A stretch of 64,000 nucleotides of DNA, from NCBI GenBank assembly GCA_001029735.1, contig CP011213.1:11709-75708 (forward strand), read 5' to 3'. The notes under the pieces were generated by a model. It was not told where the DNA came from. It saw only the letters and a program-made list of their open reading frames with translations, and ran no database searches. Position numbers and translations under genes: made by a program. Numbering within the stretch: the first letter of the stretch is position 1; every line of letters starts with the position of its first letter. Shown piece by piece: positions 1-64,000 of this stretch. The DNA comes from Berkelbacteria bacterium GW2011_GWE1_39_12 (GTDB lineage: Bacteria > Patescibacteriota > UBA1384 > UBA12157).

Positions 1-95
1 ACCAAATATATTATCAAAAAACGTCCAATTTGTCAAGGGCAAAGTATCTTGATACAATCAGGTTGAGAGAACTATCTAAACCTTAAGGAGTTAAA

Positions 96-1349
96 ATGTC
101 AGACGAAAAATCAGATAAAATAAAATGCCCTAAATGCGGTTGCGATATTCCTGTAACTGAAGTACTTCAGCACAGAATGGTTGAGCAAGTCACGGCCGAA
201 GTTGAAAAACGGGTTAAAAATGAGAAGGAAAAGATAGAAGAAGAACTGAAAGAAAGCTTAGGCAAGGAACAAGCCAATAATCTAAAAGTACTCAAAGAAA
301 AGCTTGATATTGAAGCCAAAAAGAGGGTGGAAGCGGAAAACAAAGAACTCGAATTTATTAAAAAACAGACAGAGATGGAAGAAAATATTCGAAGAAAAGA
401 TATCGAAATTGCAACCAAACTCCAGGAAGAACGTAAGCTGATTATTGAAAAAACTCAAAATGAAATTGAAGAAAAATTTAGCTTGCAAACTGCTGAAATG
501 CGAAAGCAATTAGAAGATACTAAAAAAGCGCTGACCGAAGCCCAAAGAAAAGCACAGCAAGGTTCCATGCAAACTCAGGGTGAAGTGATGGAGTTGGCCT
601 TGGAAGAGCTTCTAAAGCAAAGGTTTCCTCACGATGCGATTGAACCGGTACCAAAAGGCATTAATGGCGCAGATATTATTCAAAGAGTTTTTTCTGACTT
701 TGGCGCTGAATGCGGCTCGATTGTTTGGGAATCGAAACAAACTAAAGCTTGGACGGAAGATTGGGTGCAAAAATTAAAGGATGATGGCCGTAATATTAAG
801 GGCAGCTTGCTAATTTTAGTTTCGGAAGTTTTGCCGAAAGATATTAAAAACTTTGGTCTTTATAAAGGAATTTGGGTTTGTAATTTTCCATCCATAATCG
901 GGCTAACGACAGCTCTTAGATCACAATTAATATCGATCAGTAAAATTACCGCTTCACAAAGCGGCAAAGAAGAAAAAAAAGATATTTTGTATGACTATTT
1001 ATGCAGTCAAAACTTTGCCAATCGCATTTCTGCTATCGGCGAAAATTTTATCGCCATGAAAACTAATTTAGATAAAGAAAAAATCGCTATGAATAAAATC
1101 TGGTCATCACGCGAAACACAAATAAATCGCATGATGGAAAATACGGCTAAAATGTATGGGGAGATTCAGGGTATCGCCGGAAACCAGCTGCCGGAACTGG
1201 AAGTTTTGGAACTAGAATCAGCAGCAGGGGAAATTGAACCTGCCCGCAATGCTTCCAGCATAGCTGTTGCAGGCGGGACGCCTGCAACTCCAAAAGAACC
1301 AAAGAAAAAAGAAATTAAAATTGATGAGAGTCAAGCGGGGTTATTTTAA
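96..1349 (+). CDS. DUF2130-family coiled-coil protein
   Basis: N-terminal CPKC knuckle, long coiled coil, GSMQTQGEVMELALEELL...FPHD..EPVPKG..GADI and WESKQTKAW motifs; SD aaggag. Confidence 0.85.
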   Translation: MSDEKSDKIKCPKCGCDIPVTEVLQHRMVEQVTAEVEKRVKNEKEKIEEELKESLGKEQANNLKVLKEKLDIEAKKRVEAENKELEFIKKQTEMEENIRRKDIEIATKLQEERKLIIEKTQNEIEEKFSLQTAEMRKQLEDTKKALTEAQRKAQQGSMQTQGEVMELALEELLKQRFPHDAIEPVPKGINGADIIQRVFSDFGAECGSIVWESKQTKAWTEDWVQKLKDDGRNIKGSLLILVSEVLPKDIKNFGLYKGIWVCNFPSIIGLTTALRSQLISISKITASQSGKEEKKDILYDYLCSQNFANRISAIGENFIAMKTNLDKEKIAMNKIWSSRETQINRMMENTAKMYGEIQGIAGNQLPELEVLELESAAGEIEPARNASSIAVAGGTPATPKEPKKKEIKIDESQAGLF

Positions 1350-1372
1350 AAAGGACAAGATTGTTTCTTGCC

Positions 1373-1795
1373 CTAAAGTTGTGTTAAAACTTCATTGTAG
1401 CGATCCGGGTATCGCTTCAGTAGAAAATCCTTAACTGCGACTTTACTACCAAATACTTTATGAAAAGAATCGCTCATCACACAGCCGCCTAAAAGCACTG
1501 AGTGATATTTTCTTTCGATATAAGAGCAGATATCGGATAAGTCATCGAGAATCCCCTCTGATTCCATCTCCTTTGGCGGATCAATATGCAACTCTTCCTG
1601 CCGTCCCGAACCGTCAAGTAGAAGAATAGTAATGTCACTATTCGTTAAATCAGGAAATTCTTTGATACAAATTGCATCTGGAAATCTTTCTGAAATAACG
1701 TCGTCCATTGTAAAGCCTCGGTCAGCGACACATCTGGAACGATACAAGACAACCACTTCAGACCCCAACCTTTTATACTCCAAGTCTCTTTCCAT
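1373..1795 (-). CDS. hypothetical protein (counter-oriented orphan)
   Basis: ORF with ggagg SD 5 nt before ATG at 1795 (track starts at 1807); hairpin at about 1352-1374. Confidence 0.6.
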   Translation of the reverse strand: MERDLEYKRLGSEVVVLYRSRCVADRGFTMDDVISERFPDAICIKEFPDLTNSDITILLLDGSGRQEELHIDPPKEMESEGILDDLSDICSYIERKYHSVLLGGCVMSDSFHKVFGSKVAVKDFLLKRYPDRYNEVLTQL

Positions 1796-1900
1796 ACTAT
1801 CCTCCACAACCGTAAATTCGATACAGTTATACTAGCAGATCAAAAATCTGAAGTCAAAAAAATAAAGACTGATCATGATTAAAAATGGGAGCAGAAGACA

Positions 1901-4900
1901 ATGCTTTCTAAAAAATTTATAACTGAATATCAAAAACTGAATCCAAAGCAAAGAGAAGCCGTCGATACGATCGAAGGGCCGGTCATGATTATTGCCGGGC
2001 CGGGGACAGGTAAGACGCAAATCTTAGCGATGAGAATTGCGAATATTTTAGCGAACGCACAAGTTAATCCTTCAAATATTTTGGCGCTAACATTTACCAA
2101 CTCAGGCGCTTACGCTATGAGGAAAAGATTATTGGAAATTGTGGGGCCAAGTAGCTACGCCATTTCTATTCATACGTTTCACTCTTTTTGCAATGAAATT
2201 ATTAATACTTTTCCGGAAAAATTTTTAACAGCCAGACGCTTAAATCAACTGACCGATTTAGAACAAATTCTATATATTCAAAGCATTTTAGATAAAAACA
2301 ATTTCAAAACTATTAAACCTTTAAAAAGTCCTTATTTATATCAAAAGGCAATTTTGGATTCGATTAATAAATTAAAACAAGAAAATATCGATCCAAAAAA
2401 ATTTGAGGAAAAAATCGAGCAAGAACTAATTGATTTTAAAACTATCGATGATCTCTATCACGATAAAGGCGCATACAAAGGCGAAATGAAAGGCAAATAC
2501 AAAGACGAGCTCAGCTCATTAGAGCGCAATAAAGAACTAGCAAAAGTTTACAAAGATTACCAAAAGATTTTAAGCGATGAAGGTAAATACGATTATGCCG
2601 ACATGATTCTTTTTGTTTTAGGCGCCTTTAAAAAAGAAAAAGATATCTTAAGTTATTATCAAGAAAAGTATCAATATATTTTAGTCGATGAATTTCAAGA
2701 CACTAACACGGCCCAGAACGAAATTGTGCGATCTTTGGGCAGCTTTTATGAAAGCCCGAACATTTTTGCTGTTGGCGACGATGAGCAATCAGTCTTCCGT
2801 TTTCAAGGTGCCTCTTTAGAAAACATTTTATTCTTTTCTAAAACTTATCCAGAAGCTAAAGTGATCATTTTAGAAGATAATTACAGATCAACTCAAGACA
2901 TATTAGATTTATCGCGAGCGCTAATTTCTAATAACCAAAATCAAATTGCCGGGCATTTAAAAGTTAGTAAAAAGTTAAAAAGTAATTTAACTTCAAAAGG
3001 AAAAATATACTTAGCAGAATTTAAAAATGTCGCCACAGAAAACTTTTTTATTGCTTCAGAAATTAAGGATCTAATAGAAAAGGGGACCGATCCGAACGAG
3101 ATTGCGGTTTTATATAAACAACATAGCGACGTTGAAGATTTAACTGAAAACTTAGCGCGTTTGAAAGTGCCATATAAATTGGAAGTCGGTGGAAATATTC
3201 TCGACGATCCGGAAATTCAAAAGATTATTAATTATTTAAAAATTTTAGACATTAAAAAGCCTAACGATTTATTATTTTTTGAAGTATTAAGTTATGACTT
3301 CTTTAATATTCCACCAATCGAGATTTACAAACTATCGAGAAAAGCGAGTAAAGAAAGGGAAAGTATAGTCGATACAATACTGTCGGAAAACAAGCTTTCA
3401 GAACCAATCAAAAAGTTTTTTAGCACCTTACTTGACTTGCAACACTTTGCTCAAAATAACACTTTCGCTAGCACTTTCGAATATTTAATTAACAATACGG
3501 GTTATTTAGATTATCTATTGAAAAAAGAAGATACAGTTCACCATTTAAACCGGTTGCAAATTTTTTATGAAGAAATTAAAAAATTGAATGTCAGACAGAA
3601 AGATTTAAATATTGCTGGGTTTTTGAAATACTTAGACAGCCTTACAGAAAATGAATTAAAAATAAAAGATAGGGAAGTCGAAGCAGATTTTGCCGGCGTA
3701 AATTTAATGACGGCGCATAAATCTAAAGGTTTAGAATTTGAAAATGTTTTCATTTTTAAATTAATCGACAAACACTGGGGTAATAAAACAAAACGGGAAT
3801 TAATTAAATTGCCCGGCAATATTTTATCAATTCAGCAAAACAATGACTTGTCCAGCGAAGCCTTGGCGGAGTTGGAAGAGGAAAGACGATTATTCTATGT
3901 TGCACTAACCAGAGCCAAAAAGAATATTTATCTTTCTTTCGCTGATGATTACGGCGATCAAGAAAGTTCAAAGTTTGCAGTTCCATCACAATTTCTTACT
4001 GAATTACCAAATGAAAAGATATTGAAATTGGAAACAGCTAAGTATGAAAAAGAAAGTGTTAAGAGATTGGCATTGGCGTTTCAAAATGACAAATGGCACC
4101 CTGGCAAAGCACTGAAGGAGTTTATTAAGCAAATCGTTGAAGATTTTTCTCTATCGGCAACTTCGCTTAACTCATATATCAACTGTCCAAAACAATTTTT
4201 CCTAGATCATATTATTCGCGTCCCTAAGGCCAAAGATTTTAGCCAAAGCTATGGGACAGCTGTTCATAAAGCGATGGAAAATCTATTTCTCATTCAAATA
4301 CGCGATGGCAAGTTAGCAACGAAATCAGATTTTGTAAAATTTTATGTTAACGCATTAGACGAGGAAATACTGACACCGGCAGAAATACAAAGAGCCAAAA
4401 ACGATGGTACAGAAATATTAGAAAAGTATTACGATTTCTACAAAGAAGAAATGATTAAAAAAGGACCGCCGATTTCTTGTGAGTACAATTTTTCTTCCCA
4501 TAATGTTCATTTTGATAATATACCGATCACGGGTAAAATTGATAAGATTGAAATGATAAACAGCATTGGTAATACTGTCAGAATTATCGATTACAAAACC
4601 AGCCAACCAAAAACAGTTAATGATCTTTTGGGGCAAACGAAGACTAGTGATAAATCATATTTGTATCAAGCGTTTTTTTATAAACTCTTGGCTGAATACG
4701 ACACATCGTTTAAGTGGAAAATTGCCGAAATAGAATTTGATTTTATTCAACCAGAAAAGGGAAGATTTAAAAAGATTAAAATTCCAATTGAGGAAGAAGA
4801 ATATAAAAAATTTAAAGAGCTGGTTTCCAAATCTTATAGCGAAATCAAAAAATTGAATTTTGATACCAATAAAAAATCGTGTAAAGCCAAACGCGAATGT

Positions 4901-4924
4901 GATTATATAAATATTTGTAATTAA
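1901..4924 (+). CDS. UvrD/PcrA-like SF1A helicase fused to C-terminal PD-(D/E)XK nuclease (AdnAB/AddAB-like)
   Basis: Q motif LNPKQ, AGPGTGKT, LVDEFQD, VGDDEQS, MTAHKSKGLEF, EERRLFYVALTRAK; C-terminal GKIDKI..IIDYKT and four Cys (NCPKQ...SC.....C.....C). Confidence 0.9.
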   Translation: MLSKKFITEYQKLNPKQREAVDTIEGPVMIIAGPGTGKTQILAMRIANILANAQVNPSNILALTFTNSGAYAMRKRLLEIVGPSSYAISIHTFHSFCNEIINTFPEKFLTARRLNQLTDLEQILYIQSILDKNNFKTIKPLKSPYLYQKAILDSINKLKQENIDPKKFEEKIEQELIDFKTIDDLYHDKGAYKGEMKGKYKDELSSLERNKELAKVYKDYQKILSDEGKYDYADMILFVLGAFKKEKDILSYYQEKYQYILVDEFQDTNTAQNEIVRSLGSFYESPNIFAVGDDEQSVFRFQGASLENILFFSKTYPEAKVIILEDNYRSTQDILDLSRALISNNQNQIAGHLKVSKKLKSNLTSKGKIYLAEFKNVATENFFIASEIKDLIEKGTDPNEIAVLYKQHSDVEDLTENLARLKVPYKLEVGGNILDDPEIQKIINYLKILDIKKPNDLLFFEVLSYDFFNIPPIEIYKLSRKASKERESIVDTILSENKLSEPIKKFFSTLLDLQHFAQNNTFASTFEYLINNTGYLDYLLKKEDTVHHLNRLQIFYEEIKKLNVRQKDLNIAGFLKYLDSLTENELKIKDREVEADFAGVNLMTAHKSKGLEFENVFIFKLIDKHWGNKTKRELIKLPGNILSIQQNNDLSSEALAELEEERRLFYVALTRAKKNIYLSFADDYGDQESSKFAVPSQFLTELPNEKILKLETAKYEKESVKRLALAFQNDKWHPGKALKEFIKQIVEDFSLSATSLNSYINCPKQFFLDHIIRVPKAKDFSQSYGTAVHKAMENLFLIQIRDGKLATKSDFVKFYVNALDEEILTPAEIQRAKNDGTEILEKYYDFYKEEMIKKGPPISCEYNFSSHNVHFDNIPITGKIDKIEMINSIGNTVRIIDYKTSQPKTVNDLLGQTKTSDKSYLYQAFFYKLLAEYDTSFKWKIAEIEFDFIQPEKGRFKKIKIPIEEEEYKKFKELVSKSYSEIKKLNFDTNKKSCKAKRECDYINICN

Positions 4925-4957
4925 AAAAGGCTGAAGTTTTACCTCAGCCTCAAAACA

Positions 4958-6085
4958 TTAGTCCTTTAATGGACCGCATTTCGGGTCTTCCGACCCGTGG
5001 AAAACACCAGCCAGTTCTGATCTATTTGAGTAACCAGGCGTAGCGTCGCTCAGCAATGGCCACCCATTGCCGATTCTTGCCCATATCTCGTCCCAGCTGC
5101 GAACGGCGCTCAACGGATCAAGCGCTTCGACGCTACATGAGCTAGCACCATTGGCGAACTGAAGACAAAGTTCAGGTGAAAGCCCCTGTAACATTGCGGT
5201 CAGGAAACCGGCGATCGAGACATCGCCACTACCGTTGGCACTGCCAAAGGTTTCTTCTTTGAAGGGAATACTAATGATTTCTCGTTCCAGCCAGTCATCG
5301 GAGTCTCCGATTACCGAATCTTTAGCTGTTCGCAGGTAAAGACCTTTCGTACCGAGCTTCAACATGACGGCGCCACAACCCCATTCGAGGAACTTATTCG
5401 CCATCATGCCCCAACCATGGTGACCGGTATCATACCTGGCAAAGCACGGCATAATCGACACCATTTCACCAAAACTAGGTGTAAAGATATCGACAAAGGG
5501 CAGTACCTTCCTCAGAATCTTTTCCCAGTCTTGCTTTGCCGTTTCTGAGCGAGGATCGACTTGGACCATGTCCATTGAGATTGTTTTTCCCATACTCTTG
5601 AGTCGACTCAGCATAATGACCGCGTCTCTGCCGTCATCACTATATAAAGCCTTCATGATCGGCAGATAACCGAAATGCACATGATCAATACCAGTTAGCA
5701 AGGCGTAAGGCACATCATCAGCAGTAAAAGTGTCATTGCAGCCGGGACAGTGTAGGAAAGAACGATCACCCTTCGCCGGTACAAGAACAATACTAAACGA
5801 CGTAGGATCCATAGAGTCGATGATGCAACATTCGACATTTGGTTTGTAAGCGTAGAGACCGCGAAGTTGATCGCCAAAAAGGTCTTGACCGATCTTACAA
5901 ACCAGAGTCGTGCCGATACCGATCTTCGCCGCGGCAAGTCCCGTGTTCGAGACAACACCGCCAGCCGACCAAATCGGCGGCTCAACAATCGAGAGTTTGC
6001 CGTGTCGTGGGACCTGGCCAATAATCCTCGGCGTAATATCCAAGCACGCATGCCCTAGCACGGCTAATCGCTTTTTCAAACGCAT
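4958..6085 (-). CDS. PfkB/ribokinase-family carbohydrate kinase
   Basis: AGGVVSNTG, KIGQDLFG and anion-hole NGSGD...AGF motifs; SD gaggagg; higher GC than neighbours. Confidence 0.85.
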   Translation of the reverse strand: MRLKKRLAVLGHACLDITPRIIGQVPRHGKLSIVEPPIWSAGGVVSNTGLAAAKIGIGTTLVCKIGQDLFGDQLRGLYAYKPNVECCIIDSMDPTSFSIVLVPAKGDRSFLHCPGCNDTFTADDVPYALLTGIDHVHFGYLPIMKALYSDDGRDAVIMLSRLKSMGKTISMDMVQVDPRSETAKQDWEKILRKVLPFVDIFTPSFGEMVSIMPCFARYDTGHHGWGMMANKFLEWGCGAVMLKLGTKGLYLRTAKDSVIGDSDDWLEREIISIPFKEETFGSANGSGDVSIAGFLTAMLQGLSPELCLQFANGASSCSVEALDPLSAVRSWDEIWARIGNGWPLLSDATPGYSNRSELAGVFHGSEDPKCGPLKD

Positions 6086-6159
6086 TGATACTTCCTCCTC
6101 GTATTTTTCAGGTTCCTAAAACAATTGCATTATAGAGTAAAGCGAGAGCTAAATCAACA

Positions 6160-6885
6160 CTAGATTATTTGATTACTAGCCTTGATCGACACTTCGATAA
6201 TATCAACAGCTTCTCGACGAGTTAAAATAAACAAAATGAGTTCGGCAACATCTTCTGGCTTTAAGATTTTATGCGCTTGATGATAGGCAATCCTATCTTT
6301 TTCGGACATAGTTATGAGATTTGTATCAACAAGACCCGGTTCGATTAAACTTACCTTTATATCATTTATCGCTGGCGATTTTCTCAAAGCTCTGGAAAAA
6401 CCCTCGACTCCAGATTTTTGCGCTACATAGACATCACTACCACCATCGTAAGTGGCGGCCGACATCGAACCTATATTTATAATATGTGCCGACCTGTTTT
6501 GTACCATTCTCTCGTATGCCATTTTTGCACAGCGAAGGTATCCAATAAGATTGGTGGATGTAGTGTAATCAATATCTTCTTCTGAAGTGTTCGTAATCGA
6601 ATCGGCCGGAAGACCCGCATTATTGATCAATATATCGAGCCTACCGAAATTATCATCGATAAATTGAAAAACGCGTTGTAAGTCGTCAAAATTAGTTACG
6701 TCCGCTTTTACGACGTAAATGTTTTCTGAAATTTTATGTAAATCGGTAAGTGCTTTTTCCAATTTTGTTTCATCGCGAGCAAAAATTACAACCGTGGCTC
6801 TTTGCTCTAAAAGAAGCTTTGCAGTTGCAAAACCAATTCCACTCGAACCACCACTAATTAAAATAATCTTATTTTTTATTTCCAT
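6160..6885 (-). CDS. short-chain dehydrogenase/reductase (SDR)
   Basis: SGGSSGIG, LDILINNAG, YVAQK (YxxxK), IEPGLVDT. Confidence 0.92.
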   Translation of the reverse strand: MEIKNKIILISGGSSGIGFATAKLLLEQRATVVIFARDETKLEKALTDLHKISENIYVVKADVTNFDDLQRVFQFIDDNFGRLDILINNAGLPADSITNTSEEDIDYTTSTNLIGYLRCAKMAYERMVQNRSAHIINIGSMSAATYDGGSDVYVAQKSGVEGFSRALRKSPAINDIKVSLIEPGLVDTNLITMSEKDRIAYHQAHKILKPEDVAELILFILTRREAVDIIEVSIKASNQII

Positions 6886-6947
6886 GTGTTTATGCTAACA
6901 AATATATACTAAATAAGGTTTATAAGTTTTAACAACTCCTGCTCTGC

Positions 6948-6975
6948 TTGACAAATAATTCTATTAGTTTACTAT
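6948..6975 (+). promoter_or_regulatory. sigma70-type promoter of candidate ncRNA A
   Basis: TTGACA (6948-53), 16 nt spacer, TACTAT (6970-75). Confidence 0.55.
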
Positions 6976-6981
6976 CGTAGA

Positions 6982-7181
6982 TACGAGAGCCCTCTCCGGT
7001 ACACAGGCGAATTATATTAACTCGTTTGGTTGTAACCGGATTAGCTCTGAGAGGCCTGGGCGCAAGATTAGTTGTTGTAATATCCCAGAGGGAGTTACTT
7101 TGTCTGAGTCTTGCCATAAACCCAGCCTCTGATATTATTTGTCCATTTAAAAAAACAGCCATAAAACTACGGCTGTTTTTT
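6982..7181 (+). ncRNA. candidate structured ncRNA A (two long hairpins plus terminator)
   Basis: Nested GC-rich stems with G-U pairs at 6986-7048 and 7050-7130; promoter upstream, terminator downstream; no credible ORF. Confidence 0.55.
7149..7181. terminator. bidirectional intrinsic terminator
   Basis: aaaaaaacagcc-ataaaactac-ggctgtttttt. Confidence 0.75.
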
Positions 7182-7198
7182 GAAAAAATAATAGGGGT

Positions 7199-7492
7199 CT
7201 ACTTTCTACCGCCAATAGCGTAGAAGTTCAGGGCGCCTATCAACGCGCCGGTGAAAACTACACCACCGATCTGCGCCAAGCCGAGCCATTTCTCGGCGAA
7301 CGGATGCTGGATCAGATACCACTGTTCTACCAAGATGTAGCCTACAACAGAACAAAGGCCTCCAGCAATAGCACCGAAGAGGATACCCACCATATCATTG
7401 GTGGCCAGTCGACTAGCGATTCCAGAAAACAGAATCAAAAAAACTGCGAACCCGAGGCAGCCTGCGACTGACTGAAGCGCTGAAAGTTCCAC
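7199..7492 (-). CDS. small membrane protein (about 3 TM helices)
   Basis: GTG start with aaaggag SD; three hydrophobic segments; own promoter. Confidence 0.7.
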   Translation of the reverse strand: MELSALQSVAGCLGFAVFLILFSGIASRLATNDMVGILFGAIAGGLCSVVGYILVEQWYLIQHPFAEKWLGLAQIGGVVFTGALIGALNFYAIGGRK

Positions 7493-7539
7493 GATAAGTC
7501 TCCTTTGAGATGTATTTTTGGTCTACGATGGAACGATCA

Positions 7540-7568
7540 GTTATACCATAAAAAGTAACCTTTGTCAA
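7540..7568 (-). promoter_or_regulatory. sigma70 promoter
   Basis: TTGACA, 17 nt spacer, TATAAC with extended -10 TG on the minus strand. Confidence 0.65.
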
Positions 7569-7596
7569 GAGAAAGAAAAGCTGATAAGATGTAAAT

Positions 7597-8439
7597 ATGA
7601 AGAAAGACGAAATTTTAATTTACCTTCTTGTTGGTTTAATTGTGATTTTTTTGATTAGCTTGGGATATTTTACCTGGCAAAAAAGAAATGTAAAAACAGT
7701 AGCTGCAAATACTTCGGCTGTAGTTAAACCGATTGATATTTTGCCCGAAGTTGGCAAAACAACAAAATATGATGTCCCGGTTTTGATGTATCATTATGTT
7801 CGCATCGCCCCAGAAGGCGACACATTAGGTAAAAATTTGTCTGTTACCCCTCAAAATTTTGTCGATCAAATGGCTTGGCTAAAACAAAATAATTACGCCA
7901 CAATTAAAGTTTCTGACTTAGCCGATCCAAATAAAAAAGAAATTTCTAAAATAATAGCAGAAAACAAAAAACCGATTGCTGTTACTTTTGATGACGGATA
8001 CGAAGATGCTTATATTGCCGCGTACCCCGCTTTACAAAAAGAAGGATTCATTGGCACTTTCTACATTATTCGTGATTTTATCGGTAGGCCTGGATATATG
8101 AACCAAAATCAAATTAACGAATTAGATTTTATCGGTAACGAAATTGGCTCACATACTTTGAGTCATTTAGATTTATCAAAAAATTCAGAAGAAGTTCAAC
8201 AAAAACAAATAGAAGATTCTAAACAGTCGGCAATGTCTTTTTGCTATCCTTCTGGTAAATATAATGAAACGACCGTCAATCTAGTAAAAGAAGCCGGCTA
8301 TACCACTGCCGTGACGACAAAATCTGGAATTGTGAATCAGGATTCCAATCTGTTAGAACTAAAGCGGGTTAGGGTGAATGACGGAAACGCAGAATCATTA
8401 AGGCTAGCAATTGAAAAGGCTTACTCAAATGGAAATTAA
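7597..8439 (+). CDS. membrane-anchored polysaccharide deacetylase (CE4/NodB)
   Basis: N-terminal TM, VPVLMYH, TFDDG, GSHTLSH, FCYPSG. Confidence 0.92.
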   Translation: MKKDEILIYLLVGLIVIFLISLGYFTWQKRNVKTVAANTSAVVKPIDILPEVGKTTKYDVPVLMYHYVRIAPEGDTLGKNLSVTPQNFVDQMAWLKQNNYATIKVSDLADPNKKEISKIIAENKKPIAVTFDDGYEDAYIAAYPALQKEGFIGTFYIIRDFIGRPGYMNQNQINELDFIGNEIGSHTLSHLDLSKNSEEVQQKQIEDSKQSAMSFCYPSGKYNETTVNLVKEAGYTTAVTTKSGIVNQDSNLLELKRVRVNDGNAESLRLAIEKAYSNGN

Positions 8440-9160
8440 AATCATTTTCGAAAACGAAAATTTAATTGTGGTGGAAAAGCCAGCTGGAGTTTTAGTGCAT
8501 CCGACTCAAGCCAACGAAGAAAATGCATTAACCAAATGGTTAATCGATAAATATCCAAACACTAATACTCTAAATTGGCCGGATAAATCACGGCCAGGCA
8601 TCGTCCATCGTTTAGATAAAGATACTTCTGGCGTAATTGTTTTGGCAAAAAATTCGGGAACCTTAGAAAAGTTACAAACTCAATTCAAAGAGCGAGAAGT
8701 ACAGAAAACTTATACCGCTTTAGTCTTTGGCAATTTACAAAAAGAGGGGAGAGTGGAAGCGGATATCACTCGCGGCGCTGCCGGCTTACAAAAAGTAATG
8801 GACGCAACTTATTCATTTAGCCAAAAAACTAGATCCGCGATTACAGATTATAAACCACTCGAACACTACAAATATAAAAAAGATGACCTAACTCTAGTTG
8901 AAGTAAAACCAAAGACGGGGCGAATGCACCAAATTCGCGTTCATTTAAAATACATTGGCTTTCCGATAATTGGCGATCAGCTATACAACATAAAGCCGAG
9001 CAAACGGATTTCCAAAGAACTAGATATTTATAGGCAATTTCTGCACGCCTCAAAATTGCAAATAAATGATCCTCAAACCGATGAAAAAATGGTTTTCGAG
9101 TCCCAATTAACAGATGACCTACAAGAAATATTAAATAAGTTAAGGAAGACTGATGAATAA
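8429..9160 (+). CDS. RluA/RluD-family pseudouridine synthase
   Basis: KPAGVLVHP, HRLDKDTSG, KTGRMHQIRVH, GDQLY; ATG at 8429 preferred. Confidence 0.93.
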   Translation: MEIKIIFENENLIVVEKPAGVLVHPTQANEENALTKWLIDKYPNTNTLNWPDKSRPGIVHRLDKDTSGVIVLAKNSGTLEKLQTQFKEREVQKTYTALVFGNLQKEGRVEADITRGAAGLQKVMDATYSFSQKTRSAITDYKPLEHYKYKKDDLTLVEVKPKTGRMHQIRVHLKYIGFPIIGDQLYNIKPSKRISKELDIYRQFLHASKLQINDPQTDEKMVFESQLTDDLQEILNKLRKTDE

Positions 9161-9740
9161 AGGAAAACTTTTTATACTGTCCGGACAATCGGGAGTAGGG
9201 AAAAATACCATTGCCAAACAAATGTTAGAAAACCTGGACCTTGTTAAGATTATCACCTGCACAACTAGAGATCCAAGGCCTGACGAAATTGATGGTAAAG
9301 ATTATTTTTTTCTGACCGAAGAAGATTTTGCTGATAAAATCGGAAATAATTATTTTTTGGAATACGCCAAAGTTCATAACTGGCACTATGGCACGCCAAA
9401 AGAGCAAGCGGAAAACCTTTTAAATGACGGAAAAAATATTTTAATGGTGATTGATGTTCAGGGCGGAGTTCAGATCAAGGAAAAAATGCCAGAGGCAAGA
9501 TTAATATTTGTTAAATATACAGACGGAAAACTTGAGGATCAAATTAGGAATAGAATGAAAAACGATAGCTCAAGAAAAGAACTAACAGAAGAAGAAATTT
9601 TAAAAAGAATTGAATCGGCAAAAAAAGAAGCCAGCTATATTCAAGACTATGATTATGCTGTTACAAATCCAGATGGACAACCAGAAAAGGCGATTGAAGA
9701 AATAGGGGGAATAATTAGCAAGGAAATAAATGAAAATTAA
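9153..9740 (+). CDS. gmk: guanylate kinase
   Basis: LSGQSGVGK, TTRDPRPDEIDGKDYFF, YGTP, IDVQG. Confidence 0.95.
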   Translation: MNKGKLFILSGQSGVGKNTIAKQMLENLDLVKIITCTTRDPRPDEIDGKDYFFLTEEDFADKIGNNYFLEYAKVHNWHYGTPKEQAENLLNDGKNILMVIDVQGGVQIKEKMPEARLIFVKYTDGKLEDQIRNRMKNDSSRKELTEEEILKRIESAKKEASYIQDYDYAVTNPDGQPEKAIEEIGGIISKEINEN

Positions 9741-10371
9741 ACTTTTTTATATTGTTAACGCATTAATAATATTAACCGGTTTTGGAATCGGCGCTTATTA
9801 CTTTCCAAAACTACCATCGATGATTGCAAACCATTGGGGGCCACAGGGCTTAGCCGACGGCTATTCTGATAAATCATGGGGCGTCTTTTTGATGCCGATT
9901 ATTTCTACGGTACTATTTTTACTTTTATCCTTCTTGCCACACATCGATCCGAATGCAAAAAATATCCAAAAGTTTCGCGAAAAATACAATATATTTGTAA
10001 CTGTAATGATGGTATTTTTCCTCTATCTCTTTGTTTTAACTATTTCATGGAACCTAGGCAATCAGTTTAACATGGTTCAATATTTAATGCCGGCCTTTGC
10101 CGTTTTATTTTATTTTGTTGGCGATCTCGTAAAAAACGCCGAGCCAAATTTTACAATCGGTATTCGCACGCCATGGACATTAAGTAATAGTAAAGTTTGG
10201 GAAAAGACTCACGAACTTGGCGCAAAGATATACCAATGGAGTGCTCTAATTATTTTAATCGGCATATTTGTACCTGATTTTGCTATCTTTTTTATGCTGA
10301 TTCCGGTCATTTTAAGCTCGTTATTATTAGTTCTATATTCATACCTAGAGTTTAGAAAGATTAAACAATGA
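9730..10371 (+). CDS. SdpI/DUF1648 family membrane protein
   Basis: LPSMIANHWG..G.ADG and NFTIGIRTPWTLS...WEKTH. Confidence 0.88.
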   Translation: MKIKLFYIVNALIILTGFGIGAYYFPKLPSMIANHWGPQGLADGYSDKSWGVFLMPIISTVLFLLLSFLPHIDPNAKNIQKFREKYNIFVTVMMVFFLYLFVLTISWNLGNQFNMVQYLMPAFAVLFYFVGDLVKNAEPNFTIGIRTPWTLSNSKVWEKTHELGAKIYQWSALIILIGIFVPDFAIFFMLIPVILSSLLLVLYSYLEFRKIKQ

Positions 10372-10628
10372 TTATTAAAAAGAAAACTTGGCCTGATTTA
10401 TTTCAAAAAGTATTTGACGGAGAAAAAACGTTTGATATGCGTCTGGCTGATTTTGATTGCAAAGAGGGCGATGTATTAGTACTGGAAGAATGGGACCCGG
10501 AGACTCGCGAATATACTGGACGAAAACTGGAAAAGAAAGTGACTTTTGTCTTAAAAACAAAGGGTATAACATTTTGGACAAAAGAAGAGGTAGGAAAATT
10601 TGGCTATCAAATCATCAGCTTTAAATAG
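10368..10628 (+). CDS. DUF3850/ASCH-PUA-like protein
   Basis: KTWPDLFQKVFDGEKTFDMR..DF..GDVLVLEEW..YTGR. Confidence 0.8.
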   Translation: MIIKKKTWPDLFQKVFDGEKTFDMRLADFDCKEGDVLVLEEWDPETREYTGRKLEKKVTFVLKTKGITFWTKEEVGKFGYQIISFK

Positions 10629-11295
10629 CGAAAAAATAATCAAAGAACTCAAAACCTATAAAAATGAAAAGAACGTTATCGGCATGGCGCGCTTTGGCAT
10701 TGGTGGCAAAAATGTCTTAGGTGGACCTAATATTCCAACTCTTAGAAAAATGGCTAAGGATATTAAAAAGACAGTAGGAGAGAGCACTCACGAAATTGCT
10801 TTAGAACTTTGGGAATCAGGCATCCATGAAGCGAGAATTTTGGCCAGTATGATCGATGATCCTAAAAAGGTAACAGCCAAACAAATGGATAGTTGGATTA
10901 AAGATTTTGACAGCTGGGATGTCTGCGATCAAGTTTCCATGAATCTTTTCGATAGCACTACCATCGCTTTTAAAAAGGCAGCCGAGTGGTCAATGAGAAA
11001 ACCGGAATTCGAAAAACGGGCTGGATTTGCCCTGATGGCTGCTTTGGCCAATCACGACAATAAAAATAACCACAACGATGAGCTAAAAAAATTCTTACCA
11101 ATAATTCTACGAGAGGCGACGGATGAAAGAAATTTCATCCGCAAAGCGGTCAATTGGGCGCTCAGAGGAATCGGTAAAAGAAACCCAGAACTCAAAAAAG
11201 AGGCAATGAAAACTGCCGAAGAAATATTGAAGATCGATAATAAAACCGCGCAATGGATCGCCAAAGATGCGATCCGCGAACTCAAAAGCCGTTGA
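10600..11295 (+). CDS. DNA alkylation repair protein (AlkD-like HEAT-repeat glycosylase)
   Basis: LWES..HEAR, SWDVCD, DERNFIRKAVNWALRGIGK. Confidence 0.88.
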   Translation: MAIKSSALNSEKIIKELKTYKNEKNVIGMARFGIGGKNVLGGPNIPTLRKMAKDIKKTVGESTHEIALELWESGIHEARILASMIDDPKKVTAKQMDSWIKDFDSWDVCDQVSMNLFDSTTIAFKKAAEWSMRKPEFEKRAGFALMAALANHDNKNNHNDELKKFLPIILREATDERNFIRKAVNWALRGIGKRNPELKKEAMKTAEEILKIDNKTAQWIAKDAIRELKSR

Positions 11296-11350
11296 TCTAA
11301 ACCAAGAAATATGGTACTATCTGCTTAAGTCCAAGACGACGGAGGTTTTG

Positions 11351-11719
11351 ATGGAAGGGTTTTTAGGACAAGATAACGATGATGTGATGATTCAAGACGT
11401 TTGCGATGGTTCCTATCATCGCGTTCACTTTACAGCAGCGCTCAAAGTGGTCGGTAAAGATAGACCGCTACACGAGCAATTTGAGGAGCCAATCGGACAT
11501 GCCATCGATCGCGTCATACACTCGATCGACAACTATACCAGGCTAATGGTCACGCCTTTCGGTATAAAAGTTTGCTCAATGTGCACATGGCCGAGTGACG
11601 GCCAGAAAATTCGAGCCACTATAATACTCACGAGAGCAAAGAAGATGAGCACAAAAATGTGGGTTCGCCGCGGGGCGATGTTTAGCGAGTACTTCCAAAA
11701 AGAATCACAACCGGTTTAA
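11351..11719 (+). CDS. hypothetical protein (orphan)
   Basis: ggagg SD before ATG 11351; promoter-like TTGATC..TACTAT upstream; terminator aaccgg..ccggttttt downstream. Confidence 0.6.
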   Translation: MEGFLGQDNDDVMIQDVCDGSYHRVHFTAALKVVGKDRPLHEQFEEPIGHAIDRVIHSIDNYTRLMVTPFGIKVCSMCTWPSDGQKIRATIILTRAKKMSTKMWVRRGAMFSEYFQKESQPV

Positions 11720-11789
11720 TCGCCGGTTTTTTAATTGTGTATTTTTAAAGAAAAGCTTATGGTAAATTTAAGAATAATAGAGGAGAATA

Positions 11790-12299
11790 ATGCCTAAAAA
11801 GCCAATTGAATATGACGAAAAAAAATCACATTATATAGCAGCAACGGCGATTATTATGAAAAAGGGTAAATATTTAATTGCTAAGCGCGCCAGCTGGGAA
11901 AAGTCGTTTCCGAATCTTTGGACAGTTCCTGGCGGAAAACTCGAGACTAAGGATTATATTAATACTCCAAAAAGCACTAACTCTCCGCAATGGTACAATA
12001 TTATCGAGCGATTATTACAAAGGGAAGTCAGTGAGGAAGTCGGGTTGAAAATAAAAAACATTAGATATTTGTGCGATCTTGTCTTTTTGCGGCCCGACAG
12101 GATACCCGTTGTGACATTCAGTATGTATGCCGACTGGGCAGGCGGCAGAGTTGTGCTGGAGGATTCCCTGACAGATTATGCATGGGTTACCACAAAAGAA
12201 GCTAAAAAATACGAACTGATCGACGGAATTTGGGAAGAGTTGGAAATGCTTGATAAGATACTAAGCGGTAAAAAAGTTACCAAATGGCAGAAGAAATAA
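11790..12299 (+). CDS. NUDIX hydrolase
   Basis: WTVPGGKLE...LQREVSEEVGL, a Nudix box with an insertion. Confidence 0.88.
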   Translation: MPKKPIEYDEKKSHYIAATAIIMKKGKYLIAKRASWEKSFPNLWTVPGGKLETKDYINTPKSTNSPQWYNIIERLLQREVSEEVGLKIKNIRYLCDLVFLRPDRIPVVTFSMYADWAGGRVVLEDSLTDYAWVTTKEAKKYELIDGIWEELEMLDKILSGKKVTKWQKK

Positions 12300-12319
12300 A
12301 AAAGCTGAAACATCTAGCT

Positions 12320-12931
12320 TCAGCTTAACTCGAAATAGGCAAGAACATCCTGCCATGATGGTGTTCTCGTAATAATACCCTCATACTCTTTGGGTATTTT
12401 TTGACGATTCCACGGATAATCACCGAACAGTAAGACTTGAACTCCGGCTTTAGCGCAGTCAATTGCGTATTCCAGGCTATCGTCAATAATGTGGCTTACA
12501 CCCAATCGAAGGCAAGCCTCCGATTTTGAGATGGCATCGTCACCGATGCAATGATTGCAGAAAACCGTCTGAAATTTCCGATCGGGCAGAAACTTATCCA
12601 GATAACGAATCGAAAGATCTTGTACGGCGTATTGTCTACCTGTTATCATAGCCTGGTTGGGAAAAAGAACGCGAAGCTTATCCAGTGCTTCAACGGCACC
12701 GATAATAGGAGGAAACTCAAGTCCCACGAGCCTAAGAAATTCGTGCATGCGCTTTATCTTTTCTTTTCGTGTCACGCCTAACACTTCTTCAAAATTGAAA
12801 TAGTCAGTGACTTGTGCCAATTGTATTTTTGTACCGAAAACGCAATTCTGATAAGCGATAAACGCCGAGACAAAGGGGAATATAACATCATCGATATCTG
12901 TTGCCAACACGGATCCGGATTTGAGTATCAA
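12320..12931 (-). CDS. HAD-superfamily 5'(3')-deoxyribonucleotidase-like phosphatase
   Basis: DIDDV motif I, ITGR motif II, K..IIDDS, YPWN; SD aggaggt. Confidence 0.82.
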   Translation of the reverse strand: MILKSGSVLATDIDDVIFPFVSAFIAYQNCVFGTKIQLAQVTDYFNFEEVLGVTRKEKIKRMHEFLRLVGLEFPPIIGAVEALDKLRVLFPNQAMITGRQYAVQDLSIRYLDKFLPDRKFQTVFCNHCIGDDAISKSEACLRLGVSHIIDDSLEYAIDCAKAGVQVLLFGDYPWNRQKIPKEYEGIITRTPSWQDVLAYFELS

Positions 12932-13071
12932 AGTGCTTCACCTCCTGTGAGATTGATTTAATTTATCACATTTTTCTCTTCATAACAAATGAAGTTAACT
13001 CTTGTTGACCTATATCTTGTTTTACCCTACAATCTAGATATAGAATAGACTTGAAACAAAAGAGGTAAATA

Positions 13072-14145
13072 ATGCGAAACAATTTTTATATCGTAATTGT
13101 TGCAGGCGGTTCTGGCACAAGACTTTGGCCGGTTTCGCGCGAAAACAGTCCGAAACAATTTCACAAACTAACTTCTGATAAGTCTTTATTGGAAGAAACC
13201 TATGATCGAATTAAAGATCTCACCGAATCCGAAAATATTTATATTTCTTTAGGGGCTAATGCCGCTCTTCAAACTAAAGCTCAATTGAAAGAAATCCCGG
13301 AAGCAAATTATATAATCGAGCCAGAAGGCAAGAATACTGCTCCAGCCATTGCATTAATCAGCGCCAAGATATTTAAAAAAGACCCCCAAGCAATTATCGC
13401 AACAATTGCGGCTGATCATACAGTTAAAAATAATTCTAACTATACGGAGACTTTGAAAAGTGCCGCCCATTTTGTCGATAAAAATCCTGAATATTTAGTA
13501 ACAATTGGAATTCAGCCTGACAGCGCTCACACCGGTTATGGATATGTCAAAATTGGCAGAAAGCTTGACAATGAAAAAGCACATGAGGTAGAGGAGTTTG
13601 TTGAAAAACCAAATCTAGAAACAGCACAAAAATATTTTGACTCAGGAAAATATCTTTGGAATGCCGGTTATTTTATTTTTAGAGCCGACAAAATGATTGA
13701 AATGTTTGAAAATTATGCACCAGAAATATATTCTGGCTTAAGAGCAATATTAAAAGCGATTGGCACAGAAGATGAAAAAGAGATAATTGAAAAAGCCTTT
13801 AAGGAATTTCCAAAAGTCCCGATTGACACAGCAATTGCCGAAAAAGTTGAGAAAATCGCTGTTATTCCCGCCGATTTAGGCTGGTCAGATATCGGCAGCT
13901 GGTCAAGTGTTTTTGATCTTTTGGACAAAGAAGATGGTAATGTTCACAGAGGACACCACGTCGGTATAGACGATAAGAATTGTCTTTTTTTCGCCCAAGA
14001 TAAATTACTGGCAACTGTCGGGTTAGAGGATATAGTAGTAGTTGATACGCCGGACGTGACTTTGATCTGCAAAAAAGATAAAGCACAAGAAGTTAAAAAA
14101 TTAATAGAGAAATTGAAAGAACAAGGTAAACATAAATATTTGTAA
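13072..14145 (+). CDS. manC: mannose-1-phosphate guanylyltransferase
   Basis: AGGSGTRLWPVSR..PKQF, EPEGKNTAPA, FVEKP, WNAG, GWSDIGSW. Confidence 0.92.
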   Translation: MRNNFYIVIVAGGSGTRLWPVSRENSPKQFHKLTSDKSLLEETYDRIKDLTESENIYISLGANAALQTKAQLKEIPEANYIIEPEGKNTAPAIALISAKIFKKDPQAIIATIAADHTVKNNSNYTETLKSAAHFVDKNPEYLVTIGIQPDSAHTGYGYVKIGRKLDNEKAHEVEEFVEKPNLETAQKYFDSGKYLWNAGYFIFRADKMIEMFENYAPEIYSGLRAILKAIGTEDEKEIIEKAFKEFPKVPIDTAIAEKVEKIAVIPADLGWSDIGSWSSVFDLLDKEDGNVHRGHHVGIDDKNCLFFAQDKLLATVGLEDIVVVDTPDVTLICKKDKAQEVKKLIEKLKEQGKHKYL

Positions 14146-14160
14146 AAAATAGGAGTTATT

Positions 14161-15414
14161 TTGCGACGTAACCTTTGGATTTTTTTCTTTTGTATTATTG
14201 TGGTAACTGCATTAGCAGGCTTAATTGATTGGCCAAAAGGGCCAAATTTCTTCGGTAAAGAAATAAAAGTTCATGAAGGCTTGGACTTACAGGGCGGTAC
14301 ACATTTAGTTTATGAATTGGATACTTCAAAATACGGCGGCAAAGACACTGGTTCAGCTGAACAGGCAGTAATTAACGTTATCGATAAACGTGTTAACAGT
14401 CTTGGCGTTTCAGAACCAGTCATTCAATCGTCAAGTATGGGCGGGAGACCAACTGTTATTGTTGAATTGCCGGGCATTTCAGATGTTAACGAAGCGATCA
14501 ATTTAATTGGTAAAACCGCTCAACTAAAATTTCAAGAAACCGATCCAGATGATCCAACAAAATTAAAAGATACTGATTTGACCGGCGCCAACTTAAAAAG
14601 AGCTCAGGTTGAATTCGATCAAACATCCGGCGAACCTCAAGTTTCATTGCAATTTGACAGTGAAGGATCAAAAAAATTTGCTGAAATTACAAAGAGGAAT
14701 TTAAATAAACCTGTCGCCATTTCACTTGATGATCAAATTATCTCTGCGCCGACGGTCGAATCTGTGATTGAAAGCGGTCAGGCAGTGATCAATGGCGAGT
14801 TCACCGTCAATGAAGCAAAAGATTTAACAGTTCAGTTAAACGCCGGGGCTTTACCAGTTCCGATCAAATTAGTAGAGCAAAGAAACATTGGTGCCACTTT
14901 AGGCAATGAATCGGTGAAAAAAAGTTTAGTTGCCGGCTTAGTTGGCTTGATTTTAGTCGGCATTTTCATGATCATTTATTACAGACTACCTGGAGTTTTA
15001 GCTGTTTTCGCCTTAGCAATTTATACATTAATTTCCTTGGCATTATTTAAAACTATTCCTGTCACATTAACGCTGGCTGGTATAACAGGTTTTATTTTAT
15101 CTGTGGGTATGGCAGTTGATGCTAACATTTTAATTTTTGAAAGAACAAAAGAAGAGTTAAACCAGGGTAAATCCGTTGGCGCTGCTTTAGAAGAAGGTTT
15201 TAAACGTGCCTGGTCTTCCATCCGAGATTCTAATTTTTCATCACTTATAACAGCCGCTATCCTTTATTACGGCACTTCGGGAATAATCCGCGGGTTTGCC
15301 GTTACATTGGCCATCGGTATCTTAGTTTCAATGTTCACAGCTATCACGGTCAGCCGAACATTCTTACGACTTTTCGTGGGTACAAAATATGAAAAACTTC
15401 TCACGATCAAATAA
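14161..15414 (+). CDS. secD: protein translocase subunit SecD
   Basis: GLDLQGG, LGVSEP, LNAGALP, GMAVDANILIFER. Confidence 0.97.
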   Translation: MRRNLWIFFFCIIVVTALAGLIDWPKGPNFFGKEIKVHEGLDLQGGTHLVYELDTSKYGGKDTGSAEQAVINVIDKRVNSLGVSEPVIQSSSMGGRPTVIVELPGISDVNEAINLIGKTAQLKFQETDPDDPTKLKDTDLTGANLKRAQVEFDQTSGEPQVSLQFDSEGSKKFAEITKRNLNKPVAISLDDQIISAPTVESVIESGQAVINGEFTVNEAKDLTVQLNAGALPVPIKLVEQRNIGATLGNESVKKSLVAGLVGLILVGIFMIIYYRLPGVLAVFALAIYTLISLALFKTIPVTLTLAGITGFILSVGMAVDANILIFERTKEELNQGKSVGAALEEGFKRAWSSIRDSNFSSLITAAILYYGTSGIIRGFAVTLAIGILVSMFTAITVSRTFLRLFVGTKYEKLLTIK

Positions 15415-15469
15415 TGTAGAAGTCTTGTATTTTTAAAATATCTAACATAAAAAATAATCAGGAGTTAAA

Positions 15470-16375
15470 GTGAATATTATTGGAAGAAGAAAAATTTGGT
15501 ATATTGTTTCAACAGTCTTAATTGCGCCTGGGATCATAGCCTTAATTTTATGGGGCCTTAAATTCGGCATTGATTTTAAAGGCGGCGCATTAATCCAAGT
15601 GCAATATAGCCAATCTAAACCAGTTGACGAGGTTAAAAATTCACTCAAAGATCTTGGTTTAAATAATCTTATTGTCACCACAACTTCGGATAACGGCTTT
15701 ATTATCAGAACCGAGACCCTTACTCAAGAGCAATACAACAAAATATCCGATCAACTCAAGAAAGTAGGGGAGTACAAAGAAACCAGTTACGAATCTGTTG
15801 GTCCGACAGTAAGCTCAGATATAGAGAAAAAGGCAATTATCTCGGTTATCTTAGCTTCATTGGCGATCATCCTTTTTGTTGCTTACACATTTCGTCGCGT
15901 TCCAAAACCAGCCAGTTCATGGCGTTTTGGCATTTGTGCAGTTTTAGCGCTTATCCATGATTTAGCCTTTGTTATTGGTTTATTTGCCATCTTAGGACAT
16001 TTCCTTGGTTACGAGATCGATTCCCTGTTCATTACTGCCCTACTCACCATTATGGGTTTCTCGGTTCACGATACTATTGTTGTTTTCGACCGAATTAGAG
16101 AGAACTTAAGGAAGCATCCATCAGAGAATTTTGAAAAAAATGTCAACAACAGTATCATTCAAACCCTTAATCGATCATTAAATACTTCATTAACCGTCTT
16201 AATCGTCCTAGCGGCGTTATTTTTCTTAGGCGGGGTAACTTTACACCACTTTGTGTTAGCGCTGCTTGCGGGTATTGCAATCGGCACGTATTCATCTATT
16301 TTTAATGCATCCGCTATGTTGGTTAGTTGGCAAGGATGGTCTATGCGTCGGCTTGCTAAAGAAAAAGTGACCTAG
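15470..16375 (+). CDS. secF: protein translocase subunit SecF
   Basis: GIDFKGG, VGPTVS, GFSVHDTIVVFDRIREN, GTYSSIF. Confidence 0.97.
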   Translation: MNIIGRRKIWYIVSTVLIAPGIIALILWGLKFGIDFKGGALIQVQYSQSKPVDEVKNSLKDLGLNNLIVTTTSDNGFIIRTETLTQEQYNKISDQLKKVGEYKETSYESVGPTVSSDIEKKAIISVILASLAIILFVAYTFRRVPKPASSWRFGICAVLALIHDLAFVIGLFAILGHFLGYEIDSLFITALLTIMGFSVHDTIVVFDRIRENLRKHPSENFEKNVNNSIIQTLNRSLNTSLTVLIVLAALFFLGGVTLHHFVLALLAGIAIGTYSSIFNASAMLVSWQGWSMRRLAKEKVT

Positions 16376-16659
16376 GCCCTTGTAGAGGCTTAAGTAACAG
16401 GTTCAAATATAGTAGCCGAGCGCGTGCTCGTCGCGGAAATTTCTGACAAAATTATAGCACTAAACTGGCTTTTTAATAGTTAACGGCCGTTATTTTAGTT
16501 AAAATAGAAAACGATAAGTATACTACTGATAAAGAATAGGGAAGACTCGGTTTAAAAAAAGAGTACAAGCCAATCAGCGGTTATTTATATGGTATAAGAG
16601 ATATGTAGGTAGTTAGCTACAAGATAGAGATCTAAGCGCAACAGGTTAGAATACTAAAA

Positions 16660-16695
16660 TATTGCGTCGCAGAATGTTTCTTTTACGACGCAATA
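16660..16695. repeat. 10-bp perfect inverted repeat (hairpin)
   Basis: tattgcgtcg (16660-69) ... cgacgcaata (16686-95). Confidence 0.7.
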
Positions 16696-16892
16696 GACCG
16701 TAAGGTTAAGTATATGGTTAAATTCGTTAAATAAGAGTTCTTGAAACAATAGGTATATTAGATGCCAATTTTTTCAAAATTGCACTTCCCTTTTTTCGAA
16801 GCCAGGTTTTATAAAAATATTAAATCCCCTCAAAATCTTTGAAAAAGTGCGAATTGCATTAATTTCTCGCCCTCTCCCCCGCGGGAGTAGAA

Positions 16893-16920
16893 AATTAACA
16901 GGTATGCGAACCTGTTAATT
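16893..16920. other. candidate dif-like recombination site (11-6-11 perfect palindrome)
   Basis: AATTAACAGGT-ATGCGA-ACCTGTTAATT, located where gene orientation switches from + to -. Confidence 0.45.
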
Positions 16921-16991
16921 TAGTAGATACATTTGTCTTTATTGAGTAAAAAGGCGTTTTAAACCTGTTACGTACCTGTAAAAATTAAGAT

Positions 16992-19979
16992 TTAATTATC
17001 TTCTATCTTAATGACCTGACCATCTTCCAATTGATTGGCTTTGCCGCCGCTGACATGACGCCATAGCATTTCTTTATCACTCTCCAAATCATCTGTCTTC
17101 TCTGGCTCTAATGTTGCTACTGGTGCCACAAACATCACTGGCTTTTCTATAATGATTTTGTCTTCTTTTTTTTCTATAGACTCTAGATTATTTTTTTCAA
17201 TTTGGTTTATTTTTTGTACGATCGCTCCCCCATCTTGAGCCTTTGGCGGCAACGGAACGCTGTCTAACTTCTTTTCCGGCTCTAACGCGGCTAACCTTTG
17301 TTTTTGCCAGTCAGCCAGTTCTTCTTTTTCAACTGCTCTTTTTTCCATAAACTCAGCTGCTTTTTCTTCAGTTTTTTGAATTTTTTCTTGCACAGTTTCT
17401 TCGGTTAAAGGCTGATCTGTTGTTCCGCCACCCATATACCACCGTACGTCGCCAGGTGTTTGGATCTCACGGTAATATGTCTCCCCTATTTTTGGTGGAA
17501 TTTTTGGCACTAATTTTTTCTCTGCCTTAGTTAAAATTTCTTCCACTTTTGGCATAGCAGAAATTTCACCTATTTGAGCCTCAACATACTCACGGCTTCT
17601 TGAATAAAGCTTGCGAGACGATTCTAAGATTTTATCCTTGTTTTCGAACTTCCTTGCTGCGCGTGGTAATGTTACCGCCGAAAAGGCAGGACAGGTCACA
17701 CCGTCAATGCTCATTTTGACGTAAACGTGATAGTTATCAAGGTTAACTAAATCATTTGCCTCAAAGACCGGTTCAAATTCTTTGGTTAAAACTTCAGCGT
17801 CAGGCGAGCCGACTCTGAAACTCACAATCGTACCAACGTTACCTATAACCGCATCTCTAACAGGCTCAAGCATTTGAGCGATATACTGGTGAGTCATAAT
17901 AAGGTTTAAGTGATACTTTCTGGCTTCAGAAAGAATAACGGCAAAAGATTCCGTCGCAAAATTTTGAAACTCATCAACGTATAAATAAAAATCCCGTCGG
18001 TCTTCTTCTTTTACGGTTGCACGTTGCATAGCTGCAAGTTGTATTTTAGTAATCATCAGTGACCCTAAAAGTTGTGAAGCATCTTCCCCTATCTCACCAA
18101 TTGAAAGATTAACTAGAAAGATCTTTCCTGAATCCATGATCTCTTTGATATCAATAGTAGATTTTGGCTGTCCAATAATATTCCTTATAGTTGAAGACGA
18201 TAAAAATTGCCCTACCTTGTTTTGAATAGGTGCAATAGCTTCAGTCCTAAACTTTGGTTCGTATTGTTCATATTCGTTCACAAAGAAATCTTTAATAACA
18301 GGATCAGTAATAGAAGAAACAACCTTATCCCGAAAAGGTTTATCAACTAACATTCTGGTCACGCCCAACATGGTTGCATTCGGATAATCTAATAGAGCCA
18401 AAATAGTGTTTCTTAAAATGTACTCTAATCGAGGTCCCCAACTTTCGCCAAAAATCTTTTTGAAAATCCCAACCACACCAGAAGCAACAATGTTTTTTAA
18501 GTCAGGATCAACATTTTCCAAAGGGTTAAATGCCACTGGAAACATCTTGTCGGCTGGAGAAAAAATAACCACATCTTTGATTCGTTCCTCTGGAATATAT
18601 TCCATGACATGATTAATAAGATCCCCATGAGGGTCAACCACGGCGATTCCGCGGCCTTCTCGAATATCATCAATGGCCATATTTTCCAGTAAGGTGGATT
18701 TACCAGTACCAGTCTTTCCAATAACATAAGTATGATAACGACGATCAGGTAATTTAATACCAAACTTATGTTGGACATGTCTGAAATCAGTCTTGGCAAA
18801 AATTGTTAGCTCTTCTTCTGGAACATTATCTTCAATTGGAAGATTCGCCGGTGGTTCGCCTTTTTTACTACCAGCCCATACTATATTAGGAGTCTCCACT
18901 GAAACTGACGGCAAATGATAAATTGAGGCAAGCTCTTCGATATTTAAAATATATCCGTTATCAATGAATGTTCTTTGATGGTATAGATGCCAATAGTTAA
19001 TTGACGTATCAACCAAGCTTGCTTGAAAACCGTTTAAGTTCAAAACATTAAATTGTTTGAAAGCGCCAACAACTGAATCAACCTTGCTCCTAGCAATGTT
19101 TTCATGAGGCGCAAGAGCCAATAATCGGATTTTAGTTTCAAACCCAAGCTTTGTTGATTTAGTTTCCACGCCTTTTAGCGCTGCCTCGGCATTACCAGAT
19201 AATACCACTTCTTTCTTGCCACCGTCTTCGGTGACTCTGCCAGATGCAGGTGTAGCACCAGTAACTATGGTCGTAATTAGTGAAGTAAGCCCTCGCCAAA
19301 TCATTCCAAATATTTCACCAAAAACATCGGTACCTTTACCGCTTTTGATTTTTTTAATATGTGCTTCACTTTTTGTTTGCCATGAATCAGACACTGGCTT
19401 ACTAATAATTTGTAACCAAACTTGTTCATCTTTTTCTACTTTACTCATCACACCAGTGATACTAGAAAGTGGATCAACTTCAAAGTTAAGAAAAGTTTTT
19501 ATTGGATAGACTTCATTGTTCACAAGGTTAATATCGGCACCACAAATCTTAACATCACCATTTTTAATTCTTTCAAACTCGTCCATGGTATAGTCATCTA
19601 CTTCTGCCAGTTCTGCCGTAGGATATTGAGCATAAATTTGTCCCTGAACAAAATCTGATAGATGCGTTGGTGTAATGACATAAAATTGGAGATATTTATC
19701 ACGTGAAGCAATTTCAAAACTGATGTATTCTTGATACGGATGTTCGGCTTTAAAAATTCCGTGAAGAGCGGCAAACATTTGTTCTGCAGCAAGCGGAGAT
19801 TTTTCGTTGTTTTTAGGGACTAAAATTCTTAGCGTTATAAAACGCATTCTGGAAAACCACTCCACTTTTTTGGCCTCGAGATTTCTTTTGTATATATTAG
19901 CAATAATAACAACAGGTATACCTAAAAATATAACCAAAAAGAAACCTTTAATTAAAAATGAAACTAAACTGTCAAACAT
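16992..19979 (-). CDS. membrane-anchored VirB4/TraD/HerA-like ATPase (CPR type) with charged C-terminal extension
   Basis: N-terminal TM, GKTGTGKS, VVDPHGDL, LYVDEFQNF, SEARKY; ATG 19979 overlaps the upstream TAA. Confidence 0.85.
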   Translation of the reverse strand: MFDSLVSFLIKGFFLVIFLGIPVVIIANIYKRNLEAKKVEWFSRMRFITLRILVPKNNEKSPLAAEQMFAALHGIFKAEHPYQEYISFEIASRDKYLQFYVITPTHLSDFVQGQIYAQYPTAELAEVDDYTMDEFERIKNGDVKICGADINLVNNEVYPIKTFLNFEVDPLSSITGVMSKVEKDEQVWLQIISKPVSDSWQTKSEAHIKKIKSGKGTDVFGEIFGMIWRGLTSLITTIVTGATPASGRVTEDGGKKEVVLSGNAEAALKGVETKSTKLGFETKIRLLALAPHENIARSKVDSVVGAFKQFNVLNLNGFQASLVDTSINYWHLYHQRTFIDNGYILNIEELASIYHLPSVSVETPNIVWAGSKKGEPPANLPIEDNVPEEELTIFAKTDFRHVQHKFGIKLPDRRYHTYVIGKTGTGKSTLLENMAIDDIREGRGIAVVDPHGDLINHVMEYIPEERIKDVVIFSPADKMFPVAFNPLENVDPDLKNIVASGVVGIFKKIFGESWGPRLEYILRNTILALLDYPNATMLGVTRMLVDKPFRDKVVSSITDPVIKDFFVNEYEQYEPKFRTEAIAPIQNKVGQFLSSSTIRNIIGQPKSTIDIKEIMDSGKIFLVNLSIGEIGEDASQLLGSLMITKIQLAAMQRATVKEEDRRDFYLYVDEFQNFATESFAVILSEARKYHLNLIMTHQYIAQMLEPVRDAVIGNVGTIVSFRVGSPDAEVLTKEFEPVFEANDLVNLDNYHVYVKMSIDGVTCPAFSAVTLPRAARKFENKDKILESSRKLYSRSREYVEAQIGEISAMPKVEEILTKAEKKLVPKIPPKIGETYYREIQTPGDVRWYMGGGTTDQPLTEETVQEKIQKTEEKAAEFMEKRAVEKEELADWQKQRLAALEPEKKLDSVPLPPKAQDGGAIVQKINQIEKNNLESIEKKEDKIIIEKPVMFVAPVATLEPEKTDDLESDKEMLWRHVSGGKANQLEDGQVIKIEDN

Positions 19980-20494
19980 TAATGATCTTTCTCGATTATG
20001 TTTTCGATCGCTGCCCAATTACTTTCACCTGTTTTGGGCAAAATGACCGTAATCTTGTCATCCGGCTTAGCCTTGAAATAAGAAACTGAAGCCTGCAAAA
20101 CGTTATATTTTTTACCGTCACAAGTCGCGATCCAATTCTCATCGTTCTGAGTTAATTTACCAATAATTCTTTTTCTTTCAACAGGACCTATTTGTTTAAA
20201 AATAAATGTTCCGTCAGGAGCAATGGTAAGTTTCAAGTTGTCACCGCAAACTAATTTTGACTTAGATGAATAATTGACTGGTACTGGATATTTCTTGCCA
20301 TATTTATCGATCATTTCCTCACCATCAAAAACACCTTCGATGATAGTAGCTTTACCAGTATCGTTTAAATTTAAACTTTCGGCTTGCTCTTGGTAAACTT
20401 GTTCAAACAAAATTCTTTTAGCGGCGTTAATCTTTTCTTCCGCTCCATCAAGTAACTTTCTGATTTCAGTTAACTTTTTGTCATCCTTGTCCAT
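19979..20494 (-). CDS. conserved CPR hypothetical protein
   Basis: IIEGVFDGEEMI..YPVPVNYSSKSKLV.GD.LKLTI motif; translationally coupled to the downstream ATPase. Confidence 0.75.
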   Translation of the reverse strand: MDKDDKKLTEIRKLLDGAEEKINAAKRILFEQVYQEQAESLNLNDTGKATIIEGVFDGEEMIDKYGKKYPVPVNYSSKSKLVCGDNLKLTIAPDGTFIFKQIGPVERKRIIGKLTQNDENWIATCDGKKYNVLQASVSYFKAKPDDKITVILPKTGESNWAAIENIIEKDH

Positions 20495-20633
20495 ATTTTC
20501 CTTTCGTGGGAAAATTCCGCGACAAATGTAATTTGTCCATTGTCTCCTTTAAGAATCTTTTATTTTTGTGTTTATCCTTACACCTACAGTGCGGGATTTA
20601 ATTAGTATTTTGACACTTTATCTTACATCTATC

Positions 20634-23129
20634 TTATAAATTATTCAATGGTTCATTACCGCCAGCTGGCATTTGGCTAGTTGGAGCGGCCGGCGGAGCT
20701 AATTGGGCACCGATTTCGGCATTAATTTCTGCCAATGGCCTTGAATAAGCTTGCCTTGAAGTATTTCTGACTTGTTCTCTTATGTTTGCATCTGAAACGG
20801 TTGCGCTTTTGATGCCTTTCATACTGAATGGTTTACTTGGTGTGCCATCGATCAACAATTTACAGTATGTATTACGCGCTTCGATATTAGTCATATCTGA
20901 CATGCCGACTCCAGGAAATTCTTTAGCTAAAAATTCTGCGTCGGCAGCGCCTATTCGGTACGAGATTAAAGTACCAGCATTACCAATCACGGCGTCACGA
21001 ATATTTTCTTTAAGCTGTGCGATATACTGGTTGGTAATATTTAAATCAAGATGATACTTTCTTGCTTCCGATAAGATGGTCGCAAAGGAATCAGTGGTAA
21101 AGTTTTGGAACTCATCAACATATAAATAAAAATCTTTTCTTGAATCTTCTACCATATCAGCTCTGGAAAATGCCGCAATTTGAATTTTACTCACTATGAC
21201 CATGCCTAATAAAGCCGAGTTTACTTCTCCGATCTTACCTTTACTTAAATTGATAAGAAGGATTTTACCTTCGTCCATTACCTGACGAATATTAAAGGCC
21301 GATTTCTTCTGACCGATAATGTTACGCATTAAATCGTTAGTCATAAAACGACCGAACTTTGAGATAAAATAATTGTACATTTCAGATTTATGGAAATCAG
21401 CGGTCTTGGCCAATTGCTGCTCCCAAAATGATTTCACGATCGGATCAGTTACGTTTGAAACTAAACTTGCCCTAAAAGCATCATCGGTAAATATTCGCGG
21501 GATGTCTATTAATGTGCCGCCCTCTGGCTGAGCCATAATTGTCAGGGCTGCATTTCTAAACCAGTGTTCCCATTGAGGTCCAACAATACCAGTTTGGCCC
21601 GGGTCGAATAATTTTTGAAATATTTGAATGGTTTCCTGAATAATAAAGTCACGTTGCTCAGGAGTATGGAATTCCATCAAGTTTAGTCCCATTGGAAATT
21701 CAATATCTGATGGGTCAAAAACAATGACGTCCTTCATTCTTTCCGGCGGAATTTTTCCCATAATATCTTCGATGGCATCACCCAGCGGATCAATATAGCA
21801 AACACCTTTCCCCTCTTTTATATCCTGTTCGATTGCAGTTAAGAACAAAGTTGTTTTACCAGTTCCAGTCTTGCCTATCATAAAGATATGGCGACGTCGA
21901 TCATCTTCTTTTATTTTGATTTCTGCCTCAATGCCACGGTAAACGCTTTTTCCTAAAACCGTTCCCTCAGCTGGCAAATTTGCAGGCGGCGGCATTTCCT
22001 TACTCATTAACCATTGGATGTTCGGCGTATCAATAAAGTGATTTGGAAAATGATACAAAGTCGCCAATTCTTCTGTGTTGACAATAGATGATTTTTCGGC
22101 AAAGCGTCGCAAAATATAGTCTTTAACTACTTCATTATTACCTGAAGAAACTTTAAAATTGTTTAGTTCAGGCGTGCCAAATTGCATAAAGCTAGCTGTA
22201 ATTGCTTGTAGATTTGCCTGGGCAATTGGTTGATTTTGAGAAACAGTGATAACGCGGAGAGACATTTCAAAACCAATTTTTGAGGCCTTTTCGCTAATAG
22301 CTCTAAGTAAGGAATCTTGCATTGGAGTCATCTGCTGATATGGTTTGTTTTCTTTTCCTGGTTGTTCTTGAGGCTTTGCCGCGCCATGGACCGCGCCGGA
22401 GAACCCTTCAACTAGAAAATTAGCTAGCTTAAAATACCATTTTTCAGTAGCAACAGACGTCTTACCCTCTTGAATCTTTTTACTGGTCATGCCAGAAGCA
22501 CGTCGCCATTCATCACCCGTCGGCTTGATAATCATCTGCAGAGCAGCGGTCGAGCTTGGATCAAGCTTGCTCATCGCATTTGTTATGCCTGCCAAAGGAT
22601 CACTTTCTTGCTTGGTATATGTTTTTAAAGGCAGAACGAAACGTTTTTCTAATTTTAATGTCGCTGATGCAAACTCACCTTGACCGTTGGTTAACAAGAA
22701 AATGTTTGGTGCTTTTACCTTTTCAACATGAGCCGTCGGATAGTAGGCCTGAATTTGTTTTTGTACCATTTCTTCAAACATTTTAGGACAAGCCACGTAA
22801 AAAGCGATGATACCGTTTTGAGCCACAATTTCAAAAGAAATTTGCTGTTGATCTTTTAATATCTTGTTTGCCATGTCATGACTGTAAAGGCTTGAGAAAG
22901 CGCCAAACATTTGTTCTGCTACGGACATGTGTTGTCGAAAGTCTTTCGGCGGTTCGTTAGTTCCTTCTACTCGAACGGCTTCCTCTTTAGGTAATGTCAC
23001 CAAAAAAACACGAGTGTTTAAAATCCGTGCCGTGTCGCTTTTTTTGTTTCTATGTTCAACTATCAAAAAAATAACGACTAGTAGCGCTATCAATAAAATA
23101 GCAATTAAAATTACTAAATATAAATTCAT
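20634..23129 (-). CDS. second membrane-anchored VirB4/TraD/HerA-like ATPase (paralog)
   Basis: N-terminal TM, GKTGTGKT, YIDPLGD, LYVDEFQNF, SEARKY. Confidence 0.85.
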   Translation of the reverse strand: MNLYLVILIAILLIALLVVIFLIVEHRNKKSDTARILNTRVFLVTLPKEEAVRVEGTNEPPKDFRQHMSVAEQMFGAFSSLYSHDMANKILKDQQQISFEIVAQNGIIAFYVACPKMFEEMVQKQIQAYYPTAHVEKVKAPNIFLLTNGQGEFASATLKLEKRFVLPLKTYTKQESDPLAGITNAMSKLDPSSTAALQMIIKPTGDEWRRASGMTSKKIQEGKTSVATEKWYFKLANFLVEGFSGAVHGAAKPQEQPGKENKPYQQMTPMQDSLLRAISEKASKIGFEMSLRVITVSQNQPIAQANLQAITASFMQFGTPELNNFKVSSGNNEVVKDYILRRFAEKSSIVNTEELATLYHFPNHFIDTPNIQWLMSKEMPPPANLPAEGTVLGKSVYRGIEAEIKIKEDDRRRHIFMIGKTGTGKTTLFLTAIEQDIKEGKGVCYIDPLGDAIEDIMGKIPPERMKDVIVFDPSDIEFPMGLNLMEFHTPEQRDFIIQETIQIFQKLFDPGQTGIVGPQWEHWFRNAALTIMAQPEGGTLIDIPRIFTDDAFRASLVSNVTDPIVKSFWEQQLAKTADFHKSEMYNYFISKFGRFMTNDLMRNIIGQKKSAFNIRQVMDEGKILLINLSKGKIGEVNSALLGMVIVSKIQIAAFSRADMVEDSRKDFYLYVDEFQNFTTDSFATILSEARKYHLDLNITNQYIAQLKENIRDAVIGNAGTLISYRIGAADAEFLAKEFPGVGMSDMTNIEARNTYCKLLIDGTPSKPFSMKGIKSATVSDANIREQVRNTSRQAYSRPLAEINAEIGAQLAPPAAPTSQMPAGGNEPLNNL

Positions 23130-23141
23130 ACTCCCCTACCT

Positions 23142-23468
23142 TTAATCTTTTTGTAGTTCTGCAATTTGTTCAAGGAGATTACTGGCGGCACTTACACCGC
23201 TAACGTTCTGTTCGACAAGGTGAGAAACAGAAGATTCTTTTTGATTTTCACTCAATAAGACAGGCTGCGCTGGTTGAACAGGTTCAGACGGAACAGTGGG
23301 TGTTATAGGTGCAATTGGTAACGTTGTGGGTTGGATATTTTTCACTTCGACAGCAATACCAGGATTTACTTCTGGTTGGCTAGGAGTGTTAGTTGGCTCT
23401 GGTGTTAATACTTCTGTTTCAACAGGAACAGTGCCTGGCAATTCAGGCTTGAACTGATTAGGATTCAT
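23142..23468 (-). CDS. Pro/Thr-rich hypothetical protein
   Basis: ORF with aaggagagg SD, directly upstream of the ATPase. Confidence 0.7.
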   Translation of the reverse strand: MNPNQFKPELPGTVPVETEVLTPEPTNTPSQPEVNPGIAVEVKNIQPTTLPIAPITPTVPSEPVQPAQPVLLSENQKESSVSHLVEQNVSGVSAASNLLEQIAELQKD

Positions 23469-23542
23469 ACCTCTCCTTCTCTATTATTATTGTAGTCGAT
23501 TTGCTTAAAATGTACAACTAAAAAGCCCCATAAGCAATGGGG

Positions 23543-23947
23543 CTAAGACGGATCGCCGTTTGTCTCAATGCCGAGACAAATAGTGTCTTCGGTTAGGAAC
23601 CGAATAGTAAAAGTTACGTTCTGAGGCAGCCTCGTACTAGTACCTCGGCTCAATCTTCTAGTAGTCGGGCTACTCTCCTCGTATGTAAACTTGATCTCTA
23701 CTTGACCTCTGATTATCCGTAAACGAGACTGATGCTTAAGATGTCTGGCATCAGTCTCTCCAAAAAGACGTTCCGACCGGTAAAGATAAATTTTGAATTT
23801 ACCGTTCGAAGCTTTGTAGCAAATAGCATTGCCCGACTTCTGCTCATTGAAATCCAGAGCCGAAGAATTAGCTTTGGATGTACTTAAAATCGACGACTCG
23901 ACATCTACGCGAATGTCTTTGCGTTCTAATATCTCGTCCAGTTTCAT
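23543..23947 (-). CDS. hypothetical protein (orphan)
   Basis: ggaggt SD before ATG 23947; terminator agcccca..tggggct at about 23521-23545. Confidence 0.6.
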   Translation of the reverse strand: MKLDEILERKDIRVDVESSILSTSKANSSALDFNEQKSGNAICYKASNGKFKIYLYRSERLFGETDARHLKHQSRLRIIRGQVEIKFTYEESSPTTRRLSRGTSTRLPQNVTFTIRFLTEDTICLGIETNGDPS

Positions 23948-23995
23948 TAGTACTACCTCCGCAAATATAGATTTTAGCAAAAACAGCTGCAGAGG

Positions 23996-25126
23996 TCAAT
24001 ATCTGTCACTACTAATATCCTCTCTGATTTTTTCGACCAGATGGTTTAAAAGCCAGAGGTTATGAATAGAAGTCAGTCTCATACCGAACATTTCCTTTTC
24101 ACGAATTAAGTGAGAAATGTAGGCACGAGTAAAACCAGCTTTGCATGTAGAGCATCCGCAACCTGGCATAAGGATTTTTTTATCGTTTCTAAATAAAGAT
24201 TTTCTAAGATCAATTTTTTTGAAAGTCTTCCAGTTAGTTGTAGTCCAAATAGTACCATGACGAGCCAAGCGAGTTGGCAAGACGCAATCAAACATATCGA
24301 TACCATTTTTTACGCCTTCAAGAATATCTTCCGGCTCGCCGATCCCCATTAAATAATGCGGTTTTTCTTTGGGTAATATTGGCCCAATCCACTTCATAAC
24401 GTTATACATATTTTCTTTGCCTTCACCGACAGATACACCACCGACAGCGATGCCGTCAAAAGAAAGTGAAGAAATATATTCAGCCGACTTTTCTCTGAGA
24501 TCTTTAAAAGTTGAGCCTTGAACAATACCAAAAATGGATTGTTTTTTGTTTCCGTTCTTTTTCCAATAATCCGAGGCGCGCTTGGCCCATTCATGAGTTA
24601 ATTCCATAGATTTTTTTGCTCGATCATAGGTTGCCGGGTGTTCCGTGCATTCGTCTAAAACCATCAAAATATCAGAGCCTAAATCCTTTTGGATATCGAT
24701 GACTTTTTCTGGGGTAAAAAGATGTTTTGATCCATCTAAGTGAGATTTAAACCACACTCCTCTATTAGTCACTTTTACCAATGAGTCCTTTATTTCTTTA
24801 GTTTCATAATCGATATAGTTTTTGCCTAATGAAAAAACCTGAAAACCACCAGAGTCCGTTAGCATAGCACCGGGCCAATTAATAAATTTCTGCAAACCGC
24901 CCATCTTTTTTATTAGTTTTTCGCCTGGCCTTAAGTATAGGTGATATGTGTTTCCCAAAATTATCTTAAAGCCAATTGCTTTAAGTTCTTCTGGAGAAAT
25001 TCCTTTGACGGCGCCAACTGTAGCGCACGGCATAAAAACCGGCGTTTGAATCTTGCCATGGGCTGTTTCAAATTCCGCTAAGCGTGCCAAGGATTTTTTT
25101 GATTGTTTCAAAATTTTGAATTTCAC
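23996..25126 (-). CDS. tgt: tRNA-guanine(34) transglycosylase
   Basis: TPVFMP, NTYHL, LTDSGGFQVFSL, GIVQG, DMFDCVLPTR, CGCSTC zinc site. Confidence 0.97.
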   Translation of the reverse strand: MKFKILKQSKKSLARLAEFETAHGKIQTPVFMPCATVGAVKGISPEELKAIGFKIILGNTYHLYLRPGEKLIKKMGGLQKFINWPGAMLTDSGGFQVFSLGKNYIDYETKEIKDSLVKVTNRGVWFKSHLDGSKHLFTPEKVIDIQKDLGSDILMVLDECTEHPATYDRAKKSMELTHEWAKRASDYWKKNGNKKQSIFGIVQGSTFKDLREKSAEYISSLSFDGIAVGGVSVGEGKENMYNVMKWIGPILPKEKPHYLMGIGEPEDILEGVKNGIDMFDCVLPTRLARHGTIWTTTNWKTFKKIDLRKSLFRNDKKILMPGCGCSTCKAGFTRAYISHLIREKEMFGMRLTSIHNLWLLNHLVEKIREDISSDRY

Positions 25127-25222
25127 CCTGATATTGTACCATTATTTATGCTATTAAGAAAGGATTTAGCTTTTTTGGGTATTATTTAGGCCCGGACATT
25201 ATTTGTCCGGGCCTAATTCATG

Positions 25223-25543
25223 CTAAGCGGTCACATAGCTCTCTGTATCGCGTAATTCCCGATACCTCTTAATTAGAGCAGCGTGATAAGGCGCTAGCCC
25301 CTTTGCCTGCTCAGCTAACTTTTCGATTTCCTCTTGCAGATCATCGATTTCTCGATACATTGTCTCCTTGAAAGGGATCAGACTTAGTCTGCCGTGTCGG
25401 AGACTTGCTATCTTATCGCCTATGCTGGCGATTTTATCAAGCTCATATTCAATCTGTGATACGCTTGCTATTTCGATCTGCGTCGCAGTTAGCTCCTTAA
25501 AAGGTTCGGATTGAGAGCTATGCTGTGAAATAACAACAGCCAT
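25223..25543 (-). CDS. hypothetical coiled-coil protein (orphan)
   Basis: gaaggaggtga SD; promoter TTGACA-17-TAAAAT at 25616-25644; inverted repeat terminator at about 25186-25217. Confidence 0.6.
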   Translation of the reverse strand: MAVVISQHSSQSEPFKELTATQIEIASVSQIEYELDKIASIGDKIASLRHGRLSLIPFKETMYREIDDLQEEIEKLAEQAKGLAPYHAALIKRYRELRDTESYVTA

Positions 25544-25665
25544 ACTCAATCACCTCCTTCAATGGACGCGGCACCGAAACAACCCCCCATACACATAAGC
25601 TTGATTTGTGTTACGATTTTAGCAGAGAAACCCCATATTGTCAAGAGCTTTAACTTCTTATACTC

Positions 25666-25690
25666 AAAAAGCCCCTTTCGGGGCTTTCTT
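25666..25690 (-). terminator. rplJL terminator
   Basis: aaagcccc-gaaa-ggggctttttg on the minus strand. Confidence 0.75.
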
Positions 25691-25718
25691 GAGAATCTAT
25701 TTGATTTGTCGATTTAAA

Positions 25719-26339
25719 TTACTTAAGCTCGACTTTGGCACCAGCTGCTTCAAGCTTTTTCTTAGCTTCTTCGGCTTCAGCTTTTGGCATATCTTTCTTA
25801 ATTTCTTTTGGTGCGGCATCTGCTAAGTCTTTCGCTTCTTTCAAACCTAATTCTTGGTTGATTTCGCGAAGAGCTTTAATGACGGCGATTTTCTGTGAAC
25901 CAGAGTCGGCTAAGACTAAGGTATAAGAAGATTTCTCTTCTTCAGCTGGGGCGGCGGCACCACCAGCGACTGCGCCAGCAGCGGCCATCATAGGAGCGGC
26001 GGCGGAAACACCAAAGCGTTCTTCAAGAGCTTTGACTAATTCTGCCAATTCCAAGGTGGTTAAACCTTCGATATCTTTGATTAAGTCAGCAAATTTACCG
26101 GTTGGTTCCGCTTTGGCCTCATTGGCTTCTTTGGCGGTTTCGTTGTCAGTGTTGATTGCTTCAACTTCGGCTGGAGTTTCTTCTTCTGCACCAGCGGCTT
26201 CTTCAACAGCTGCCCCAACTTGTGCTTTTTCGTCTACATTTGAACCAGCTTCTTCTTTGGAAGCTTCGTCGTTCAATTTTGTTTCAGCTTCAGCTTCTGC
26301 TTCAGCTTGTTTTTCTTCTTTTTTAATGTCGTCTGCCAT
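25719..26339 (-). CDS. rplL: 50S ribosomal protein L7/L12 with about 80-aa acidic N-terminal extension
   Basis: [55 protein letters not shown]. Confidence 0.96.
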
Positions 26340-26373
26340 AGTAATTCCTTTCTTAAGAATTAATTTATGATTA

Positions 26374-26892
26374 TTATCTACTATTTTTGTAGGTATCTAA
26401 AATGTATACCAGTGATCGAAGGTTACCTTGAAGCGCATTGACTAATCTAGACATTGGAGCGTTCAAAGTACCAACTAATTTTGCATATAGCTCATCTCGA
26501 CCAGGAAGAGCAGCTAATTGATTGACTGTATTTAAATCAACATACTGACCGTTTAAAATTCCACCTAATATTTCCAATTTTTCCGCTTCTTTACCGAAAG
26601 CAACCGTTAATTTAGCAGGATTTACTTCATCAACATCGCCCCAGATAACTGCAACTGGTTGATCCAATAAACTATTATCTAATTCGATGCCGGCTTTTTT
26701 TAAAGCAATTTTGAATAATGAATTTTTGACCACTTGAAAACTAATCTTTTCTGCGGCAAGTCTTTCTTTCAAGGTTTCAATTTCTTTATGCTTTAATCCT
26801 TGATAATTTACTAAAACGACAGCCTTGGATTTCTCCATTTGACCTGACATTTCAGCGACTAATTTTTCTTTTTTACTGCGGGTAAGTAGCAT
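26374..26892 (-). CDS. rplJ: 50S ribosomal protein L10
   Basis: [28 protein letters not shown]. Confidence 0.96.
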
Positions 26893-26914
26893 TTATACCT
26901 CTTAAATTTAATTA

Positions 26915-27080
26915 TGATACAAAAAATCTCGCCGATTAGCGAGACCAGAACTAGTTGAAAGTCGTAAAGTCTAAAGCCCCAAAGTAAAAACACTTTAAGA
27001 CTTTATGGACTTTATAAACTTTTAACTAATTTGTTTCGCCTCGATGGGATTTACTTTTTTACCCATTTTCTTCGGCAAAT
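26915..27080 (-). promoter_or_regulatory. L10 leader (rplJL autoregulatory RNA) with attenuator hairpin
   Basis: gCCGAAGA..atgggt..taaatcccatCGAGGc at 27036-27077 resembles the L10-leader kink-turn core; terminator tctcgc..gcgagatttttt at 26921-26944. Confidence 0.7.
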
Positions 27081-27187
27081 TCATATTATCATAAATTATG
27101 CGTAAATGTCAATAATGATGAGATCAACCTCTTGACTTTTGCCTCTTTTTGAGCTATTATCTCAGTACTCGAAAGGAGGTGCGTTAA

Positions 27188-27502
27188 ATGCTGGTTTTGA
27201 CCAGAAAGATTGGAGAAAGCATACATATCGGCGATTACATTATGGAATTGCTGGAAGTTCAGAGGGATTCGGTCAAAATCAGCTTGACTGGTAAATTCTC
27301 TCAACAGATTATAAGTCTCAGTTTACGGCAAGAAGTTATTATTGACAAAGATAAAACCATCTCGTTTTTTGTCAATCGAATATGTTATTCCTGTAATCTA
27401 CGATTAGGGTATGCACAGTTTTGCATCAAAGCGCCACGCAGTATCCGGATAATGAGGAGCGAGTTATTGATCGCTCCAAGACAAAACATCAAGGAACCTT
27501 AA
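27188..27502 (+). CDS. CsrA/RsmA-like protein, tandem single-chain form
   Basis: MLVLTRKIGESIHIGD N-terminus and KAPRSIRIMRSEL C-terminus; 104 aa versus about 60 for the CsrA core; promoter TTGACT-17-TATTAT at 27132-27160; SD aaggaggt; terminator at about 27490-27516. Confidence 0.8.
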   Translation: MLVLTRKIGESIHIGDYIMELLEVQRDSVKISLTGKFSQQIISLSLRQEVIIDKDKTISFFVNRICYSCNLRLGYAQFCIKAPRSIRIMRSELLIAPRQNIKEP

Positions 27503-27576
27503 ATGGTTCCTTTTTTCATATAACAATTCAAAAAATCGCCCAGATCGAGCGATTTTTTGAAATATGAGATGCTTCT

Positions 27577-28464
27577 CTATTTTTTTACTTTGACCGAAGG
27601 ACCCATAGTCGCGCAAATGTGAATACTGTTAATCTTATCGTTTGGAAGAGCTGCTATAAGTTCTTTGAAGTTTGCAGTCAATTCTTCGATTTTACCGCTG
27701 ACTTTTCCGATTACCTGATGAATATTTCCTGTAGAATCTGTTTTATACTCAACTTGTCCGCCTTCAAGATCAGCTTTGGTTTTTTCAGGGTCTAGAGTAA
27801 TAGTACCGGCTTTTGGATTAGGCATCTTTCCTTTTGGACCCAAAATTTTAGCTAATTTAGCGGCTTTTGGCATCAAGGCCGGAGTAACCAAATAAATATC
27901 GGCTTCAATCTTTTTGCTTGCAACAATTTCATCAATTAATTTTTCGTCCAAGATAACGACATTGATTTTTTTACCGGTACCGAAAGGATACTGTAACAAG
28001 CCTCTTGCTGCTTCAGGCTTTCCAGTTTTGCTTAATAATCTAACATGAGTTTCGACATTGCCGTCGAACTTAGTCATGGTTGTCTTTTTAACTAATTCTA
28101 ATGCTTCATCAATACTATATTTTTCTTTGACTTCAATAAGGGCTTTTACTTCTTGATATTTTTTAGAGCGAACTTTTGCCTTACCACGCTTTACTTTTTT
28201 GGCCTTTGTTTTTTTACCAGATTCTTTTTCTGCTTGGGTTTCAGCTTTTTCTTCTCCACCTTCTTTTTCTTCTGTTCCCGCAGCAGCACCAGCTTCTTTT
28301 TGAAACTTTGCTTGGCGAATTTTTTCGGCAATTTTTTCTTTGTTCGCTTTTGGCGTTACTTTTGCCTTACCATGATGGTCGGCATCGATATCGCTGAGAT
28401 CCTCGCCTTTGTCAATCGCTTCTTCTGACTGTGAAATCAAATCGTCTAGAGAATTTTTTCCCAT
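27577..28464 (-). CDS. rplA: 50S ribosomal protein L1 with long charged N-terminal extension
   Basis: KFDGNVETH, LGPKGKMPNPKAGT, GNIH.VIGK, ATMGPSVKV. Confidence 0.95.
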   Translation of the reverse strand: MGKNSLDDLISQSEEAIDKGEDLSDIDADHHGKAKVTPKANKEKIAEKIRQAKFQKEAGAAAGTEEKEGGEEKAETQAEKESGKKTKAKKVKRGKAKVRSKKYQEVKALIEVKEKYSIDEALELVKKTTMTKFDGNVETHVRLLSKTGKPEAARGLLQYPFGTGKKINVVILDEKLIDEIVASKKIEADIYLVTPALMPKAAKLAKILGPKGKMPNPKAGTITLDPEKTKADLEGGQVEYKTDSTGNIHQVIGKVSGKIEELTANFKELIAALPNDKINSIHICATMGPSVKVKK

Positions 28465-28475
28465 TTTTTTCCTTC

Positions 28476-28515
28476 CGTGGTAATAGCGCCCTGAATTTAT
28501 CGAAGGGCTCCCACA
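28476..28515 (-). promoter_or_regulatory. L1-binding autoregulatory site
   Basis: GUGGGAGccc...gggCGCUAUUACCAC directly upstream of rplA resembles the L1 operator. Confidence 0.65.
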
Positions 28516-28517
28516 AA

Positions 28518-29063
28518 TTAAATGTTGATTGTTTCTTCTTTTATACCTTTGCTCAAAGATTCTAACACAAAGTCAGCTATCATGTCAACCATATTTTCCA
28601 GCTTTTCCGTGTCTTCAAAGCTCATTAAAACCCAGCTTTCGGTCGGTATTTTATCTGATTTTCCGACACCGATGCGAATGCGCCAGAATTCCGGACCAAT
28701 TGCGTCGATAATTGATTGGACACCTTTATGGCCGGCTGATGAGCCACCTAAGTTGATCCTGACCTTACCAGGCTCTAAATCAACATCGTCATGAATTACC
28801 CAGATATCTTCTGAGTCTACTTTGAAAAAGTTTTTGGTTTTGCCAACAGCTTTTCCTGATTCATTCATAAAGGTTTGCGGTTCGACTAATTTAATTCTAT
28901 GCTCAAAATCCCCCATTTCGGCATAGCGACTATCATACATACTCTCCAGTCGGAAAGTGATTCCCCTCTTTTCGGCAATTTTTCCCACCACTAAAAAACC
29001 GATATTGTGTCGGGTTTTTTCGTATTTTTCTCCGGGGTTACCTAATCCAATAATTAAACGCAT
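28518..29063 (-). CDS. pth: peptidyl-tRNA hydrolase
   Basis: GLGNPG..Y..TRHNIGF, PQTFMNESG, HDDVDL, GHKGVQSI. Confidence 0.97.
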   Translation of the reverse strand: MRLIIGLGNPGEKYEKTRHNIGFLVVGKIAEKRGITFRLESMYDSRYAEMGDFEHRIKLVEPQTFMNESGKAVGKTKNFFKVDSEDIWVIHDDVDLEPGKVRINLGGSSAGHKGVQSIIDAIGPEFWRIRIGVGKSDKIPTESWVLMSFEDTEKLENMVDMIADFVLESLSKGIKEETINI

Positions 29064-29792
29064 TTAAACTCCTACTTTTGATAGAATAAAAATTAACAAA
29101 AAGCCGAGGACGGTCGCCATTGACGAGTCAATTCCGCTTTCTTTAAACGCTTCTGGCATCATAGTTGATGCCAACATGGCCAAAATCGCTCCTGCAGCTA
29201 AGCTTTCGAGGGTTGCTACCACATTCGGTGAAAAACTTGAAAAGATTGTATAGCCTAAAATAACAAAGGCTAAACCAACTAAGGCAACGACAATCCAAGT
29301 GATTAATATTTCTTTGATGGATTTGCGCTGTTTTTTGAGATCGTAGGCGGAAGAGATCCCTTCAGGTAAGTTTGAGGAGAAAATACCAACCAACATTAAA
29401 AGACCGACAGCAGGATTTAAAAACAAACCAATTCCCAAGGCAATTGATTCAGGAATTCCATCAAGAATCGCCCCCAAAACAATCCCTCGTCCAGTTGAGC
29501 CTTCAGCATTGTAATAGCGTTTGTGGCCACGGCCCCCAGCTTTGATAATAAAGTAATCACCAATGACAAAAATTAAGCCTCCTACAACAAAACCTAGAAT
29601 AGAATTGTCAAATCCGCCTAATTTAAACGATTCTTCCATGAGACCAAAAGTTAATGCTGCAATCATTGCGCCAGCACCAAAGGCTGAAATAACGCCAATA
29701 ATTTTTTCTTTCACATGAAAAACTGAGCCTAAAATTGCTCCGACAATTAAAGGTAATACCGATAACATTCCATATAAAAAAACATTTGTCAT
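29064..29792 (-). CDS. ZIP-family metal transporter
   Basis: AFGAGAM, LDGIPES, SNLPEG, MMPEAF. Confidence 0.88.
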   Translation of the reverse strand: MTNVFLYGMLSVLPLIVGAILGSVFHVKEKIIGVISAFGAGAMIAALTFGLMEESFKLGGFDNSILGFVVGGLIFVIGDYFIIKAGGRGHKRYYNAEGSTGRGIVLGAILDGIPESIALGIGLFLNPAVGLLMLVGIFSSNLPEGISSAYDLKKQRKSIKEILITWIVVALVGLAFVILGYTIFSSFSPNVVATLESLAAGAILAMLASTMMPEAFKESGIDSSMATVLGFLLIFILSKVGV

Positions 29793-29807
29793 ATTTTGTT
29801 TTACTTA

Positions 29808-30107
29808 TTACATACCAGGGATATTCAGGTCTCCGGCAATGGCTTTCATTTTTTCAGCCGCGAGCGCTTGGACACGAGAAACTGCCTCAGCGATACATTG
29901 CTGTAACGCTTTTTCTAAATCACGTTTGTTTTCTGGTTTTAACAACGATTCGTCGATTACAACTTCTTGAATGTGCTGTTCACCGTTAAAAACAACTGAA
30001 ACTAAACCGTTGGCTGCTTTAGCCTCGACTTCAGTTTCCTTTAATTCTTTTTGGATCGCTCTCGCCTTTTTTTGTAAATCATACAACTGCTTTGCTTTGT
30101 CTAACAT
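29808..30107 (-). CDS. YbaB/EbfC nucleoid-associated protein
   Basis: QKKARAIQKEL..VEA..GLVSVVFNG..VVID. Confidence 0.9.
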   Translation of the reverse strand: MLDKAKQLYDLQKKARAIQKELKETEVEAKAANGLVSVVFNGEQHIQEVVIDESLLKPENKRDLEKALQQCIAEAVSRVQALAAEKMKAIAGDLNIPGM

Positions 30108-30116
30108 GAAAACTCC

Positions 30117-31085
30117 TCAATTATTATTTTTCTTTAACATTCCTTCAATAAATAAGTCTATATTGCCATTCAAGACATCATCTGGATTTGTCGATGTCAC
30201 TTCGGTTCGGTGATCTTTGACTTGCTGGTACGGCTGTAAGACGTAGGAACGGATTTGACTGCCGAACGCGGCTGACATATGTTCCCCGCGAAGTTTGGCT
30301 TCTTCTTCTTTTTGCTTCCTTAATTTTAAGGCTAATAATTTACTTTGTAAAATATGCATAGCTAAAGCTTTATTTTGCCCTTGGCTGCGCTCGTTTTGAA
30401 CTGCGACTACAATACCTGATGGTAAATGAGTGACGCGGACCGCAGAGTCGGTCGTATTAACTGATTGACCGCCGTGACCGCCTGAACGATAAACATCTAT
30501 TTTGAGTTCTTTGTCTTCTATTGGCAGGGTTTCAGCTTCAGGAATATCTGGGATTACTTCAACTAAGGCAAAAGAAGTGTGGCGAGCCTTATCGGCATCG
30601 AACGGCGACATGCGAACTAAGCGGTGAACGCCGGCTTCCGTTTTTAAGTAGCCAAAAGCATAAGGACCGGTGATTTTCAAAGTTGCCGACTTAACCCCCG
30701 CCTCTTCTCCGCTTGAGATTTCCAAGAGTTCGTATTTAAAATCTTTGCGTTCAGCATAGCGCTCGTACATGCGAAGCAGCATTTCAGCCCAATCTTGCGC
30801 CTCGGTGCCGCCAGCGCCACTGTGTAGAGTTAAAATAGCGCCATTTTCGTCGTATTTATCTGATAAAGTCGCCTTTATCTCGAGTTCTTTAAGTTGATCT
30901 ACTGATTCGGCGGTTTCCCATTCAGTCACTAATTTTTGCAAATTAGACATTTCCTGGGTTTTTTGGCCGGCTTCCGCTGGGTTACCCCAAAAAGACGGTT
31001 CATTCATTTCTTTTTGAATTTCCGCTATTTTCTTCTGTTTTTCTTCGATTTTCAGCAAATTGTATAATTCTTCTTTGGTTGTCAC
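30117..31085 (-). CDS. prfB: peptide chain release factor 2 (no programmed frameshift seen)
   Basis: GAGGTEAQDWAEML, HRLVRMSPF (SPF anticodon motif), GGQ, QIRSYVLQPY. Confidence 0.96.
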   Translation of the reverse strand: MTTKEELYNLLKIEEKQKKIAEIQKEMNEPSFWGNPAEAGQKTQEMSNLQKLVTEWETAESVDQLKELEIKATLSDKYDENGAILTLHSGAGGTEAQDWAEMLLRMYERYAERKDFKYELLEISSGEEAGVKSATLKITGPYAFGYLKTEAGVHRLVRMSPFDADKARHTSFALVEVIPDIPEAETLPIEDKELKIDVYRSGGHGGQSVNTTDSAVRVTHLPSGIVVAVQNERSQGQNKALAMHILQSKLLALKLRKQKEEEAKLRGEHMSAAFGSQIRSYVLQPYQQVKDHRTEVTSTNPDDVLNGNIDLFIEGMLKKNNN

Positions 31086-31174
31086 TGTGACTCAATTTTA
31101 CCTGAAAATCGATCTTTATACAAGAAAAGACCCTTTGTCTTACGACTCAGGGTCTTTTCCTTATTGCTAACTTG

Positions 31175-31879
31175 TTAGAATTTAATCAAATTGGCAATTG
31201 AACGAGCACTTTGGAACTTACGCAAAGCATAAACTCCGGTACCCGCAAGCGCTATAACGCTTGGCAATACCATGTCTGGACCTGTGCTTGGCAATTTCTT
31301 AGCCGAAGGGGTCTCAGAAATGATATTTTCCGGTAAACTAACGACATTGTTGTTTGCATTCGCGTTAGCGTTTGCATTCGAACCGCCGTTGCTATCAGAA
31401 CTTTCGTCGCTGGATCCACCGTTTTCGGTAGAGTTTCCAGCATTTGATTCAGCATTAGCATTAGCTTCAGCTGAACCAGAAGCGCTTCCGCTTCCAATGT
31501 TGATCACATTGTTGTTGGCGTTGGCATCGGCGTTGGAGTTAGCGTTGTTATTCACAACGGTTGATCCAATTGAGCCTTCGTCGTAACCACAACCATCACC
31601 ACATAAAATAGTGTGATCATTTTCTTGAATCATGAGGTCAGGTGATCCCGAATTTGATATGGAATCAGAATTGGCCTCGGATGAACCTTCTGCGCTACCA
31701 CTACCAATGTTTATGACATTGTTGTTGGCATTAGCATTAGAGTTGCTGTTGGAATTATTGTTAACAATAAGATCGTTAACAAATCCAGTAATCCAATCGG
31801 ATTCATGGGCACTAGCAACATTTGCTGAGCCAAGGATAAGCGCTGAAGAAAATAAGACTGTTAAAATGATGTTTCGCAT
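31175..31879 (-). CDS. secreted Asn/Ala/Ser-repeat protein with LPxTG sorting signal
   Basis: Signal peptide ending ASA, three N(A/S)N..NNNV(I/V) repeats, LPSTG followed by a TM segment and basic tail. Confidence 0.8.
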   Translation of the reverse strand: MRNIILTVLFSSALILGSANVASAHESDWITGFVNDLIVNNNSNSNSNANANNNVINIGSGSAEGSSEANSDSISNSGSPDLMIQENDHTILCGDGCGYDEGSIGSTVVNNNANSNADANANNNVINIGSGSASGSAEANANAESNAGNSTENGGSSDESSDSNGGSNANANANANNNVVSLPENIISETPSAKKLPSTGPDMVLPSVIALAGTGVYALRKFQSARSIANLIKF

Positions 31880-32035
31880 TTTAATCCTTTCTCTTTTAGC
31901 CTAATGCATTAGAAGGCTAAAAGACCTAAATTATTAAAGATTTCGACCAAATCTTCCGCTTTCAAATTACTTTGAAAGCAGGAGTTTGGGGGCCGACACG
32001 TAGTCGGCCCGACCAAGATCCCGAAGGATCTAATG

Positions 32036-32830
32036 TTAATTGCCGCTTCCTGCGGCACCGTTACCGTTGGCGACGGCCGCGCCTGTTGCGGATCCGTCCC
32101 CGATGTTAATGACGTTGTTATTCGCGTTGTCATTAACATTCGTATTACTGTTGTTGTTAACAACGTTGGCGTCTCCGCCTTTAACGTTGTTACAAATACT
32201 GATACTGGTATTCGATACCGGCACTGCCGATACCGAGAGCAGTTGCTGACTGTTGGTCTGCCACGGCGATTGACCGCCGATCTGACCACACATTACAGGC
32301 GCAGAAGAAAAGTAGTTGTTGGTCACATTTGTCACCGGCTGTACCGGCACCTCGTGAACAACTTTGGTTTCATGAACTACTTCAGTCTTTTCGTGAATGA
32401 CTTGTGTTTCATGTTCGCGGATCACTTCGGTCGGCTTGATCTTCACGATGACCTTCCGCTTGATACGGATGACCTTGTTGTTACAGGCCTTATGATTCTT
32501 GGCCGGCTTATGGATCCTCATTACTCCGTACTTGTCAGTGAAGAGAAATGTGCTTGCCATACCGGCTTTGATGTAGTCATACTGCTCACCTGTCTGACTA
32601 AGTTGTTCTGAAATTACTTCCAGCTCAGTCTGATCAAGAACTGCAAGAGTATACTGCCCTGGTGTTGTCATTTCCCAGGTTGTCATCTCTTGTGCCTTGA
32701 CGGTGGTTGCAGGAGCTACGCTAACTTCTTGCTGCGGAACTACGCCGACGACGACTACATCCTCGGCTGAAGCCATGGATGCGATCGCCAACATGACCAA
32801 TATCCCTGTCAGAGTTACTAATCGTTTCAT
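32036..32830 (-). CDS. secreted protein with VxHE repeats and C-terminal Asn-rich repeat
   Basis: Signal peptide; VIREHETQVIHEKTEVVHETKVVHEV; NNNSNTNVNDNANNNVINIGDG. Confidence 0.78.
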   Translation of the reverse strand: MKRLVTLTGILVMLAIASMASAEDVVVVGVVPQQEVSVAPATTVKAQEMTTWEMTTPGQYTLAVLDQTELEVISEQLSQTGEQYDYIKAGMASTFLFTDKYGVMRIHKPAKNHKACNNKVIRIKRKVIVKIKPTEVIREHETQVIHEKTEVVHETKVVHEVPVQPVTNVTNNYFSSAPVMCGQIGGQSPWQTNSQQLLSVSAVPVSNTSISICNNVKGGDANVVNNNSNTNVNDNANNNVINIGDGSATGAAVANGNGAAGSGN

Positions 32831-32831
32831 G

Positions 32832-33998
32832 CTACTTTACCTCCATCTCGAAGTTGATATCGTCACCGGGGCAAAGCCCCTTGGAACCGATCGATTCGAC
32901 TTCTGCGTAGATTTTTCCTTGGCTCGCGCTTGTAATCATAGCCGTGGCGGCCTCATAGCCCTTGCGGGTAAAAGTCACCTTCGCACCCTGCTTTATCCGA
33001 CCGTTTACCCTAATGGTGAAGGACGAATGGTCCAGCCCTGTAAGGATAAGGCGGTACTCACCACAGAGAACGTAAATCCTCTTTGATGATGGGGGACGAG
33101 CAACGATTGTCAGCTTGTTATCTGCAACAGCGTAACCATCAGACTTCATGTCGATCCTTGGCTTAGGTGTTTCCACTTTGGGCTGAGGCTGGACAATGGG
33201 TTTCGGTTCTGCAACGGGTGCAGGTTGAGGCTGTGCTACGGGTGTTTGCGACTGAACAATGGGTGCAGGAGCGGTCATCTGGTTCAAGGTTTGCCGCTGG
33301 GCATTCCTCATAGCCAAATAACCAGGATCCGGTAGCGCAGTCGTCGGCTGGAAAGCCGGCGAAAGCATTGAGCACCACTGCTCATCGGTGAAGTTCCAGC
33401 ATTCTTCAGGTGCACTCTGCACCAGAACCTGCTGGACCATACCGTTGGTCCGATTGGAAGTCCAGTTGAAAGGAAGGAAGACAACCGTTAGACGGTTTTT
33501 CTTATCCCGACTTGTAACTTTCCATTCAAACGCATAGCTACCAGGATCAAGATATGGAATCTCAACCTGATAACCTTTTAGTGCCTCTAGCTCGGCGAGC
33601 CAGCAAGTTGCACCATGATCGGGCGTCAGTTCGACCTTCACAACGTGTTCAACGTTGCTAAAATCGCTGTATGCTCGATACACAGGTGATTTTGCGGCTA
33701 CAGCATCTCGAAACATCGACTTGTTCATCACAAGCCGCGGGAACATGTTCGTGGATGAAAACCATGAAGTAATGGGTTGGTAGGTACGTTTGTACTCACT
33801 TCTTCCATCAGCTCCTAAGCATCTCTCGACGCTCTTTCGGCATGCATCCATTCTCGATCCCATCGAGACACCTGCGGCTGATTCCGTGAGTGTCACACCT
33901 CCGCCGACCGAAATGGCCGCATTGGCATAAACACTCTGAGTTACCGCCATGGTGGCGATAACTACTAGCAACATTGCGATAGTTAACGTGCGTCGCAT
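32832..33998 (-). CDS. secreted two-domain hypothetical protein with Pro/Gln linker
   Basis: Signal peptide, PQPQPAPVAEPKP-type linker; first gene of the operon. Confidence 0.75.
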   Translation of the reverse strand: MRRTLTIAMLLVVIATMAVTQSVYANAAISVGGGVTLTESAAGVSMGSRMDACRKSVERCLGADGRSEYKRTYQPITSWFSSTNMFPRLVMNKSMFRDAVAAKSPVYRAYSDFSNVEHVVKVELTPDHGATCWLAELEALKGYQVEIPYLDPGSYAFEWKVTSRDKKNRLTVVFLPFNWTSNRTNGMVQQVLVQSAPEECWNFTDEQWCSMLSPAFQPTTALPDPGYLAMRNAQRQTLNQMTAPAPIVQSQTPVAQPQPAPVAEPKPIVQPQPKVETPKPRIDMKSDGYAVADNKLTIVARPPSSKRIYVLCGEYRLILTGLDHSSFTIRVNGRIKQGAKVTFTRKGYEAATAMITSASQGKIYAEVESIGSKGLCPGDDINFEMEVK

Positions 33999-34212
33999 TA
34001 TTAGGTCCCCTTTCCTCTACTGAATTCTAATTAGCGATAGTTTCTCACCACATTTTTGGGGCGAGAATCAGCCGAAATCTGGGAAGGAGGGGCAGACCAA
34101 TAAAAATAAATTTAATAGGTCACTCTCCACAGATCTCAGCTGGTTCCCACCCACGACTTTTAAAGTCGTAGTAATTAAAAAGGAGCTTATAACTCCTTTT
34201 GAAATACACACC

Positions 34213-34241
34213 AATATACCACAAACAGACGAGATTGTCAA
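34213..34241 (-). promoter_or_regulatory. sigma70 promoter of the secreted-protein operon
   Basis: TTGACA, 17 nt spacer, TATATT with extended -10 TG. Confidence 0.65.
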
Positions 34242-34311
34242 CCCCCTTTCGAGCCAAATTTCTCCATATATTCTTTTTCAACCATATAATTATATGGTTC
34301 AGAGTTCTATA

Positions 34312-35652
34312 TCATTTTTTACTAATGACAAAACCGGACGAGTTATCTTCTAAATTAAAACCAGCGGCTTCGATTTCTTTTCTGAGTTCATCAGCCTTAG
34401 CGTAGTCACCTGCTTTTCGAGCTTCATCTCGTTCTTTCGCTTTTTGTTCGATTTCAACCGGGATTTTCGCCTGTTTTTCAAGATCTAAGGCAAAAACAGG
34501 TTCAAACTCTTGCCAAAGGAAAAAATCCTGCGCTTGGTGCAGAATTGCGAGCGCTTTCGGCGTATCTAAGTCATCGTTTAGTGCATCTTTAATTTTTTGA
34601 ATATATTCTGTTTTTTGTTCGGTAGTTAATTTTGTCTCTATGTCTTTTAACTTGCGGATACTTTTAAGCGTATTTTGGGCGCCTTCGATACCAGCCCAGG
34701 TAAAATTGAGCTTACTGCGATAATGAGCGGTAAGGGCTAAATATCGGTATGCAAGGGGTTCAAACCCCTTCTCTACCAAGGTAGAAAGCCTCAAAAAACT
34801 GCCCTTTGATTTGGCCATTTTTCCGCCCTCTTCAAGGAGAAACTCGCCATGTAACCAGTAATTTGCCGGTATTTTACCATTTGCGGCTTCAGATTGGGCA
34901 ATCTCGTTAGGATGGTGAACTGTCAGGTGATCTACCCCTCCTGTATGGATGTCGAACTGTTCACCAAGGTATTTAGTGCTCATAGCCGAACACTCGATAT
35001 GCCAGCCTGGAAAACCCTTCCCCCATGGACTTTCCCACTCCATCTGTCTTTGATGGTCTGTGGGTGAAAACTTCCAGAGCGCAAAATCAGCCGGATTCTT
35101 CTTTTCTTTATTCTCTTCAATGCGTGTACCAGTGAGCTGTCCCTCAACATTTAGATTGGCTAATTTACCGTAATCTTTCAATTTGGAAGTATCGAAATAA
35201 ATGCCGTCAGAAGTCTTATAGACGAAGCCATTTTCTTCGATTTTTTTAATAAATTCAATTTGGTCTTCAATATGATCTGTGGCTTTAGAGAAAATTTCAG
35301 GTGTTTCAATGTTAAGTTCTTTAAGGTCTTCCTTAAAAGCCTTGGTATACTTTTCCGCTATTTCCCAGACAGATTGGTTTTCTCTGGCGGCGCCTTTTTC
35401 GATCTTATCTTCACCAGTATCTTCATCTGAGGTTAAATGACCGACATCGGTAATATTCATGACTTCAGTGATTTTATAGCCGCTTAGCTCTAAAACCCTT
35501 CTTAAGATATCTTCAAAAATATAGGTCCTTAAATTACCCAAGTGGGCATAGTCATAGACCGTTGGCCCACAAACATACATTTTGACCTGATTGTCAGCTA
35601 TGGGTTTAAATTCCTGCTTTTCTTTACCTAAACTGTTATAAAATTTAACCAT
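34312..35652 (-). CDS. cysS: cysteine--tRNA ligase
   Basis: [27 protein letters not shown]. Confidence 0.97.
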
Positions 35653-35718
35653 TTAAATTTTTCCGCGCTCCGAGGGAGCTATATAACTTGATCATTCAGT
35701 CTTTCTAAAGTTAGTAAA

Positions 35719-35952
35719 TTACTCCAAGTCGTCTGAATCGCCTGAAGAATCTTCTTCCAGGGCTTCCAGCGGATATACATCTGGTTCTTTGCCGCTAAAA
35801 TCTTCGTCTTCTTCTTCCCCATTAACAACCGGGTCAACTAAACCTTCGTCGATTTTACTCATTAAATCGCCGCAAACAATACAATGATCACCGGCTAAAC
35901 CGACATTTCCACAGGTGTTGCAAATTCCATCGCTGAAATCTGTCTTTTTCAC
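35719..35952 (-). CDS. small zinc-ribbon protein with acidic tail
   Basis: CNTC...CIVC; aaaggag SD before GTG. Confidence 0.7.
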   Translation of the reverse strand: MKKTDFSDGICNTCGNVGLAGDHCIVCGDLMSKIDEGLVDPVVNGEEEDEDFSGKEPDVYPLEALEEDSSGDSDDLE

Positions 35953-35965
35953 GACTCTCCTTTAA

Positions 35966-36571
35966 TTAATAAGCATTACGGCCTTCAAGCGCTCTGGTTA
36001 GGGTTATTTCGTCAGCATATTCCAAGTCTCCGCCAACCGGTAAACCTCGCGCTATTCTGGTCACTTTTATTTTTATTTTGTCCTTTTCTACCAATTTTGC
36101 AATATACATAGCCGTTGCTTCTCCTTCAAGAGAAGGATCAGTGGCTAAAATCATCTCGTCGAATTTCTCTTCTTTAAGTTTAGCAATAAGTTCAGCCACT
36201 CGCAATTGCTCCGGACCAACACCATCTATAGGAGAGATAACCCCTCCTAGAACGTGGTACAACCCGTTGTAAGAGGTTTTACTGAGAGCAACTACATCAA
36301 GTGGCTCCTCGACAACCATAACCGTATTTTTCTCTCTTTTTGGATCGGCACAGATATTACAGGGTGATTGTTCGGCTATATTAAAACACTCCTGACAATA
36401 AACCAGATTCTTCTTCAGGTTAGTAACAGATTCGCCTAAACTCTCGATATCTGTATTGCTCTTGGTTAACAGATAAAAAACTAACCTGGAGGCGGTTTTA
36501 GGGCCAATTCCTGGTAATTTACCGAATTCATCGATTAATTTTTGGACGGAATCAGGGAGTATTTTTGACAT
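35966..36571 (-). CDS. recR: recombination protein RecR
   Basis: LPGIGPKTA, C4 zinc finger, YHVLGG, EGEATA, GGDLEYAD. Confidence 0.97.
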   Translation of the reverse strand: MSKILPDSVQKLIDEFGKLPGIGPKTASRLVFYLLTKSNTDIESLGESVTNLKKNLVYCQECFNIAEQSPCNICADPKREKNTVMVVEEPLDVVALSKTSYNGLYHVLGGVISPIDGVGPEQLRVAELIAKLKEEKFDEMILATDPSLEGEATAMYIAKLVEKDKIKIKVTRIARGLPVGGDLEYADEITLTRALEGRNAY

Positions 36572-36589
36572 ATTATTTAAGTTAAGCTT

Positions 36590-38743
36590 TTATTTGGAAT
36601 AATCACACTCACTACACTTGATCTTATCCTTACCTGCTTTCAATAGCAACTTTCCACATTCAGGACACTTTTCACTGGTTGGCTCATTCCAAAATGCCGT
36701 TTTACACTTTGGATAGCCCGAGCAACCCCAAAAAGTTCTGCCTTTTTTAGTTCTTCGTTGAATCAATTTTTCACCACAATTAGGACATGGCACATCTGTT
36801 TCTACGGTGATTGTTTTAGTAGTTTTGCATTCCGGATATCCTTCACAGGCTAAAAACTTACCATAACGACTTTCTTTTAGAACCATATTTTTACCACATT
36901 TTGGACATTTTTCGTCGGTTGGCTCCCCTTCCGGTTTATTTTCTTCACCGGGTTTAGTGATTGGGCGCGTAAATTTGCACTCAGGGTAACCCTTACAAGC
37001 CATGAATTTACCAAAACGTCCCATTTTTATCATTAGATTTTGACCGCATTTCGGACATTTTTCGTCGGTTTCTTCTTGAAGATCGGCTTTTTTAACGCTT
37101 TCCATTTTTTCAGTTAAATTCTTGGCAAATGGGTCGTAAAACTCTTTAAGAACTGGTTGCCATTTGAGTTTTCCTTCCGCAATTTCATCTAAATTTTCTT
37201 CCATTTTAGCCGTAAAATCATAGTCGACGATTTGAGGAAAATTTTCCACTAAAATATCGCTGACGGCAATACCGATATCTTTAGGTATAAACCTACCTTC
37301 GATTTTTTCCACGTATCCCCTGTCTTGGATAGTAGATAAGGTTGGAGCGTAGGTTGAAGGTCGGCCAATCCCCCGCTTTTCGAGTTCTTTAATCAAACTT
37401 CCTTCAGAGTAACGCGGTAATGGTTCGGTAAAGTGCTGAATTTTATCTAATTTTTCCAAGCTTAATTTATCGCCTATATTAAGCTCGGGAAGAAAATTTT
37501 CCATCGCCTCATTAGTCTTGTAGAGTTTCATGAAACCGTCAAATTTAACCTTTAAGCCCTTGGCAGTAAAGATAAATTCGCCGTTCTTGATTTTTGCGGT
37601 GGTTTCCGCCACAATCGCCTCTTGCATCTGGGAAGCCATCATCTTTTTCCAGATTAATTCATAAATCTTTTGATGCTGAGCGGTTAACGGAATTTTATCT
37701 GAAGTAACGTTCATATCTGTCGGACGGATAGCTTCATGTGCTTCTTGAGCGCCTTTGGATTTGGTTTTAAAAACTCGCGGCGTTTCTAATGCGTATTTTT
37801 CGCCATATTTAGAGGTAATAACTTCTTGTGCTTGTTTTAACGCCTGGGCTGAGATATTAACAGAGTCAGTTCTCATATAGGTGATGAAACCGTCTTCATA
37901 AAGGTTTTGGGCTAACCGCATGGTCTGTTTGGCACTGTATTTGAACTTACTGCCGGCTTCCATTTGCAGAGTACTAGTGGTAAATGGCGGCGAAGGATGC
38001 TTTTTTTTATCTTCACTCTTTAAATCTGCAACTTCATAATCCCCTGTTTTCAACTGATCATCAATTTCTTTGGCCTCTTTTTCGCTTTTGATGGCCAATT
38101 TATCCAGTTTTTTGCCACTTCTCTCGGTTAAATCAGCTGTAAATTGTACCTTATTCTTACTAAGTAAAGCTTCAATAGACCAATATTCAACCGGTATAAA
38201 TTTTTGTATTTCTTTTTCGCGCTCGACAACCAGCCGCACCGCAACGGATTGAACTCTACCGGCGGACAGGCCTCTGGCCACTTTTTGCCATAAAAACGGT
38301 GAAAGTTTATAACCTACCAAACGGTCTAGGACACGACGGGCTTGCTGCGCATCAACCAGATCCATGTCGATTTCTCGAGGATGTTCAACGGCAGAAGTGA
38401 TGGCGGATTTAGTGATTTCAGTAAAAGTAATACGTTGATATGGTATTTTAGGCTTTAAGGCTTCGACTAAATGAAAAGCGATGGCCTCCCCTTCTCTATC
38501 ATAGTCAGTTGCAAGATAGACTTTGTCGGCTTTAGCCATAGCCGATTTAAGAGCTTTAATGGTTTTTTCGGCTTTTTCAGGGATTTCATAGGTTGGTTCA
38601 AAGTTTTTCTTGGTATCTACCCCAATTTTACTTGAAGGTAAATCGCGGACATGACCAAAAGAGGCCAAGACTTTATAATCTTTGCCCAAATATTTTTCGA
38701 TGGTTTTCCCCTTTGCGGGAGACTCAACTATAACTAAATTCAT
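36590..38743 (-). CDS. topA: DNA topoisomerase I
   Basis: LVIVESPAK, DYDREGE, SAGRVQS, ITYMRTDS, C-terminal zinc ribbons. Confidence 0.98.
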   Translation of the reverse strand: MNLVIVESPAKGKTIEKYLGKDYKVLASFGHVRDLPSSKIGVDTKKNFEPTYEIPEKAEKTIKALKSAMAKADKVYLATDYDREGEAIAFHLVEALKPKIPYQRITFTEITKSAITSAVEHPREIDMDLVDAQQARRVLDRLVGYKLSPFLWQKVARGLSAGRVQSVAVRLVVEREKEIQKFIPVEYWSIEALLSKNKVQFTADLTERSGKKLDKLAIKSEKEAKEIDDQLKTGDYEVADLKSEDKKKHPSPPFTTSTLQMEAGSKFKYSAKQTMRLAQNLYEDGFITYMRTDSVNISAQALKQAQEVITSKYGEKYALETPRVFKTKSKGAQEAHEAIRPTDMNVTSDKIPLTAQHQKIYELIWKKMMASQMQEAIVAETTAKIKNGEFIFTAKGLKVKFDGFMKLYKTNEAMENFLPELNIGDKLSLEKLDKIQHFTEPLPRYSEGSLIKELEKRGIGRPSTYAPTLSTIQDRGYVEKIEGRFIPKDIGIAVSDILVENFPQIVDYDFTAKMEENLDEIAEGKLKWQPVLKEFYDPFAKNLTEKMESVKKADLQEETDEKCPKCGQNLMIKMGRFGKFMACKGYPECKFTRPITKPGEENKPEGEPTDEKCPKCGKNMVLKESRYGKFLACEGYPECKTTKTITVETDVPCPNCGEKLIQRRTKKGRTFWGCSGYPKCKTAFWNEPTSEKCPECGKLLLKAGKDKIKCSECDYSK

Positions 38744-39849
38744 TTTTTCTTTAATTTTCCTTTAATGACATAACAGGTTCCACCAAGATTGGAAATCATG
38801 CCTTTCATTTCTAACATAATTAGGGTGCTGTTGACAAGGGGTGCGGGTAGTTTGGACGTTCGGATTATCTCATCAACTAGATTTGGTTTCTTTAGTAAGT
38901 TTAACAGAATTTCTTCTTCGGGGGTATCGGCTAGAATCTCTTGGGCCTCTTTTTGACCCGATTTTTCGGCGATCTGTAGATCTGTTAAAATGTCGTCTGC
39001 CTCTGTAACAAGCTTGGCCCCCATTTTGAGTAATTTATTCGGGCCTTCAGAGGTTTCCGAGTAAATATGGCCTGGCACGGCGTAAACTTCCCTGTTATAT
39101 TCTAACGCCGCTTTGGCGGTAATCAGCGAACCAGAATCAACCGCTGCTTCGATTACTAGAGTCCCAAGGCTCATTCCGGCAATAATGCGGTTTCGCATGG
39201 GGAAATTTGATCTGTAAGCCGGCATCCCGATTGGAAACTCGGAAATGATCGCTCCCCCACTCTGAAGAATTTTATCGGCTAAACGAGTGTTGGAAACAGG
39301 GTAAATTTGATCTAACCCACAGCCTAAAACCCCGATAGTTCGGCCTTTTGCCTCGAGAGCGGCTTGGTGAGCTAAGGCATCGATACCTAAAGCTAGACCT
39401 GAAACGATAGTTAATTTATTTTTGGCTAATTTGTAAACCAGATCTTCGGTTAATCTTTGGCCATAGGTAGTGTATTTACGAGAACCAACAACGGCCAGAG
39501 AAACTTCGTCTTCAGGCAAAAGTTTGCCTTTTATATATAGTACGGCCGGAAGATCGGGTATTTCTTTAAGTAGCGCCGGATATTCCTTGTCGGCTAGGGT
39601 AACAACGCTAATTCCCCTCTTTTCGGCTTCTTGGAGTGCCCGATCTGGGTCGACTTTCGAAATTACCTCTTTAACGGCATTAATTTGACCTAAGTCCAAA
39701 CCGGCAGCGGCCAAATCAACCTCTTTTGCGCTCCAAACAGCAGAGATTTTCTTAAACCTCTTATATAGTTTGCCAATGGTTCTGGCACCGATTTTTTGGT
39801 GAGTTGTGAGCGCCACGTAGTACTTTTTCTCGTCCAAATTTCCCTCCAC
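38740..39849 (-). CDS. dprA: DNA-processing protein DprA
   Basis: AVVGSR, VSGLALGIDALAH, FPMRNRIIAG, SGSLITA. Confidence 0.97.
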   Translation of the reverse strand: MEGNLDEKKYYVALTTHQKIGARTIGKLYKRFKKISAVWSAKEVDLAAAGLDLGQINAVKEVISKVDPDRALQEAEKRGISVVTLADKEYPALLKEIPDLPAVLYIKGKLLPEDEVSLAVVGSRKYTTYGQRLTEDLVYKLAKNKLTIVSGLALGIDALAHQAALEAKGRTIGVLGCGLDQIYPVSNTRLADKILQSGGAIISEFPIGMPAYRSNFPMRNRIIAGMSLGTLVIEAAVDSGSLITAKAALEYNREVYAVPGHIYSETSEGPNKLLKMGAKLVTEADDILTDLQIAEKSGQKEAQEILADTPEEEILLNLLKKPNLVDEIIRTSKLPAPLVNSTLIMLEMKGMISNLGGTCYVIKGKLKKK

Positions 39850-39877
39850 TTATCTATTCTAACACAACCTTTATACC

Positions 39878-39906
39878 TTGACATTTGACCTCTTTTATGG
39901 TATATT
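39878..39906 (+). promoter_or_regulatory. sigma70 promoter
   Basis: TTGACA, 17 nt spacer, TATATT with extended -10 TG. Confidence 0.65.
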
Positions 39907-40002
39907 ATTTAAGTTCAGTCGTATGACTGGGCTCGTTCCACAGGGTGGAATAAGGGTGTAACTCCTCACCTTACAGGGAGTATCAGTTAAGGAGGTAAGT
40001 GT

Positions 40003-40311
40003 ATGCTTACCGAGAAAAAAAGATACGATATTTTCGCCGGTCAAGGAAGGTCAGATTTGATAACCTCATTCTTCGAGAAGGGTTGTCATTATCCTTTTCA
40101 ACTGCAGATTAAGACCGCAGACACGCAAAATACTAGCGCAAATCTTGAAGTGCGGCTGGAGTCGGTAATGTGGGAAGATAATTCCCGAGCCATCTGCATA
40201 CTCCAAGGCTATCTACAAGGTAGTCATCTCTATCCATTCAATGCGAATAGCAGGCATATCAAGGCCTGCTACAACACAGTTACGCGCAGAGGCTGGATAG
40301 AAACTATCTAA
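40003..40311 (+). CDS. hypothetical protein (orphan)
   Basis: taaggaggt SD, own promoter, terminator aaaccccg..cggggttt at 40328-40355. Confidence 0.7.
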   Translation: MLTEKKRYDIFAGQGRSDLITSFFEKGCHYPFQLQIKTADTQNTSANLEVRLESVMWEDNSRAICILQGYLQGSHLYPFNANSRHIKACYNTVTRRGWIETI

Positions 40312-40426
40312 CATTGATCGCAATATCAAACCCCGAGCATTCGTGCCCGGGGTTTGTCATATCTAGTTGACTTTTTAATAAGTTTAGCGTACTATAATTG
40401 GTCGAGTAGACAGAAAGAGGGAGACA

Positions 40427-40915
40427 ATGGAACCAGTGAAATTCCCAGATTGCATTCCAAAGGTTGGCGAGATTGTTCAAGTTGGCAACAGCCGGCGGAG
40501 CCTTGAAGCAAAAGTAAAGGCAAGATGGCCATCTGCTGATGGACGAACCTACTTCGTCCAATTGGACATCGACACACAGGTGATCCTGAGCATAACGCCC
40601 GATGCCGAAGAACGCGGTATGCTCGACAAGGCGAACAATCTTGTGCCATACTGGCGTGCCCATGAGGTATTCAGCGACACAAGGGTCGAACTGAGTCGAC
40701 CGGAGCACGAAGAAATATACAAGACTCCGAGAACGGTTCTGAGCACAAGAACTTCAAACTGTTTGATGAGGATGGCTGGTCTTTCGAATCTAGAGGAGAT
40801 CGCGAATTGCAGTGAGTCATATCTCCTACAGCTTCGAAATTTCGGTCCGAAGATGCTCGAAGAGGTCAAGGAAGTCTTAGCCAGCGCAGGTCTTTCATTG
40901 CGCAGCAACGACTAA
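40427..40915 (+). CDS. protein with C-terminal RNA polymerase alpha-CTD-like HhH domain
   Basis: LSTRTSNCL...LEEIANCSESYLLQLRNFGPKMLEEVKEVLASAGLSL matches the alphaCTD pattern; promoter TTGACT-17-TACTAT at 40367-95; terminator at 40921-50. Confidence 0.8.
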   Translation: MEPVKFPDCIPKVGEIVQVGNSRRSLEAKVKARWPSADGRTYFVQLDIDTQVILSITPDAEERGMLDKANNLVPYWRAHEVFSDTRVELSRPEHEEIYKTPRTVLSTRTSNCLMRMAGLSNLEEIANCSESYLLQLRNFGPKMLEEVKEVLASAGLSLRSND

Positions 40916-40962
40916 CCAATAACCCCGATACACATAGTTCGGGGTTTTTTAGTACTCACCCC

Positions 40963-40990
40963 TTGACAAATCTGAAAATTATGGTATACT
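40963..40990 (+). promoter_or_regulatory. sigma70 promoter of candidate ncRNA B
   Basis: TTGACA, 16 nt spacer, TATACT with extended -10 TG. Confidence 0.65.
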
Positions 40991-40995
40991 TGGGA

Positions 40996-41211
40996 GGCCT
41001 TAAAAATTGAATATCTCTCCAGGTTGTAACTGGTTGGAAGTTGATTGAAACCGAACTCTTAAATTTTGGTCAACTTCTTTCCTATTACACTTAGCCCCGG
41101 CTTTGCACTTTAAAATTAAATTGAAGCCGGTCAAAACCTTCGGGTTGGCTCAAGCTCGTAAAGGAGAGGAAAAAAAAGTTGGACCTGCTCGCAAGAGTGG
41201 GTCCTTCTTTT
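40996..41211 (+). ncRNA. candidate multi-junction structured ncRNA B
   Basis: Closing stem 41014-20/41163-69, long stem 41036-50/41064-78, three-way junction with UUCG hairpin, GCAA-loop terminator 41181-41211. Confidence 0.6.
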
Positions 41212-41934
41212 TTATCGCTTAAAATCTTGATAGAGCTCGCTAAAAATATCGTCGGCTAAAGAAACATAGAATTCATCGAGATCTTTTTTACTAGGCTTAT
41301 TTTTATTGAACGTTACGAAATCGGCATCTTCAATGATAGCCAATGGAGTCTGTTCCGATCCTTCACCCATCGCTAAGACAGCTGTAACGGCTAAGCCGTC
41401 AACTATATTTACTCTTTCAAACTGTAACTTCCGACCAAAAATATCTTCTTTCCCAATATAACTTTTGAGCGGTGAAAACCCGTAAAAGCCGATAGCGACA
41501 CCGAGAACACCACATCTGAGCGGCAATGATCTGCTATCGGTAATAATGACTCCGAAATCTGTTTTATTGTATTTTTTTGATAAGTACTCATAAATTTTCT
41601 TCGCTGTGTTTTGCGGATTTTTCGGCAATAAGATATAATCACCGTTCCCATTGGATTCGTCAATTCCAGCCCCGGAAATAAATGCGTTATGTTTTATGGT
41701 AAGGAGACGATTGTTACAATTTCTTTTGGCGGAGATATGGTCCGCTTCATCTTTTATTAAGAATTCTTTGTCGAGTTCTTTTGAAGCGATACGGTTTTCC
41801 ATTAAGGAAATTATTTTTGAGGTGATAACGATGATGGAATTATCTTTAATTGTTTTTATATATTCATTAAGAAATTGATCAGTTGATAGTTGATTTGCAA
41901 GAATCTTTTTAGTTTTTATAACTTTAATTTTCAT
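41212..41934 (-). CDS. CofE-like gamma-glutamyl ligase (F420-0:L-glutamate ligase family)
   Basis: IVITSKIIS..E, AGIDESN, GVIITDS, MGEGSEQTP. Confidence 0.88.
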   Translation of the reverse strand: MKIKVIKTKKILANQLSTDQFLNEYIKTIKDNSIIVITSKIISLMENRIASKELDKEFLIKDEADHISAKRNCNNRLLTIKHNAFISGAGIDESNGNGDYILLPKNPQNTAKKIYEYLSKKYNKTDFGVIITDSRSLPLRCGVLGVAIGFYGFSPLKSYIGKEDIFGRKLQFERVNIVDGLAVTAVLAMGEGSEQTPLAIIEDADFVTFNKNKPSKKDLDEFYVSLADDIFSELYQDFKR

Positions 41935-41946
41935 GCTTTGGATCTC

Positions 41947-42492
41947 TTATCTTAAAATTTTGTTTTCTTTTACATCATAAATGGTTGATGGAGAATGCAA
42001 AGAAATTATATCAGACTTAACTACAAGATCAACCTGTTCAAGAAGTTTTGGATTAATGTCGGAGTATCTTGCCGGCGTACTCTCCCCTGCTAGGTTGGCA
42101 GACGTTGCGACAATTGGACCGGAGATTTCTAATAGACTTTGCAGCCATTTATCATCTGGCACACGAACGCCGATTTTTTCGTCCTTCAAGACGATTTCCG
42201 GAAAAGCGATGTCGTATTTATTAGCATCCGCAATAATTGTCACTTGGCCCTCTGGATATTTTTCGTACTCGGGTTTTAATAGTTCTGGAATATCTTTTTT
42301 ACTCATTAAGACCGCTGTCGGCTGAGAAAACGGACGGTTTTTGATTTCATAAAGTCGCTCAATCGCCTTTTGATTTAATCCACAGCCAATTCCATAAACA
42401 GTATCTGTCGGGAATACAAAAATGCCGCCCGATTTTAGAACTTCGGCGGCATCTTTGAGTGAACTTATATTTTCTTGTTCAACTATCTTCAT
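41947..42492 (-). CDS. tsaC: L-threonylcarbamoyladenylate synthase (TsaC/Sua5/YrdC)
   Basis: PTDTVYG, IKNRP, GVRVP, ATSANLAG, PSTI. Confidence 0.92.
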   Translation of the reverse strand: MKIVEQENISSLKDAAEVLKSGGIFVFPTDTVYGIGCGLNQKAIERLYEIKNRPFSQPTAVLMSKKDIPELLKPEYEKYPEGQVTIIADANKYDIAFPEIVLKDEKIGVRVPDDKWLQSLLEISGPIVATSANLAGESTPARYSDINPKLLEQVDLVVKSDIISLHSPSTIYDVKENKILR

Positions 42493-42501
42493 ATTAAAAG
42501 A

Positions 42502-42927
42502 CTATTTAGCTAATTCTATTCCCATGCTGCGAGCAGTACCTAAAATAATTTTTTTGGCAGCTTCCATATCGCGAGCATTCAAATCGTCCATCTTGATTTT
42601 GGCGATTTCTTCGACTTGAGCATCGGTAACTTTGCCGACTTTTTCACGATTTGGGACGCCTGAACCTTTTTCGATTCCAGCGGCTTTGCGTAATAAAACG
42701 GCGGCAGGTGGAGATTTCAAAATGAAATCAAAGGTGCGATCTTCGTAAACAGTAATTTCTACTGGAACGACAGTATCACCCATTTGAGCGGTCGCGGCGT
42801 TGAACTTTGTAACAAAATCCATGATGTTCAAACCGTGCTGACCCAAGGCTGGACCGATCGGAGGCGCCGGATTAGCCTTGCCAGCTGGTGCTTGTAACTT
42901 GATAATTGTTTTAATTTTTTTTGCCAT
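42502..42927 (-). CDS. rplK: 50S ribosomal protein L11
   Basis: [25 protein letters not shown]. Confidence 0.99.
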
Positions 42928-43011
42928 AATAATCCTAACTAATTACTAATCATACGAATGTACGAATCTTTATTGGTACATTTGTACCAAATTCGTAATT
43001 CGTTAGATAAT

Positions 43012-43734
43012 TTATACTTTTTTTACCTGCAGGAAGTCCAAGCTGACCGGAGTTTCGCGGCCAAACATGGAAACCAGGATTTTAACTTTACCTTTATCTT
43101 CGTCAATATCAGTGACTTTGGCTTCAAAGCCTTTTAACGGACCGTCAACGATTCTAACTAAGTCACCAGGACGGAATTCAATCTTATACTTTGGTTCTTC
43201 TACACCCATACGTTTCTTGATGCGATCAATTTCTTCCGGCATCATTGGGGTAGGTCTGACACCTAAACCGATAAAACCAGTAACGTTTGGTGTATTACGA
43301 ACGACATACCAAGAATCATCAGTAACAATCATCTCAACCATGACATAGCCAGGGAAGATTCTTTTTTCGACAGTGCGTCGTTTGCCGTTCTTAATTTCAA
43401 TTTGCTTTTCTTTTGGCACTAAAACTTGGAAAATCTTGTCTTCCATACCCAAGCTTTCGATTCTTTGTTTTAATTGATCGGAAACTTGTTCCTCATAACC
43501 GGAATAAGTATGAATTACGTACCAGCCGCGCTCGCCAGTCTGCTTTTGAGTTTTGATTTCTTCTTCGTCAGCTTCGGCTTGCTTTTCGGCTTTATCTTTT
43601 GCTTCTGGTTTATTCTCTTTTACTTCATCGACATTTTCCAATTCGCCGCCAGTTGCCTCTTCTAATTCAGCCACTTCGTCAGGGGTTTCTTTTTCAGTTT
43701 CTTTTGTTTGATCTACTTGCTCGTCTTTAGACAT
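43012..43734 (-). CDS. nusG: transcription factor NusG with acidic N-terminal extension
   Basis: WYVIHTYSGYE, FPGYV, VRNTPNVTGF, KOW domain, MFGRETPV. Confidence 0.97.
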   Translation of the reverse strand: MSKDEQVDQTKETEKETPDEVAELEEATGGELENVDEVKENKPEAKDKAEKQAEADEEEIKTQKQTGERGWYVIHTYSGYEEQVSDQLKQRIESLGMEDKIFQVLVPKEKQIEIKNGKRRTVEKRIFPGYVMVEMIVTDDSWYVVRNTPNVTGFIGLGVRPTPMMPEEIDRIKKRMGVEEPKYKIEFRPGDLVRIVDGPLKGFEAKVTDIDEDKGKVKILVSMFGRETPVSLDFLQVKKV

Positions 43735-43741
43735 TTTTTTC

Positions 43742-43933
43742 TCACTTTCCTTGTATTAACATTTGGACTAAGGTAAACAACCCAAAATCAACGGCTGCGA
43801 TGATTGCCATAGCAATCGCGGTTGATATCACAACAATGATTGTATGCGATGTTACTTCTTTGCGACTTGGCCAAACAACTTTTTTAAACTCTCCGTATGA
43901 TCCGATGAAGAATTTTTTAATTGCGTTGATCAT
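43742..43933 (-). CDS. secE: preprotein translocase SecE
   Basis: EFKKVVWPSRKE plus one TM; upstream of nusG. Confidence 0.95.
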   Translation of the reverse strand: MINAIKKFFIGSYGEFKKVVWPSRKEVTSHTIIVVISTAIAMAIIAAVDFGLFTLVQMLIQGK

Positions 43934-43970
43934 GGACTTTCCAATCTTTTGTTAATTAGGCGATAAGTTT

Positions 43971-44249
43971 TTAATTGATTCCTGTAATTTTAATTTCGGT
44001 ATAATTTTGGCGATGACCGTTAGTGCGGCTGTATCGCTTCTTTGGGTGTTGTTTAAAAACAACGATTTTATCTCGTTTTCCCTCGCTGATAATTTCAGCG
44101 GCAACCTTTTTACCGTTCAGCAAATCATCAAGCTCTAAGTTCTTTCCGTCAGCTGACGGATCGCTTTCGATTTTTTCTACTTTAATTTTGTCACCTACGA
44201 CAACTTTGTACTGTTTGCCGCCGGTTTTAATAACTGCGATGTCGCTCAT
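43971..44249 (-). CDS. rplU: 50S ribosomal protein L21
   Basis: AVIKTGGKQYKV..GD, GHRQNYT; ATG 44249 preferred. Confidence 0.95.
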   Translation of the reverse strand: MSDIAVIKTGGKQYKVVVGDKIKVEKIESDPSADGKNLELDDLLNGKKVAAEIISEGKRDKIVVFKQHPKKRYSRTNGHRQNYTEIKITGIN

Positions 44250-44399
44250 AGGGTAGTCCTTTATATCTATACTTATCTTACCCTCCATCGCTTTTACTGT
44301 AAAACCGACTACGTCGTGTACTTACAGTGCAAGCTCTTGGCGGGTGAAATTGTTTTTTCAACAATTTCAAAAAATCCCCGAGGGGACTGTTGCATACTC

Positions 44400-44428
44400 A
44401 TTATATGATTAACAAGTCCCATTGTCAA
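44400..44428 (-). promoter_or_regulatory. perfect sigma70 consensus promoter for rplU-secE-nusG-rplK
   Basis: TTGACA, 17 nt spacer, TATAAT. Confidence 0.75.
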
Positions 44429-44439
44429 GCCCTTTATTG

Positions 44440-45531
44440 TTAAAAAGTTATCTTTCGATGACGGAGGTAAATACTCTGCAATATGCCGATGGCGGCCATG
44501 TTTGTAATCATCGACGAACCTCCCGACGAAACAAAAGGCAGCGGAATACCCGTCACTGGCATAATACCAAGATTCATACCGATATTTACTAGAATTTGAA
44601 AAAGAAAAATTCCGGCAATTCCCCCGGACAAATACATGCCAAAATTATCTTTCGCTATAACTGCTACGTTAATTGTCCTCATAACCAAAAGGATAAGCAA
44701 GATAATTAAAAAAGTCGAACCAATAAAACCAGTTGCTTCTGCCGTGCCAGCGAAAATAAAATCAGTATGCGAAACAGGTAAAAAGTTTAATTGGCTTTGA
44801 GATCCTTTACCTAGGCCAGTACCCCAAAGACCACCAGAGCCAACAGCAATTTTTGCTTGAGAAACATTATAACCTGTTCCATGTGGATCGGCCGAAGGAT
44901 TTATAAAACTTGTGATTCTAAGCTGTTGGTACGGTTTTAAATAATGCCAACCAAGCGGTGAAATTACCACTGCGATAGCTAAGGCAACAATCAAATATAT
45001 TTTTTTTATTGGAGAAAGAAAAAGAACAGTAAGCAGTCCAATAAATATTACGGAGGCTGTTCCTAAATCTGGCTGGCGTAAAATTAATAAGGTAGGCACT
45101 CCAACCAAAGCCAGAATAAAAATTATTTTCCTCAAATCTAGTTCTTGCCAATCAGAAAAAAACTTAGCGAGAACAATTAAGATAATAATCTTAAAAAGTT
45201 CGGAGGGTTGAAGTTGAAAAAATTTCAAATCTATCCAACGCGTGGCACCAAAACTTTTTGAACCGATCAATAAAACTGCGATCAGTAAAATTACACCAAT
45301 TATATAAAGAACCAGCGAAAGACCTTTAAGTGTGCGGTAATCTAAATACGTTAAAAAGACCGTGGCTGCGATCCCGATTAAAAAAAACTCAATTTGATTA
45401 AGAGCAAGTGTAGAGTTAGTGCCATAACTAATTGAAAAAATGACAGCCGTGCCCAAACCGGTCAATAATAATGGTAATAAAAACAAAGACCAATCTAAAC
45501 CCAGTGTAAATTTGAGACGCGATAGTTTCAC
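44440..45531 (-). CDS. rodA: rod shape-determining protein RodA (SEDS)
   Basis: GATRWI, QPSE, QPDLGT, HTDFIF, PVTGIPLPFVSSGGSS. Confidence 0.93.
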   Translation of the reverse strand: MKLSRLKFTLGLDWSLFLLPLLLTGLGTAVIFSISYGTNSTLALNQIEFFLIGIAATVFLTYLDYRTLKGLSLVLYIIGVILLIAVLLIGSKSFGATRWIDLKFFQLQPSELFKIIILIVLAKFFSDWQELDLRKIIFILALVGVPTLLILRQPDLGTASVIFIGLLTVLFLSPIKKIYLIVALAIAVVISPLGWHYLKPYQQLRITSFINPSADPHGTGYNVSQAKIAVGSGGLWGTGLGKGSQSQLNFLPVSHTDFIFAGTAEATGFIGSTFLIILLILLVMRTINVAVIAKDNFGMYLSGGIAGIFLFQILVNIGMNLGIMPVTGIPLPFVSSGGSSMITNMAAIGILQSIYLRHRKITF

Positions 45532-48500
45532 TTTTTAACCCCGATCCAAAGATCATCATTATTCAACTTAATATCAATGCTTTGGTCGACTTCTCGACGT
45601 TCAAATTTAATATCAGTTAATTTGGTTTCGTTTTTAATTTCATCCTTAAATTTTTTAATTAAATCAATAATTCCCAAATTACCATCAGCAAATAATTCGA
45701 CTAAATCATCAGGACTATAGCCAGATTTTTTTCTTAAATCTTGAATTGCACGAACAATATCATTTTTCATACCTTCGTCCTGCAATTCTGGTGTGATTTC
45801 TTGATCGATTTCTATTTCTTTGTATCCTGTAAATACTACTTCTTTTACATTTACTTCATCCTCAATTATTTTTTCAAATTCTTCGTCTAATTTTTTACCG
45901 CCGTATTTTAGATATCCAAGCGGCTGTCTAACTTTATATTTCGGTCCAAGCGCCGCACGAGCAGCTAAACCTTGTTCGATAATTACGCGAGTCTCTGACA
46001 TTTTTTCATTTATGCCTTTATTAATTATATCTTCATTAGCCACTGGAAAATTTTCTAAATGAACCGATTCCCTACTGGTCAAATTCTTAAAAATTTCTTC
46101 GGTAGTAAACGGCATAAAGGGTGCCAGTGTTTTTGACAGTTCAACTAAAACAGTATGCAAAGTTTGATATGCGTTGTTTTTATCCTCAGCATTCCCCTGT
46201 TTTTGAAAACGCTTACGTGATCGGCGGATATACCAATTTGAAAGGTTATCAACGAACGGAACAAATAAGCGCGCGGCTTTTGTTAATTCATATTTTTCCA
46301 TATTGGCATTGACATCTTTAATTAACTGGTTTAGTTCCGACAAAATCCACTTATCCAATATGTTTTCAGATTTTGCGGACAATTCAGAATTTTCTTTTGC
46401 TTTAAAATTATCGATATTGGCATAAAGAGTGAAAAACGAATAAGAATTCCAAAGCATTCTAAAGAAGCCTTTGCTAAATTGATCCAAATCTTTTTCTGAA
46501 AAATTTAAATTCTCCGCTTGTAAGATTTGCGATGAAAGTAAATACATGCGCAAAACATCAGCGCCGTATCTATCGAGTACTTCAACAGGATCCGGATAGT
46601 TTTTCAAACGCTTACTCATTTTTTTGCCGTCTTCAGCCAAAACGATTCCGCTTACAATAACGTTTTTATACGCAACACTTTTTTTAATAGACGTAGCGAT
46701 CAAATGTAAATAATAAAACCAAGCGCGTGTTTGGTCTTGGGCTTCGGCGATAAAATTTGCTGGAAAATAATTGGCAAATTTTTCTTTATTTTCAAACGGG
46801 TAATGGATTTGCGCGTAAGGCATTGAACCGCTATCAAACCAAGTGTCTAAAACATCTGGCACACGATGTGCTTCTTTACCGCATTTATCGCAATTAATTG
46901 TGAAATTATCAATTTTATCTTTATGTAAATCAACTATTTGAGCATTCTCATCAACATAGAATGTCTGAACTCCGTTATGATCAAAATCTTCACGATCGAA
47001 GTATTCATCCAGCTTACAATCGTTTAAAATTTTATTCATGGAAGCATTTGTACCGCCATGGCCAACAATTAGAATATTTTTACCGGCGTATTTTTTAGCA
47101 ATTTCTTTCAGAAAATTTTCAATTCGATCAACTACTTCTTGACGATTTTCTCCAGTAGTTCCAAATTTACAGTTAAATCTTTCTTCCAAGGTCTTTAAAG
47201 CTTTATAACTTTTATAGCTTTCGTCTTCTTTGAGTAATTCTTCTTTTGATGTATCATTCCATGAGCCAAATTGGTTTTCAGTAATGCGGTCGTCGAAAAT
47301 TAATTCAGTCTGTAATTTTTTATTGATAATCTCTGCCGTTTGTTTGGTTCTTAAAACTGGCGAACTAATAATCAGATCAATGTCTTTTAATTTATCAGCG
47401 CCATTTTCTGCTTGGACCTTCCCCTTTTCCGTTAATGGAAATTTATCTAACGAATGTGAACTAATTTTTAAAACATTTTTTTCACTTTCGCCGTGACGAA
47501 CAAAACTTATTTTGGTGATTTTTTGATTTGTCTCTTTTCTTAAATCATCCATTGAGCCAAAAACTTTAATTTCACCACATCCGCCATGCTCGGCGGAACA
47601 TCGCCACAAAGGAATAACCGAAGCCCAATAACGCTGGCGTGAAATTGACCAATCTCTAGCACCTTCCAACCATTTTCCAAATCTGCCTTCTTTAATGTGT
47701 TTTGGCGACCAATTAATTTCTTTGGCTAAATTCAATAAATCAGGCTTTACTTTGATAACGTTAACAAACCAGGATGACGTCGCGTAATTTAACAAAGGAG
47801 TTTCACAACGCCAACAATGCGGATAAGAATGTTCGTATTTTTCTTTAGAAAAGAGCAAATTTCTTGAAGCTAAATTCTTAATAATTTCTACATCTGTTTT
47901 CTGAACATCTTCTGGATGTTTAACATGCATACCAGCAAATTGTTTAACCTCAGGCTTAATAATACCGTCCATACCGATGTGCTGTACAAACGGCAAATTT
48001 TTCTTTTTTCCTAAATTTAAATCGTCTTCTCCAAATGCTGGTGCAATGTGAACAATACCAGTCCCCTCTTCGGTTGTAACAAAAGGAGCATCTACAATCT
48101 TCCAACCGTTGTTACTGTTTTCGATTTCCAAGTCTTTATAATCACGATACAACGGATCATATTTTTGACCGATTAGTTCTTCGCCAGGAAAATCTTCCAA
48201 TTTTTCAAATTCTCTATCTTTAAAAACATCGGCTAATCTGTTTTTAGCTAAAATATATTTTTCCGATTCACCAGTATCTTCGTTTTGTGATTGAACTTTA
48301 ACATACTCAATGTCTTTTCCGACCGCTAATGCTACATTGGCGATTAATGTCCATGGAGTAGTTGTCCAAGCAAGGACGAAGGTCCCCTGTTCATCGATTA
48401 GCTCAAATTTGGCGGTAGCAGATAAATCTTTGATTGTCTTATAACCTTCAGTTACTTCTGATTGAGATAGAGTTGTTTCGCAGCGCGGGCAGATATGCAT

Positions 48501-49037
48501 TGATCTATAGCCTTCATAAACCAAATCTTTATCGTACAGCTCTTTAAAAACCCACCAGACTGATTCCATGTATGAAAAATCCATAGTACGATAAGCGTTT
48601 TTCATATCAACCCAGCGGCCTAGTTTTGGAATAATTTTTTCCCATTCATCTACATAGCCCAAAACTTTATCACGGCAAATATTATTGAATTTATCAATGC
48701 CTAAATCTTCGATTTCTTTTTTATGAGTGATTCCAAGTTCTTGCTCAGCAATATTTTCAATCGGAAGGCCGTGACAATCCCATCCCCAAATACGATCGAC
48801 TTGAAAACCCTTCATTGTGAAAAATCTTGGCACCGCATCTTTGGCAACACTTTGAACTAGATGCCCATAATGAGGAGTTCCGGTCGCAAACGGCGGGCCA
48901 TCGTAAAAACTAAATATTGGTGAGCCTTTGCGATTTTCAATAGATTTTTTAAAAGTATCGTTTTCTTGCCAAAAGTTTAAAATCTCGTTTTCGATCTCTG
49001 GCAATTTAACTTGGGAGTCAATTTTTTTATAACTCAT
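45528..49037 (-). CDS. ileS: isoleucine--tRNA ligase (IleRS2 type) with inserted histidine phosphatase domain
   Basis: FYDGPPFATGTPHYGH, WTTTPWT, DWSISRQRYW, KMSKR; RHGE..SSP..RTKQTA..VGHGG insert. Confidence 0.95.
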   Translation of the reverse strand: MSYKKIDSQVKLPEIENEILNFWQENDTFKKSIENRKGSPIFSFYDGPPFATGTPHYGHLVQSVAKDAVPRFFTMKGFQVDRIWGWDCHGLPIENIAEQELGITHKKEIEDLGIDKFNNICRDKVLGYVDEWEKIIPKLGRWVDMKNAYRTMDFSYMESVWWVFKELYDKDLVYEGYRSMHICPRCETTLSQSEVTEGYKTIKDLSATAKFELIDEQGTFVLAWTTTPWTLIANVALAVGKDIEYVKVQSQNEDTGESEKYILAKNRLADVFKDREFEKLEDFPGEELIGQKYDPLYRDYKDLEIENSNNGWKIVDAPFVTTEEGTGIVHIAPAFGEDDLNLGKKKNLPFVQHIGMDGIIKPEVKQFAGMHVKHPEDVQKTDVEIIKNLASRNLLFSKEKYEHSYPHCWRCETPLLNYATSSWFVNVIKVKPDLLNLAKEINWSPKHIKEGRFGKWLEGARDWSISRQRYWASVIPLWRCSAEHGGCGEIKVFGSMDDLRKETNQKITKISFVRHGESEKNVLKISSHSLDKFPLTEKGKVQAENGADKLKDIDLIISSPVLRTKQTAEIINKKLQTELIFDDRITENQFGSWNDTSKEELLKEDESYKSYKALKTLEERFNCKFGTTGENRQEVVDRIENFLKEIAKKYAGKNILIVGHGGTNASMNKILNDCKLDEYFDREDFDHNGVQTFYVDENAQIVDLHKDKIDNFTINCDKCGKEAHRVPDVLDTWFDSGSMPYAQIHYPFENKEKFANYFPANFIAEAQDQTRAWFYYLHLIATSIKKSVAYKNVIVSGIVLAEDGKKMSKRLKNYPDPVEVLDRYGADVLRMYLLSSQILQAENLNFSEKDLDQFSKGFFRMLWNSYSFFTLYANIDNFKAKENSELSAKSENILDKWILSELNQLIKDVNANMEKYELTKAARLFVPFVDNLSNWYIRRSRKRFQKQGNAEDKNNAYQTLHTVLVELSKTLAPFMPFTTEEIFKNLTSRESVHLENFPVANEDIINKGINEKMSETRVIIEQGLAARAALGPKYKVRQPLGYLKYGGKKLDEEFEKIIEDEVNVKEVVFTGYKEIEIDQEITPELQDEGMKNDIVRAIQDLRKKSGYSPDDLVELFADGNLGIIDLIKKFKDEIKNETKLTDIKFERREVDQSIDIKLNNDDLWIGVKK

Positions 49038-49447
49038 GCATTCCCTTTCATCATGGCTTCATCGATCGCTTCATTAACCAATTTGTCGGCAACTTTATTT
49101 TGTTCGCGTGGCACATGTTGGAAAAATACTTTACCACCCAATCTCAAGATTAAATCTCTAATTTCCCAAAATAAAGGCTTCAAGCCTTCATTTTTTAGTT
49201 TGTAATTACCGTTCAGCTGTTCAACAACTAGTTGGGAGTCGAGATAAAATTGAATTTCTAATTCTTCAGCAAAGTTATTGACAATATATTTTAAGGCTTC
49301 CAATACGGCAGTATATTCAGCTTGGTTATTTGTGGCAACACCAATATATTTTCCGATTTTAGTTTCTGGCAAAATCAAAAAACCGATTCCTGCGTGACCA
49401 GGATTGCCACGTGATCCGCCGTCGGTAAAAACTGTAAGCTGTTGCAT
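49034..49447 (-). CDS. rnhA: ribonuclease HI family protein
   Basis: TDGGSRGNPG, TNNQAEY, DSQLVV, VPREQNKVAD. Confidence 0.92.
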   Translation of the reverse strand: MQQLTVFTDGGSRGNPGHAGIGFLILPETKIGKYIGVATNNQAEYTAVLEALKYIVNNFAEELEIQFYLDSQLVVEQLNGNYKLKNEGLKPLFWEIRDLILRLGGKVFFQHVPREQNKVADKLVNEAIDEAMMKGNA

Positions 49448-49544
49448 TTTTATTACTCCTCAAAAATATTTTATTCGTATCTATATTTTAACAAAAAAAA
49501 GAAGACACTACCAGGGGGCAGGTCTTCTTTTTTATAGTCTTCTA

Positions 49545-52500
49545 TTACTTTAAATTTTCTAAAATAGAGTAATAATCCACTGATTTCTGTATGCCTCGTT
49601 CATTCCAATTCACATTGACGTCGACTCTAACTGAAGAAGGGTTTCCAGCCGGGGCAACGATAATCGGTATAGTAGTAACATGGGGTGTAGCTGTCCCCTG
49701 TTCAATAATAAGTCTTGCAGTATACATATTGGCTGAGACATAAACAGTTGCCGGATTAGCAGGTGTAGAGATAGAGGTGACTGTGAAAGATTGGGCATTT
49801 GCCTTATATCCAGCATCGTTAACATCTAAATCGGTAAGCGGACCGCAGAAGTGACTAACATTACTAACACTGTTTTTTGCTCCACTAGTTATTGCAGAAT
49901 CCGGGCAATTCCACCAGAAAGAATAACTAATAGATCCAGTGGCTGTACTAGCAGAATCACGATTGGCAGTTAAAATAGTGGATAACGGCATAAAACCGGT
50001 TGAAGGAATTGCCGATAATGTAGCCGAAAGTGTTGTTGCCGATGCGGTATAATTAACACTCGTTGATGCCGTGCTGCTTTTTGTTCCTCTCTCAATATAT
50101 ACTCTAGGATTATAAGTTCCAGCATTATAAGTCGCAGTGTGCGATGCTGAAGAGTTTGAAGTGTTAATATTAGCCGCAAATGGCAATTGCCCACCACATT
50201 TCATCACCCCTGAAACATACCCCGGCGCCACACTGCAATCCATCCAAAAATAATAATTATATGTCTCACTGGTGAAGCCGGTTGAGGTTGGCGTTGCGGT
50301 TATATTCACATTCATTGGCGCAGGACCGGTTGAAGGCGCCGCTGTAATACCGACGGTCAAGGTTTGTGGTGGAGTAACGTACAAGATGACCTGTGCGCTT
50401 GTAAATTTTTCCCAGTTGTAATTGCAGAAAAGGGTAAAAGTATGAGCCTGTGTAATATTAGAAATTGTCGATGAACCGCTACTTGCCGGCGATGAGGTAT
50501 TCCAATTCCAATTACTTTCAGTAGGACTACCTGCGGTGTAACAAGTAGTGGCATTGCTTTGCGACCAATTTAATATCACCGACCCACCATAAGGAATTGT
50601 AATGGCAGGAGCATTTCCTGCGTCATCGGTGTTGGTTTTTTGGTTACTTGGATTACTGCTATCTATTTCCATCAAACTAACCGACGGAGTCACAGAAGCA
50701 CCAACATTAACATTCACGTTAGCATTGGCATTTCCCCCTGGACCCGTACAAGACATACTGTAAGAACGACTCGAAGTAAGATTCCCAGTTGACTCGCCGG
50801 TAGTATTGGAAGTTGCACGGCTGCCCGTCCATGAACCAGAAACAGTACAAGCGGTAGCATTGGATGTGGTCCATGTAAGATTCGCAGCCGTGTTGTACGA
50901 AATTGTTGTTGAACCAGAATGATTATTTGCTCTCAAATCAATTGTCGGGCCAGGTGCTGAACTGACAGTAACCGCAGGAGCCTGAACCGTTGCTCCTGTA
51001 TTTGAGTTATAAATGAATACAAAAGGATGCTTTGTCCCAGCTGTACTATATGTATAAGGAGCAAGATTATTAGTCGTCATATTCCAATAATTAATACCAT
51101 CACCGTTGTAAATGTGATATTCTGGCTGTTTATTACAAAAATTTGCACTACTGTACCAATCCTTTAATGTGCTCGCAGTATAATTGGCAAGTGACAGGTT
51201 TGTAGTCGTTGGTCCATTAGAACAATCTTCCCAATAATAATAGTTAAACCAATCGCCGTAAGAAGATGTAACGCTATCCAGATTGCCGGCAGAGGCAGTC
51301 AAATAAACATTTTGGCCGACTGAATAGCTTGATAAATCGCTGTGCAGATTGGCCGACATAGTAAATGGTGGTGGCGGTGAACCCACGTTCACATTTACAG
51401 TAGCAGTAGGACTGCTGCCACTAGAATTAGTACAATAAAGGCTATAAGATTTAGAGCTGGTCAAAGCACCTGTCGATTGAGAGCCAGAAACACTTTTAGC
51501 GCCCGACCAGCTGCCTGAAGCCGTGCAAGAGGTAGGATTATTTGTTGATGACCAAGCAAGGGTTGCAGCGGTATTGTATGGAATAGTAATTGTTCCAGTA
51601 TTACCATTTGCGGTTAAATTGACCGTTGGTGTCAAGATAGCGTCTACAGTTACTGTTGCGGAGGCATAATCAGCCAAGCCTCCCCTTTCCACTACGTAAA
51701 CTGGCGTATATGTTCCTGCACTTGTGTAAATATGATCCACAGCCCAACCCGTACTGGTTTGATTATCTTTTTTAAAACCTGTCACGGTAGTACTGTCGTT
51801 TGTCAAAGTACCACAGACTTTACTAACCGAAGTATAATCTTTAGCGGTAGCAGTAGCATAATTCGGACAATTCCACCAAAAACTAAAGTTGTAATTGCCT
51901 GTTTGATTTTGGCTAACACTTGATCCGGTAAGTTTTGTTGAAGTAGCAGTATTAACTGCAGAAGGTACAGCGGTTAATGCTGCGCTAAGTGATGGCACCG
52001 GCGTCGCTACTGCGGTGTTTAAAAAACCACTCGCTCCTGAAAAGTTGGCGCTGTAAGTAAAATCCTGTACTTTACCGCCCGTACATCGGTCGACGCTTCC
52101 GATCAATGTATTATGATAAAGCATTTCAGAATAAAGGGCGGCCGGCGTACTTGCAAAGGAAATGTTTGCGGAGATAGTACCCGTATTTGTTACCGTGTAG
52201 ACATGGGGACTTACATATGTAAGATTAACAAGTGAACTTTCACTGAAGTTCGTTGGAGAATTGACCGCAAAGTTTGTATACAAGGTACGCTCTAAACCAA
52301 TTGTATCAAAGCTCCCGGTTTCTGCCGTTGGGACCGAGCAACCTTGATCATTGCTTCCCCAATATCCGGATCGGCTATACTGACCCAGCACGCCAATAGT
52401 ATTAATGAGTGAACTATTATAATTGTAAGCTGCAGCATACCCGAAATGGTTTGAATCCGGATATAACGCAAACCCAGGATTAGAGCCTTGTAATGATTTA

Positions 52501-52823
52501 AAAACAATAGTGTCGCCTTTATAAATAGTGTTTCCACTTGCATCTTTTCCCGTATTGCCTGTAATCGAGATATCAGTACCATTAACACGATGATAGGCGC
52601 CAAAACCAAAAGTAAAACTCCCCTTAAAATCAAAAACGTTTGTCATATTTGTGCTGTCATAATAAGCCGTATCAGGCGATGTCCAGGTGGTCGATTTGTA
52701 ATATGGGTCAGCGTGAGCTTTGCCGAAACTTAAGAAAAATAATAAAGAAAAAGAAATCAAAATAAAAGTGCTTTTTCCAAAGAACATAAGTAATTTCATA
52801 GCTTTTGATTGGGATTGTATCAT
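49545..52823 (-). CDS. large secreted adhesin-like protein with PKD/Ig repeats and pilin-like C-terminal tag
   Basis: Signal peptide ending AHA; four FWWNC-type repeats; three W(S/T)xxN..C Ig-like repeats; C-terminus VRVDVNVNWNERGIQKSVDYYSILENLK. Confidence 0.82.
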   Translation of the reverse strand: MIQSQSKAMKLLMFFGKSTFILISFSLLFFLSFGKAHADPYYKSTTWTSPDTAYYDSTNMTNVFDFKGSFTFGFGAYHRVNGTDISITGNTGKDASGNTIYKGDTIVFKSLQGSNPGFALYPDSNHFGYAAAYNYNSSLINTIGVLGQYSRSGYWGSNDQGCSVPTAETGSFDTIGLERTLYTNFAVNSPTNFSESSLVNLTYVSPHVYTVTNTGTISANISFASTPAALYSEMLYHNTLIGSVDRCTGGKVQDFTYSANFSGASGFLNTAVATPVPSLSAALTAVPSAVNTATSTKLTGSSVSQNQTGNYNFSFWWNCPNYATATAKDYTSVSKVCGTLTNDSTTVTGFKKDNQTSTGWAVDHIYTSAGTYTPVYVVERGGLADYASATVTVDAILTPTVNLTANGNTGTITIPYNTAATLAWSSTNNPTSCTASGSWSGAKSVSGSQSTGALTSSKSYSLYCTNSSGSSPTATVNVNVGSPPPPFTMSANLHSDLSSYSVGQNVYLTASAGNLDSVTSSYGDWFNYYYWEDCSNGPTTTNLSLANYTASTLKDWYSSANFCNKQPEYHIYNGDGINYWNMTTNNLAPYTYSTAGTKHPFVFIYNSNTGATVQAPAVTVSSAPGPTIDLRANNHSGSTTISYNTAANLTWTTSNATACTVSGSWTGSRATSNTTGESTGNLTSSRSYSMSCTGPGGNANANVNVNVGASVTPSVSLMEIDSSNPSNQKTNTDDAGNAPAITIPYGGSVILNWSQSNATTCYTAGSPTESNWNWNTSSPASSGSSTISNITQAHTFTLFCNYNWEKFTSAQVILYVTPPQTLTVGITAAPSTGPAPMNVNITATPTSTGFTSETYNYYFWMDCSVAPGYVSGVMKCGGQLPFAANINTSNSSASHTATYNAGTYNPRVYIERGTKSSTASTSVNYTASATTLSATLSAIPSTGFMPLSTILTANRDSASTATGSISYSFWWNCPDSAITSGAKNSVSNVSHFCGPLTDLDVNDAGYKANAQSFTVTSISTPANPATVYVSANMYTARLIIEQGTATPHVTTIPIIVAPAGNPSSVRVDVNVNWNERGIQKSVDYYSILENLK

Positions 52824-52838
52824 TAATTACTCCGTTAT

Positions 52839-53477
52839 TTAATTTTGGGTAAATATTTTTTGAAGAAAATTAGCCGGGCTAGAAAGCTGAATACTGTTAA
52901 AAATGTTATTTGTATTTAAATTAGTATCAGTATCCTTTTGATTAAAATCAGAATAGAATTCCAAAACATATTTTCCTTGCTTGATAAATTTACCCTCACT
53001 TACAAAAGTTTCATCTTCATCTGTAAAGATTTTTGTCATCAAAATAAAATCCAACCCGTTCTCTTTCAAGGTGATAATTCCCGACTCTCCTTGTGTGTAC
53101 TTTATATAACTTTCTAAACTGTTTTTATCGAATGACCCTTTTTTTTGCGAAGCAGCGAATTTGTTGACATCAACAATTTTAACTTTAAAGGTGCTCGAAC
53201 CGGTAAAATTAAGTTGTTCTAAAACAGTGCCATTGAAACTTTTTACATCGGCTTTTTCTATTTTCCAATTTGTCGGATAACGGAAACTAAAGCCGTAATT
53301 ATTATTGCTATAGGTTTGCCAATCGGCAGGACCGGAAAAGCTAGTCGTTTTTACGTGAGAATCTTCTTTCACTTTCAGTTCATAACGCCAAATTAACAGG
53401 CTAGCCGTAATTAGAGCAATAATTATAAGTATAATTCCTATAATTTTTTTATTTTTTAGTATATTGGTCTCTGCCAT
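52839..53477 (-). CDS. membrane-anchored PsbP-like domain protein
   Basis: N-terminal TM; WQTYSNNNYGFSFRYPTNW motif. Confidence 0.7.
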   Translation of the reverse strand: MAETNILKNKKIIGIILIIIALITASLLIWRYELKVKEDSHVKTTSFSGPADWQTYSNNNYGFSFRYPTNWKIEKADVKSFNGTVLEQLNFTGSSTFKVKIVDVNKFAASQKKGSFDKNSLESYIKYTQGESGIITLKENGLDFILMTKIFTDEDETFVSEGKFIKQGKYVLEFYSDFNQKDTDTNLNTNNIFNSIQLSSPANFLQKIFTQN

Positions 53478-53585
53478 CCCACTCCTTTTTTAGAACTTTT
53501 AAATACAAACAAAAAAAACTGTCTTTATAAATACATTATAGAATAGACACAACCCTAATTCAAATAATGCTAATCAATAGATCGT

Positions 53586-55784
53586 CTAATTATTTAGATT
53601 TTCTAAAACCGAATAATAATCAACCGATTTAGGCTCACCCCGTTCATCCCAACCAACGTTAACATCAACTCTAATTGACGAAGGGTTTCCAGCCGGCGCA
53701 ACTGTAACATCGGCAGTAGCCACTTTAGCCAAAGACCCACGTTCAATAACAACAACTGTATGGTAAATGCCGGCGCCGGTATAGGCATGTAAAATTGGCA
53801 ATAAAGTTGTCGTAACGCCATCGTGCGTTTTATCACCTATATTAGGATTACCTAAAGGATTACCGCAAGCTGCGACAGTGGATGCATAATCAGAACCAGG
53901 AGTAGAACAATCCCACCAGAAGGTATAGTTAATACTACCAGTCATAGAGCCCCCAGTTGTTGCGGTCAATGTCGTGTTAAGAGGACTAAGTCCTGAAGAT
54001 GGCATAGCTATTAGTTCAGCCGTCAGCGTAGGAGTAGTATTTGCCGTGACAGCGACACGGCTTTCGGCAGATAAAGTACCGCGTTCTATAACCACTTTAA
54101 CCGTAAATATACCAACCGAACTGTATGAGGCCATTGTTTTTTTTGGAATATCCGTAACGCCATCAAATTTGGCTTGAGGACTGCCACAAGCAGCAAGCGT
54201 TGTCATGTAAGTCGTTGCGATACTATTACAATTCCACCAAAATGAATAGCTTATTGTTCCAGTAGCTGTGCCCCCTGGAATCGCTGTGAGTTCCGGACTA
54301 AACGTAATTGGCCCGCTTACAGGGTTGGCGACCAAACTGGCGGTTAAAGTTTGTGGTGCGCTCGTTACAGTGACAGTTGCTCGACTTTCCGCCGAGAGAG
54401 CACCGCGCTCGATGATAACTTTACCATAATACGCTCCAGCCGGTGTATAAGTATTTGTCGCCACTAGCAAAATATTACTTATTCCATCTTTTTTAAATCC
54501 GATTGTTGCCGTATGAGGATCACCGCAGGCTGTGACGGCAGCAGCATAGGTCATAGCCGTGCTATTACAATTCCACCAAAAAGAATAGTTTAAAGTTCCA
54601 GTAGCCGTTCCGCCCGCATTGGCAGTTAATGAAGTACCCAATGGCGCCGGGCCATTAGCCGGATTTGCCGACAAACTAGCAGTTAATGCAGGAGGTGTAA
54701 CAACTACATTGACATTCGCATTTGCATTAGAGTTTCCGTTAACGCAAGTTATGCTATACGATTTACTAGCTATTAAATTTCCTGTTGTCTGCGTTCCTGA
54801 AGTAGCAGTGCTCGTTGTCCATGCGGCATTGCAAGAAGTTGCATTACTTGAACTCCACGCTAAATTCGCTGAAGCATTATAAGCAATAGTAGTCGAACCT
54901 GACGAACCGTTGGCGGTTAAGGTTACAGTCGGTGCGGGCGGACTATTGACCGTGATTGTTGCTCTTTTTTCAGCAGTAAGGGATCCGCGTTCGATAATAA
55001 CTTTGCCGTAATAAGTACCGGCCGGTGAATATGAGTGAGATACTGTTTGTGGGTTAGCGCTAGTTCCATCAAACTTTGCTCCAATGGTTGAAGTATGAGG
55101 ATCACCGCAAGCCATGACAGTAGCAGCATAAGTCGAAGACGTACTATTGCAATTCCACCAAAATGAATAATTAATCGTACCAGTAACATTACCGCCTGGC
55201 GTTGCAGTTAAGGTTGTATTTAACGGCGACACCCCTGAATTTGGGTTGGCAGCAAGATTAGCTGTTAAAGACGGAGAATCCCATACCCAATCAGAAATAC
55301 CTTGCTTATGGTAATAATAAGTTGGGCCCGACATGTATGGCTGAGTGTAAGTTTTAAAATAAGCAGTCACCCGACCGTTAGAATCTGCTAACATAAACAT
55401 GCTTCCGTTAGCAAAAGCCTCGGCACCAGAACAAGTAGTATTGTATCCCATCGGGTCATATTCATCCGCCAAAAGCACGTTTGTTGGGCTAGTGACTTTT
55501 CCTTCAACCCTGTAAGAACGACAAGTTCCCGAAATACTAGTATGAATGATATAACTAAAAGTATTACCGTTCTTTAAGGTCATGCTGCCCCAAGTATCGG
55601 TAGGTACTAATTTTGATGAAGAATTGCTAACTGAGGTTTGATATTCGGAAAGAGAGCTCCCAACGATCGAGCCCCAAATTCCGCTGGCCGCCATAATTTT
55701 AGCAGGACGAGAAAAAACTGCTATTGTAAAAGAGACCAGCAAAATAGCGAAAAATATAGCAATTATAAAACGGTTTTTTTTCAT
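53586..55784 (-). CDS. secreted adhesin-like protein with four PKD-like repeats and pilin-like C-terminal tag
   Basis: Signal peptide; four Y(S/T)FWW(N/D)C...IERG repeats; C-terminus IRVDVNVGWDERGEPKSVDYYSVLENLNN. Confidence 0.82.
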   Translation of the reverse strand: MKKNRFIIAIFFAILLVSFTIAVFSRPAKIMAASGIWGSIVGSSLSEYQTSVSNSSSKLVPTDTWGSMTLKNGNTFSYIIHTSISGTCRSYRVEGKVTSPTNVLLADEYDPMGYNTTCSGAEAFANGSMFMLADSNGRVTAYFKTYTQPYMSGPTYYYHKQGISDWVWDSPSLTANLAANPNSGVSPLNTTLTATPGGNVTGTINYSFWWNCNSTSSTYAATVMACGDPHTSTIGAKFDGTSANPQTVSHSYSPAGTYYGKVIIERGSLTAEKRATITVNSPPAPTVTLTANGSSGSTTIAYNASANLAWSSSNATSCNAAWTTSTATSGTQTTGNLIASKSYSITCVNGNSNANANVNVVVTPPALTASLSANPANGPAPLGTSLTANAGGTATGTLNYSFWWNCNSTAMTYAAAVTACGDPHTATIGFKKDGISNILLVATNTYTPAGAYYGKVIIERGALSAESRATVTVTSAPQTLTASLVANPVSGPITFSPELTAIPGGTATGTISYSFWWNCNSIATTYMTTLAACGSPQAKFDGVTDIPKKTMASYSSVGIFTVKVVIERGTLSAESRVAVTANTTPTLTAELIAMPSSGLSPLNTTLTATTGGSMTGSINYTFWWDCSTPGSDYASTVAACGNPLGNPNIGDKTHDGVTTTLLPILHAYTGAGIYHTVVVIERGSLAKVATADVTVAPAGNPSSIRVDVNVGWDERGEPKSVDYYSVLENLNN

Positions 55785-55801
55785 AATTTAAGATTAACAA
55801 A

Positions 55802-57106
55802 TTAAGGTGTTGGGCGGATTGCGATTCCGATCGGTTTAGGAATACCTGGAAACGACCAAGTATCTAGCAGGTTTATCGAACTTCCATTGACGGCATATCG
55901 AATAATTTGTTGTTCACTATCATTTACGAGATAAAGATTACCATCGGCGCCAATGACGGTTTGCTCAACGCCATTTGCATTTGTAAGAAAAGATCCTTGG
56001 CGGTCTAGATTTTTATTGAAAGTAATAATTTTGACTTTAGGATTTGAACTTACAGACACATAAACCACATCTCCTGCAATCACAACGGATTCCGGAGGAC
56101 CATCGGCTGAAGAAATAGCTTTCGTAAGCGGATTAGTCAAATCTGCATCAAATCTGCTGATATGACCATTAGAAGCTACTAGATCGCTATCAGTAACATA
56201 AACTTTCCCTTCCGGACTAACGGCGACTTGATTAATGTAATTAGTCACAGGAATTGAAAGTGTTACAGAAGCATCACATTTACCCGTATCTAAACGGCAT
56301 CGCTGAACTCTTGGGACCTGATCAGTAATATACATATAATCGCCAAAGATGGTTATGCCTTCCGGATGATTAAATTCATCCAACGCATTTCCTGAATCAG
56401 TCGCTGCAGAATTAGATGTTGTATTCCAAGCGCCGTTAGCACCTTTCCCTATCCAGCCTTTAAAATCTAGATTCCGACCAGTATTATCATAAAGATATTT
56501 TGCGATTCTGTGATTACCGCCGTCTGCTACATAAAGGTTGCTTTTATTATCGATTTTAATGTCTACAGCAATACAGTCAGGATTTTTTAACTTGGTTGCA
56601 GCGTAATTAAAAGATTTAATCTCTCTACCGCGCTCGTCTAATACGTAAATTGCTTTTTCACTATTAGTTGAATTGACTTGATTATTACTCACGAAGATAT
56701 CTTGTCTTATGCCAACTGGCGAAAATTTGATTTTAACATTATAAGTAGTGTTACCTAAGGACATAGGAAATGATGATTGGTCAGCTATCTGCGAAACCGC
56801 CCAAACTCCGGCTGTATTATTTAATCTATATGATTTCGTGTAATCAGAAATTAGATCTAAAAAGTCACTATAGCCAGTTGAGCTGCCTAAAAGCTTGGCA
56901 TCACGCGCCGATTTCACTTTATTGATCTGTCCTTCAGCTATATTAGTAGCAGTTTGTTGATGTTTAGTGTAAGCAGCTAATCGAATATTCAGCACCTCAA
57001 CGCCAACAGCACCGCCAAGGACTAGAAGTAAAATTCCAATAGCAACCAATAATTCGACAAGTGTAAAACCCTTTGATTTTATTTGGGAAAACCCGTATTT
57101 TTCCAT
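55802..57106 (-). CDS. PilV-like minor pilin fused to NHL/beta-propeller
   Basis: G|FTLVE class III signal; ATNIAEGQINKVKSARD helix; LYVADGGNHRI, FNHPEGI, VAVSPEGKVYVTD. Confidence 0.85.
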   Translation of the reverse strand: MEKYGFSQIKSKGFTLVELLVAIGILLLVLGGAVGVEVLNIRLAAYTKHQQTATNIAEGQINKVKSARDAKLLGSSTGYSDFLDLISDYTKSYRLNNTAGVWAVSQIADQSSFPMSLGNTTYNVKIKFSPVGIRQDIFVSNNQVNSTNSEKAIYVLDERGREIKSFNYAATKLKNPDCIAVDIKIDNKSNLYVADGGNHRIAKYLYDNTGRNLDFKGWIGKGANGAWNTTSNSAATDSGNALDEFNHPEGITIFGDYMYITDQVPRVQRCRLDTGKCDASVTLSIPVTNYINQVAVSPEGKVYVTDSDLVASNGHISRFDADLTNPLTKAISSADGPPESVVIAGDVVYVSVSSNPKVKIITFNKNLDRQGSFLTNANGVEQTVIGADGNLYLVNDSEQQIIRYAVNGSSINLLDTWSFPGIPKPIGIAIRPTP

Positions 57107-57118
57107 AATTAATTTCTC

Positions 57119-57481
57119 CTATGAACCTATCTGAGTTACTTTACCGGTCGAAACATCATATCTAAATCCCATGTAGCTATTTTTAAATTTAGCTTTTGAC
57201 TCAACAGAACCACTGCAAACTTTGACGTCTGCTTCGCCTTCTGCCGGATTTGATTGATTTATATAAAATTTCATCGAAGTAGTACAAGAGGTGAAATGGC
57301 CTACAATTTGTTCAACTATCCCCCACTCTAATCCGCTCTGAGCCACTTGTCTTACTTGAGTTGTTTCGTCAGCCTTTCTTGCGATGGAAATACTGGCGAA
57401 GGAAGATGCACCAATGGCTATAATCGTGGTACTGATCAAAGCGACTAATAGGACGACATAAATTAATGCAAAACCTTTCAA
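57119..57481 (-). CDS. PilX-like minor pilin (lacks Glu5), minimal size
   Basis: G|FALIY, AQSGLEWG. Confidence 0.75.
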   Translation of the reverse strand: MKGFALIYVVLLVALISTTIIAIGASSFASISIARKADETTQVRQVAQSGLEWGIVEQIVGHFTSCTTSMKFYINQSNPAEGEADVKVCSGSVESKAKFKNSYMGFRYDVSTGKVTQIGS

Positions 57482-57494
57482 ACTTACTCCTTAA

Positions 57495-58097
57495 CTAAAA
57501 CTTACTTACAGTGCCATAATTCAAAGTATAAGTATTTTCCATGGTACTTGTAGTCGTATTTTTTTTATCTTGTGCAACTACGCTAATGTATAAATAGGGA
57601 GAATTTTTGAGTCCTGTCTCATAATCTTTCGTTTCAGATGTGTTTCCAAACCCATTATCAAAAGTCATAATATCTATACTAGATGGAGAAAGCTGTTGAC
57701 CAGTAGAGGCTATACCTGTAGCCGATTCTGGATAAGTTGCACTACAGGTCGAAACCGACTTTGTATACAAAGCGGTACCGGACTTGGCTAGATAATTGCA
57801 ACCAGTTCCATCATTGCTACCAAAAACAACCAAGTTTGCATTTATCACGCGAAAACCATAAATCGTATTCCCGCCGACTGCAACTTTACCAGCACTGTTC
57901 ATTTGGCCATTAACATAGCTAAAGACCGAATTCAGGTTTTTGTTTAAATTATAAGTGTTCGCCGACTGAGTTCTGCCGGTAATAAATCCTACAAGTAAAG
58001 ATGATGAGCCAATTAGGATGATCATACTAAAAATGAATATAACTACCATTAATTCTGTTAAGCTAAAAGCTTTACTAAATTTAGTTTTTCTTAACAT
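57495..58097 (-). CDS. PilW-like minor pilin
   Basis: A|FSLTELMVVI. Confidence 0.8.
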   Translation of the reverse strand: MLRKTKFSKAFSLTELMVVIFIFSMIILIGSSSLLVGFITGRTQSANTYNLNKNLNSVFSYVNGQMNSAGKVAVGGNTIYGFRVINANLVVFGSNDGTGCNYLAKSGTALYTKSVSTCSATYPESATGIASTGQQLSPSSIDIMTFDNGFGNTSETKDYETGLKNSPYLYISVVAQDKKNTTTSTMENTYTLNYGTVSKF

Positions 58098-58524
58098 CGA
58101 CGCTCCCATTTTGAAAAACATTTACTTTATAACTTTCACCAGTTGGACCAGTTAAAACAAGTGATTTTTTAGCCGTTTGTCCGCTGGCATTGAAAGAAAT
58201 TGGACCGCCACTAATAGTAATGCTCGATGGCAAAGTTGATTCAAAAATCCGTGCACCCAAAGCGGAATTTTCAGTTACAGTTAACTTTTTCGTTGGTGAC
58301 GTAATTACATTTACCCATACCGAGCTAACCCCCATGTTCTTAGGTGAAATAGCGTAGCTTCTAGCCCTCAAGATAGTGTCACTTGTTTTCTGTGCAGCAA
58401 CTTGAACGTCTCTGACTTTTCGGACTGTGTAATATGAGGAAAATGATAACGCGCCCAATATACCTACAATACCAATTACAACCATCATTTCAGCTAGCGT
58501 AAAGCCTTTTGAAGTTTTCATCAT
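58081..58524 (-). CDS. FimT/FimU-like minor pilin
   Basis: G|FTLAEMMVVI, RARSYAI, ISFNASG. Confidence 0.82.
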   Translation of the reverse strand: MMKTSKGFTLAEMMVVIGIVGILGALSFSSYYTVRKVRDVQVAAQKTSDTILRARSYAISPKNMGVSSVWVNVITSPTKKLTVTENSALGARIFESTLPSSITISGGPISFNASGQTAKKSLVLTGPTGESYKVNVFQNGSVDVKKN

Positions 58525-59327
58525 GAACCCATCCCCAAGCTATTTAAATACCATTTGATAATTTGATCACCCCAAAAGATTGCCACGTAACCACCTATTA
58601 TTAAGAACGGCGCAAAAGGCACCATGTCTTTCATTGTTTTTTTTCTAGAAAAAATGAGGGCTAAGCTAATTACACTGCCTAGAGCAAAAGCGGCAAAGGT
58701 GGCAAGTAATACATTTGGCCAAAAACTAATAGCTCCTAGCAAAAAACCAAGTTTTATATCCCCTATCCCCATCCATTTTTCCCAAGAAACTAAAACAATC
58801 AAGCCTAAAAATCCGCCTAAAGCTAATCCGCCATAAAGAGAACTTAAAATAATCGGCAATGATTGCTGAATAAAAAAATAATCAACCACCAAATAAATTA
58901 CCCATAAACCAATTGATAACCAAATTAAAAAATCAGCAATTAAGAAATGTAAAATATCATAAGTTAAAACAACCATCAAAATCGATGAAATAATGAGCAA
59001 GACAGCAAATTCTAAACTAAAACCAAATTTCCAAAAAAGCAAAGCGAAAATCAGTGCCGTCGCTAATTCAACCAATGGATACTGAACAGAAATTGGCTTT
59101 TTACAAAATCTGCATTTGCCTGCCAATAATACAAAAGAAAAAAATGGGAATAAATCATACCAATGTAGTTGTTTTTTGCATTCTGGACAATGGGATCTAG
59201 TTTTTATGACTGATCGTAAATCATCAAACCGCAAAATTATTACATTCAAAAAAGAACCGATTATAAGACCAAAGATTGCTACAATAATGTAATCAAAATA
59301 AACATTAACAAGCATAGTTTCTTTCAA
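58521..59327 (-). CDS. pilD: prepilin peptidase
   Basis: GSFLNV, RSHCPEC..KCRFC, YPLVE, MGIGDIKL, VPFAPFL. Confidence 0.95.
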   Translation of the reverse strand: MKETMLVNVYFDYIIVAIFGLIIGSFLNVIILRFDDLRSVIKTRSHCPECKKQLHWYDLFPFFSFVLLAGKCRFCKKPISVQYPLVELATALIFALLFWKFGFSLEFAVLLIISSILMVVLTYDILHFLIADFLIWLSIGLWVIYLVVDYFFIQQSLPIILSSLYGGLALGGFLGLIVLVSWEKWMGIGDIKLGFLLGAISFWPNVLLATFAAFALGSVISLALIFSRKKTMKDMVPFAPFLIIGGYVAIFWGDQIIKWYLNSLGMGS

Positions 59328-59461
59328 AGCTTACATTACTGTTTCTTATGGAAGTTGTTTCCTGACGAGCTTTTAGAAAATAAAGAAAACCAAACAAGAT
59401 AATTGTTATAACAATTAAAGCAATGATTAACTCAATTAATGTAAAAGCTTTTTTCATATTT

Positions 59462-60031
59462 CTAATCACTGCTACACAACCTGTGAGCGCTACTATTTAA
59501 AGTATTAGTTGGACCATCATTGCTCGTGTAAATTCCAGCGTTACCAAAAGAATCAACACAGAACCAGTTACTGTAATCGAACGGCGATAATTTTGCCCAG
59601 GCAGCATACTGATTATTGTTAGCCCAGATTGTTAAACCGGAAGCAGTAGCTGTACATCCCTTATTCAAATTGCAAATATCAGAGGCTATCTTATTAATAG
59701 CTGATGTAGCATCCGCGTCACCTGTCACAGTCTTTGATGTGCATGGAATAAAATCAGTACCAGCGGCAGTAAAGCAAGTGTCAACATGAGCCCCACCTGC
59801 TCCAACACCGGGTCCAAGAGAATATTTTCCTACACGATCGTAGTGGTTTTGCATAACAATTGACATCTGCCGAACATTACTTATGATTCTTGTGTCCTTC
59901 GTTTTAGTTCTAGTCCTGCTTAATGCCGTTAAAATCATCGTGGACAAGATTCCAATAATTGCGATAACGACCAAAAGCTCGATCAAAGTAAAGCCATTCG
60001 ACAAAAACCTAGGTTTTGATAATTTGTTCAT
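59462..60031 (-). CDS. type IV pilin
   Basis: G|FTLIELLVVIAIIGIL, FCVDSFG; aaggag SD before ATG 60031. Confidence 0.9.
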   Translation of the reverse strand: MNKLSKPRFLSNGFTLIELLVVIAIIGILSTMILTALSRTRTKTKDTRIISNVRQMSIVMQNHYDRVGKYSLGPGVGAGGAHVDTCFTAAGTDFIPCTSKTVTGDADATSAINKIASDICNLNKGCTATASGLTIWANNNQYAAWAKLSPFDYSNWFCVDSFGNAGIYTSNDGPTNTLNSSAHRLCSSD

Positions 60032-60100
60032 AAAAACTCCTTTTTTTCTCAAGGAATCACCTTATTGGAGATATCTCATTCAATAAGGTGATCTTCTTGA

Positions 60101-60514
60101 TTAAAGCGGGGTTCCACCAGAAAGTATACCAGCTGCGCAAGTAGCGCCTTTCATCGTCTGGCCGGCATCAGATACAGATACAGTTGTGCCATCGTTCAAT
60201 GTAGCAATTGCACAATAATTTACAGAAGGGGCAGCGCTTTTAGTCAAAGCATAAGCGCTTGAAGCATTCTGCGCAAGAATATCGGCAGTGTAGTTTGTGT
60301 ATCCTGTTTGGGTCGCTATGTTATTATAGTTCCCATCAGTACTATATGCTGTTTCTGCAAGAACTCTAATTTGCGCAATGTCTGCTTTAATTCTCGAATC
60401 TTTTGCTTTAGCTCTAGCCGTGTTTAAAGCAACCAAAATCATAGCGGCTAAAATACCAATAATAGCGATGACGACCAACAATTCAATTAAAGTAAAACCT
60501 TTTTTTAATTTCAT
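60101..60514 (-). CDS. type IV pilin (probable major pilin)
   Basis: KKG|FTLIELLVVIAIIGILAA..ARAKAKD. Confidence 0.9.
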   Translation of the reverse strand: MKLKKGFTLIELLVVIAIIGILAAMILVALNTARAKAKDSRIKADIAQIRVLAETAYSTDGNYNNIATQTGYTNYTADILAQNASSAYALTKSAAPSVNYCAIATLNDGTTVSVSDAGQTMKGATCAAGILSGGTPL

Positions 60515-60571
60515 TTTTTCCCTTATATTTAATTCACCAGTCATTCGACCAGATGACTTGTTTTTCAACTA

Positions 60572-61669
60572 TTACTCAAGATTAGCTTGCGCCAAAGAAT
60601 AAATTGGCCAGATGATAGAAAAGACAAGAAAACCGACTCCAATTCCGACAATCACAATAATTACAGGTTCAACCAAACTTGATAGACTCTTAATCCTCGT
60701 GTCAGTTTCTCTTTCATAATATTCTGCCAGCTTTGTCAAAACCGGGCCAATTTTTCCAGTTTGTTCACCCACCATAATCATTTCCGACACTACTGGAGGA
60801 AAGTTTTTATCTTTTTGCAGCGGCACCGACATTGGGATACCTCTTTCAACCTGCGCAGCAACATCTTTTAAGCTCTTTGTATATATATGGTTTTGGATCA
60901 CATCGGCTGAAATGGCGATTGTTTCCATAATCGGAATGCCGGCTTGAATCAACATGGACATGGTACGGCAAAAACGAGCCATATAGATCATGGTATAAAG
61001 TTCTCTTGCAATCGGCAAATGAATCTTAAATTTATCCCAGGTGCTACCACCTTCTTTGGTTCTAATAAAATAGGAAAAACCTGCAACTATGGCTATCAAC
61101 ACTATCACATCTAGCCACCAAAACTTAACTGTAAAATTGGAAACAGCAATAATCATTCTGGTAGCCAAAGGTAATTCAACGTTCATATCAGCAAAAACGC
61201 TTTTAAGCTGAGGCACAATAAAAATCATCATTAAGAAGATAATGACAACCATTGTAATAACGATAAAAGCCGGGTAGTACATAGCGGCTTTAATTTTCGA
61301 GTTGAATTCTTCGGTGAGTTCGAGTCGATCTGCCAACTGATTTAAAACTAAATCTAATTTACCGCTATTTTCACCCGATCGAACTATAGCAATAAAGACA
61401 GGATCAAAAATTTTGTTGTATTTAGAAAGGGAAAAAGAAAGACTGTTCCCCTGCTCAAGATCTGTCACAATACCCAAATAGGCTTTTTTCAATGTTTGTT
61501 TCTGGGCCTGAGAAGAAAGTATTCTAAAAGATTGATCTATAGCCAAACCAGCGCCAAGCATTGTCGCGAGCTGACGAGCTAAAACCGCTTTATCCTTACC
61601 GCCAACGCGGGAAAATAAATCCGTCTGAAGCGCCTGTAGATTTAGTTTCAAAAATCCCTCCTCTAACAT
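60572..61669 (-). CDS. pilC: type IV pilus platform protein PilC
   Basis: RQLATMLGAG, GENSGKLD, AMYYP, GEQTG, VEP. Confidence 0.93.
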   Translation of the reverse strand: MLEEGFLKLNLQALQTDLFSRVGGKDKAVLARQLATMLGAGLAIDQSFRILSSQAQKQTLKKAYLGIVTDLEQGNSLSFSLSKYNKIFDPVFIAIVRSGENSGKLDLVLNQLADRLELTEEFNSKIKAAMYYPAFIVITMVVIIFLMMIFIVPQLKSVFADMNVELPLATRMIIAVSNFTVKFWWLDVIVLIAIVAGFSYFIRTKEGGSTWDKFKIHLPIARELYTMIYMARFCRTMSMLIQAGIPIMETIAISADVIQNHIYTKSLKDVAAQVERGIPMSVPLQKDKNFPPVVSEMIMVGEQTGKIGPVLTKLAEYYERETDTRIKSLSSLVEPVIIVIVGIGVGFLVFSIIWPIYSLAQANLE

Positions 61670-61738
61670 AATAAGAACATAACCAATACTACATAACTAA
61701 GTATATCAACACAAAAAAATTAATTCAATAAATGAAAA

Positions 61739-62806
61739 TTAATATACCATCATTTTAAATGCTTTCGGATCGATTGCCCAGGCCAAAGCATTGTCAATTG
61801 TGATTTCACCTTTGGAGACTAATTCCGCCAGCACTTTATCCATGGCAATCATACCTTCGGCAGCGGAAGTTTGAATGACGTTTGGCAATTGGTGAGTTTT
61901 GCCTTCACGAATAATGGCTCTAACGGCTGAATTGGCAATCATAATTTCACAGGCAACAACACGACCGCCTTGCGTCCTAGGTAATAATCTTTGAGAAACA
62001 ACACCAAGCAAAACATTGGCAAGCTGCATCCTAACCTGTTGTTGTTGGTGAGGTGGAAAAACATCAATAATACGATCGGCGGTCTGAGAAGCTGAGTTGG
62101 TGTGTAAAGTGGCAAAAACTAGGTGACCGGTTTCTGCAATCGTGAGTGCAGCTTCAATAGTTTCTAAATCGCGCATTTCACCGACCAACACAACATTTGG
62201 ATCTTCACGTAATGAAGAACGCAATGCCCGAGCAAAAGAATTGGTATCAGAACCAACTTCTCTTTGTGAAATAATAGATTTATCATGCTCAAAAACATAT
62301 TCGATCGGATCTTCAATTGTGACAATATGCTCACTACGAGTATGGTTAATTTGGTTGATCATTGCGGCCAATGTAGTCGACTTACCATGCCCAGTCGGAC
62401 CGGTAATAATAACGAAACCCTGGGATGGTGTCGTAAATTTTTCCAAAATCGGCGGGACACCAAGATCGGTTAAACTTTTGATTAGTTTTGGAATTAAGCG
62501 CAACGAAGCGGCCATGTTACCTTTTTGGAAATAAACATTCGAACGAAAGCGCATGTCATTATAGCCAAAGGAAAAATCCACTTCCTTGCGAACCTTCAAT
62601 CTCTCAATTTGTTCAGCACTCATAAAACTTTGGATCAGACTCGAAGCCTGCTCCGATGTTAAATTAGCTTGGTCTGGCACTGCCATTAATGCACCATCAA
62701 TTCTAATCATCGGCGGTACACCGGTAGTTAAATGCAAATCTGATGCTTTTTTTTGAATAGAAAGGTCTAATAAACTTTTCATTTCTGGGATTAGTCCAAC
62801 CTGCAT
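61739..62806 (-). CDS. pilT: type IV pilus retraction ATPase PilT
   Basis: GPTGHGKSTT, TIEDPIE, SLREDP, GEMRD, TLHTN, AIIRE. Confidence 0.95.
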   Translation of the reverse strand: MQVGLIPEMKSLLDLSIQKKASDLHLTTGVPPMIRIDGALMAVPDQANLTSEQASSLIQSFMSAEQIERLKVRKEVDFSFGYNDMRFRSNVYFQKGNMAASLRLIPKLIKSLTDLGVPPILEKFTTPSQGFVIITGPTGHGKSTTLAAMINQINHTRSEHIVTIEDPIEYVFEHDKSIISQREVGSDTNSFARALRSSLREDPNVVLVGEMRDLETIEAALTIAETGHLVFATLHTNSASQTADRIIDVFPPHQQQQVRMQLANVLLGVVSQRLLPRTQGGRVVACEIMIANSAVRAIIREGKTHQLPNVIQTSAAEGMIAMDKVLAELVSKGEITIDNALAWAIDPKAFKMMVY

Positions 62807-62826
62807 AGATCCTCCTTTTAACAAAA

Positions 62827-64000
62827 TTAACTGCTTGTCGTTACTCTTAAAACTTCGCCAACGGTCGTCTCCCCTTTGATAGCCTTAATTAAACCGTCCT
62901 GCTTTAATGTTATCATTCCCTCGGCAACGGCTTGGTGTGCAATTTCTGATGCCGGACGTTTCTTAATGGCTAATTCTTCGATTTTATCGGACATACTTAA
63001 GACTTCATAAATACCCATTCGTCCTGAATACCCATGGTCACATTCGGAACAACCTTGACCTTCGTAAAATTTATATGGTTTTTGCAAATTAAATTTAGCT
63101 AATTCTTTTTCAATATCTATTCTGAAGACTTCTGGTAATGCCACTTCTTTTTTACATTTTTGACAGAGTTTTCGAACCAAACGCTGCGCCACTATTACAT
63201 TAACTGAAGAAGTAATTAAGAAAGGCTCAATCCCCATATTAATTAATCGCGGCAAGGCGCCGGCGGAATCATTGGTGTGAAGAGTCGATAACACCAAATG
63301 ACCGGTTAAAGCCGCATGTGTTGCCATTCCAGCCGTTTCGGAGTCACGAATTTCTCCAACCATAATAATATTAGGATCTTGTCTTAGGACACTTCTTAAC
63401 CCTTCAGCAAAGGAAAAACCGATTTTTGGCTTAACTTGGCATTGATTGATACCCGGGATTTCGTATTCGACTGGATCTTCGAGAGTAATAACGTTTACTG
63501 ACGGACTGCTTATTTTTTTCAAAATTGAATACAAAGTCGTCGATTTGCCCGAACCGGTCGGGCCTGTAGCTAAAATAACACCATAAGGCTTAATAATATT
63601 TTCTTCTAAAACCTTTAAGTTGTGGCCTTTGATACCAAGCTGCTCAAAAGAATAGATATTTTGGGTTTTGTCTAATAAACGCAAAGCTGCTTTTTCACCA
63701 CGAACAGTTGGTAAAGTTGAAACACGAATATCAATTTCATGCCCGTGAGTTTTCACATCGAACCTTCCGTCCTGAGGAATTCGTTGTTCATCGATCTTCA
63801 GTCTTGAGAGAATTTTTATTCTTGAGATGAGCGCTGGCTGTAACTCGATCGGCATCTTAATGACATCGCGTAAAACACCGTCAACGCGAAAACGTATTCT
63901 TAGCTCGTCTTCTTCTGGCTCAACGTGAATATCGGAAGCCTTTTTTAGCACAGCCAAAGCTACAGTTGCCGCTAAGATTTTGGGCACATTCCCAGTTTGA
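62827..64000 (-). CDS. pilB: type IV pilus assembly ATPase PilB (5' part outside window)
   Basis: ASDIH, PQDGR, GPTGSGKSTT, LRQDP, AQRLVRKLC..C..C..C. Confidence 0.95.
   Translation of the reverse strand, partial: QTGNVPKILAATVALAVLKKASDIHVEPEEDELRIRFRVDGVLRDVIKMPIELQPALISRIKILSRLKIDEQRIPQDGRFDVKTHGHEIDIRVSTLPTVRGEKAALRLLDKTQNIYSFEQLGIKGHNLKVLEENIIKPYGVILATGPTGSGKSTTLYSILKKISSPSVNVITLEDPVEYEIPGINQCQVKPKIGFSFAEGLRSVLRQDPNIIMVGEIRDSETAGMATHAALTGHLVLSTLHTNDSAGALPRLINMGIEPFLITSSVNVIVAQRLVRKLCQKCKKEVALPEVFRIDIEKELAKFNLQKPYKFYEGQGCSECDHGYSGRMGIYEVLSMSDKIEELAIKKRPASEIAHQAVAEGMITLKQDGLIKAIKGETTVGEVLRVTTSS

Follow-up and report, generated by a model that had tools for sequence, protein, structure and literature searches.

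Can a structured domain within an RNA control whether a Shine-Dalgarno decoy is available to a partner anti-Shine-Dalgarno RNA in a member of the Patescibacteria? The question is raised by a short, apparently noncoding transcription unit of Berkelbacteria bacterium GW2011_GWE1_39_12, which lies at 40963–41213 of the 64,000-nucleotide stretch of DNA analysed here (the window). Patescibacteria have tiny genomes, and a description of a regulatory RNA in this group was not found in the literature searched. An earlier note on this DNA had proposed a stand-alone structured RNA outside the Rfam families, a view borne out by Rfam scans, homologue searches and covariation. Judged by comparison among genomes, the gene at approximately 40997–41213 (+) almost certainly encodes a real and conserved RNA.

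Transcription unit and known RNA families

The unit is led by a sigma-70-type promoter (40963..40990, +; 11 of 12 matches), in which TTGACA at 40963 and the extended -10 element recognized before (TG-n-TATACT, ending at 40990) are separated by a 16-nt spacer. With its 5′ end placed from the -10 box, the predicted transcript comprises about 217 nt (40997..41213, +) and folds at -74 kcal/mol (z -5.4); none of 200 shuffled sequences folded equally well. It ends in an intrinsic terminator (41170..41213, +) consisting of the GCAA-capped stem noticed earlier (41181–41204) with an A run before it and a U run after it, and this terminator is probably common to the RNA and the convergent gene. The suggestion that a 13-codon ORF is the only Shine-Dalgarno-led frame did not hold, as other such frames exist. 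The 13-codon frame begins at a TTG (41007), and the GGAGG that leads it is placed no later than the predicted transcription start. Its peptide is not supported as a product: the frame recurs in none of the 29 other homologues.

A scan of the window with Rfam 15 (4227 families) gave no match at the gathering threshold. The best score between 39800 and 41400 was 20.8 bits, to a miRNA model, and 12 related loci yielded only two sub-threshold matches. No tRNA or tmRNA was detected in the window. The RNA is neither the tmRNA nor the RNase P RNA of the genome, both of which were found elsewhere above the cut-off (C1:683727-684055 and C1:742977-743309, respectively). A bacterial SRP RNA was also rejected: RF00169 had no match, and Ffh (PF02978) had no match in the genome. 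ARAGORN, which misses the tmRNA that Rfam finds, listed 43 tRNAs in this genome (G000), including tRNA-Ile(TAT) but no tRNA-Asn, for which a relaxed scan gave only weak candidates.

Distribution and locus context

BLAST found homologues in seven of nine sister-family genomes. The first covariance model detected one copy in 11 of the 12 genomes of the order, the twelfth having a 3′ half at a contig end, and two further model rounds with the 3′ domain raised the number first to 29 and finally to 41 of the 142 genomes of the class, with one match each. The last model matched 46 of 53 searched loci, and the match of model R3 in this genome scored 75.6 bits. The copies are located mostly between rplK and dprA; within the fetched stretch, rplK was downstream in 37 of the 46 homologues and dprA upstream in 27. 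A promoter pattern was present upstream of 43 homologues, and 43 had a terminator.

Among 151 genomes drawn across the phylum, there were four weak matches outside the class, three of them with the same layout; the match in G168 was located inside an ORF and was dropped. The copies in G247, G165 and G264 (loci L143, L145 and L146) have the same rod-plus-junction layout, two of them with the anti-Shine-Dalgarno tip described below, and lie between genes that, by resemblance, are presumably mfd and pth. Pattern scans gave nine genome and 20 metagenome matches, of which only three fit the model; these were kept out of the count, since they could stem from genomes that it already includes. The single viral match was inside a topoisomerase frame and was regarded as chance, and a second viral pattern scan returned none. 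The promoter-plus-tip pattern was too narrow and missed a known copy, and alignment A5, which contained opposite-strand noise, was left out.

In the window, the divergent neighbor is dprA (38740..39849, -; PF02481), and the convergent conserved neighbor (42502..42927, -) is a gene that we take from its sequence to be rplK (L11). Two further convergent genes, sua5 and an F420-ligase-like gene, lie between the RNA and rplK. The variable gap between dprA and the RNA contains two lineage-specific ORF units of 102 and 162 aa (40003..40915, +), the latter with an RNA polymerase alpha-CTD-like domain. The earlier note had placed the RNA third in a promoter-gene-terminator series with these two units. 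The series does exist locally, but a functional tie between the RNA and the ORF units is not upheld: in G009 and G010, both units are absent and the RNA lies directly between dprA and sua5, so that the series represents a local insertion site rather than a system.

Several features of the surroundings are recorded here in their own right. The 162-aa protein (40427-40915, +) combines an N-terminal part of no known kind with the alpha-CTD-like domain (PF03118). The 102-aa ORF is preceded by a leader of about 90 nt (39913-40002, +) with three hairpins, one of them formed by CUCCU and a GGGAG run that precedes the Shine-Dalgarno sequence. A gene of 1169 aa (45528-49037, -), presumably isoleucyl-tRNA synthetase-like, has an insert with an RHG motif that resembles a histidine phosphatase domain. 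Another structured element, RNA A (6990-7160, +), folds at -51.8 kcal/mol and has no BLAST homologue in five relatives, where the best match had an E value of 0.025 over 20 nt. A weak similarity between RNA A and the present RNA had been pointed out; the shared match can be confirmed, although it falls within a variable segment, and RNA A did not match the model at E<=10, which speaks against kinship.

A three-way-junction domain with two predicted competing folds

The conserved part of the RNA is its 3′ domain (41074..41171, +), which is supported by covariation. It is closed by P1, formed by strand M (UUCUUUCCUAUUACA; 41075..41089, +) with the Shine-Dalgarno-like tail Y (GUAAAGGAGAGGAAAA; 41158..41173, +). 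P2 (41090-41096/41147-41154, +) leads to a three-way junction from which P3 (41097-41104/41123-41130, +), with an AU-rich loop, and the variable P4 (41135-41146, +) emerge. In the alternative rod fold, M, which is largely invariant in alignment A1, pairs with the upstream strand X (41024..41040, +). We refer to the M–X arrangement as the open fold and to the M–Y arrangement as the closed fold. In this genome, the inner part of the rod is the 15-bp stem reported earlier (41036-41050/41064-41078, +), with a tip loop (41051-41063) that lacks CCCCUCCUU.

This conserved core differs from the fold given in the earlier note. The three-way junction proposed there is backed by covariation in 46 homologues but is absent from the full-length minimum-energy fold. 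The closing stem tctctcc/ggagagg does occur in the fold of this genome, where the leader UCUCUCC (41014..41020, +) is able to cover the tail; it is not conserved, however, and tail-leader pairing is found in only eight of 46 homologues. The pairing of GGAGAGG that is conserved is the one with CUUUCCUAUUAC (41077-41088). For the closed fold, 89.8% of the cells in the alignment of 46 sequences are paired, compared with 42-56% in slid controls, and 26 of 29 pairs show two-sided change, although these pair counts are inflated because the alignments were fitted to the model.

In all 46 homologues, M can form 8-15 bp with X and 7-15 bp with Y. The M-X match was better than in shuffled leaders in 33 of 46, a comparison made with dinucleotide shuffles. 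At one M position, which was scorable in 33 of the 46 homologues (the other 13 were not scorable), each of the 10 homologues with C in M had G in X as well as in Y, the single one with G had C in both, and 14 of the 22 with U had A in both. X is also kept in G006 and G010, where the tip and inner rod are gone and the 5′ rod is a short hairpin. The two folds are predicted to lie within 5 kcal/mol of each other in 28 of 46 homologues, with a median of 2.7 kcal/mol in favor of the X fold. The tail is mostly free in the open fold of only 26 of the 46 homologues, and only eight have a dominant closed fold; in this genome, the leader is predicted to keep the tail 80% covered in the open fold as well. 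Taken as a model, the RNA is likely a conserved two-state molecule in which M pairs alternately with X or Y and the three strands change together.

The composition of the P3 loop bears on three other explanations. If the three-way-junction domain were a protein- or ligand-binding module, X would be a leader that keeps it inactive until processing, and the Shine-Dalgarno-like tail would be a relic of an anti-Shine-Dalgarno hairpin. Among the 46 P3 loops, 26 contain UUAAAA, where shuffles would give three (related sequences not being independent); the domain persists in homologues that have lost the tip, and M itself resembles the tip sequence. No partner protein was found, and the behavior of Y described below is left unexplained by such a module, so we regard it as doubtful, though still a serious candidate. 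An ordinary base-pairing small RNA that recognizes mRNAs through the AU-rich P3 loop or through strand M would agree with the pyrimidine-rich character of M and with the presence of CAU, the complement of a start codon, in 20 of 46 P3 loops against 9.5 expected. The loop in this genome lacks CAU, M is paired in both folds and AU-rich loops are weak seeds, which makes a seed of this kind quite improbable.

The third explanation is a missing 6S-like RNA that binds the RNA polymerase holoenzyme. The size and single copy are right for such an RNA, and the Rfam 6S model (RF00013) found none in this genome at E<=1 and none in the 142 class genomes, in a search that was positive in only five of 14 controls. 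The RNA itself, however, does not match the 6S model, neither of its folds is a rod with a central bubble, and the three-way junction covaries. A mimic of the -10 element in the P3 loop was also considered and rejected, the pattern TAnnnT not being enriched (35 of 46 loops versus 29.4 expected). We therefore consider a 6S-like role very improbable.

The earlier note had guessed at a sponge for a CsrA-like protein acting through GGA motifs. The genome does contain a partial CsrA-domain match (27188-27289, +), which lies in a frame of 104 aa and covers positions 1-35 of the 53 in the model, and the transcript has four GGA motifs. None of the four is in a hairpin loop, PF02599 was detected in 12 of 142 class genomes, and 23 of the 29 RNA-bearing genomes then known have no CsrA match, leaving only six with one. 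The sponge is thus extremely improbable.

Loss of the anti-Shine-Dalgarno tip and the proposed partner RNA C

Many relatives of this RNA carry the anti-Shine-Dalgarno motif CCCCUCCUU at the tip of the 5′ rod (30 of 46 homologues), and it is predicted to be unpaired in all 30. The tip was present in none of 11 homologues of the own order and in 16 of 19 others; the RNA described here likewise has no unpaired CCUCCU motif in a loop. Of 30 class genomes that had given no model match, 16 proved to have a tip hairpin in the rplK region, and several of these hairpins are not accompanied by the 3′ domain. No consensus fold emerged from an alignment of 26 tip hairpins, owing to their differing registers. 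The RNA of this genome sits beside rplK and dprA with a promoter, a 5′ rod and a terminator, as the tip-bearing relatives do. The tip motif copies the tail of 16S rRNA. A role as a substitute for a missing 16S anti-Shine-Dalgarno sequence was rejected because the 16S tail of this genome is intact and ends in the normal GAUCACCUCCUUUCU.

A separate, promoter-led small RNA with the tip, RNA C, is predicted just before the window on the minus strand (G000:C1 ~11247-11107; locus L084 ~1608-1748). It has a rod of approximately 25 bp with the loop UUUUCCCCUCCUUG and is convergent with a thioredoxin-like gene. A separate tip RNA was found in all 12 genomes of the order, in three of five other tipless genomes and, as an extra copy, in three of eight tip-keeping genomes; G033 and G018 (82% complete) had no tip RNA among nine and four motif sites, respectively. 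From the comparison of these genomes, the present order has lost the tip, which is carried by a separate RNA; tip loss together with a separate copy is represented by few independent lineages. The occurrence of the same type of copy in two tip-keeping genomes suggests that the separate copy was gained first and the tip lost later, an order of events drawn from few independent lineages.

Other arrangements were seen in individual genomes. In G042 (L070 1185-1343), a single transcript next to rplK contains two tip-bearing rods one after the other. In G001 (L109 ~1400-1560), a third family copy with the tip is similar to the 5′ rod that the rplK-locus RNA has in other orders. G050 and G061 (L057 and L060) have, upstream of dprA, an RNA with promoter and terminator that is shorter, shows a hairpin and AGGAGG/GGGAGG runs and lacks the tip; these two RNAs did not match the model, and no promoter-led tip RNA was found in either genome.

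Predicted pairing of the tail and its specificity

The pattern of change in Y points beyond its pairing with M. Y retains a G facing a U of M in 71 of 208 cells, twice the frequency seen for X (35 of 208), and U-G cells are concentrated in outer P1 (44 of 194) as compared with P2 (5 of 150) and P3 (9 of 173). Both features remain unexplained if the junction domain is only a binding module; by sequence comparison, they indicate that Y is likely constrained by a second partner.

One candidate for this partner is the loop of RNA C. The predicted duplex between the tail and the RNA C loop in this genome has an energy of -15.7 kcal/mol with one mismatch, and tail-tip duplexes in nine computed genomes of the order range from -8.7 to -15.9 kcal/mol, G002 being the weak case (-8.7). 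Targets of comparable strength exist: of 919 gene starts, called roughly, 36 match the RNA C loop as well as the tail does or better, and 176 of 10668 scanned windows reach -15.5 kcal/mol against it. The strongest predicted match to the RNA C loop among the 919 is the start of an HU-like gene (G000:C1:679213, +; -20.8 kcal/mol). The tip is invariant, and no covariation between tail and tip was seen by eye at the tip flanks. In tip-keeping homologues, the tail is, by estimate, probably unable to reach its own tip across the 30-bp rod.

The other candidate is 16S rRNA itself. The RNA could be a decoy start site that parks 30S subunits, with the free tail pairing with the 16S anti-Shine-Dalgarno sequence and the AU-rich loop acting as a standby site. 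The normal 16S end of this genome, a 7-bp core duplex between tail and 16S rRNA (-11.3 kcal/mol) and the occurrence of AAGGAGGU with AUG or GUG close behind in several distant homologues are consistent with this. The duplex of the tail with 16S rRNA, however, is weaker than that with the tip loop in 27 of 30 cases, although in this order often by little, and tails outside the order have GAGGG, which fits the tip, in 18 of 19 cases and GAGGU, which fits 16S rRNA, in four of 19. In this order, moreover, no start codon follows the tail core. We consider the parking of 30S subunits unlikely.

Proposed mechanism and significance

We propose, tentatively and as a model that may well need revision, that the RNA is a switchable Shine-Dalgarno decoy for its partner anti-Shine-Dalgarno RNA, RNA C; we see this as possible rather than probable. 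In the closed fold, pairing of M with Y would hide the tail, and in the open fold, pairing of M with X would free it. The free tail would then pair in the cell with the anti-Shine-Dalgarno loop of RNA C and lift the translation block that RNA C is predicted to impose on the genes it presumably represses. The switch might be set by a protein or ligand that binds the AU-rich junction domain, or by processing. Expression of the RNA is presumed. The gene, its conserved position, the three-way-junction domain, the joint change of X, M and Y, the loss of the tip in this order and the separate tip-bearing RNA come from sequence comparison, whereas the similar energies of the two folds and the tail-loop duplex are folding predictions.

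Both halves of the proposed decoy have precedents. RosA sponges the C-rich RoxS through G-rich regions (PMC8216469), and NfeR1 is an example of repression by anti-Shine-Dalgarno loops that block ribosome-binding sites (PMC10746234).

That a class retains a single-copy RNA at one locus, with two covarying folds, suggests a core layer of translation control. If a ligand sets the switch, the RNA would be a riboswitch-like sensor that acts through a trans-acting RNA. The broadest form of the idea is an allosteric system in which an anti-Shine-Dalgarno repressor RNA with a riboswitch-like off-switch is split into two genes in this order, the domain sensing a protein or metabolite and exposing or hiding the Shine-Dalgarno decoy, and so tuning a genome-wide brake on translation; we hold this form to be distinctly unlikely.

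Comparison with known systems

In riboswitch aptamers, a junction domain is closed by a P1 helix whose 5′ strand has a competing partner. The RNA described here has the same three elements, namely, a junction domain, a closing helix and a competing partner for the 5′ strand of this helix. Unlike riboswitch aptamers, it has no Rfam match and no downstream gene, and its terminator looks constitutive.

RosA of Bacillus subtilis and RsaI of Staphylococcus aureus are also stand-alone RNAs, and they use a stretch rich in G to pair with the C-rich loop of a second small RNA (PMC8216469). In contrast to RosA and RsaI, the G-rich tail here closes a three-way-junction domain and has a competing fold, the pairing is a prediction, and the RNA shares ancestry with its proposed target; the distinction is drawn from descriptions of these RNAs, with no direct sequence comparison. 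With the cuckoo (alpha-r14) RNAs such as NfeR1, the relatives of this RNA share an anti-Shine-Dalgarno motif that does not vary and sits in the unpaired loop of variable stems (PMC4615179, PMC10746234). The cuckoo RNAs are alphaproteobacterial and have 2-4 short hairpins bearing CCUCCUCCC, whereas the relatives have one long rod with CCCCUCCUU and the RNA of this genome has no such loop.

No description of this RNA was found in the literature searched, although the motif catalogues in the supplements of large RNA screens could hold one; passages on the CPR RNase P RNA (PMC8172020) and the CPR ribosome (PMC9297842) do not mention it. The RNA belongs neither to the C-rich small RNA family of the cuckoo type nor to the sponges of such RNAs, though its proposed mode is similar. 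What is new here is the tipless form, the junction domain, the predicted X/M/Y switch and the split of the system into two genes.

Follow-up and report, generated by a model that had tools for sequence, protein, structure and literature searches.

A PilI/PilV-type minor pilin without its terminal hairpin, and secreted proteins carrying a homologous tag, at a type IV pilus locus of Berkelbacteria

The DNA analysed here, called the window below, is a stretch of 64 000 nucleotides from the ultrasmall Berkelbacteria bacterium GW2011_GWE1_39_12 (contig CP011213.1). It carries a type IVa pilus gene set with PilB, PilT, PilC, PilD and pilins (table 1). The I-type pilin is encoded with H, J and K subunits, in the order H-J-K-I that is found in the loci with a split I-subunit (see below). 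The three reading frames considered in the original prediction, those of the I-type pilin and of two large secreted proteins, lie at the positions given there, all on the minus strand. Promoter and terminator counts in the window are not above those of shuffled sequences (29 versus 34.5 and 7 versus 9.4, respectively).

Table 1. Features of the pilus locus in the window (positions are those of the window).
Position	Strand	Feature	Remark
49545..52823	-	1092-aa secreted protein: N-terminal domain different from that of the 732-aa protein, PKD-like repeats paralogous to those of the 732-aa protein, C-terminal tag	
49548..49658	-	Tag 2, 37 aa	
52839..53477	-	PsbP-like protein, 212 aa, N-terminal membrane segment, no tag	
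53586..55784	-	732-aa secreted protein: hydrophobic segment at the N-terminus, beta-rich domain, PKD-like repeats that contain Cys, tag at the C-terminus	PKD_4 below cut-off
53589..53702	-	Tag 1, 38 aa, homologous to PilV beta2-beta3 hairpin	
55802..57106	-	PilI/PilV-type minor pilin without beta2-beta3 hairpin, fused to NHL beta-propeller, 434 aa	Order H-J-K-I after pilD
55805..56710	-	NHL beta-propeller, fused at the point where the hairpin would start	PF01436 above cut-off
56711..57067	-	Mature pilin part (mature residues 1-119): helix, alpha-beta loop, beta1; predicted acceptor	Complex-model interface residues 29-55 and 107-119
57119..57481	-	PilK/PilX-type minor pilin that lacks Glu5; its own terminal strand appears to be retained	GspK E 7e-6, below cut-off
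57495..58121	-	PilJ/PilW-type minor pilin	Gene order and size
58081..58524	-	PilH/FimT-type minor pilin	ComGD and GspH matches below cut-off
58521..59327	-	Prepilin peptidase PilD	A24_N_bact E 1e-33
59462..60568	-	Pair of candidate major pilins of 196 and 155 aa	
60572..63987	-	PilC platform, PilT retraction ATPase, PilB	PilT match above cut-off, PilC and PilB matches strong but under it; PilB frame lies at the window edge and is given from an internal start

The I-type pilin has a class III signal peptide with Glu5, a residue that is invariant in the alignment. A prepilin N-methyl motif is found at residues 10-33 and NHL repeats at residues 180-204. Its NCBIfam matches, to PilV (TIGR02523, E 1e-3) and GspI (TIGR01707, E 1.6e-3), are weak and below the cut-offs (19.5 versus 52.2 bits and 18.9 versus 44.35 bits). 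A single-sequence AlphaFold2 model has a pLDDT of 40 and is uninformative as to whether the pilin folds alone. The pilin fold stops after beta1, so that the pilin chain contains only the helix and beta1, as expected from the earlier observation that the protein ends without terminal pilin strands. It is the only hairpin-less I-type pilin found in its genome; the two other I-type pilins encoded there retain their hairpins.

The two secreted proteins have one N-terminal hydrophobic segment each and no prepilin motif or N_methyl match, which agrees with their description as signal-peptide proteins, cleavage being judged by eye. Two signal peptidase I genes are present in the genome. Their N-terminal domains are unrelated, as originally noted, but their last 500 residues or so are paralogous: residues 590-1091 of the longer protein align with residues 250-730 of the shorter one at 36 per cent identity. 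Pfam identifies no named domain in the 1092-aa protein. Atlas matches for the 732-aa protein are all under the naming bar, nothing usable was obtained for the N-terminus of the 1092-aa protein, and neither resource assigns a ligand-binding family to the tagged proteins.

Both proteins end in the tag, identical at 30 of 37 positions as originally noted, and these are the only two tags in the whole 915-kb genome. Conservation between the paralogues is 81 per cent in the tag and 39 per cent in the shared repeats. Fourteen of the 30 identical tag residues use a different codon. The abundance of synonymous changes (dS 1.11, dN 0.13, dN/dS about 0.11) points to purifying selection on the tag peptide, in agreement with the original prediction.

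The tag had been thought to resemble the terminal hairpin of PilV/GspI-like minor pilins. The tag profile matches the profile of intact PilV proteins at columns 157-189 of 192 with a probability of 96.6 per cent (E 5e-10), a value somewhat inflated because the intact-PilV alignment was partly recruited via tag matches; the probability for the PilK profile is 0.15 per cent. A profile of nine secreted-protein tags gave 25 matches over 162 genomes of the class: the nine training tags, one held-out tagged secreted protein (genome G007), 13 C-termini of intact pilins and two chance matches, both in a non-pilin enzyme. The hairpin profile gave nothing meaningful against PDB sequences and NCBIfam. 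The predicted model of an intact relative (pLDDT 91) consists of a long helix and a three-stranded antiparallel sheet (strands 107-117, 125-136 and 139-150), the last two strands forming the tag-like part. Its best structural matches are XcpV (Z 9.1, rmsd 2.7, 84 aligned residues), GspK (Z 8.8) and EpsI (Z 8.7), which tie, and a Foldseek search of the PDB gave no match at E<=0.001. On this evidence, the tag is a homologue of the C-terminal beta2-beta3 hairpin of intact PilV proteins.

In the window, a PKD-like repeat immediately precedes the tag, as would be the case if the tag completed the last repeat of its own chain; the tag could also be a sorting signal unrelated to pilins. Both ideas are hardly credible and largely refuted. 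Elsewhere, the tag is found on chains without a PKD repeat, on tiny peptides and at mature N-termini, and so cannot be the last PKD strand. In addition, a search with the C-terminal region of the candidate adhesin found eight proteins that share the repeats, none of which ends in the tag, and the tag is homologous to pilin C-termini.

The distribution of truncated pilins and tags was surveyed in 12 genomes of the order, 11 of which could be scored (the locus of G004 was not found). The hairpin-less PilV is present in six of the 11, and all six encode tagged secreted neighbours (10 proteins); these genomes are kin and do not represent independent events. The other five have the hairpin in cis, and none of them encodes a tagged non-pilin. 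Tagged proteins with known context always adjoin a truncated PilV, as the original prediction implied; P0021, P0022, P0027 and P0070 have no genomic context. The tag may be C-terminal, internal or N-terminal, and is carried by unrelated bodies or by peptides of about 78 aa. Among 35 database relatives of the pilin, the hairpin is absent in 32 and kept in three, but 27 truncated pilins lack genomic context and some of those from short contigs may have been clipped at the contig edge.

Outside the order, the orders searched yielded no trans tag, and the split system is found only in a clade labelled Berkelbacteria. P0070 and one pilin-like match at E 3.4 were all that a final search for tags contributed. 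Three of the 16 matches of the representative search (P0020, P0024 and P0025) were dropped as repeat artefacts. Pattern scans of genomes for related loci gave none with a pilin head, those of metagenomes gave 16 generic pilin loci (by profile scores only), and a pattern-scan locus with P0027 was an unrelated chance locus.

The predicted pairing was examined in a model limited to the pilin part and the tag; the propeller, the cargo and the J and K subunits might crowd the tip. The complex scored 0.64, and the best of three controls 0.09, with contact agreement of at least 93 per cent and partner pLDDT of at least 71. Pilin residues 109-116 run antiparallel to tag residues 11-18, so that beta1 pairs with the tag. 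Of 157 solved complexes, 116 reached the score mark, as did 2 of 215 mismatches; both counts are rough, as our own alignments were used here. Each of the two alignments included half-sequences of intact PilVs, and a caution given with the tool is that split-gene halves are prone to pass; the result may thus stem from likeness to intact pilins.

We estimate, with a probability of about 0.7, that the PilI/PilV-type pilin of this locus is split, its hairpin being carried as a tag by signal-peptide proteins and predicted to complete the pilin sheet in trans, which would hang one such protein on each pilus tip. Homology, co-occurrence, fused relatives and the complex model all support this core of the original prediction. 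The tagged protein would be exported by Sec and its signal peptide cleaved, after which the membrane-anchored pilin would capture it before assembly. The tag is predicted to pair with beta1 through beta2 and to pack on the pilin helix, and the completed I-subunit would be needed before the I-J-K tip forms. Several donors would compete for the single acceptor as alternative attachments, and their cargo may be adhesive. Since the ends of the hairpin lie on the same side, cargo is possible before the tag, after it or on both sides.

G008 and G009 have no donors other than peptides of 77-79 aa, and P0027 is also nearly without cargo; because three donors carry almost no cargo, adhesion cannot be the sole purpose of the system. 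The hairpin might then serve to complete the pilin for assembly licensing or membrane tethering, with the cargo incidental or left on unassembled membrane pilin. Stalled assembly by an incomplete I-subunit is plausible because PilI and PilJ form an obligate heterodimer in Neisseria (PMC13533445). However, in eight of the 10 donors with known context the tag is joined to a large body, with NHL, vWA-like, PKD-like and Gly-rich regions among those found, and intact pilins across the phylum bear domains of this kind in cis, likewise at the same two positions, which makes this explanation unlikely.

Attachment by way of the K subunit is the established route for secreted adhesins at type IVa tips. 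PilC/PilY1 is a Sec-exported non-pilin that completes the sheet of the minor pilin PilK in trans at the tip (PMC13533445, PMC13711793). Trans completion of a tip minor pilin would be common to both systems, and the known one also has paralogous donors (PilC1/PilC2). However, PilC/PilY1 donates one strand of 6-12 aa from its last 10 or so residues, whereas the tag is a two-stranded hairpin of about 35 aa that can be N-terminal, internal or C-terminal. PilC/PilY1 has a conserved C-terminal beta-propeller, for which no match was found in the tagged proteins; the C-terminal halves of those in the window are PKD-like repeats. That the tag adds to PilK/PilX in the same way is very unlikely, as its profile matches PilV and not PilK, the donors track PilV truncation, and PilK appears complete: the same strand-like motif is kept at its C-terminus in the six split loci and in one of two aligned cis loci. 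The acceptor would thus be the I-subunit.

The tree shows split and fused states in alternation, with at least three forced changes, and a single split clade is rejected (p-AU 1.6e-7). This would also be expected if the split were a relic of gene fission, or if cassettes were re-fused by DNA recombination, without complementation at the protein level. Codon identity is higher in the tag (15 of the 29 degenerate identical residues) than in the shared repeats (45 of 158; expected 0.40 and 0.35, respectively), which hints at more recent copying. In the PilV of the R64 shufflon, a constant pilin N-terminus is joined to alternative C-terminal adhesins by DNA inversion. The R64 system has invertible cassettes and a site-specific recombinase, whereas the genes here are co-oriented, every donor bears a hydrophobic segment of its own at the N-terminus, and there is no recombinase-sized ORF in the locus. 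Single contigs from two public DNA runs, one of which may be the source of the window, span the pilin stop and the next gene, and show no differing letters, indels or joints, although contigs drop rare variants. Fusion as a cassette would deprive an N-terminal tag of the signal peptide, and the tag is under purifying selection. A relic or cassette origin is therefore rather improbable.

The original prediction is less unprecedented than it seemed, given strand addition by PilC/PilY1 to PilK and the two-gene pilin of Geobacter. Nevertheless, no example of an I-subunit that is split and served by a portable donor of two strands was found in the literature searched. In chaperone-usher pili, an incomplete beta-fold is completed by a strand of the partner; these are Ig-like folds that polymerise by strand exchange. 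The Pam pili of CPR bacteria (PMC13278184) are a donor-strand system of the same kind. Completion of a beta-fold by a partner strand would be shared with these systems, but here the fold is that of a type IV pilin and the partner would be a one-to-one tip adaptor. In Geobacter sulfurreducens, one major pilin is made from two gene products, PilA-N and PilA-C, the cut lying between the helix and the whole globular domain, with one 104-aa partner (PMC10710030, PMC11046646). The present case differs in that the cut separates beta1 from beta2 inside the sheet of a minor tip pilin, for which there are up to three alternative cargo partners. Modular minor pilins with grafted adhesive domains are known in S. 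sanguinis (PilB/PilC, PMC10191384) and Saccharibacteria (PilX2, PMC11623550). They also show vWA, propeller or Ig-like cargo from a tip pilin, but in cis, whereas here the cargo is a separate gene product, predicted to join non-covalently through the pilin's own strands.

Type IV pili are leading candidates for host recognition in Patescibacteria (PMC11623550). The tag would provide a rule, readable in sequence, for predicting which secreted proteins are borne on the pilus tip of one lineage, and lists of candidate host-recognition proteins could be drawn up from genomes by it. Strand complementation at the tip would be extended from the K to the I subunit. A broader proposal is that the tag, at either end, is a portable plug of this Patescibacteria clade that mounts any secreted protein, with several donors competing for one acceptor, and with the host-binding tip varied, and pilus assembly licensed, through the donor at hand without DNA rearrangement; we regard it as conceivable but somewhat doubtful.

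The relatives form an evolutionary series of intact pilins, pilins with a domain inserted in cis, split pilins with cargo, split pilins with a bare peptide, and re-fused or independently intact pilins, which offers a route by which non-pilin tip adhesins can arise. Cis versions with vWA, propeller or Ig-like cargo are common in the phylum sample, and the fused PilV of G010 has a vWA domain between beta1 and the hairpin. Another fused relative, P0026, is 56 per cent identical to the truncated PilV of G008 and shares 13 of 19 residues with the tail of the 79-aa peptide of that genome. The likeness between the propeller of the window and the tagged propeller of G001 is only marginal (E 0.003), and a common origin is therefore not claimed. 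Because the tag is short and the acceptor small, they lend themselves to tests in E. coli and could provide a natural tag-catcher pair.

Sequence comparisons give good support to a tip pilin with portable hairpin donors as a real, conserved system, repeatedly split or re-fused. The three open reading frames of the original prediction are borne out as described, and they close a type IVa locus encoding PilB, PilT, PilC, PilD, two pilins and H-, J- and K-type minor pilins. The 434-aa pilin combines a prepilin motif with NHL repeats. The near-identical tags ending the 732- and 1092-aa secreted proteins (the donors) are identical at 30 of 37 residues (dS 1.11, dN 0.13), and there is no third copy in the genome. 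The original prediction missed that these two proteins are paralogous over their last ~500 residues (36–39% identity); conservation of the tag is twice that of the repeats common to both. Contigs of two DNA runs, both belonging to one study, match the assembly (one run may be its source) and contain no pilin–donor joints. Those relatives that have a name carry the label Berkelbacteria (Patescibacteria) from their sources.

The tag had been suggested to resemble the terminal hairpin of PilV-type pilins. It does match the end of the intact-PilV profile in profile–profile comparison (96.6%, E 5e-10), against 0.15% for the PilK profile; the PilV match is partly circular, because some intact rows were recruited by tag matches. 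A profile made from nine secreted-protein tags only gave 25 matches in 162 genomes of the class: the nine training tags, 13 C-terminal ends of intact pilins, one new tagged secreted protein (in genome G007, outside both training sets) and two chance matches in a non-pilin enzyme. One alignment column, joining the tags with the tails of 39 pilins that carry the hairpin in cis, holds Trp in 9/9 tags and 35/39 pilins. The model of an intact close relative from genome G010 (pLDDT 91) has three long strands, of which the second and third form the tag-like segment. Its top VIA-align ranks are a tie between XcpV (Z 9.1, rmsd 2.7, 84 aligned), GspK (8.8) and EpsI (8.7); Foldseek gave no significant match for this model. 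From the likeness of the tag to PilV, Glu5 and the gene order, the window protein is therefore an I-type pilin, with the cut falling between beta1 and beta2. At mature position 24 (alignment A5, columns 23–24), split PilVs and the cis pilins most closely related to them have an acidic residue that is absent from other I-type pilins of the class; it is a possible subfamily marker.

Twelve genomes of the order were sampled and all except G004 were scored. PilV ends after beta1 in six of the 11: G000 (the genome of the window), G001, G002, G007, G008 and G009, the last five having stand-alone forms of 109–149 aa. The expected co-occurrence of strand-less PilV with tagged secreted proteins holds in 6/6 of these genomes, which are kin and not independent; tagged signal-peptide proteins lie just downstream (two each in G000 and G001, three in G002, one each in G007, G008 and G009). 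The hairpin is in cis in G003, G005, G006, G010 and G011, and there are no tagged non-pilin proteins in these five. Of the ten donors, six carry the tag at the C-terminus, one carries it internally and three (all G002) carry it immediately behind the signal peptide. Their bodies include an NHL-type propeller, Gly-rich regions, PKD-like regions and a vWA-like stretch (judged by eye). The G008 and G009 donors have almost no body (77–79 aa); such bare peptides argue that fold completion matters in itself. The Gly-rich donor of G001 has a Cys-rich domain of ~110 aa C-terminal to its tag.

The proposed completion of the pilin in trans was modelled with pilin residues 20–119 (mature numbering) and tag 1, each with a 31-row alignment. 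The score was 0.64 in three runs and 0.09 for the best control, with contact agreement of at least 93% and partner pLDDT of at least 71; the score mark, reached by 116/157 solved complexes and 2/215 mismatches, applies here only roughly. Tag residues 11–18 lie antiparallel to pilin residues 109–116, and helix 29–55 also underlies the tag, as in the intact pilin. The pass may reflect likeness, because the alignments held intact-pilin halves and GspI-type structures are solved; the model supports pilin–tag binding rather than showing it. Helix residues 40–44 are touched by tag residues 14–16, lower tag numbers tracking higher helix numbers. The model tentatively suggests that the propeller junction and the two ends of the hairpin are all directed away from the membrane, so that cargo on either side would fit.

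Most likely, donors would be exported by Sec (two genes for signal peptidase I are present in the genome); the half-pilin, anchored in the membrane, would capture them, and the completed I-subunit would join J and K, giving one donor per pilus, at the tip. The two other I-type pilins of the genome keep their hairpins, which leaves the two donors a single acceptor. A common strand-like motif closes PilK in the six split loci and in 1/2 aligned cis loci; because PilK keeps this motif, there is no need to invoke a PilY1-like role of the donors on K. An adhesive role of the donors is putative, suggested by domain types and by lifestyle only.

In PMC13533445, PilC/PilY1 adds one C-terminal strand to PilK, and K subunits in other systems have cis-insertion forms; a term search of that paper found no mention of Patescibacteria, Geobacter, split or hairpin. 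Strand addition is likewise described for Kingella PilC1/PilC2 (PMC13711793, in part). The tip pilin with hairpin donors would work alike but is not a member of the PilC/PilY1 family. Partial texts also describe Geobacter PilA-N/PilA-C (PMC10710030, PMC11046646), modular pilins, Saccharibacteria pili and interchangeable Tad tips (PMC10191384, PMC11623550, PMC12075869) and the donor-strand Pam pili in CPR (PMC13278184). The literature searched, where subscription journals are thinly covered, yielded no paper on an I-type pilin split in this way, with its hairpin supplied in trans.

Fused forms also exist. A further PilV of G010 is interrupted by a vWA domain exactly where beta1 would lead into the hairpin, and the database protein P0026 is a fusion whose head is 56% identical to the G008 truncated pilin and whose tail matches the G008 small donor at 13/19 positions. 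P0012 (1020 aa), with a prepilin motif and a Cys-containing PKD-like repeat as in the window donors, shows cargo of a similar kind attached directly to a pilin. With five truncated pilins as the profile, 35 database proteins (55–251 aa) were retrieved, the hairpin being absent from 32 (five from genomes already counted) and kept in three; the query and the length limits bias this set towards truncated forms, and contig ends may have cut off a few of those on short contigs. In a 42-row tree, where the row of the window forms a long branch, the split/fused state changes at least three times (5–6 in bootstraps); a single split clade was rejected (p-AU 1.6e-7).

Across the phylum, 401 sampled genomes were scanned with a broader hairpin profile, which matched 131 times; four of these matches are known tags. 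The 41 examined among the other 127, including all 19 in frames >300 aa, are all cis-hairpin pilins. The trans form was therefore found only in this order and in four context-less tagged proteins (P0021, P0022, P0027, P0070), and so far the split system is confined to one clade.

Positions of the pilin, its donors and neighbouring or related features
Feature	Position	Strand	Observation
1092-aa donor	window 49545-52823		tag 2
732-aa donor	window 53586-55784		tag 1
I-type minor pilin	window 55802-57106	-	
Two large membrane ATPase-like proteins	window 16992-20018 and 20634-23129	-	possibly part of a Patescibacteria type IV secretion system; weak TraD coupling-protein matches in the second
Three secreted proteins	window 31175-33998	-	strong Pfam matches absent; Asn-rich low-complexity repeats common to two; 234-aa protein with a putative sortase-like motif at its end, then a hydrophobic tail
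Two further type IV pilus loci, outside the window	G000:C1:486884-488866 and 238691-239089	+	one with a 660-aa modular I-type pilin (cis hairpin, long C-terminal extension), the other with a plain 132-aa I-type pilin
Two untagged secreted proteins (237, 85 aa), G008	L006:5172-6155		between truncated PilV and 79-aa donor; no Pfam match; parallel to the untagged PsbP-like gene of the window
Small donors	L006:6167-6406, L008:5385-5618		Pro-rich then aromatic/hydrophobic segment from signal peptide to tag, as in P0027 and P0070
Gly-rich donors	L004:1224-3431, L069:4550-6754		body type common to donors of two different families
Tandem pilin-gene runs	L009 (G006:C23), L010 (G005:C1)		about nine and four genes behind pilD, PilV intact; perhaps another route to pilus diversification
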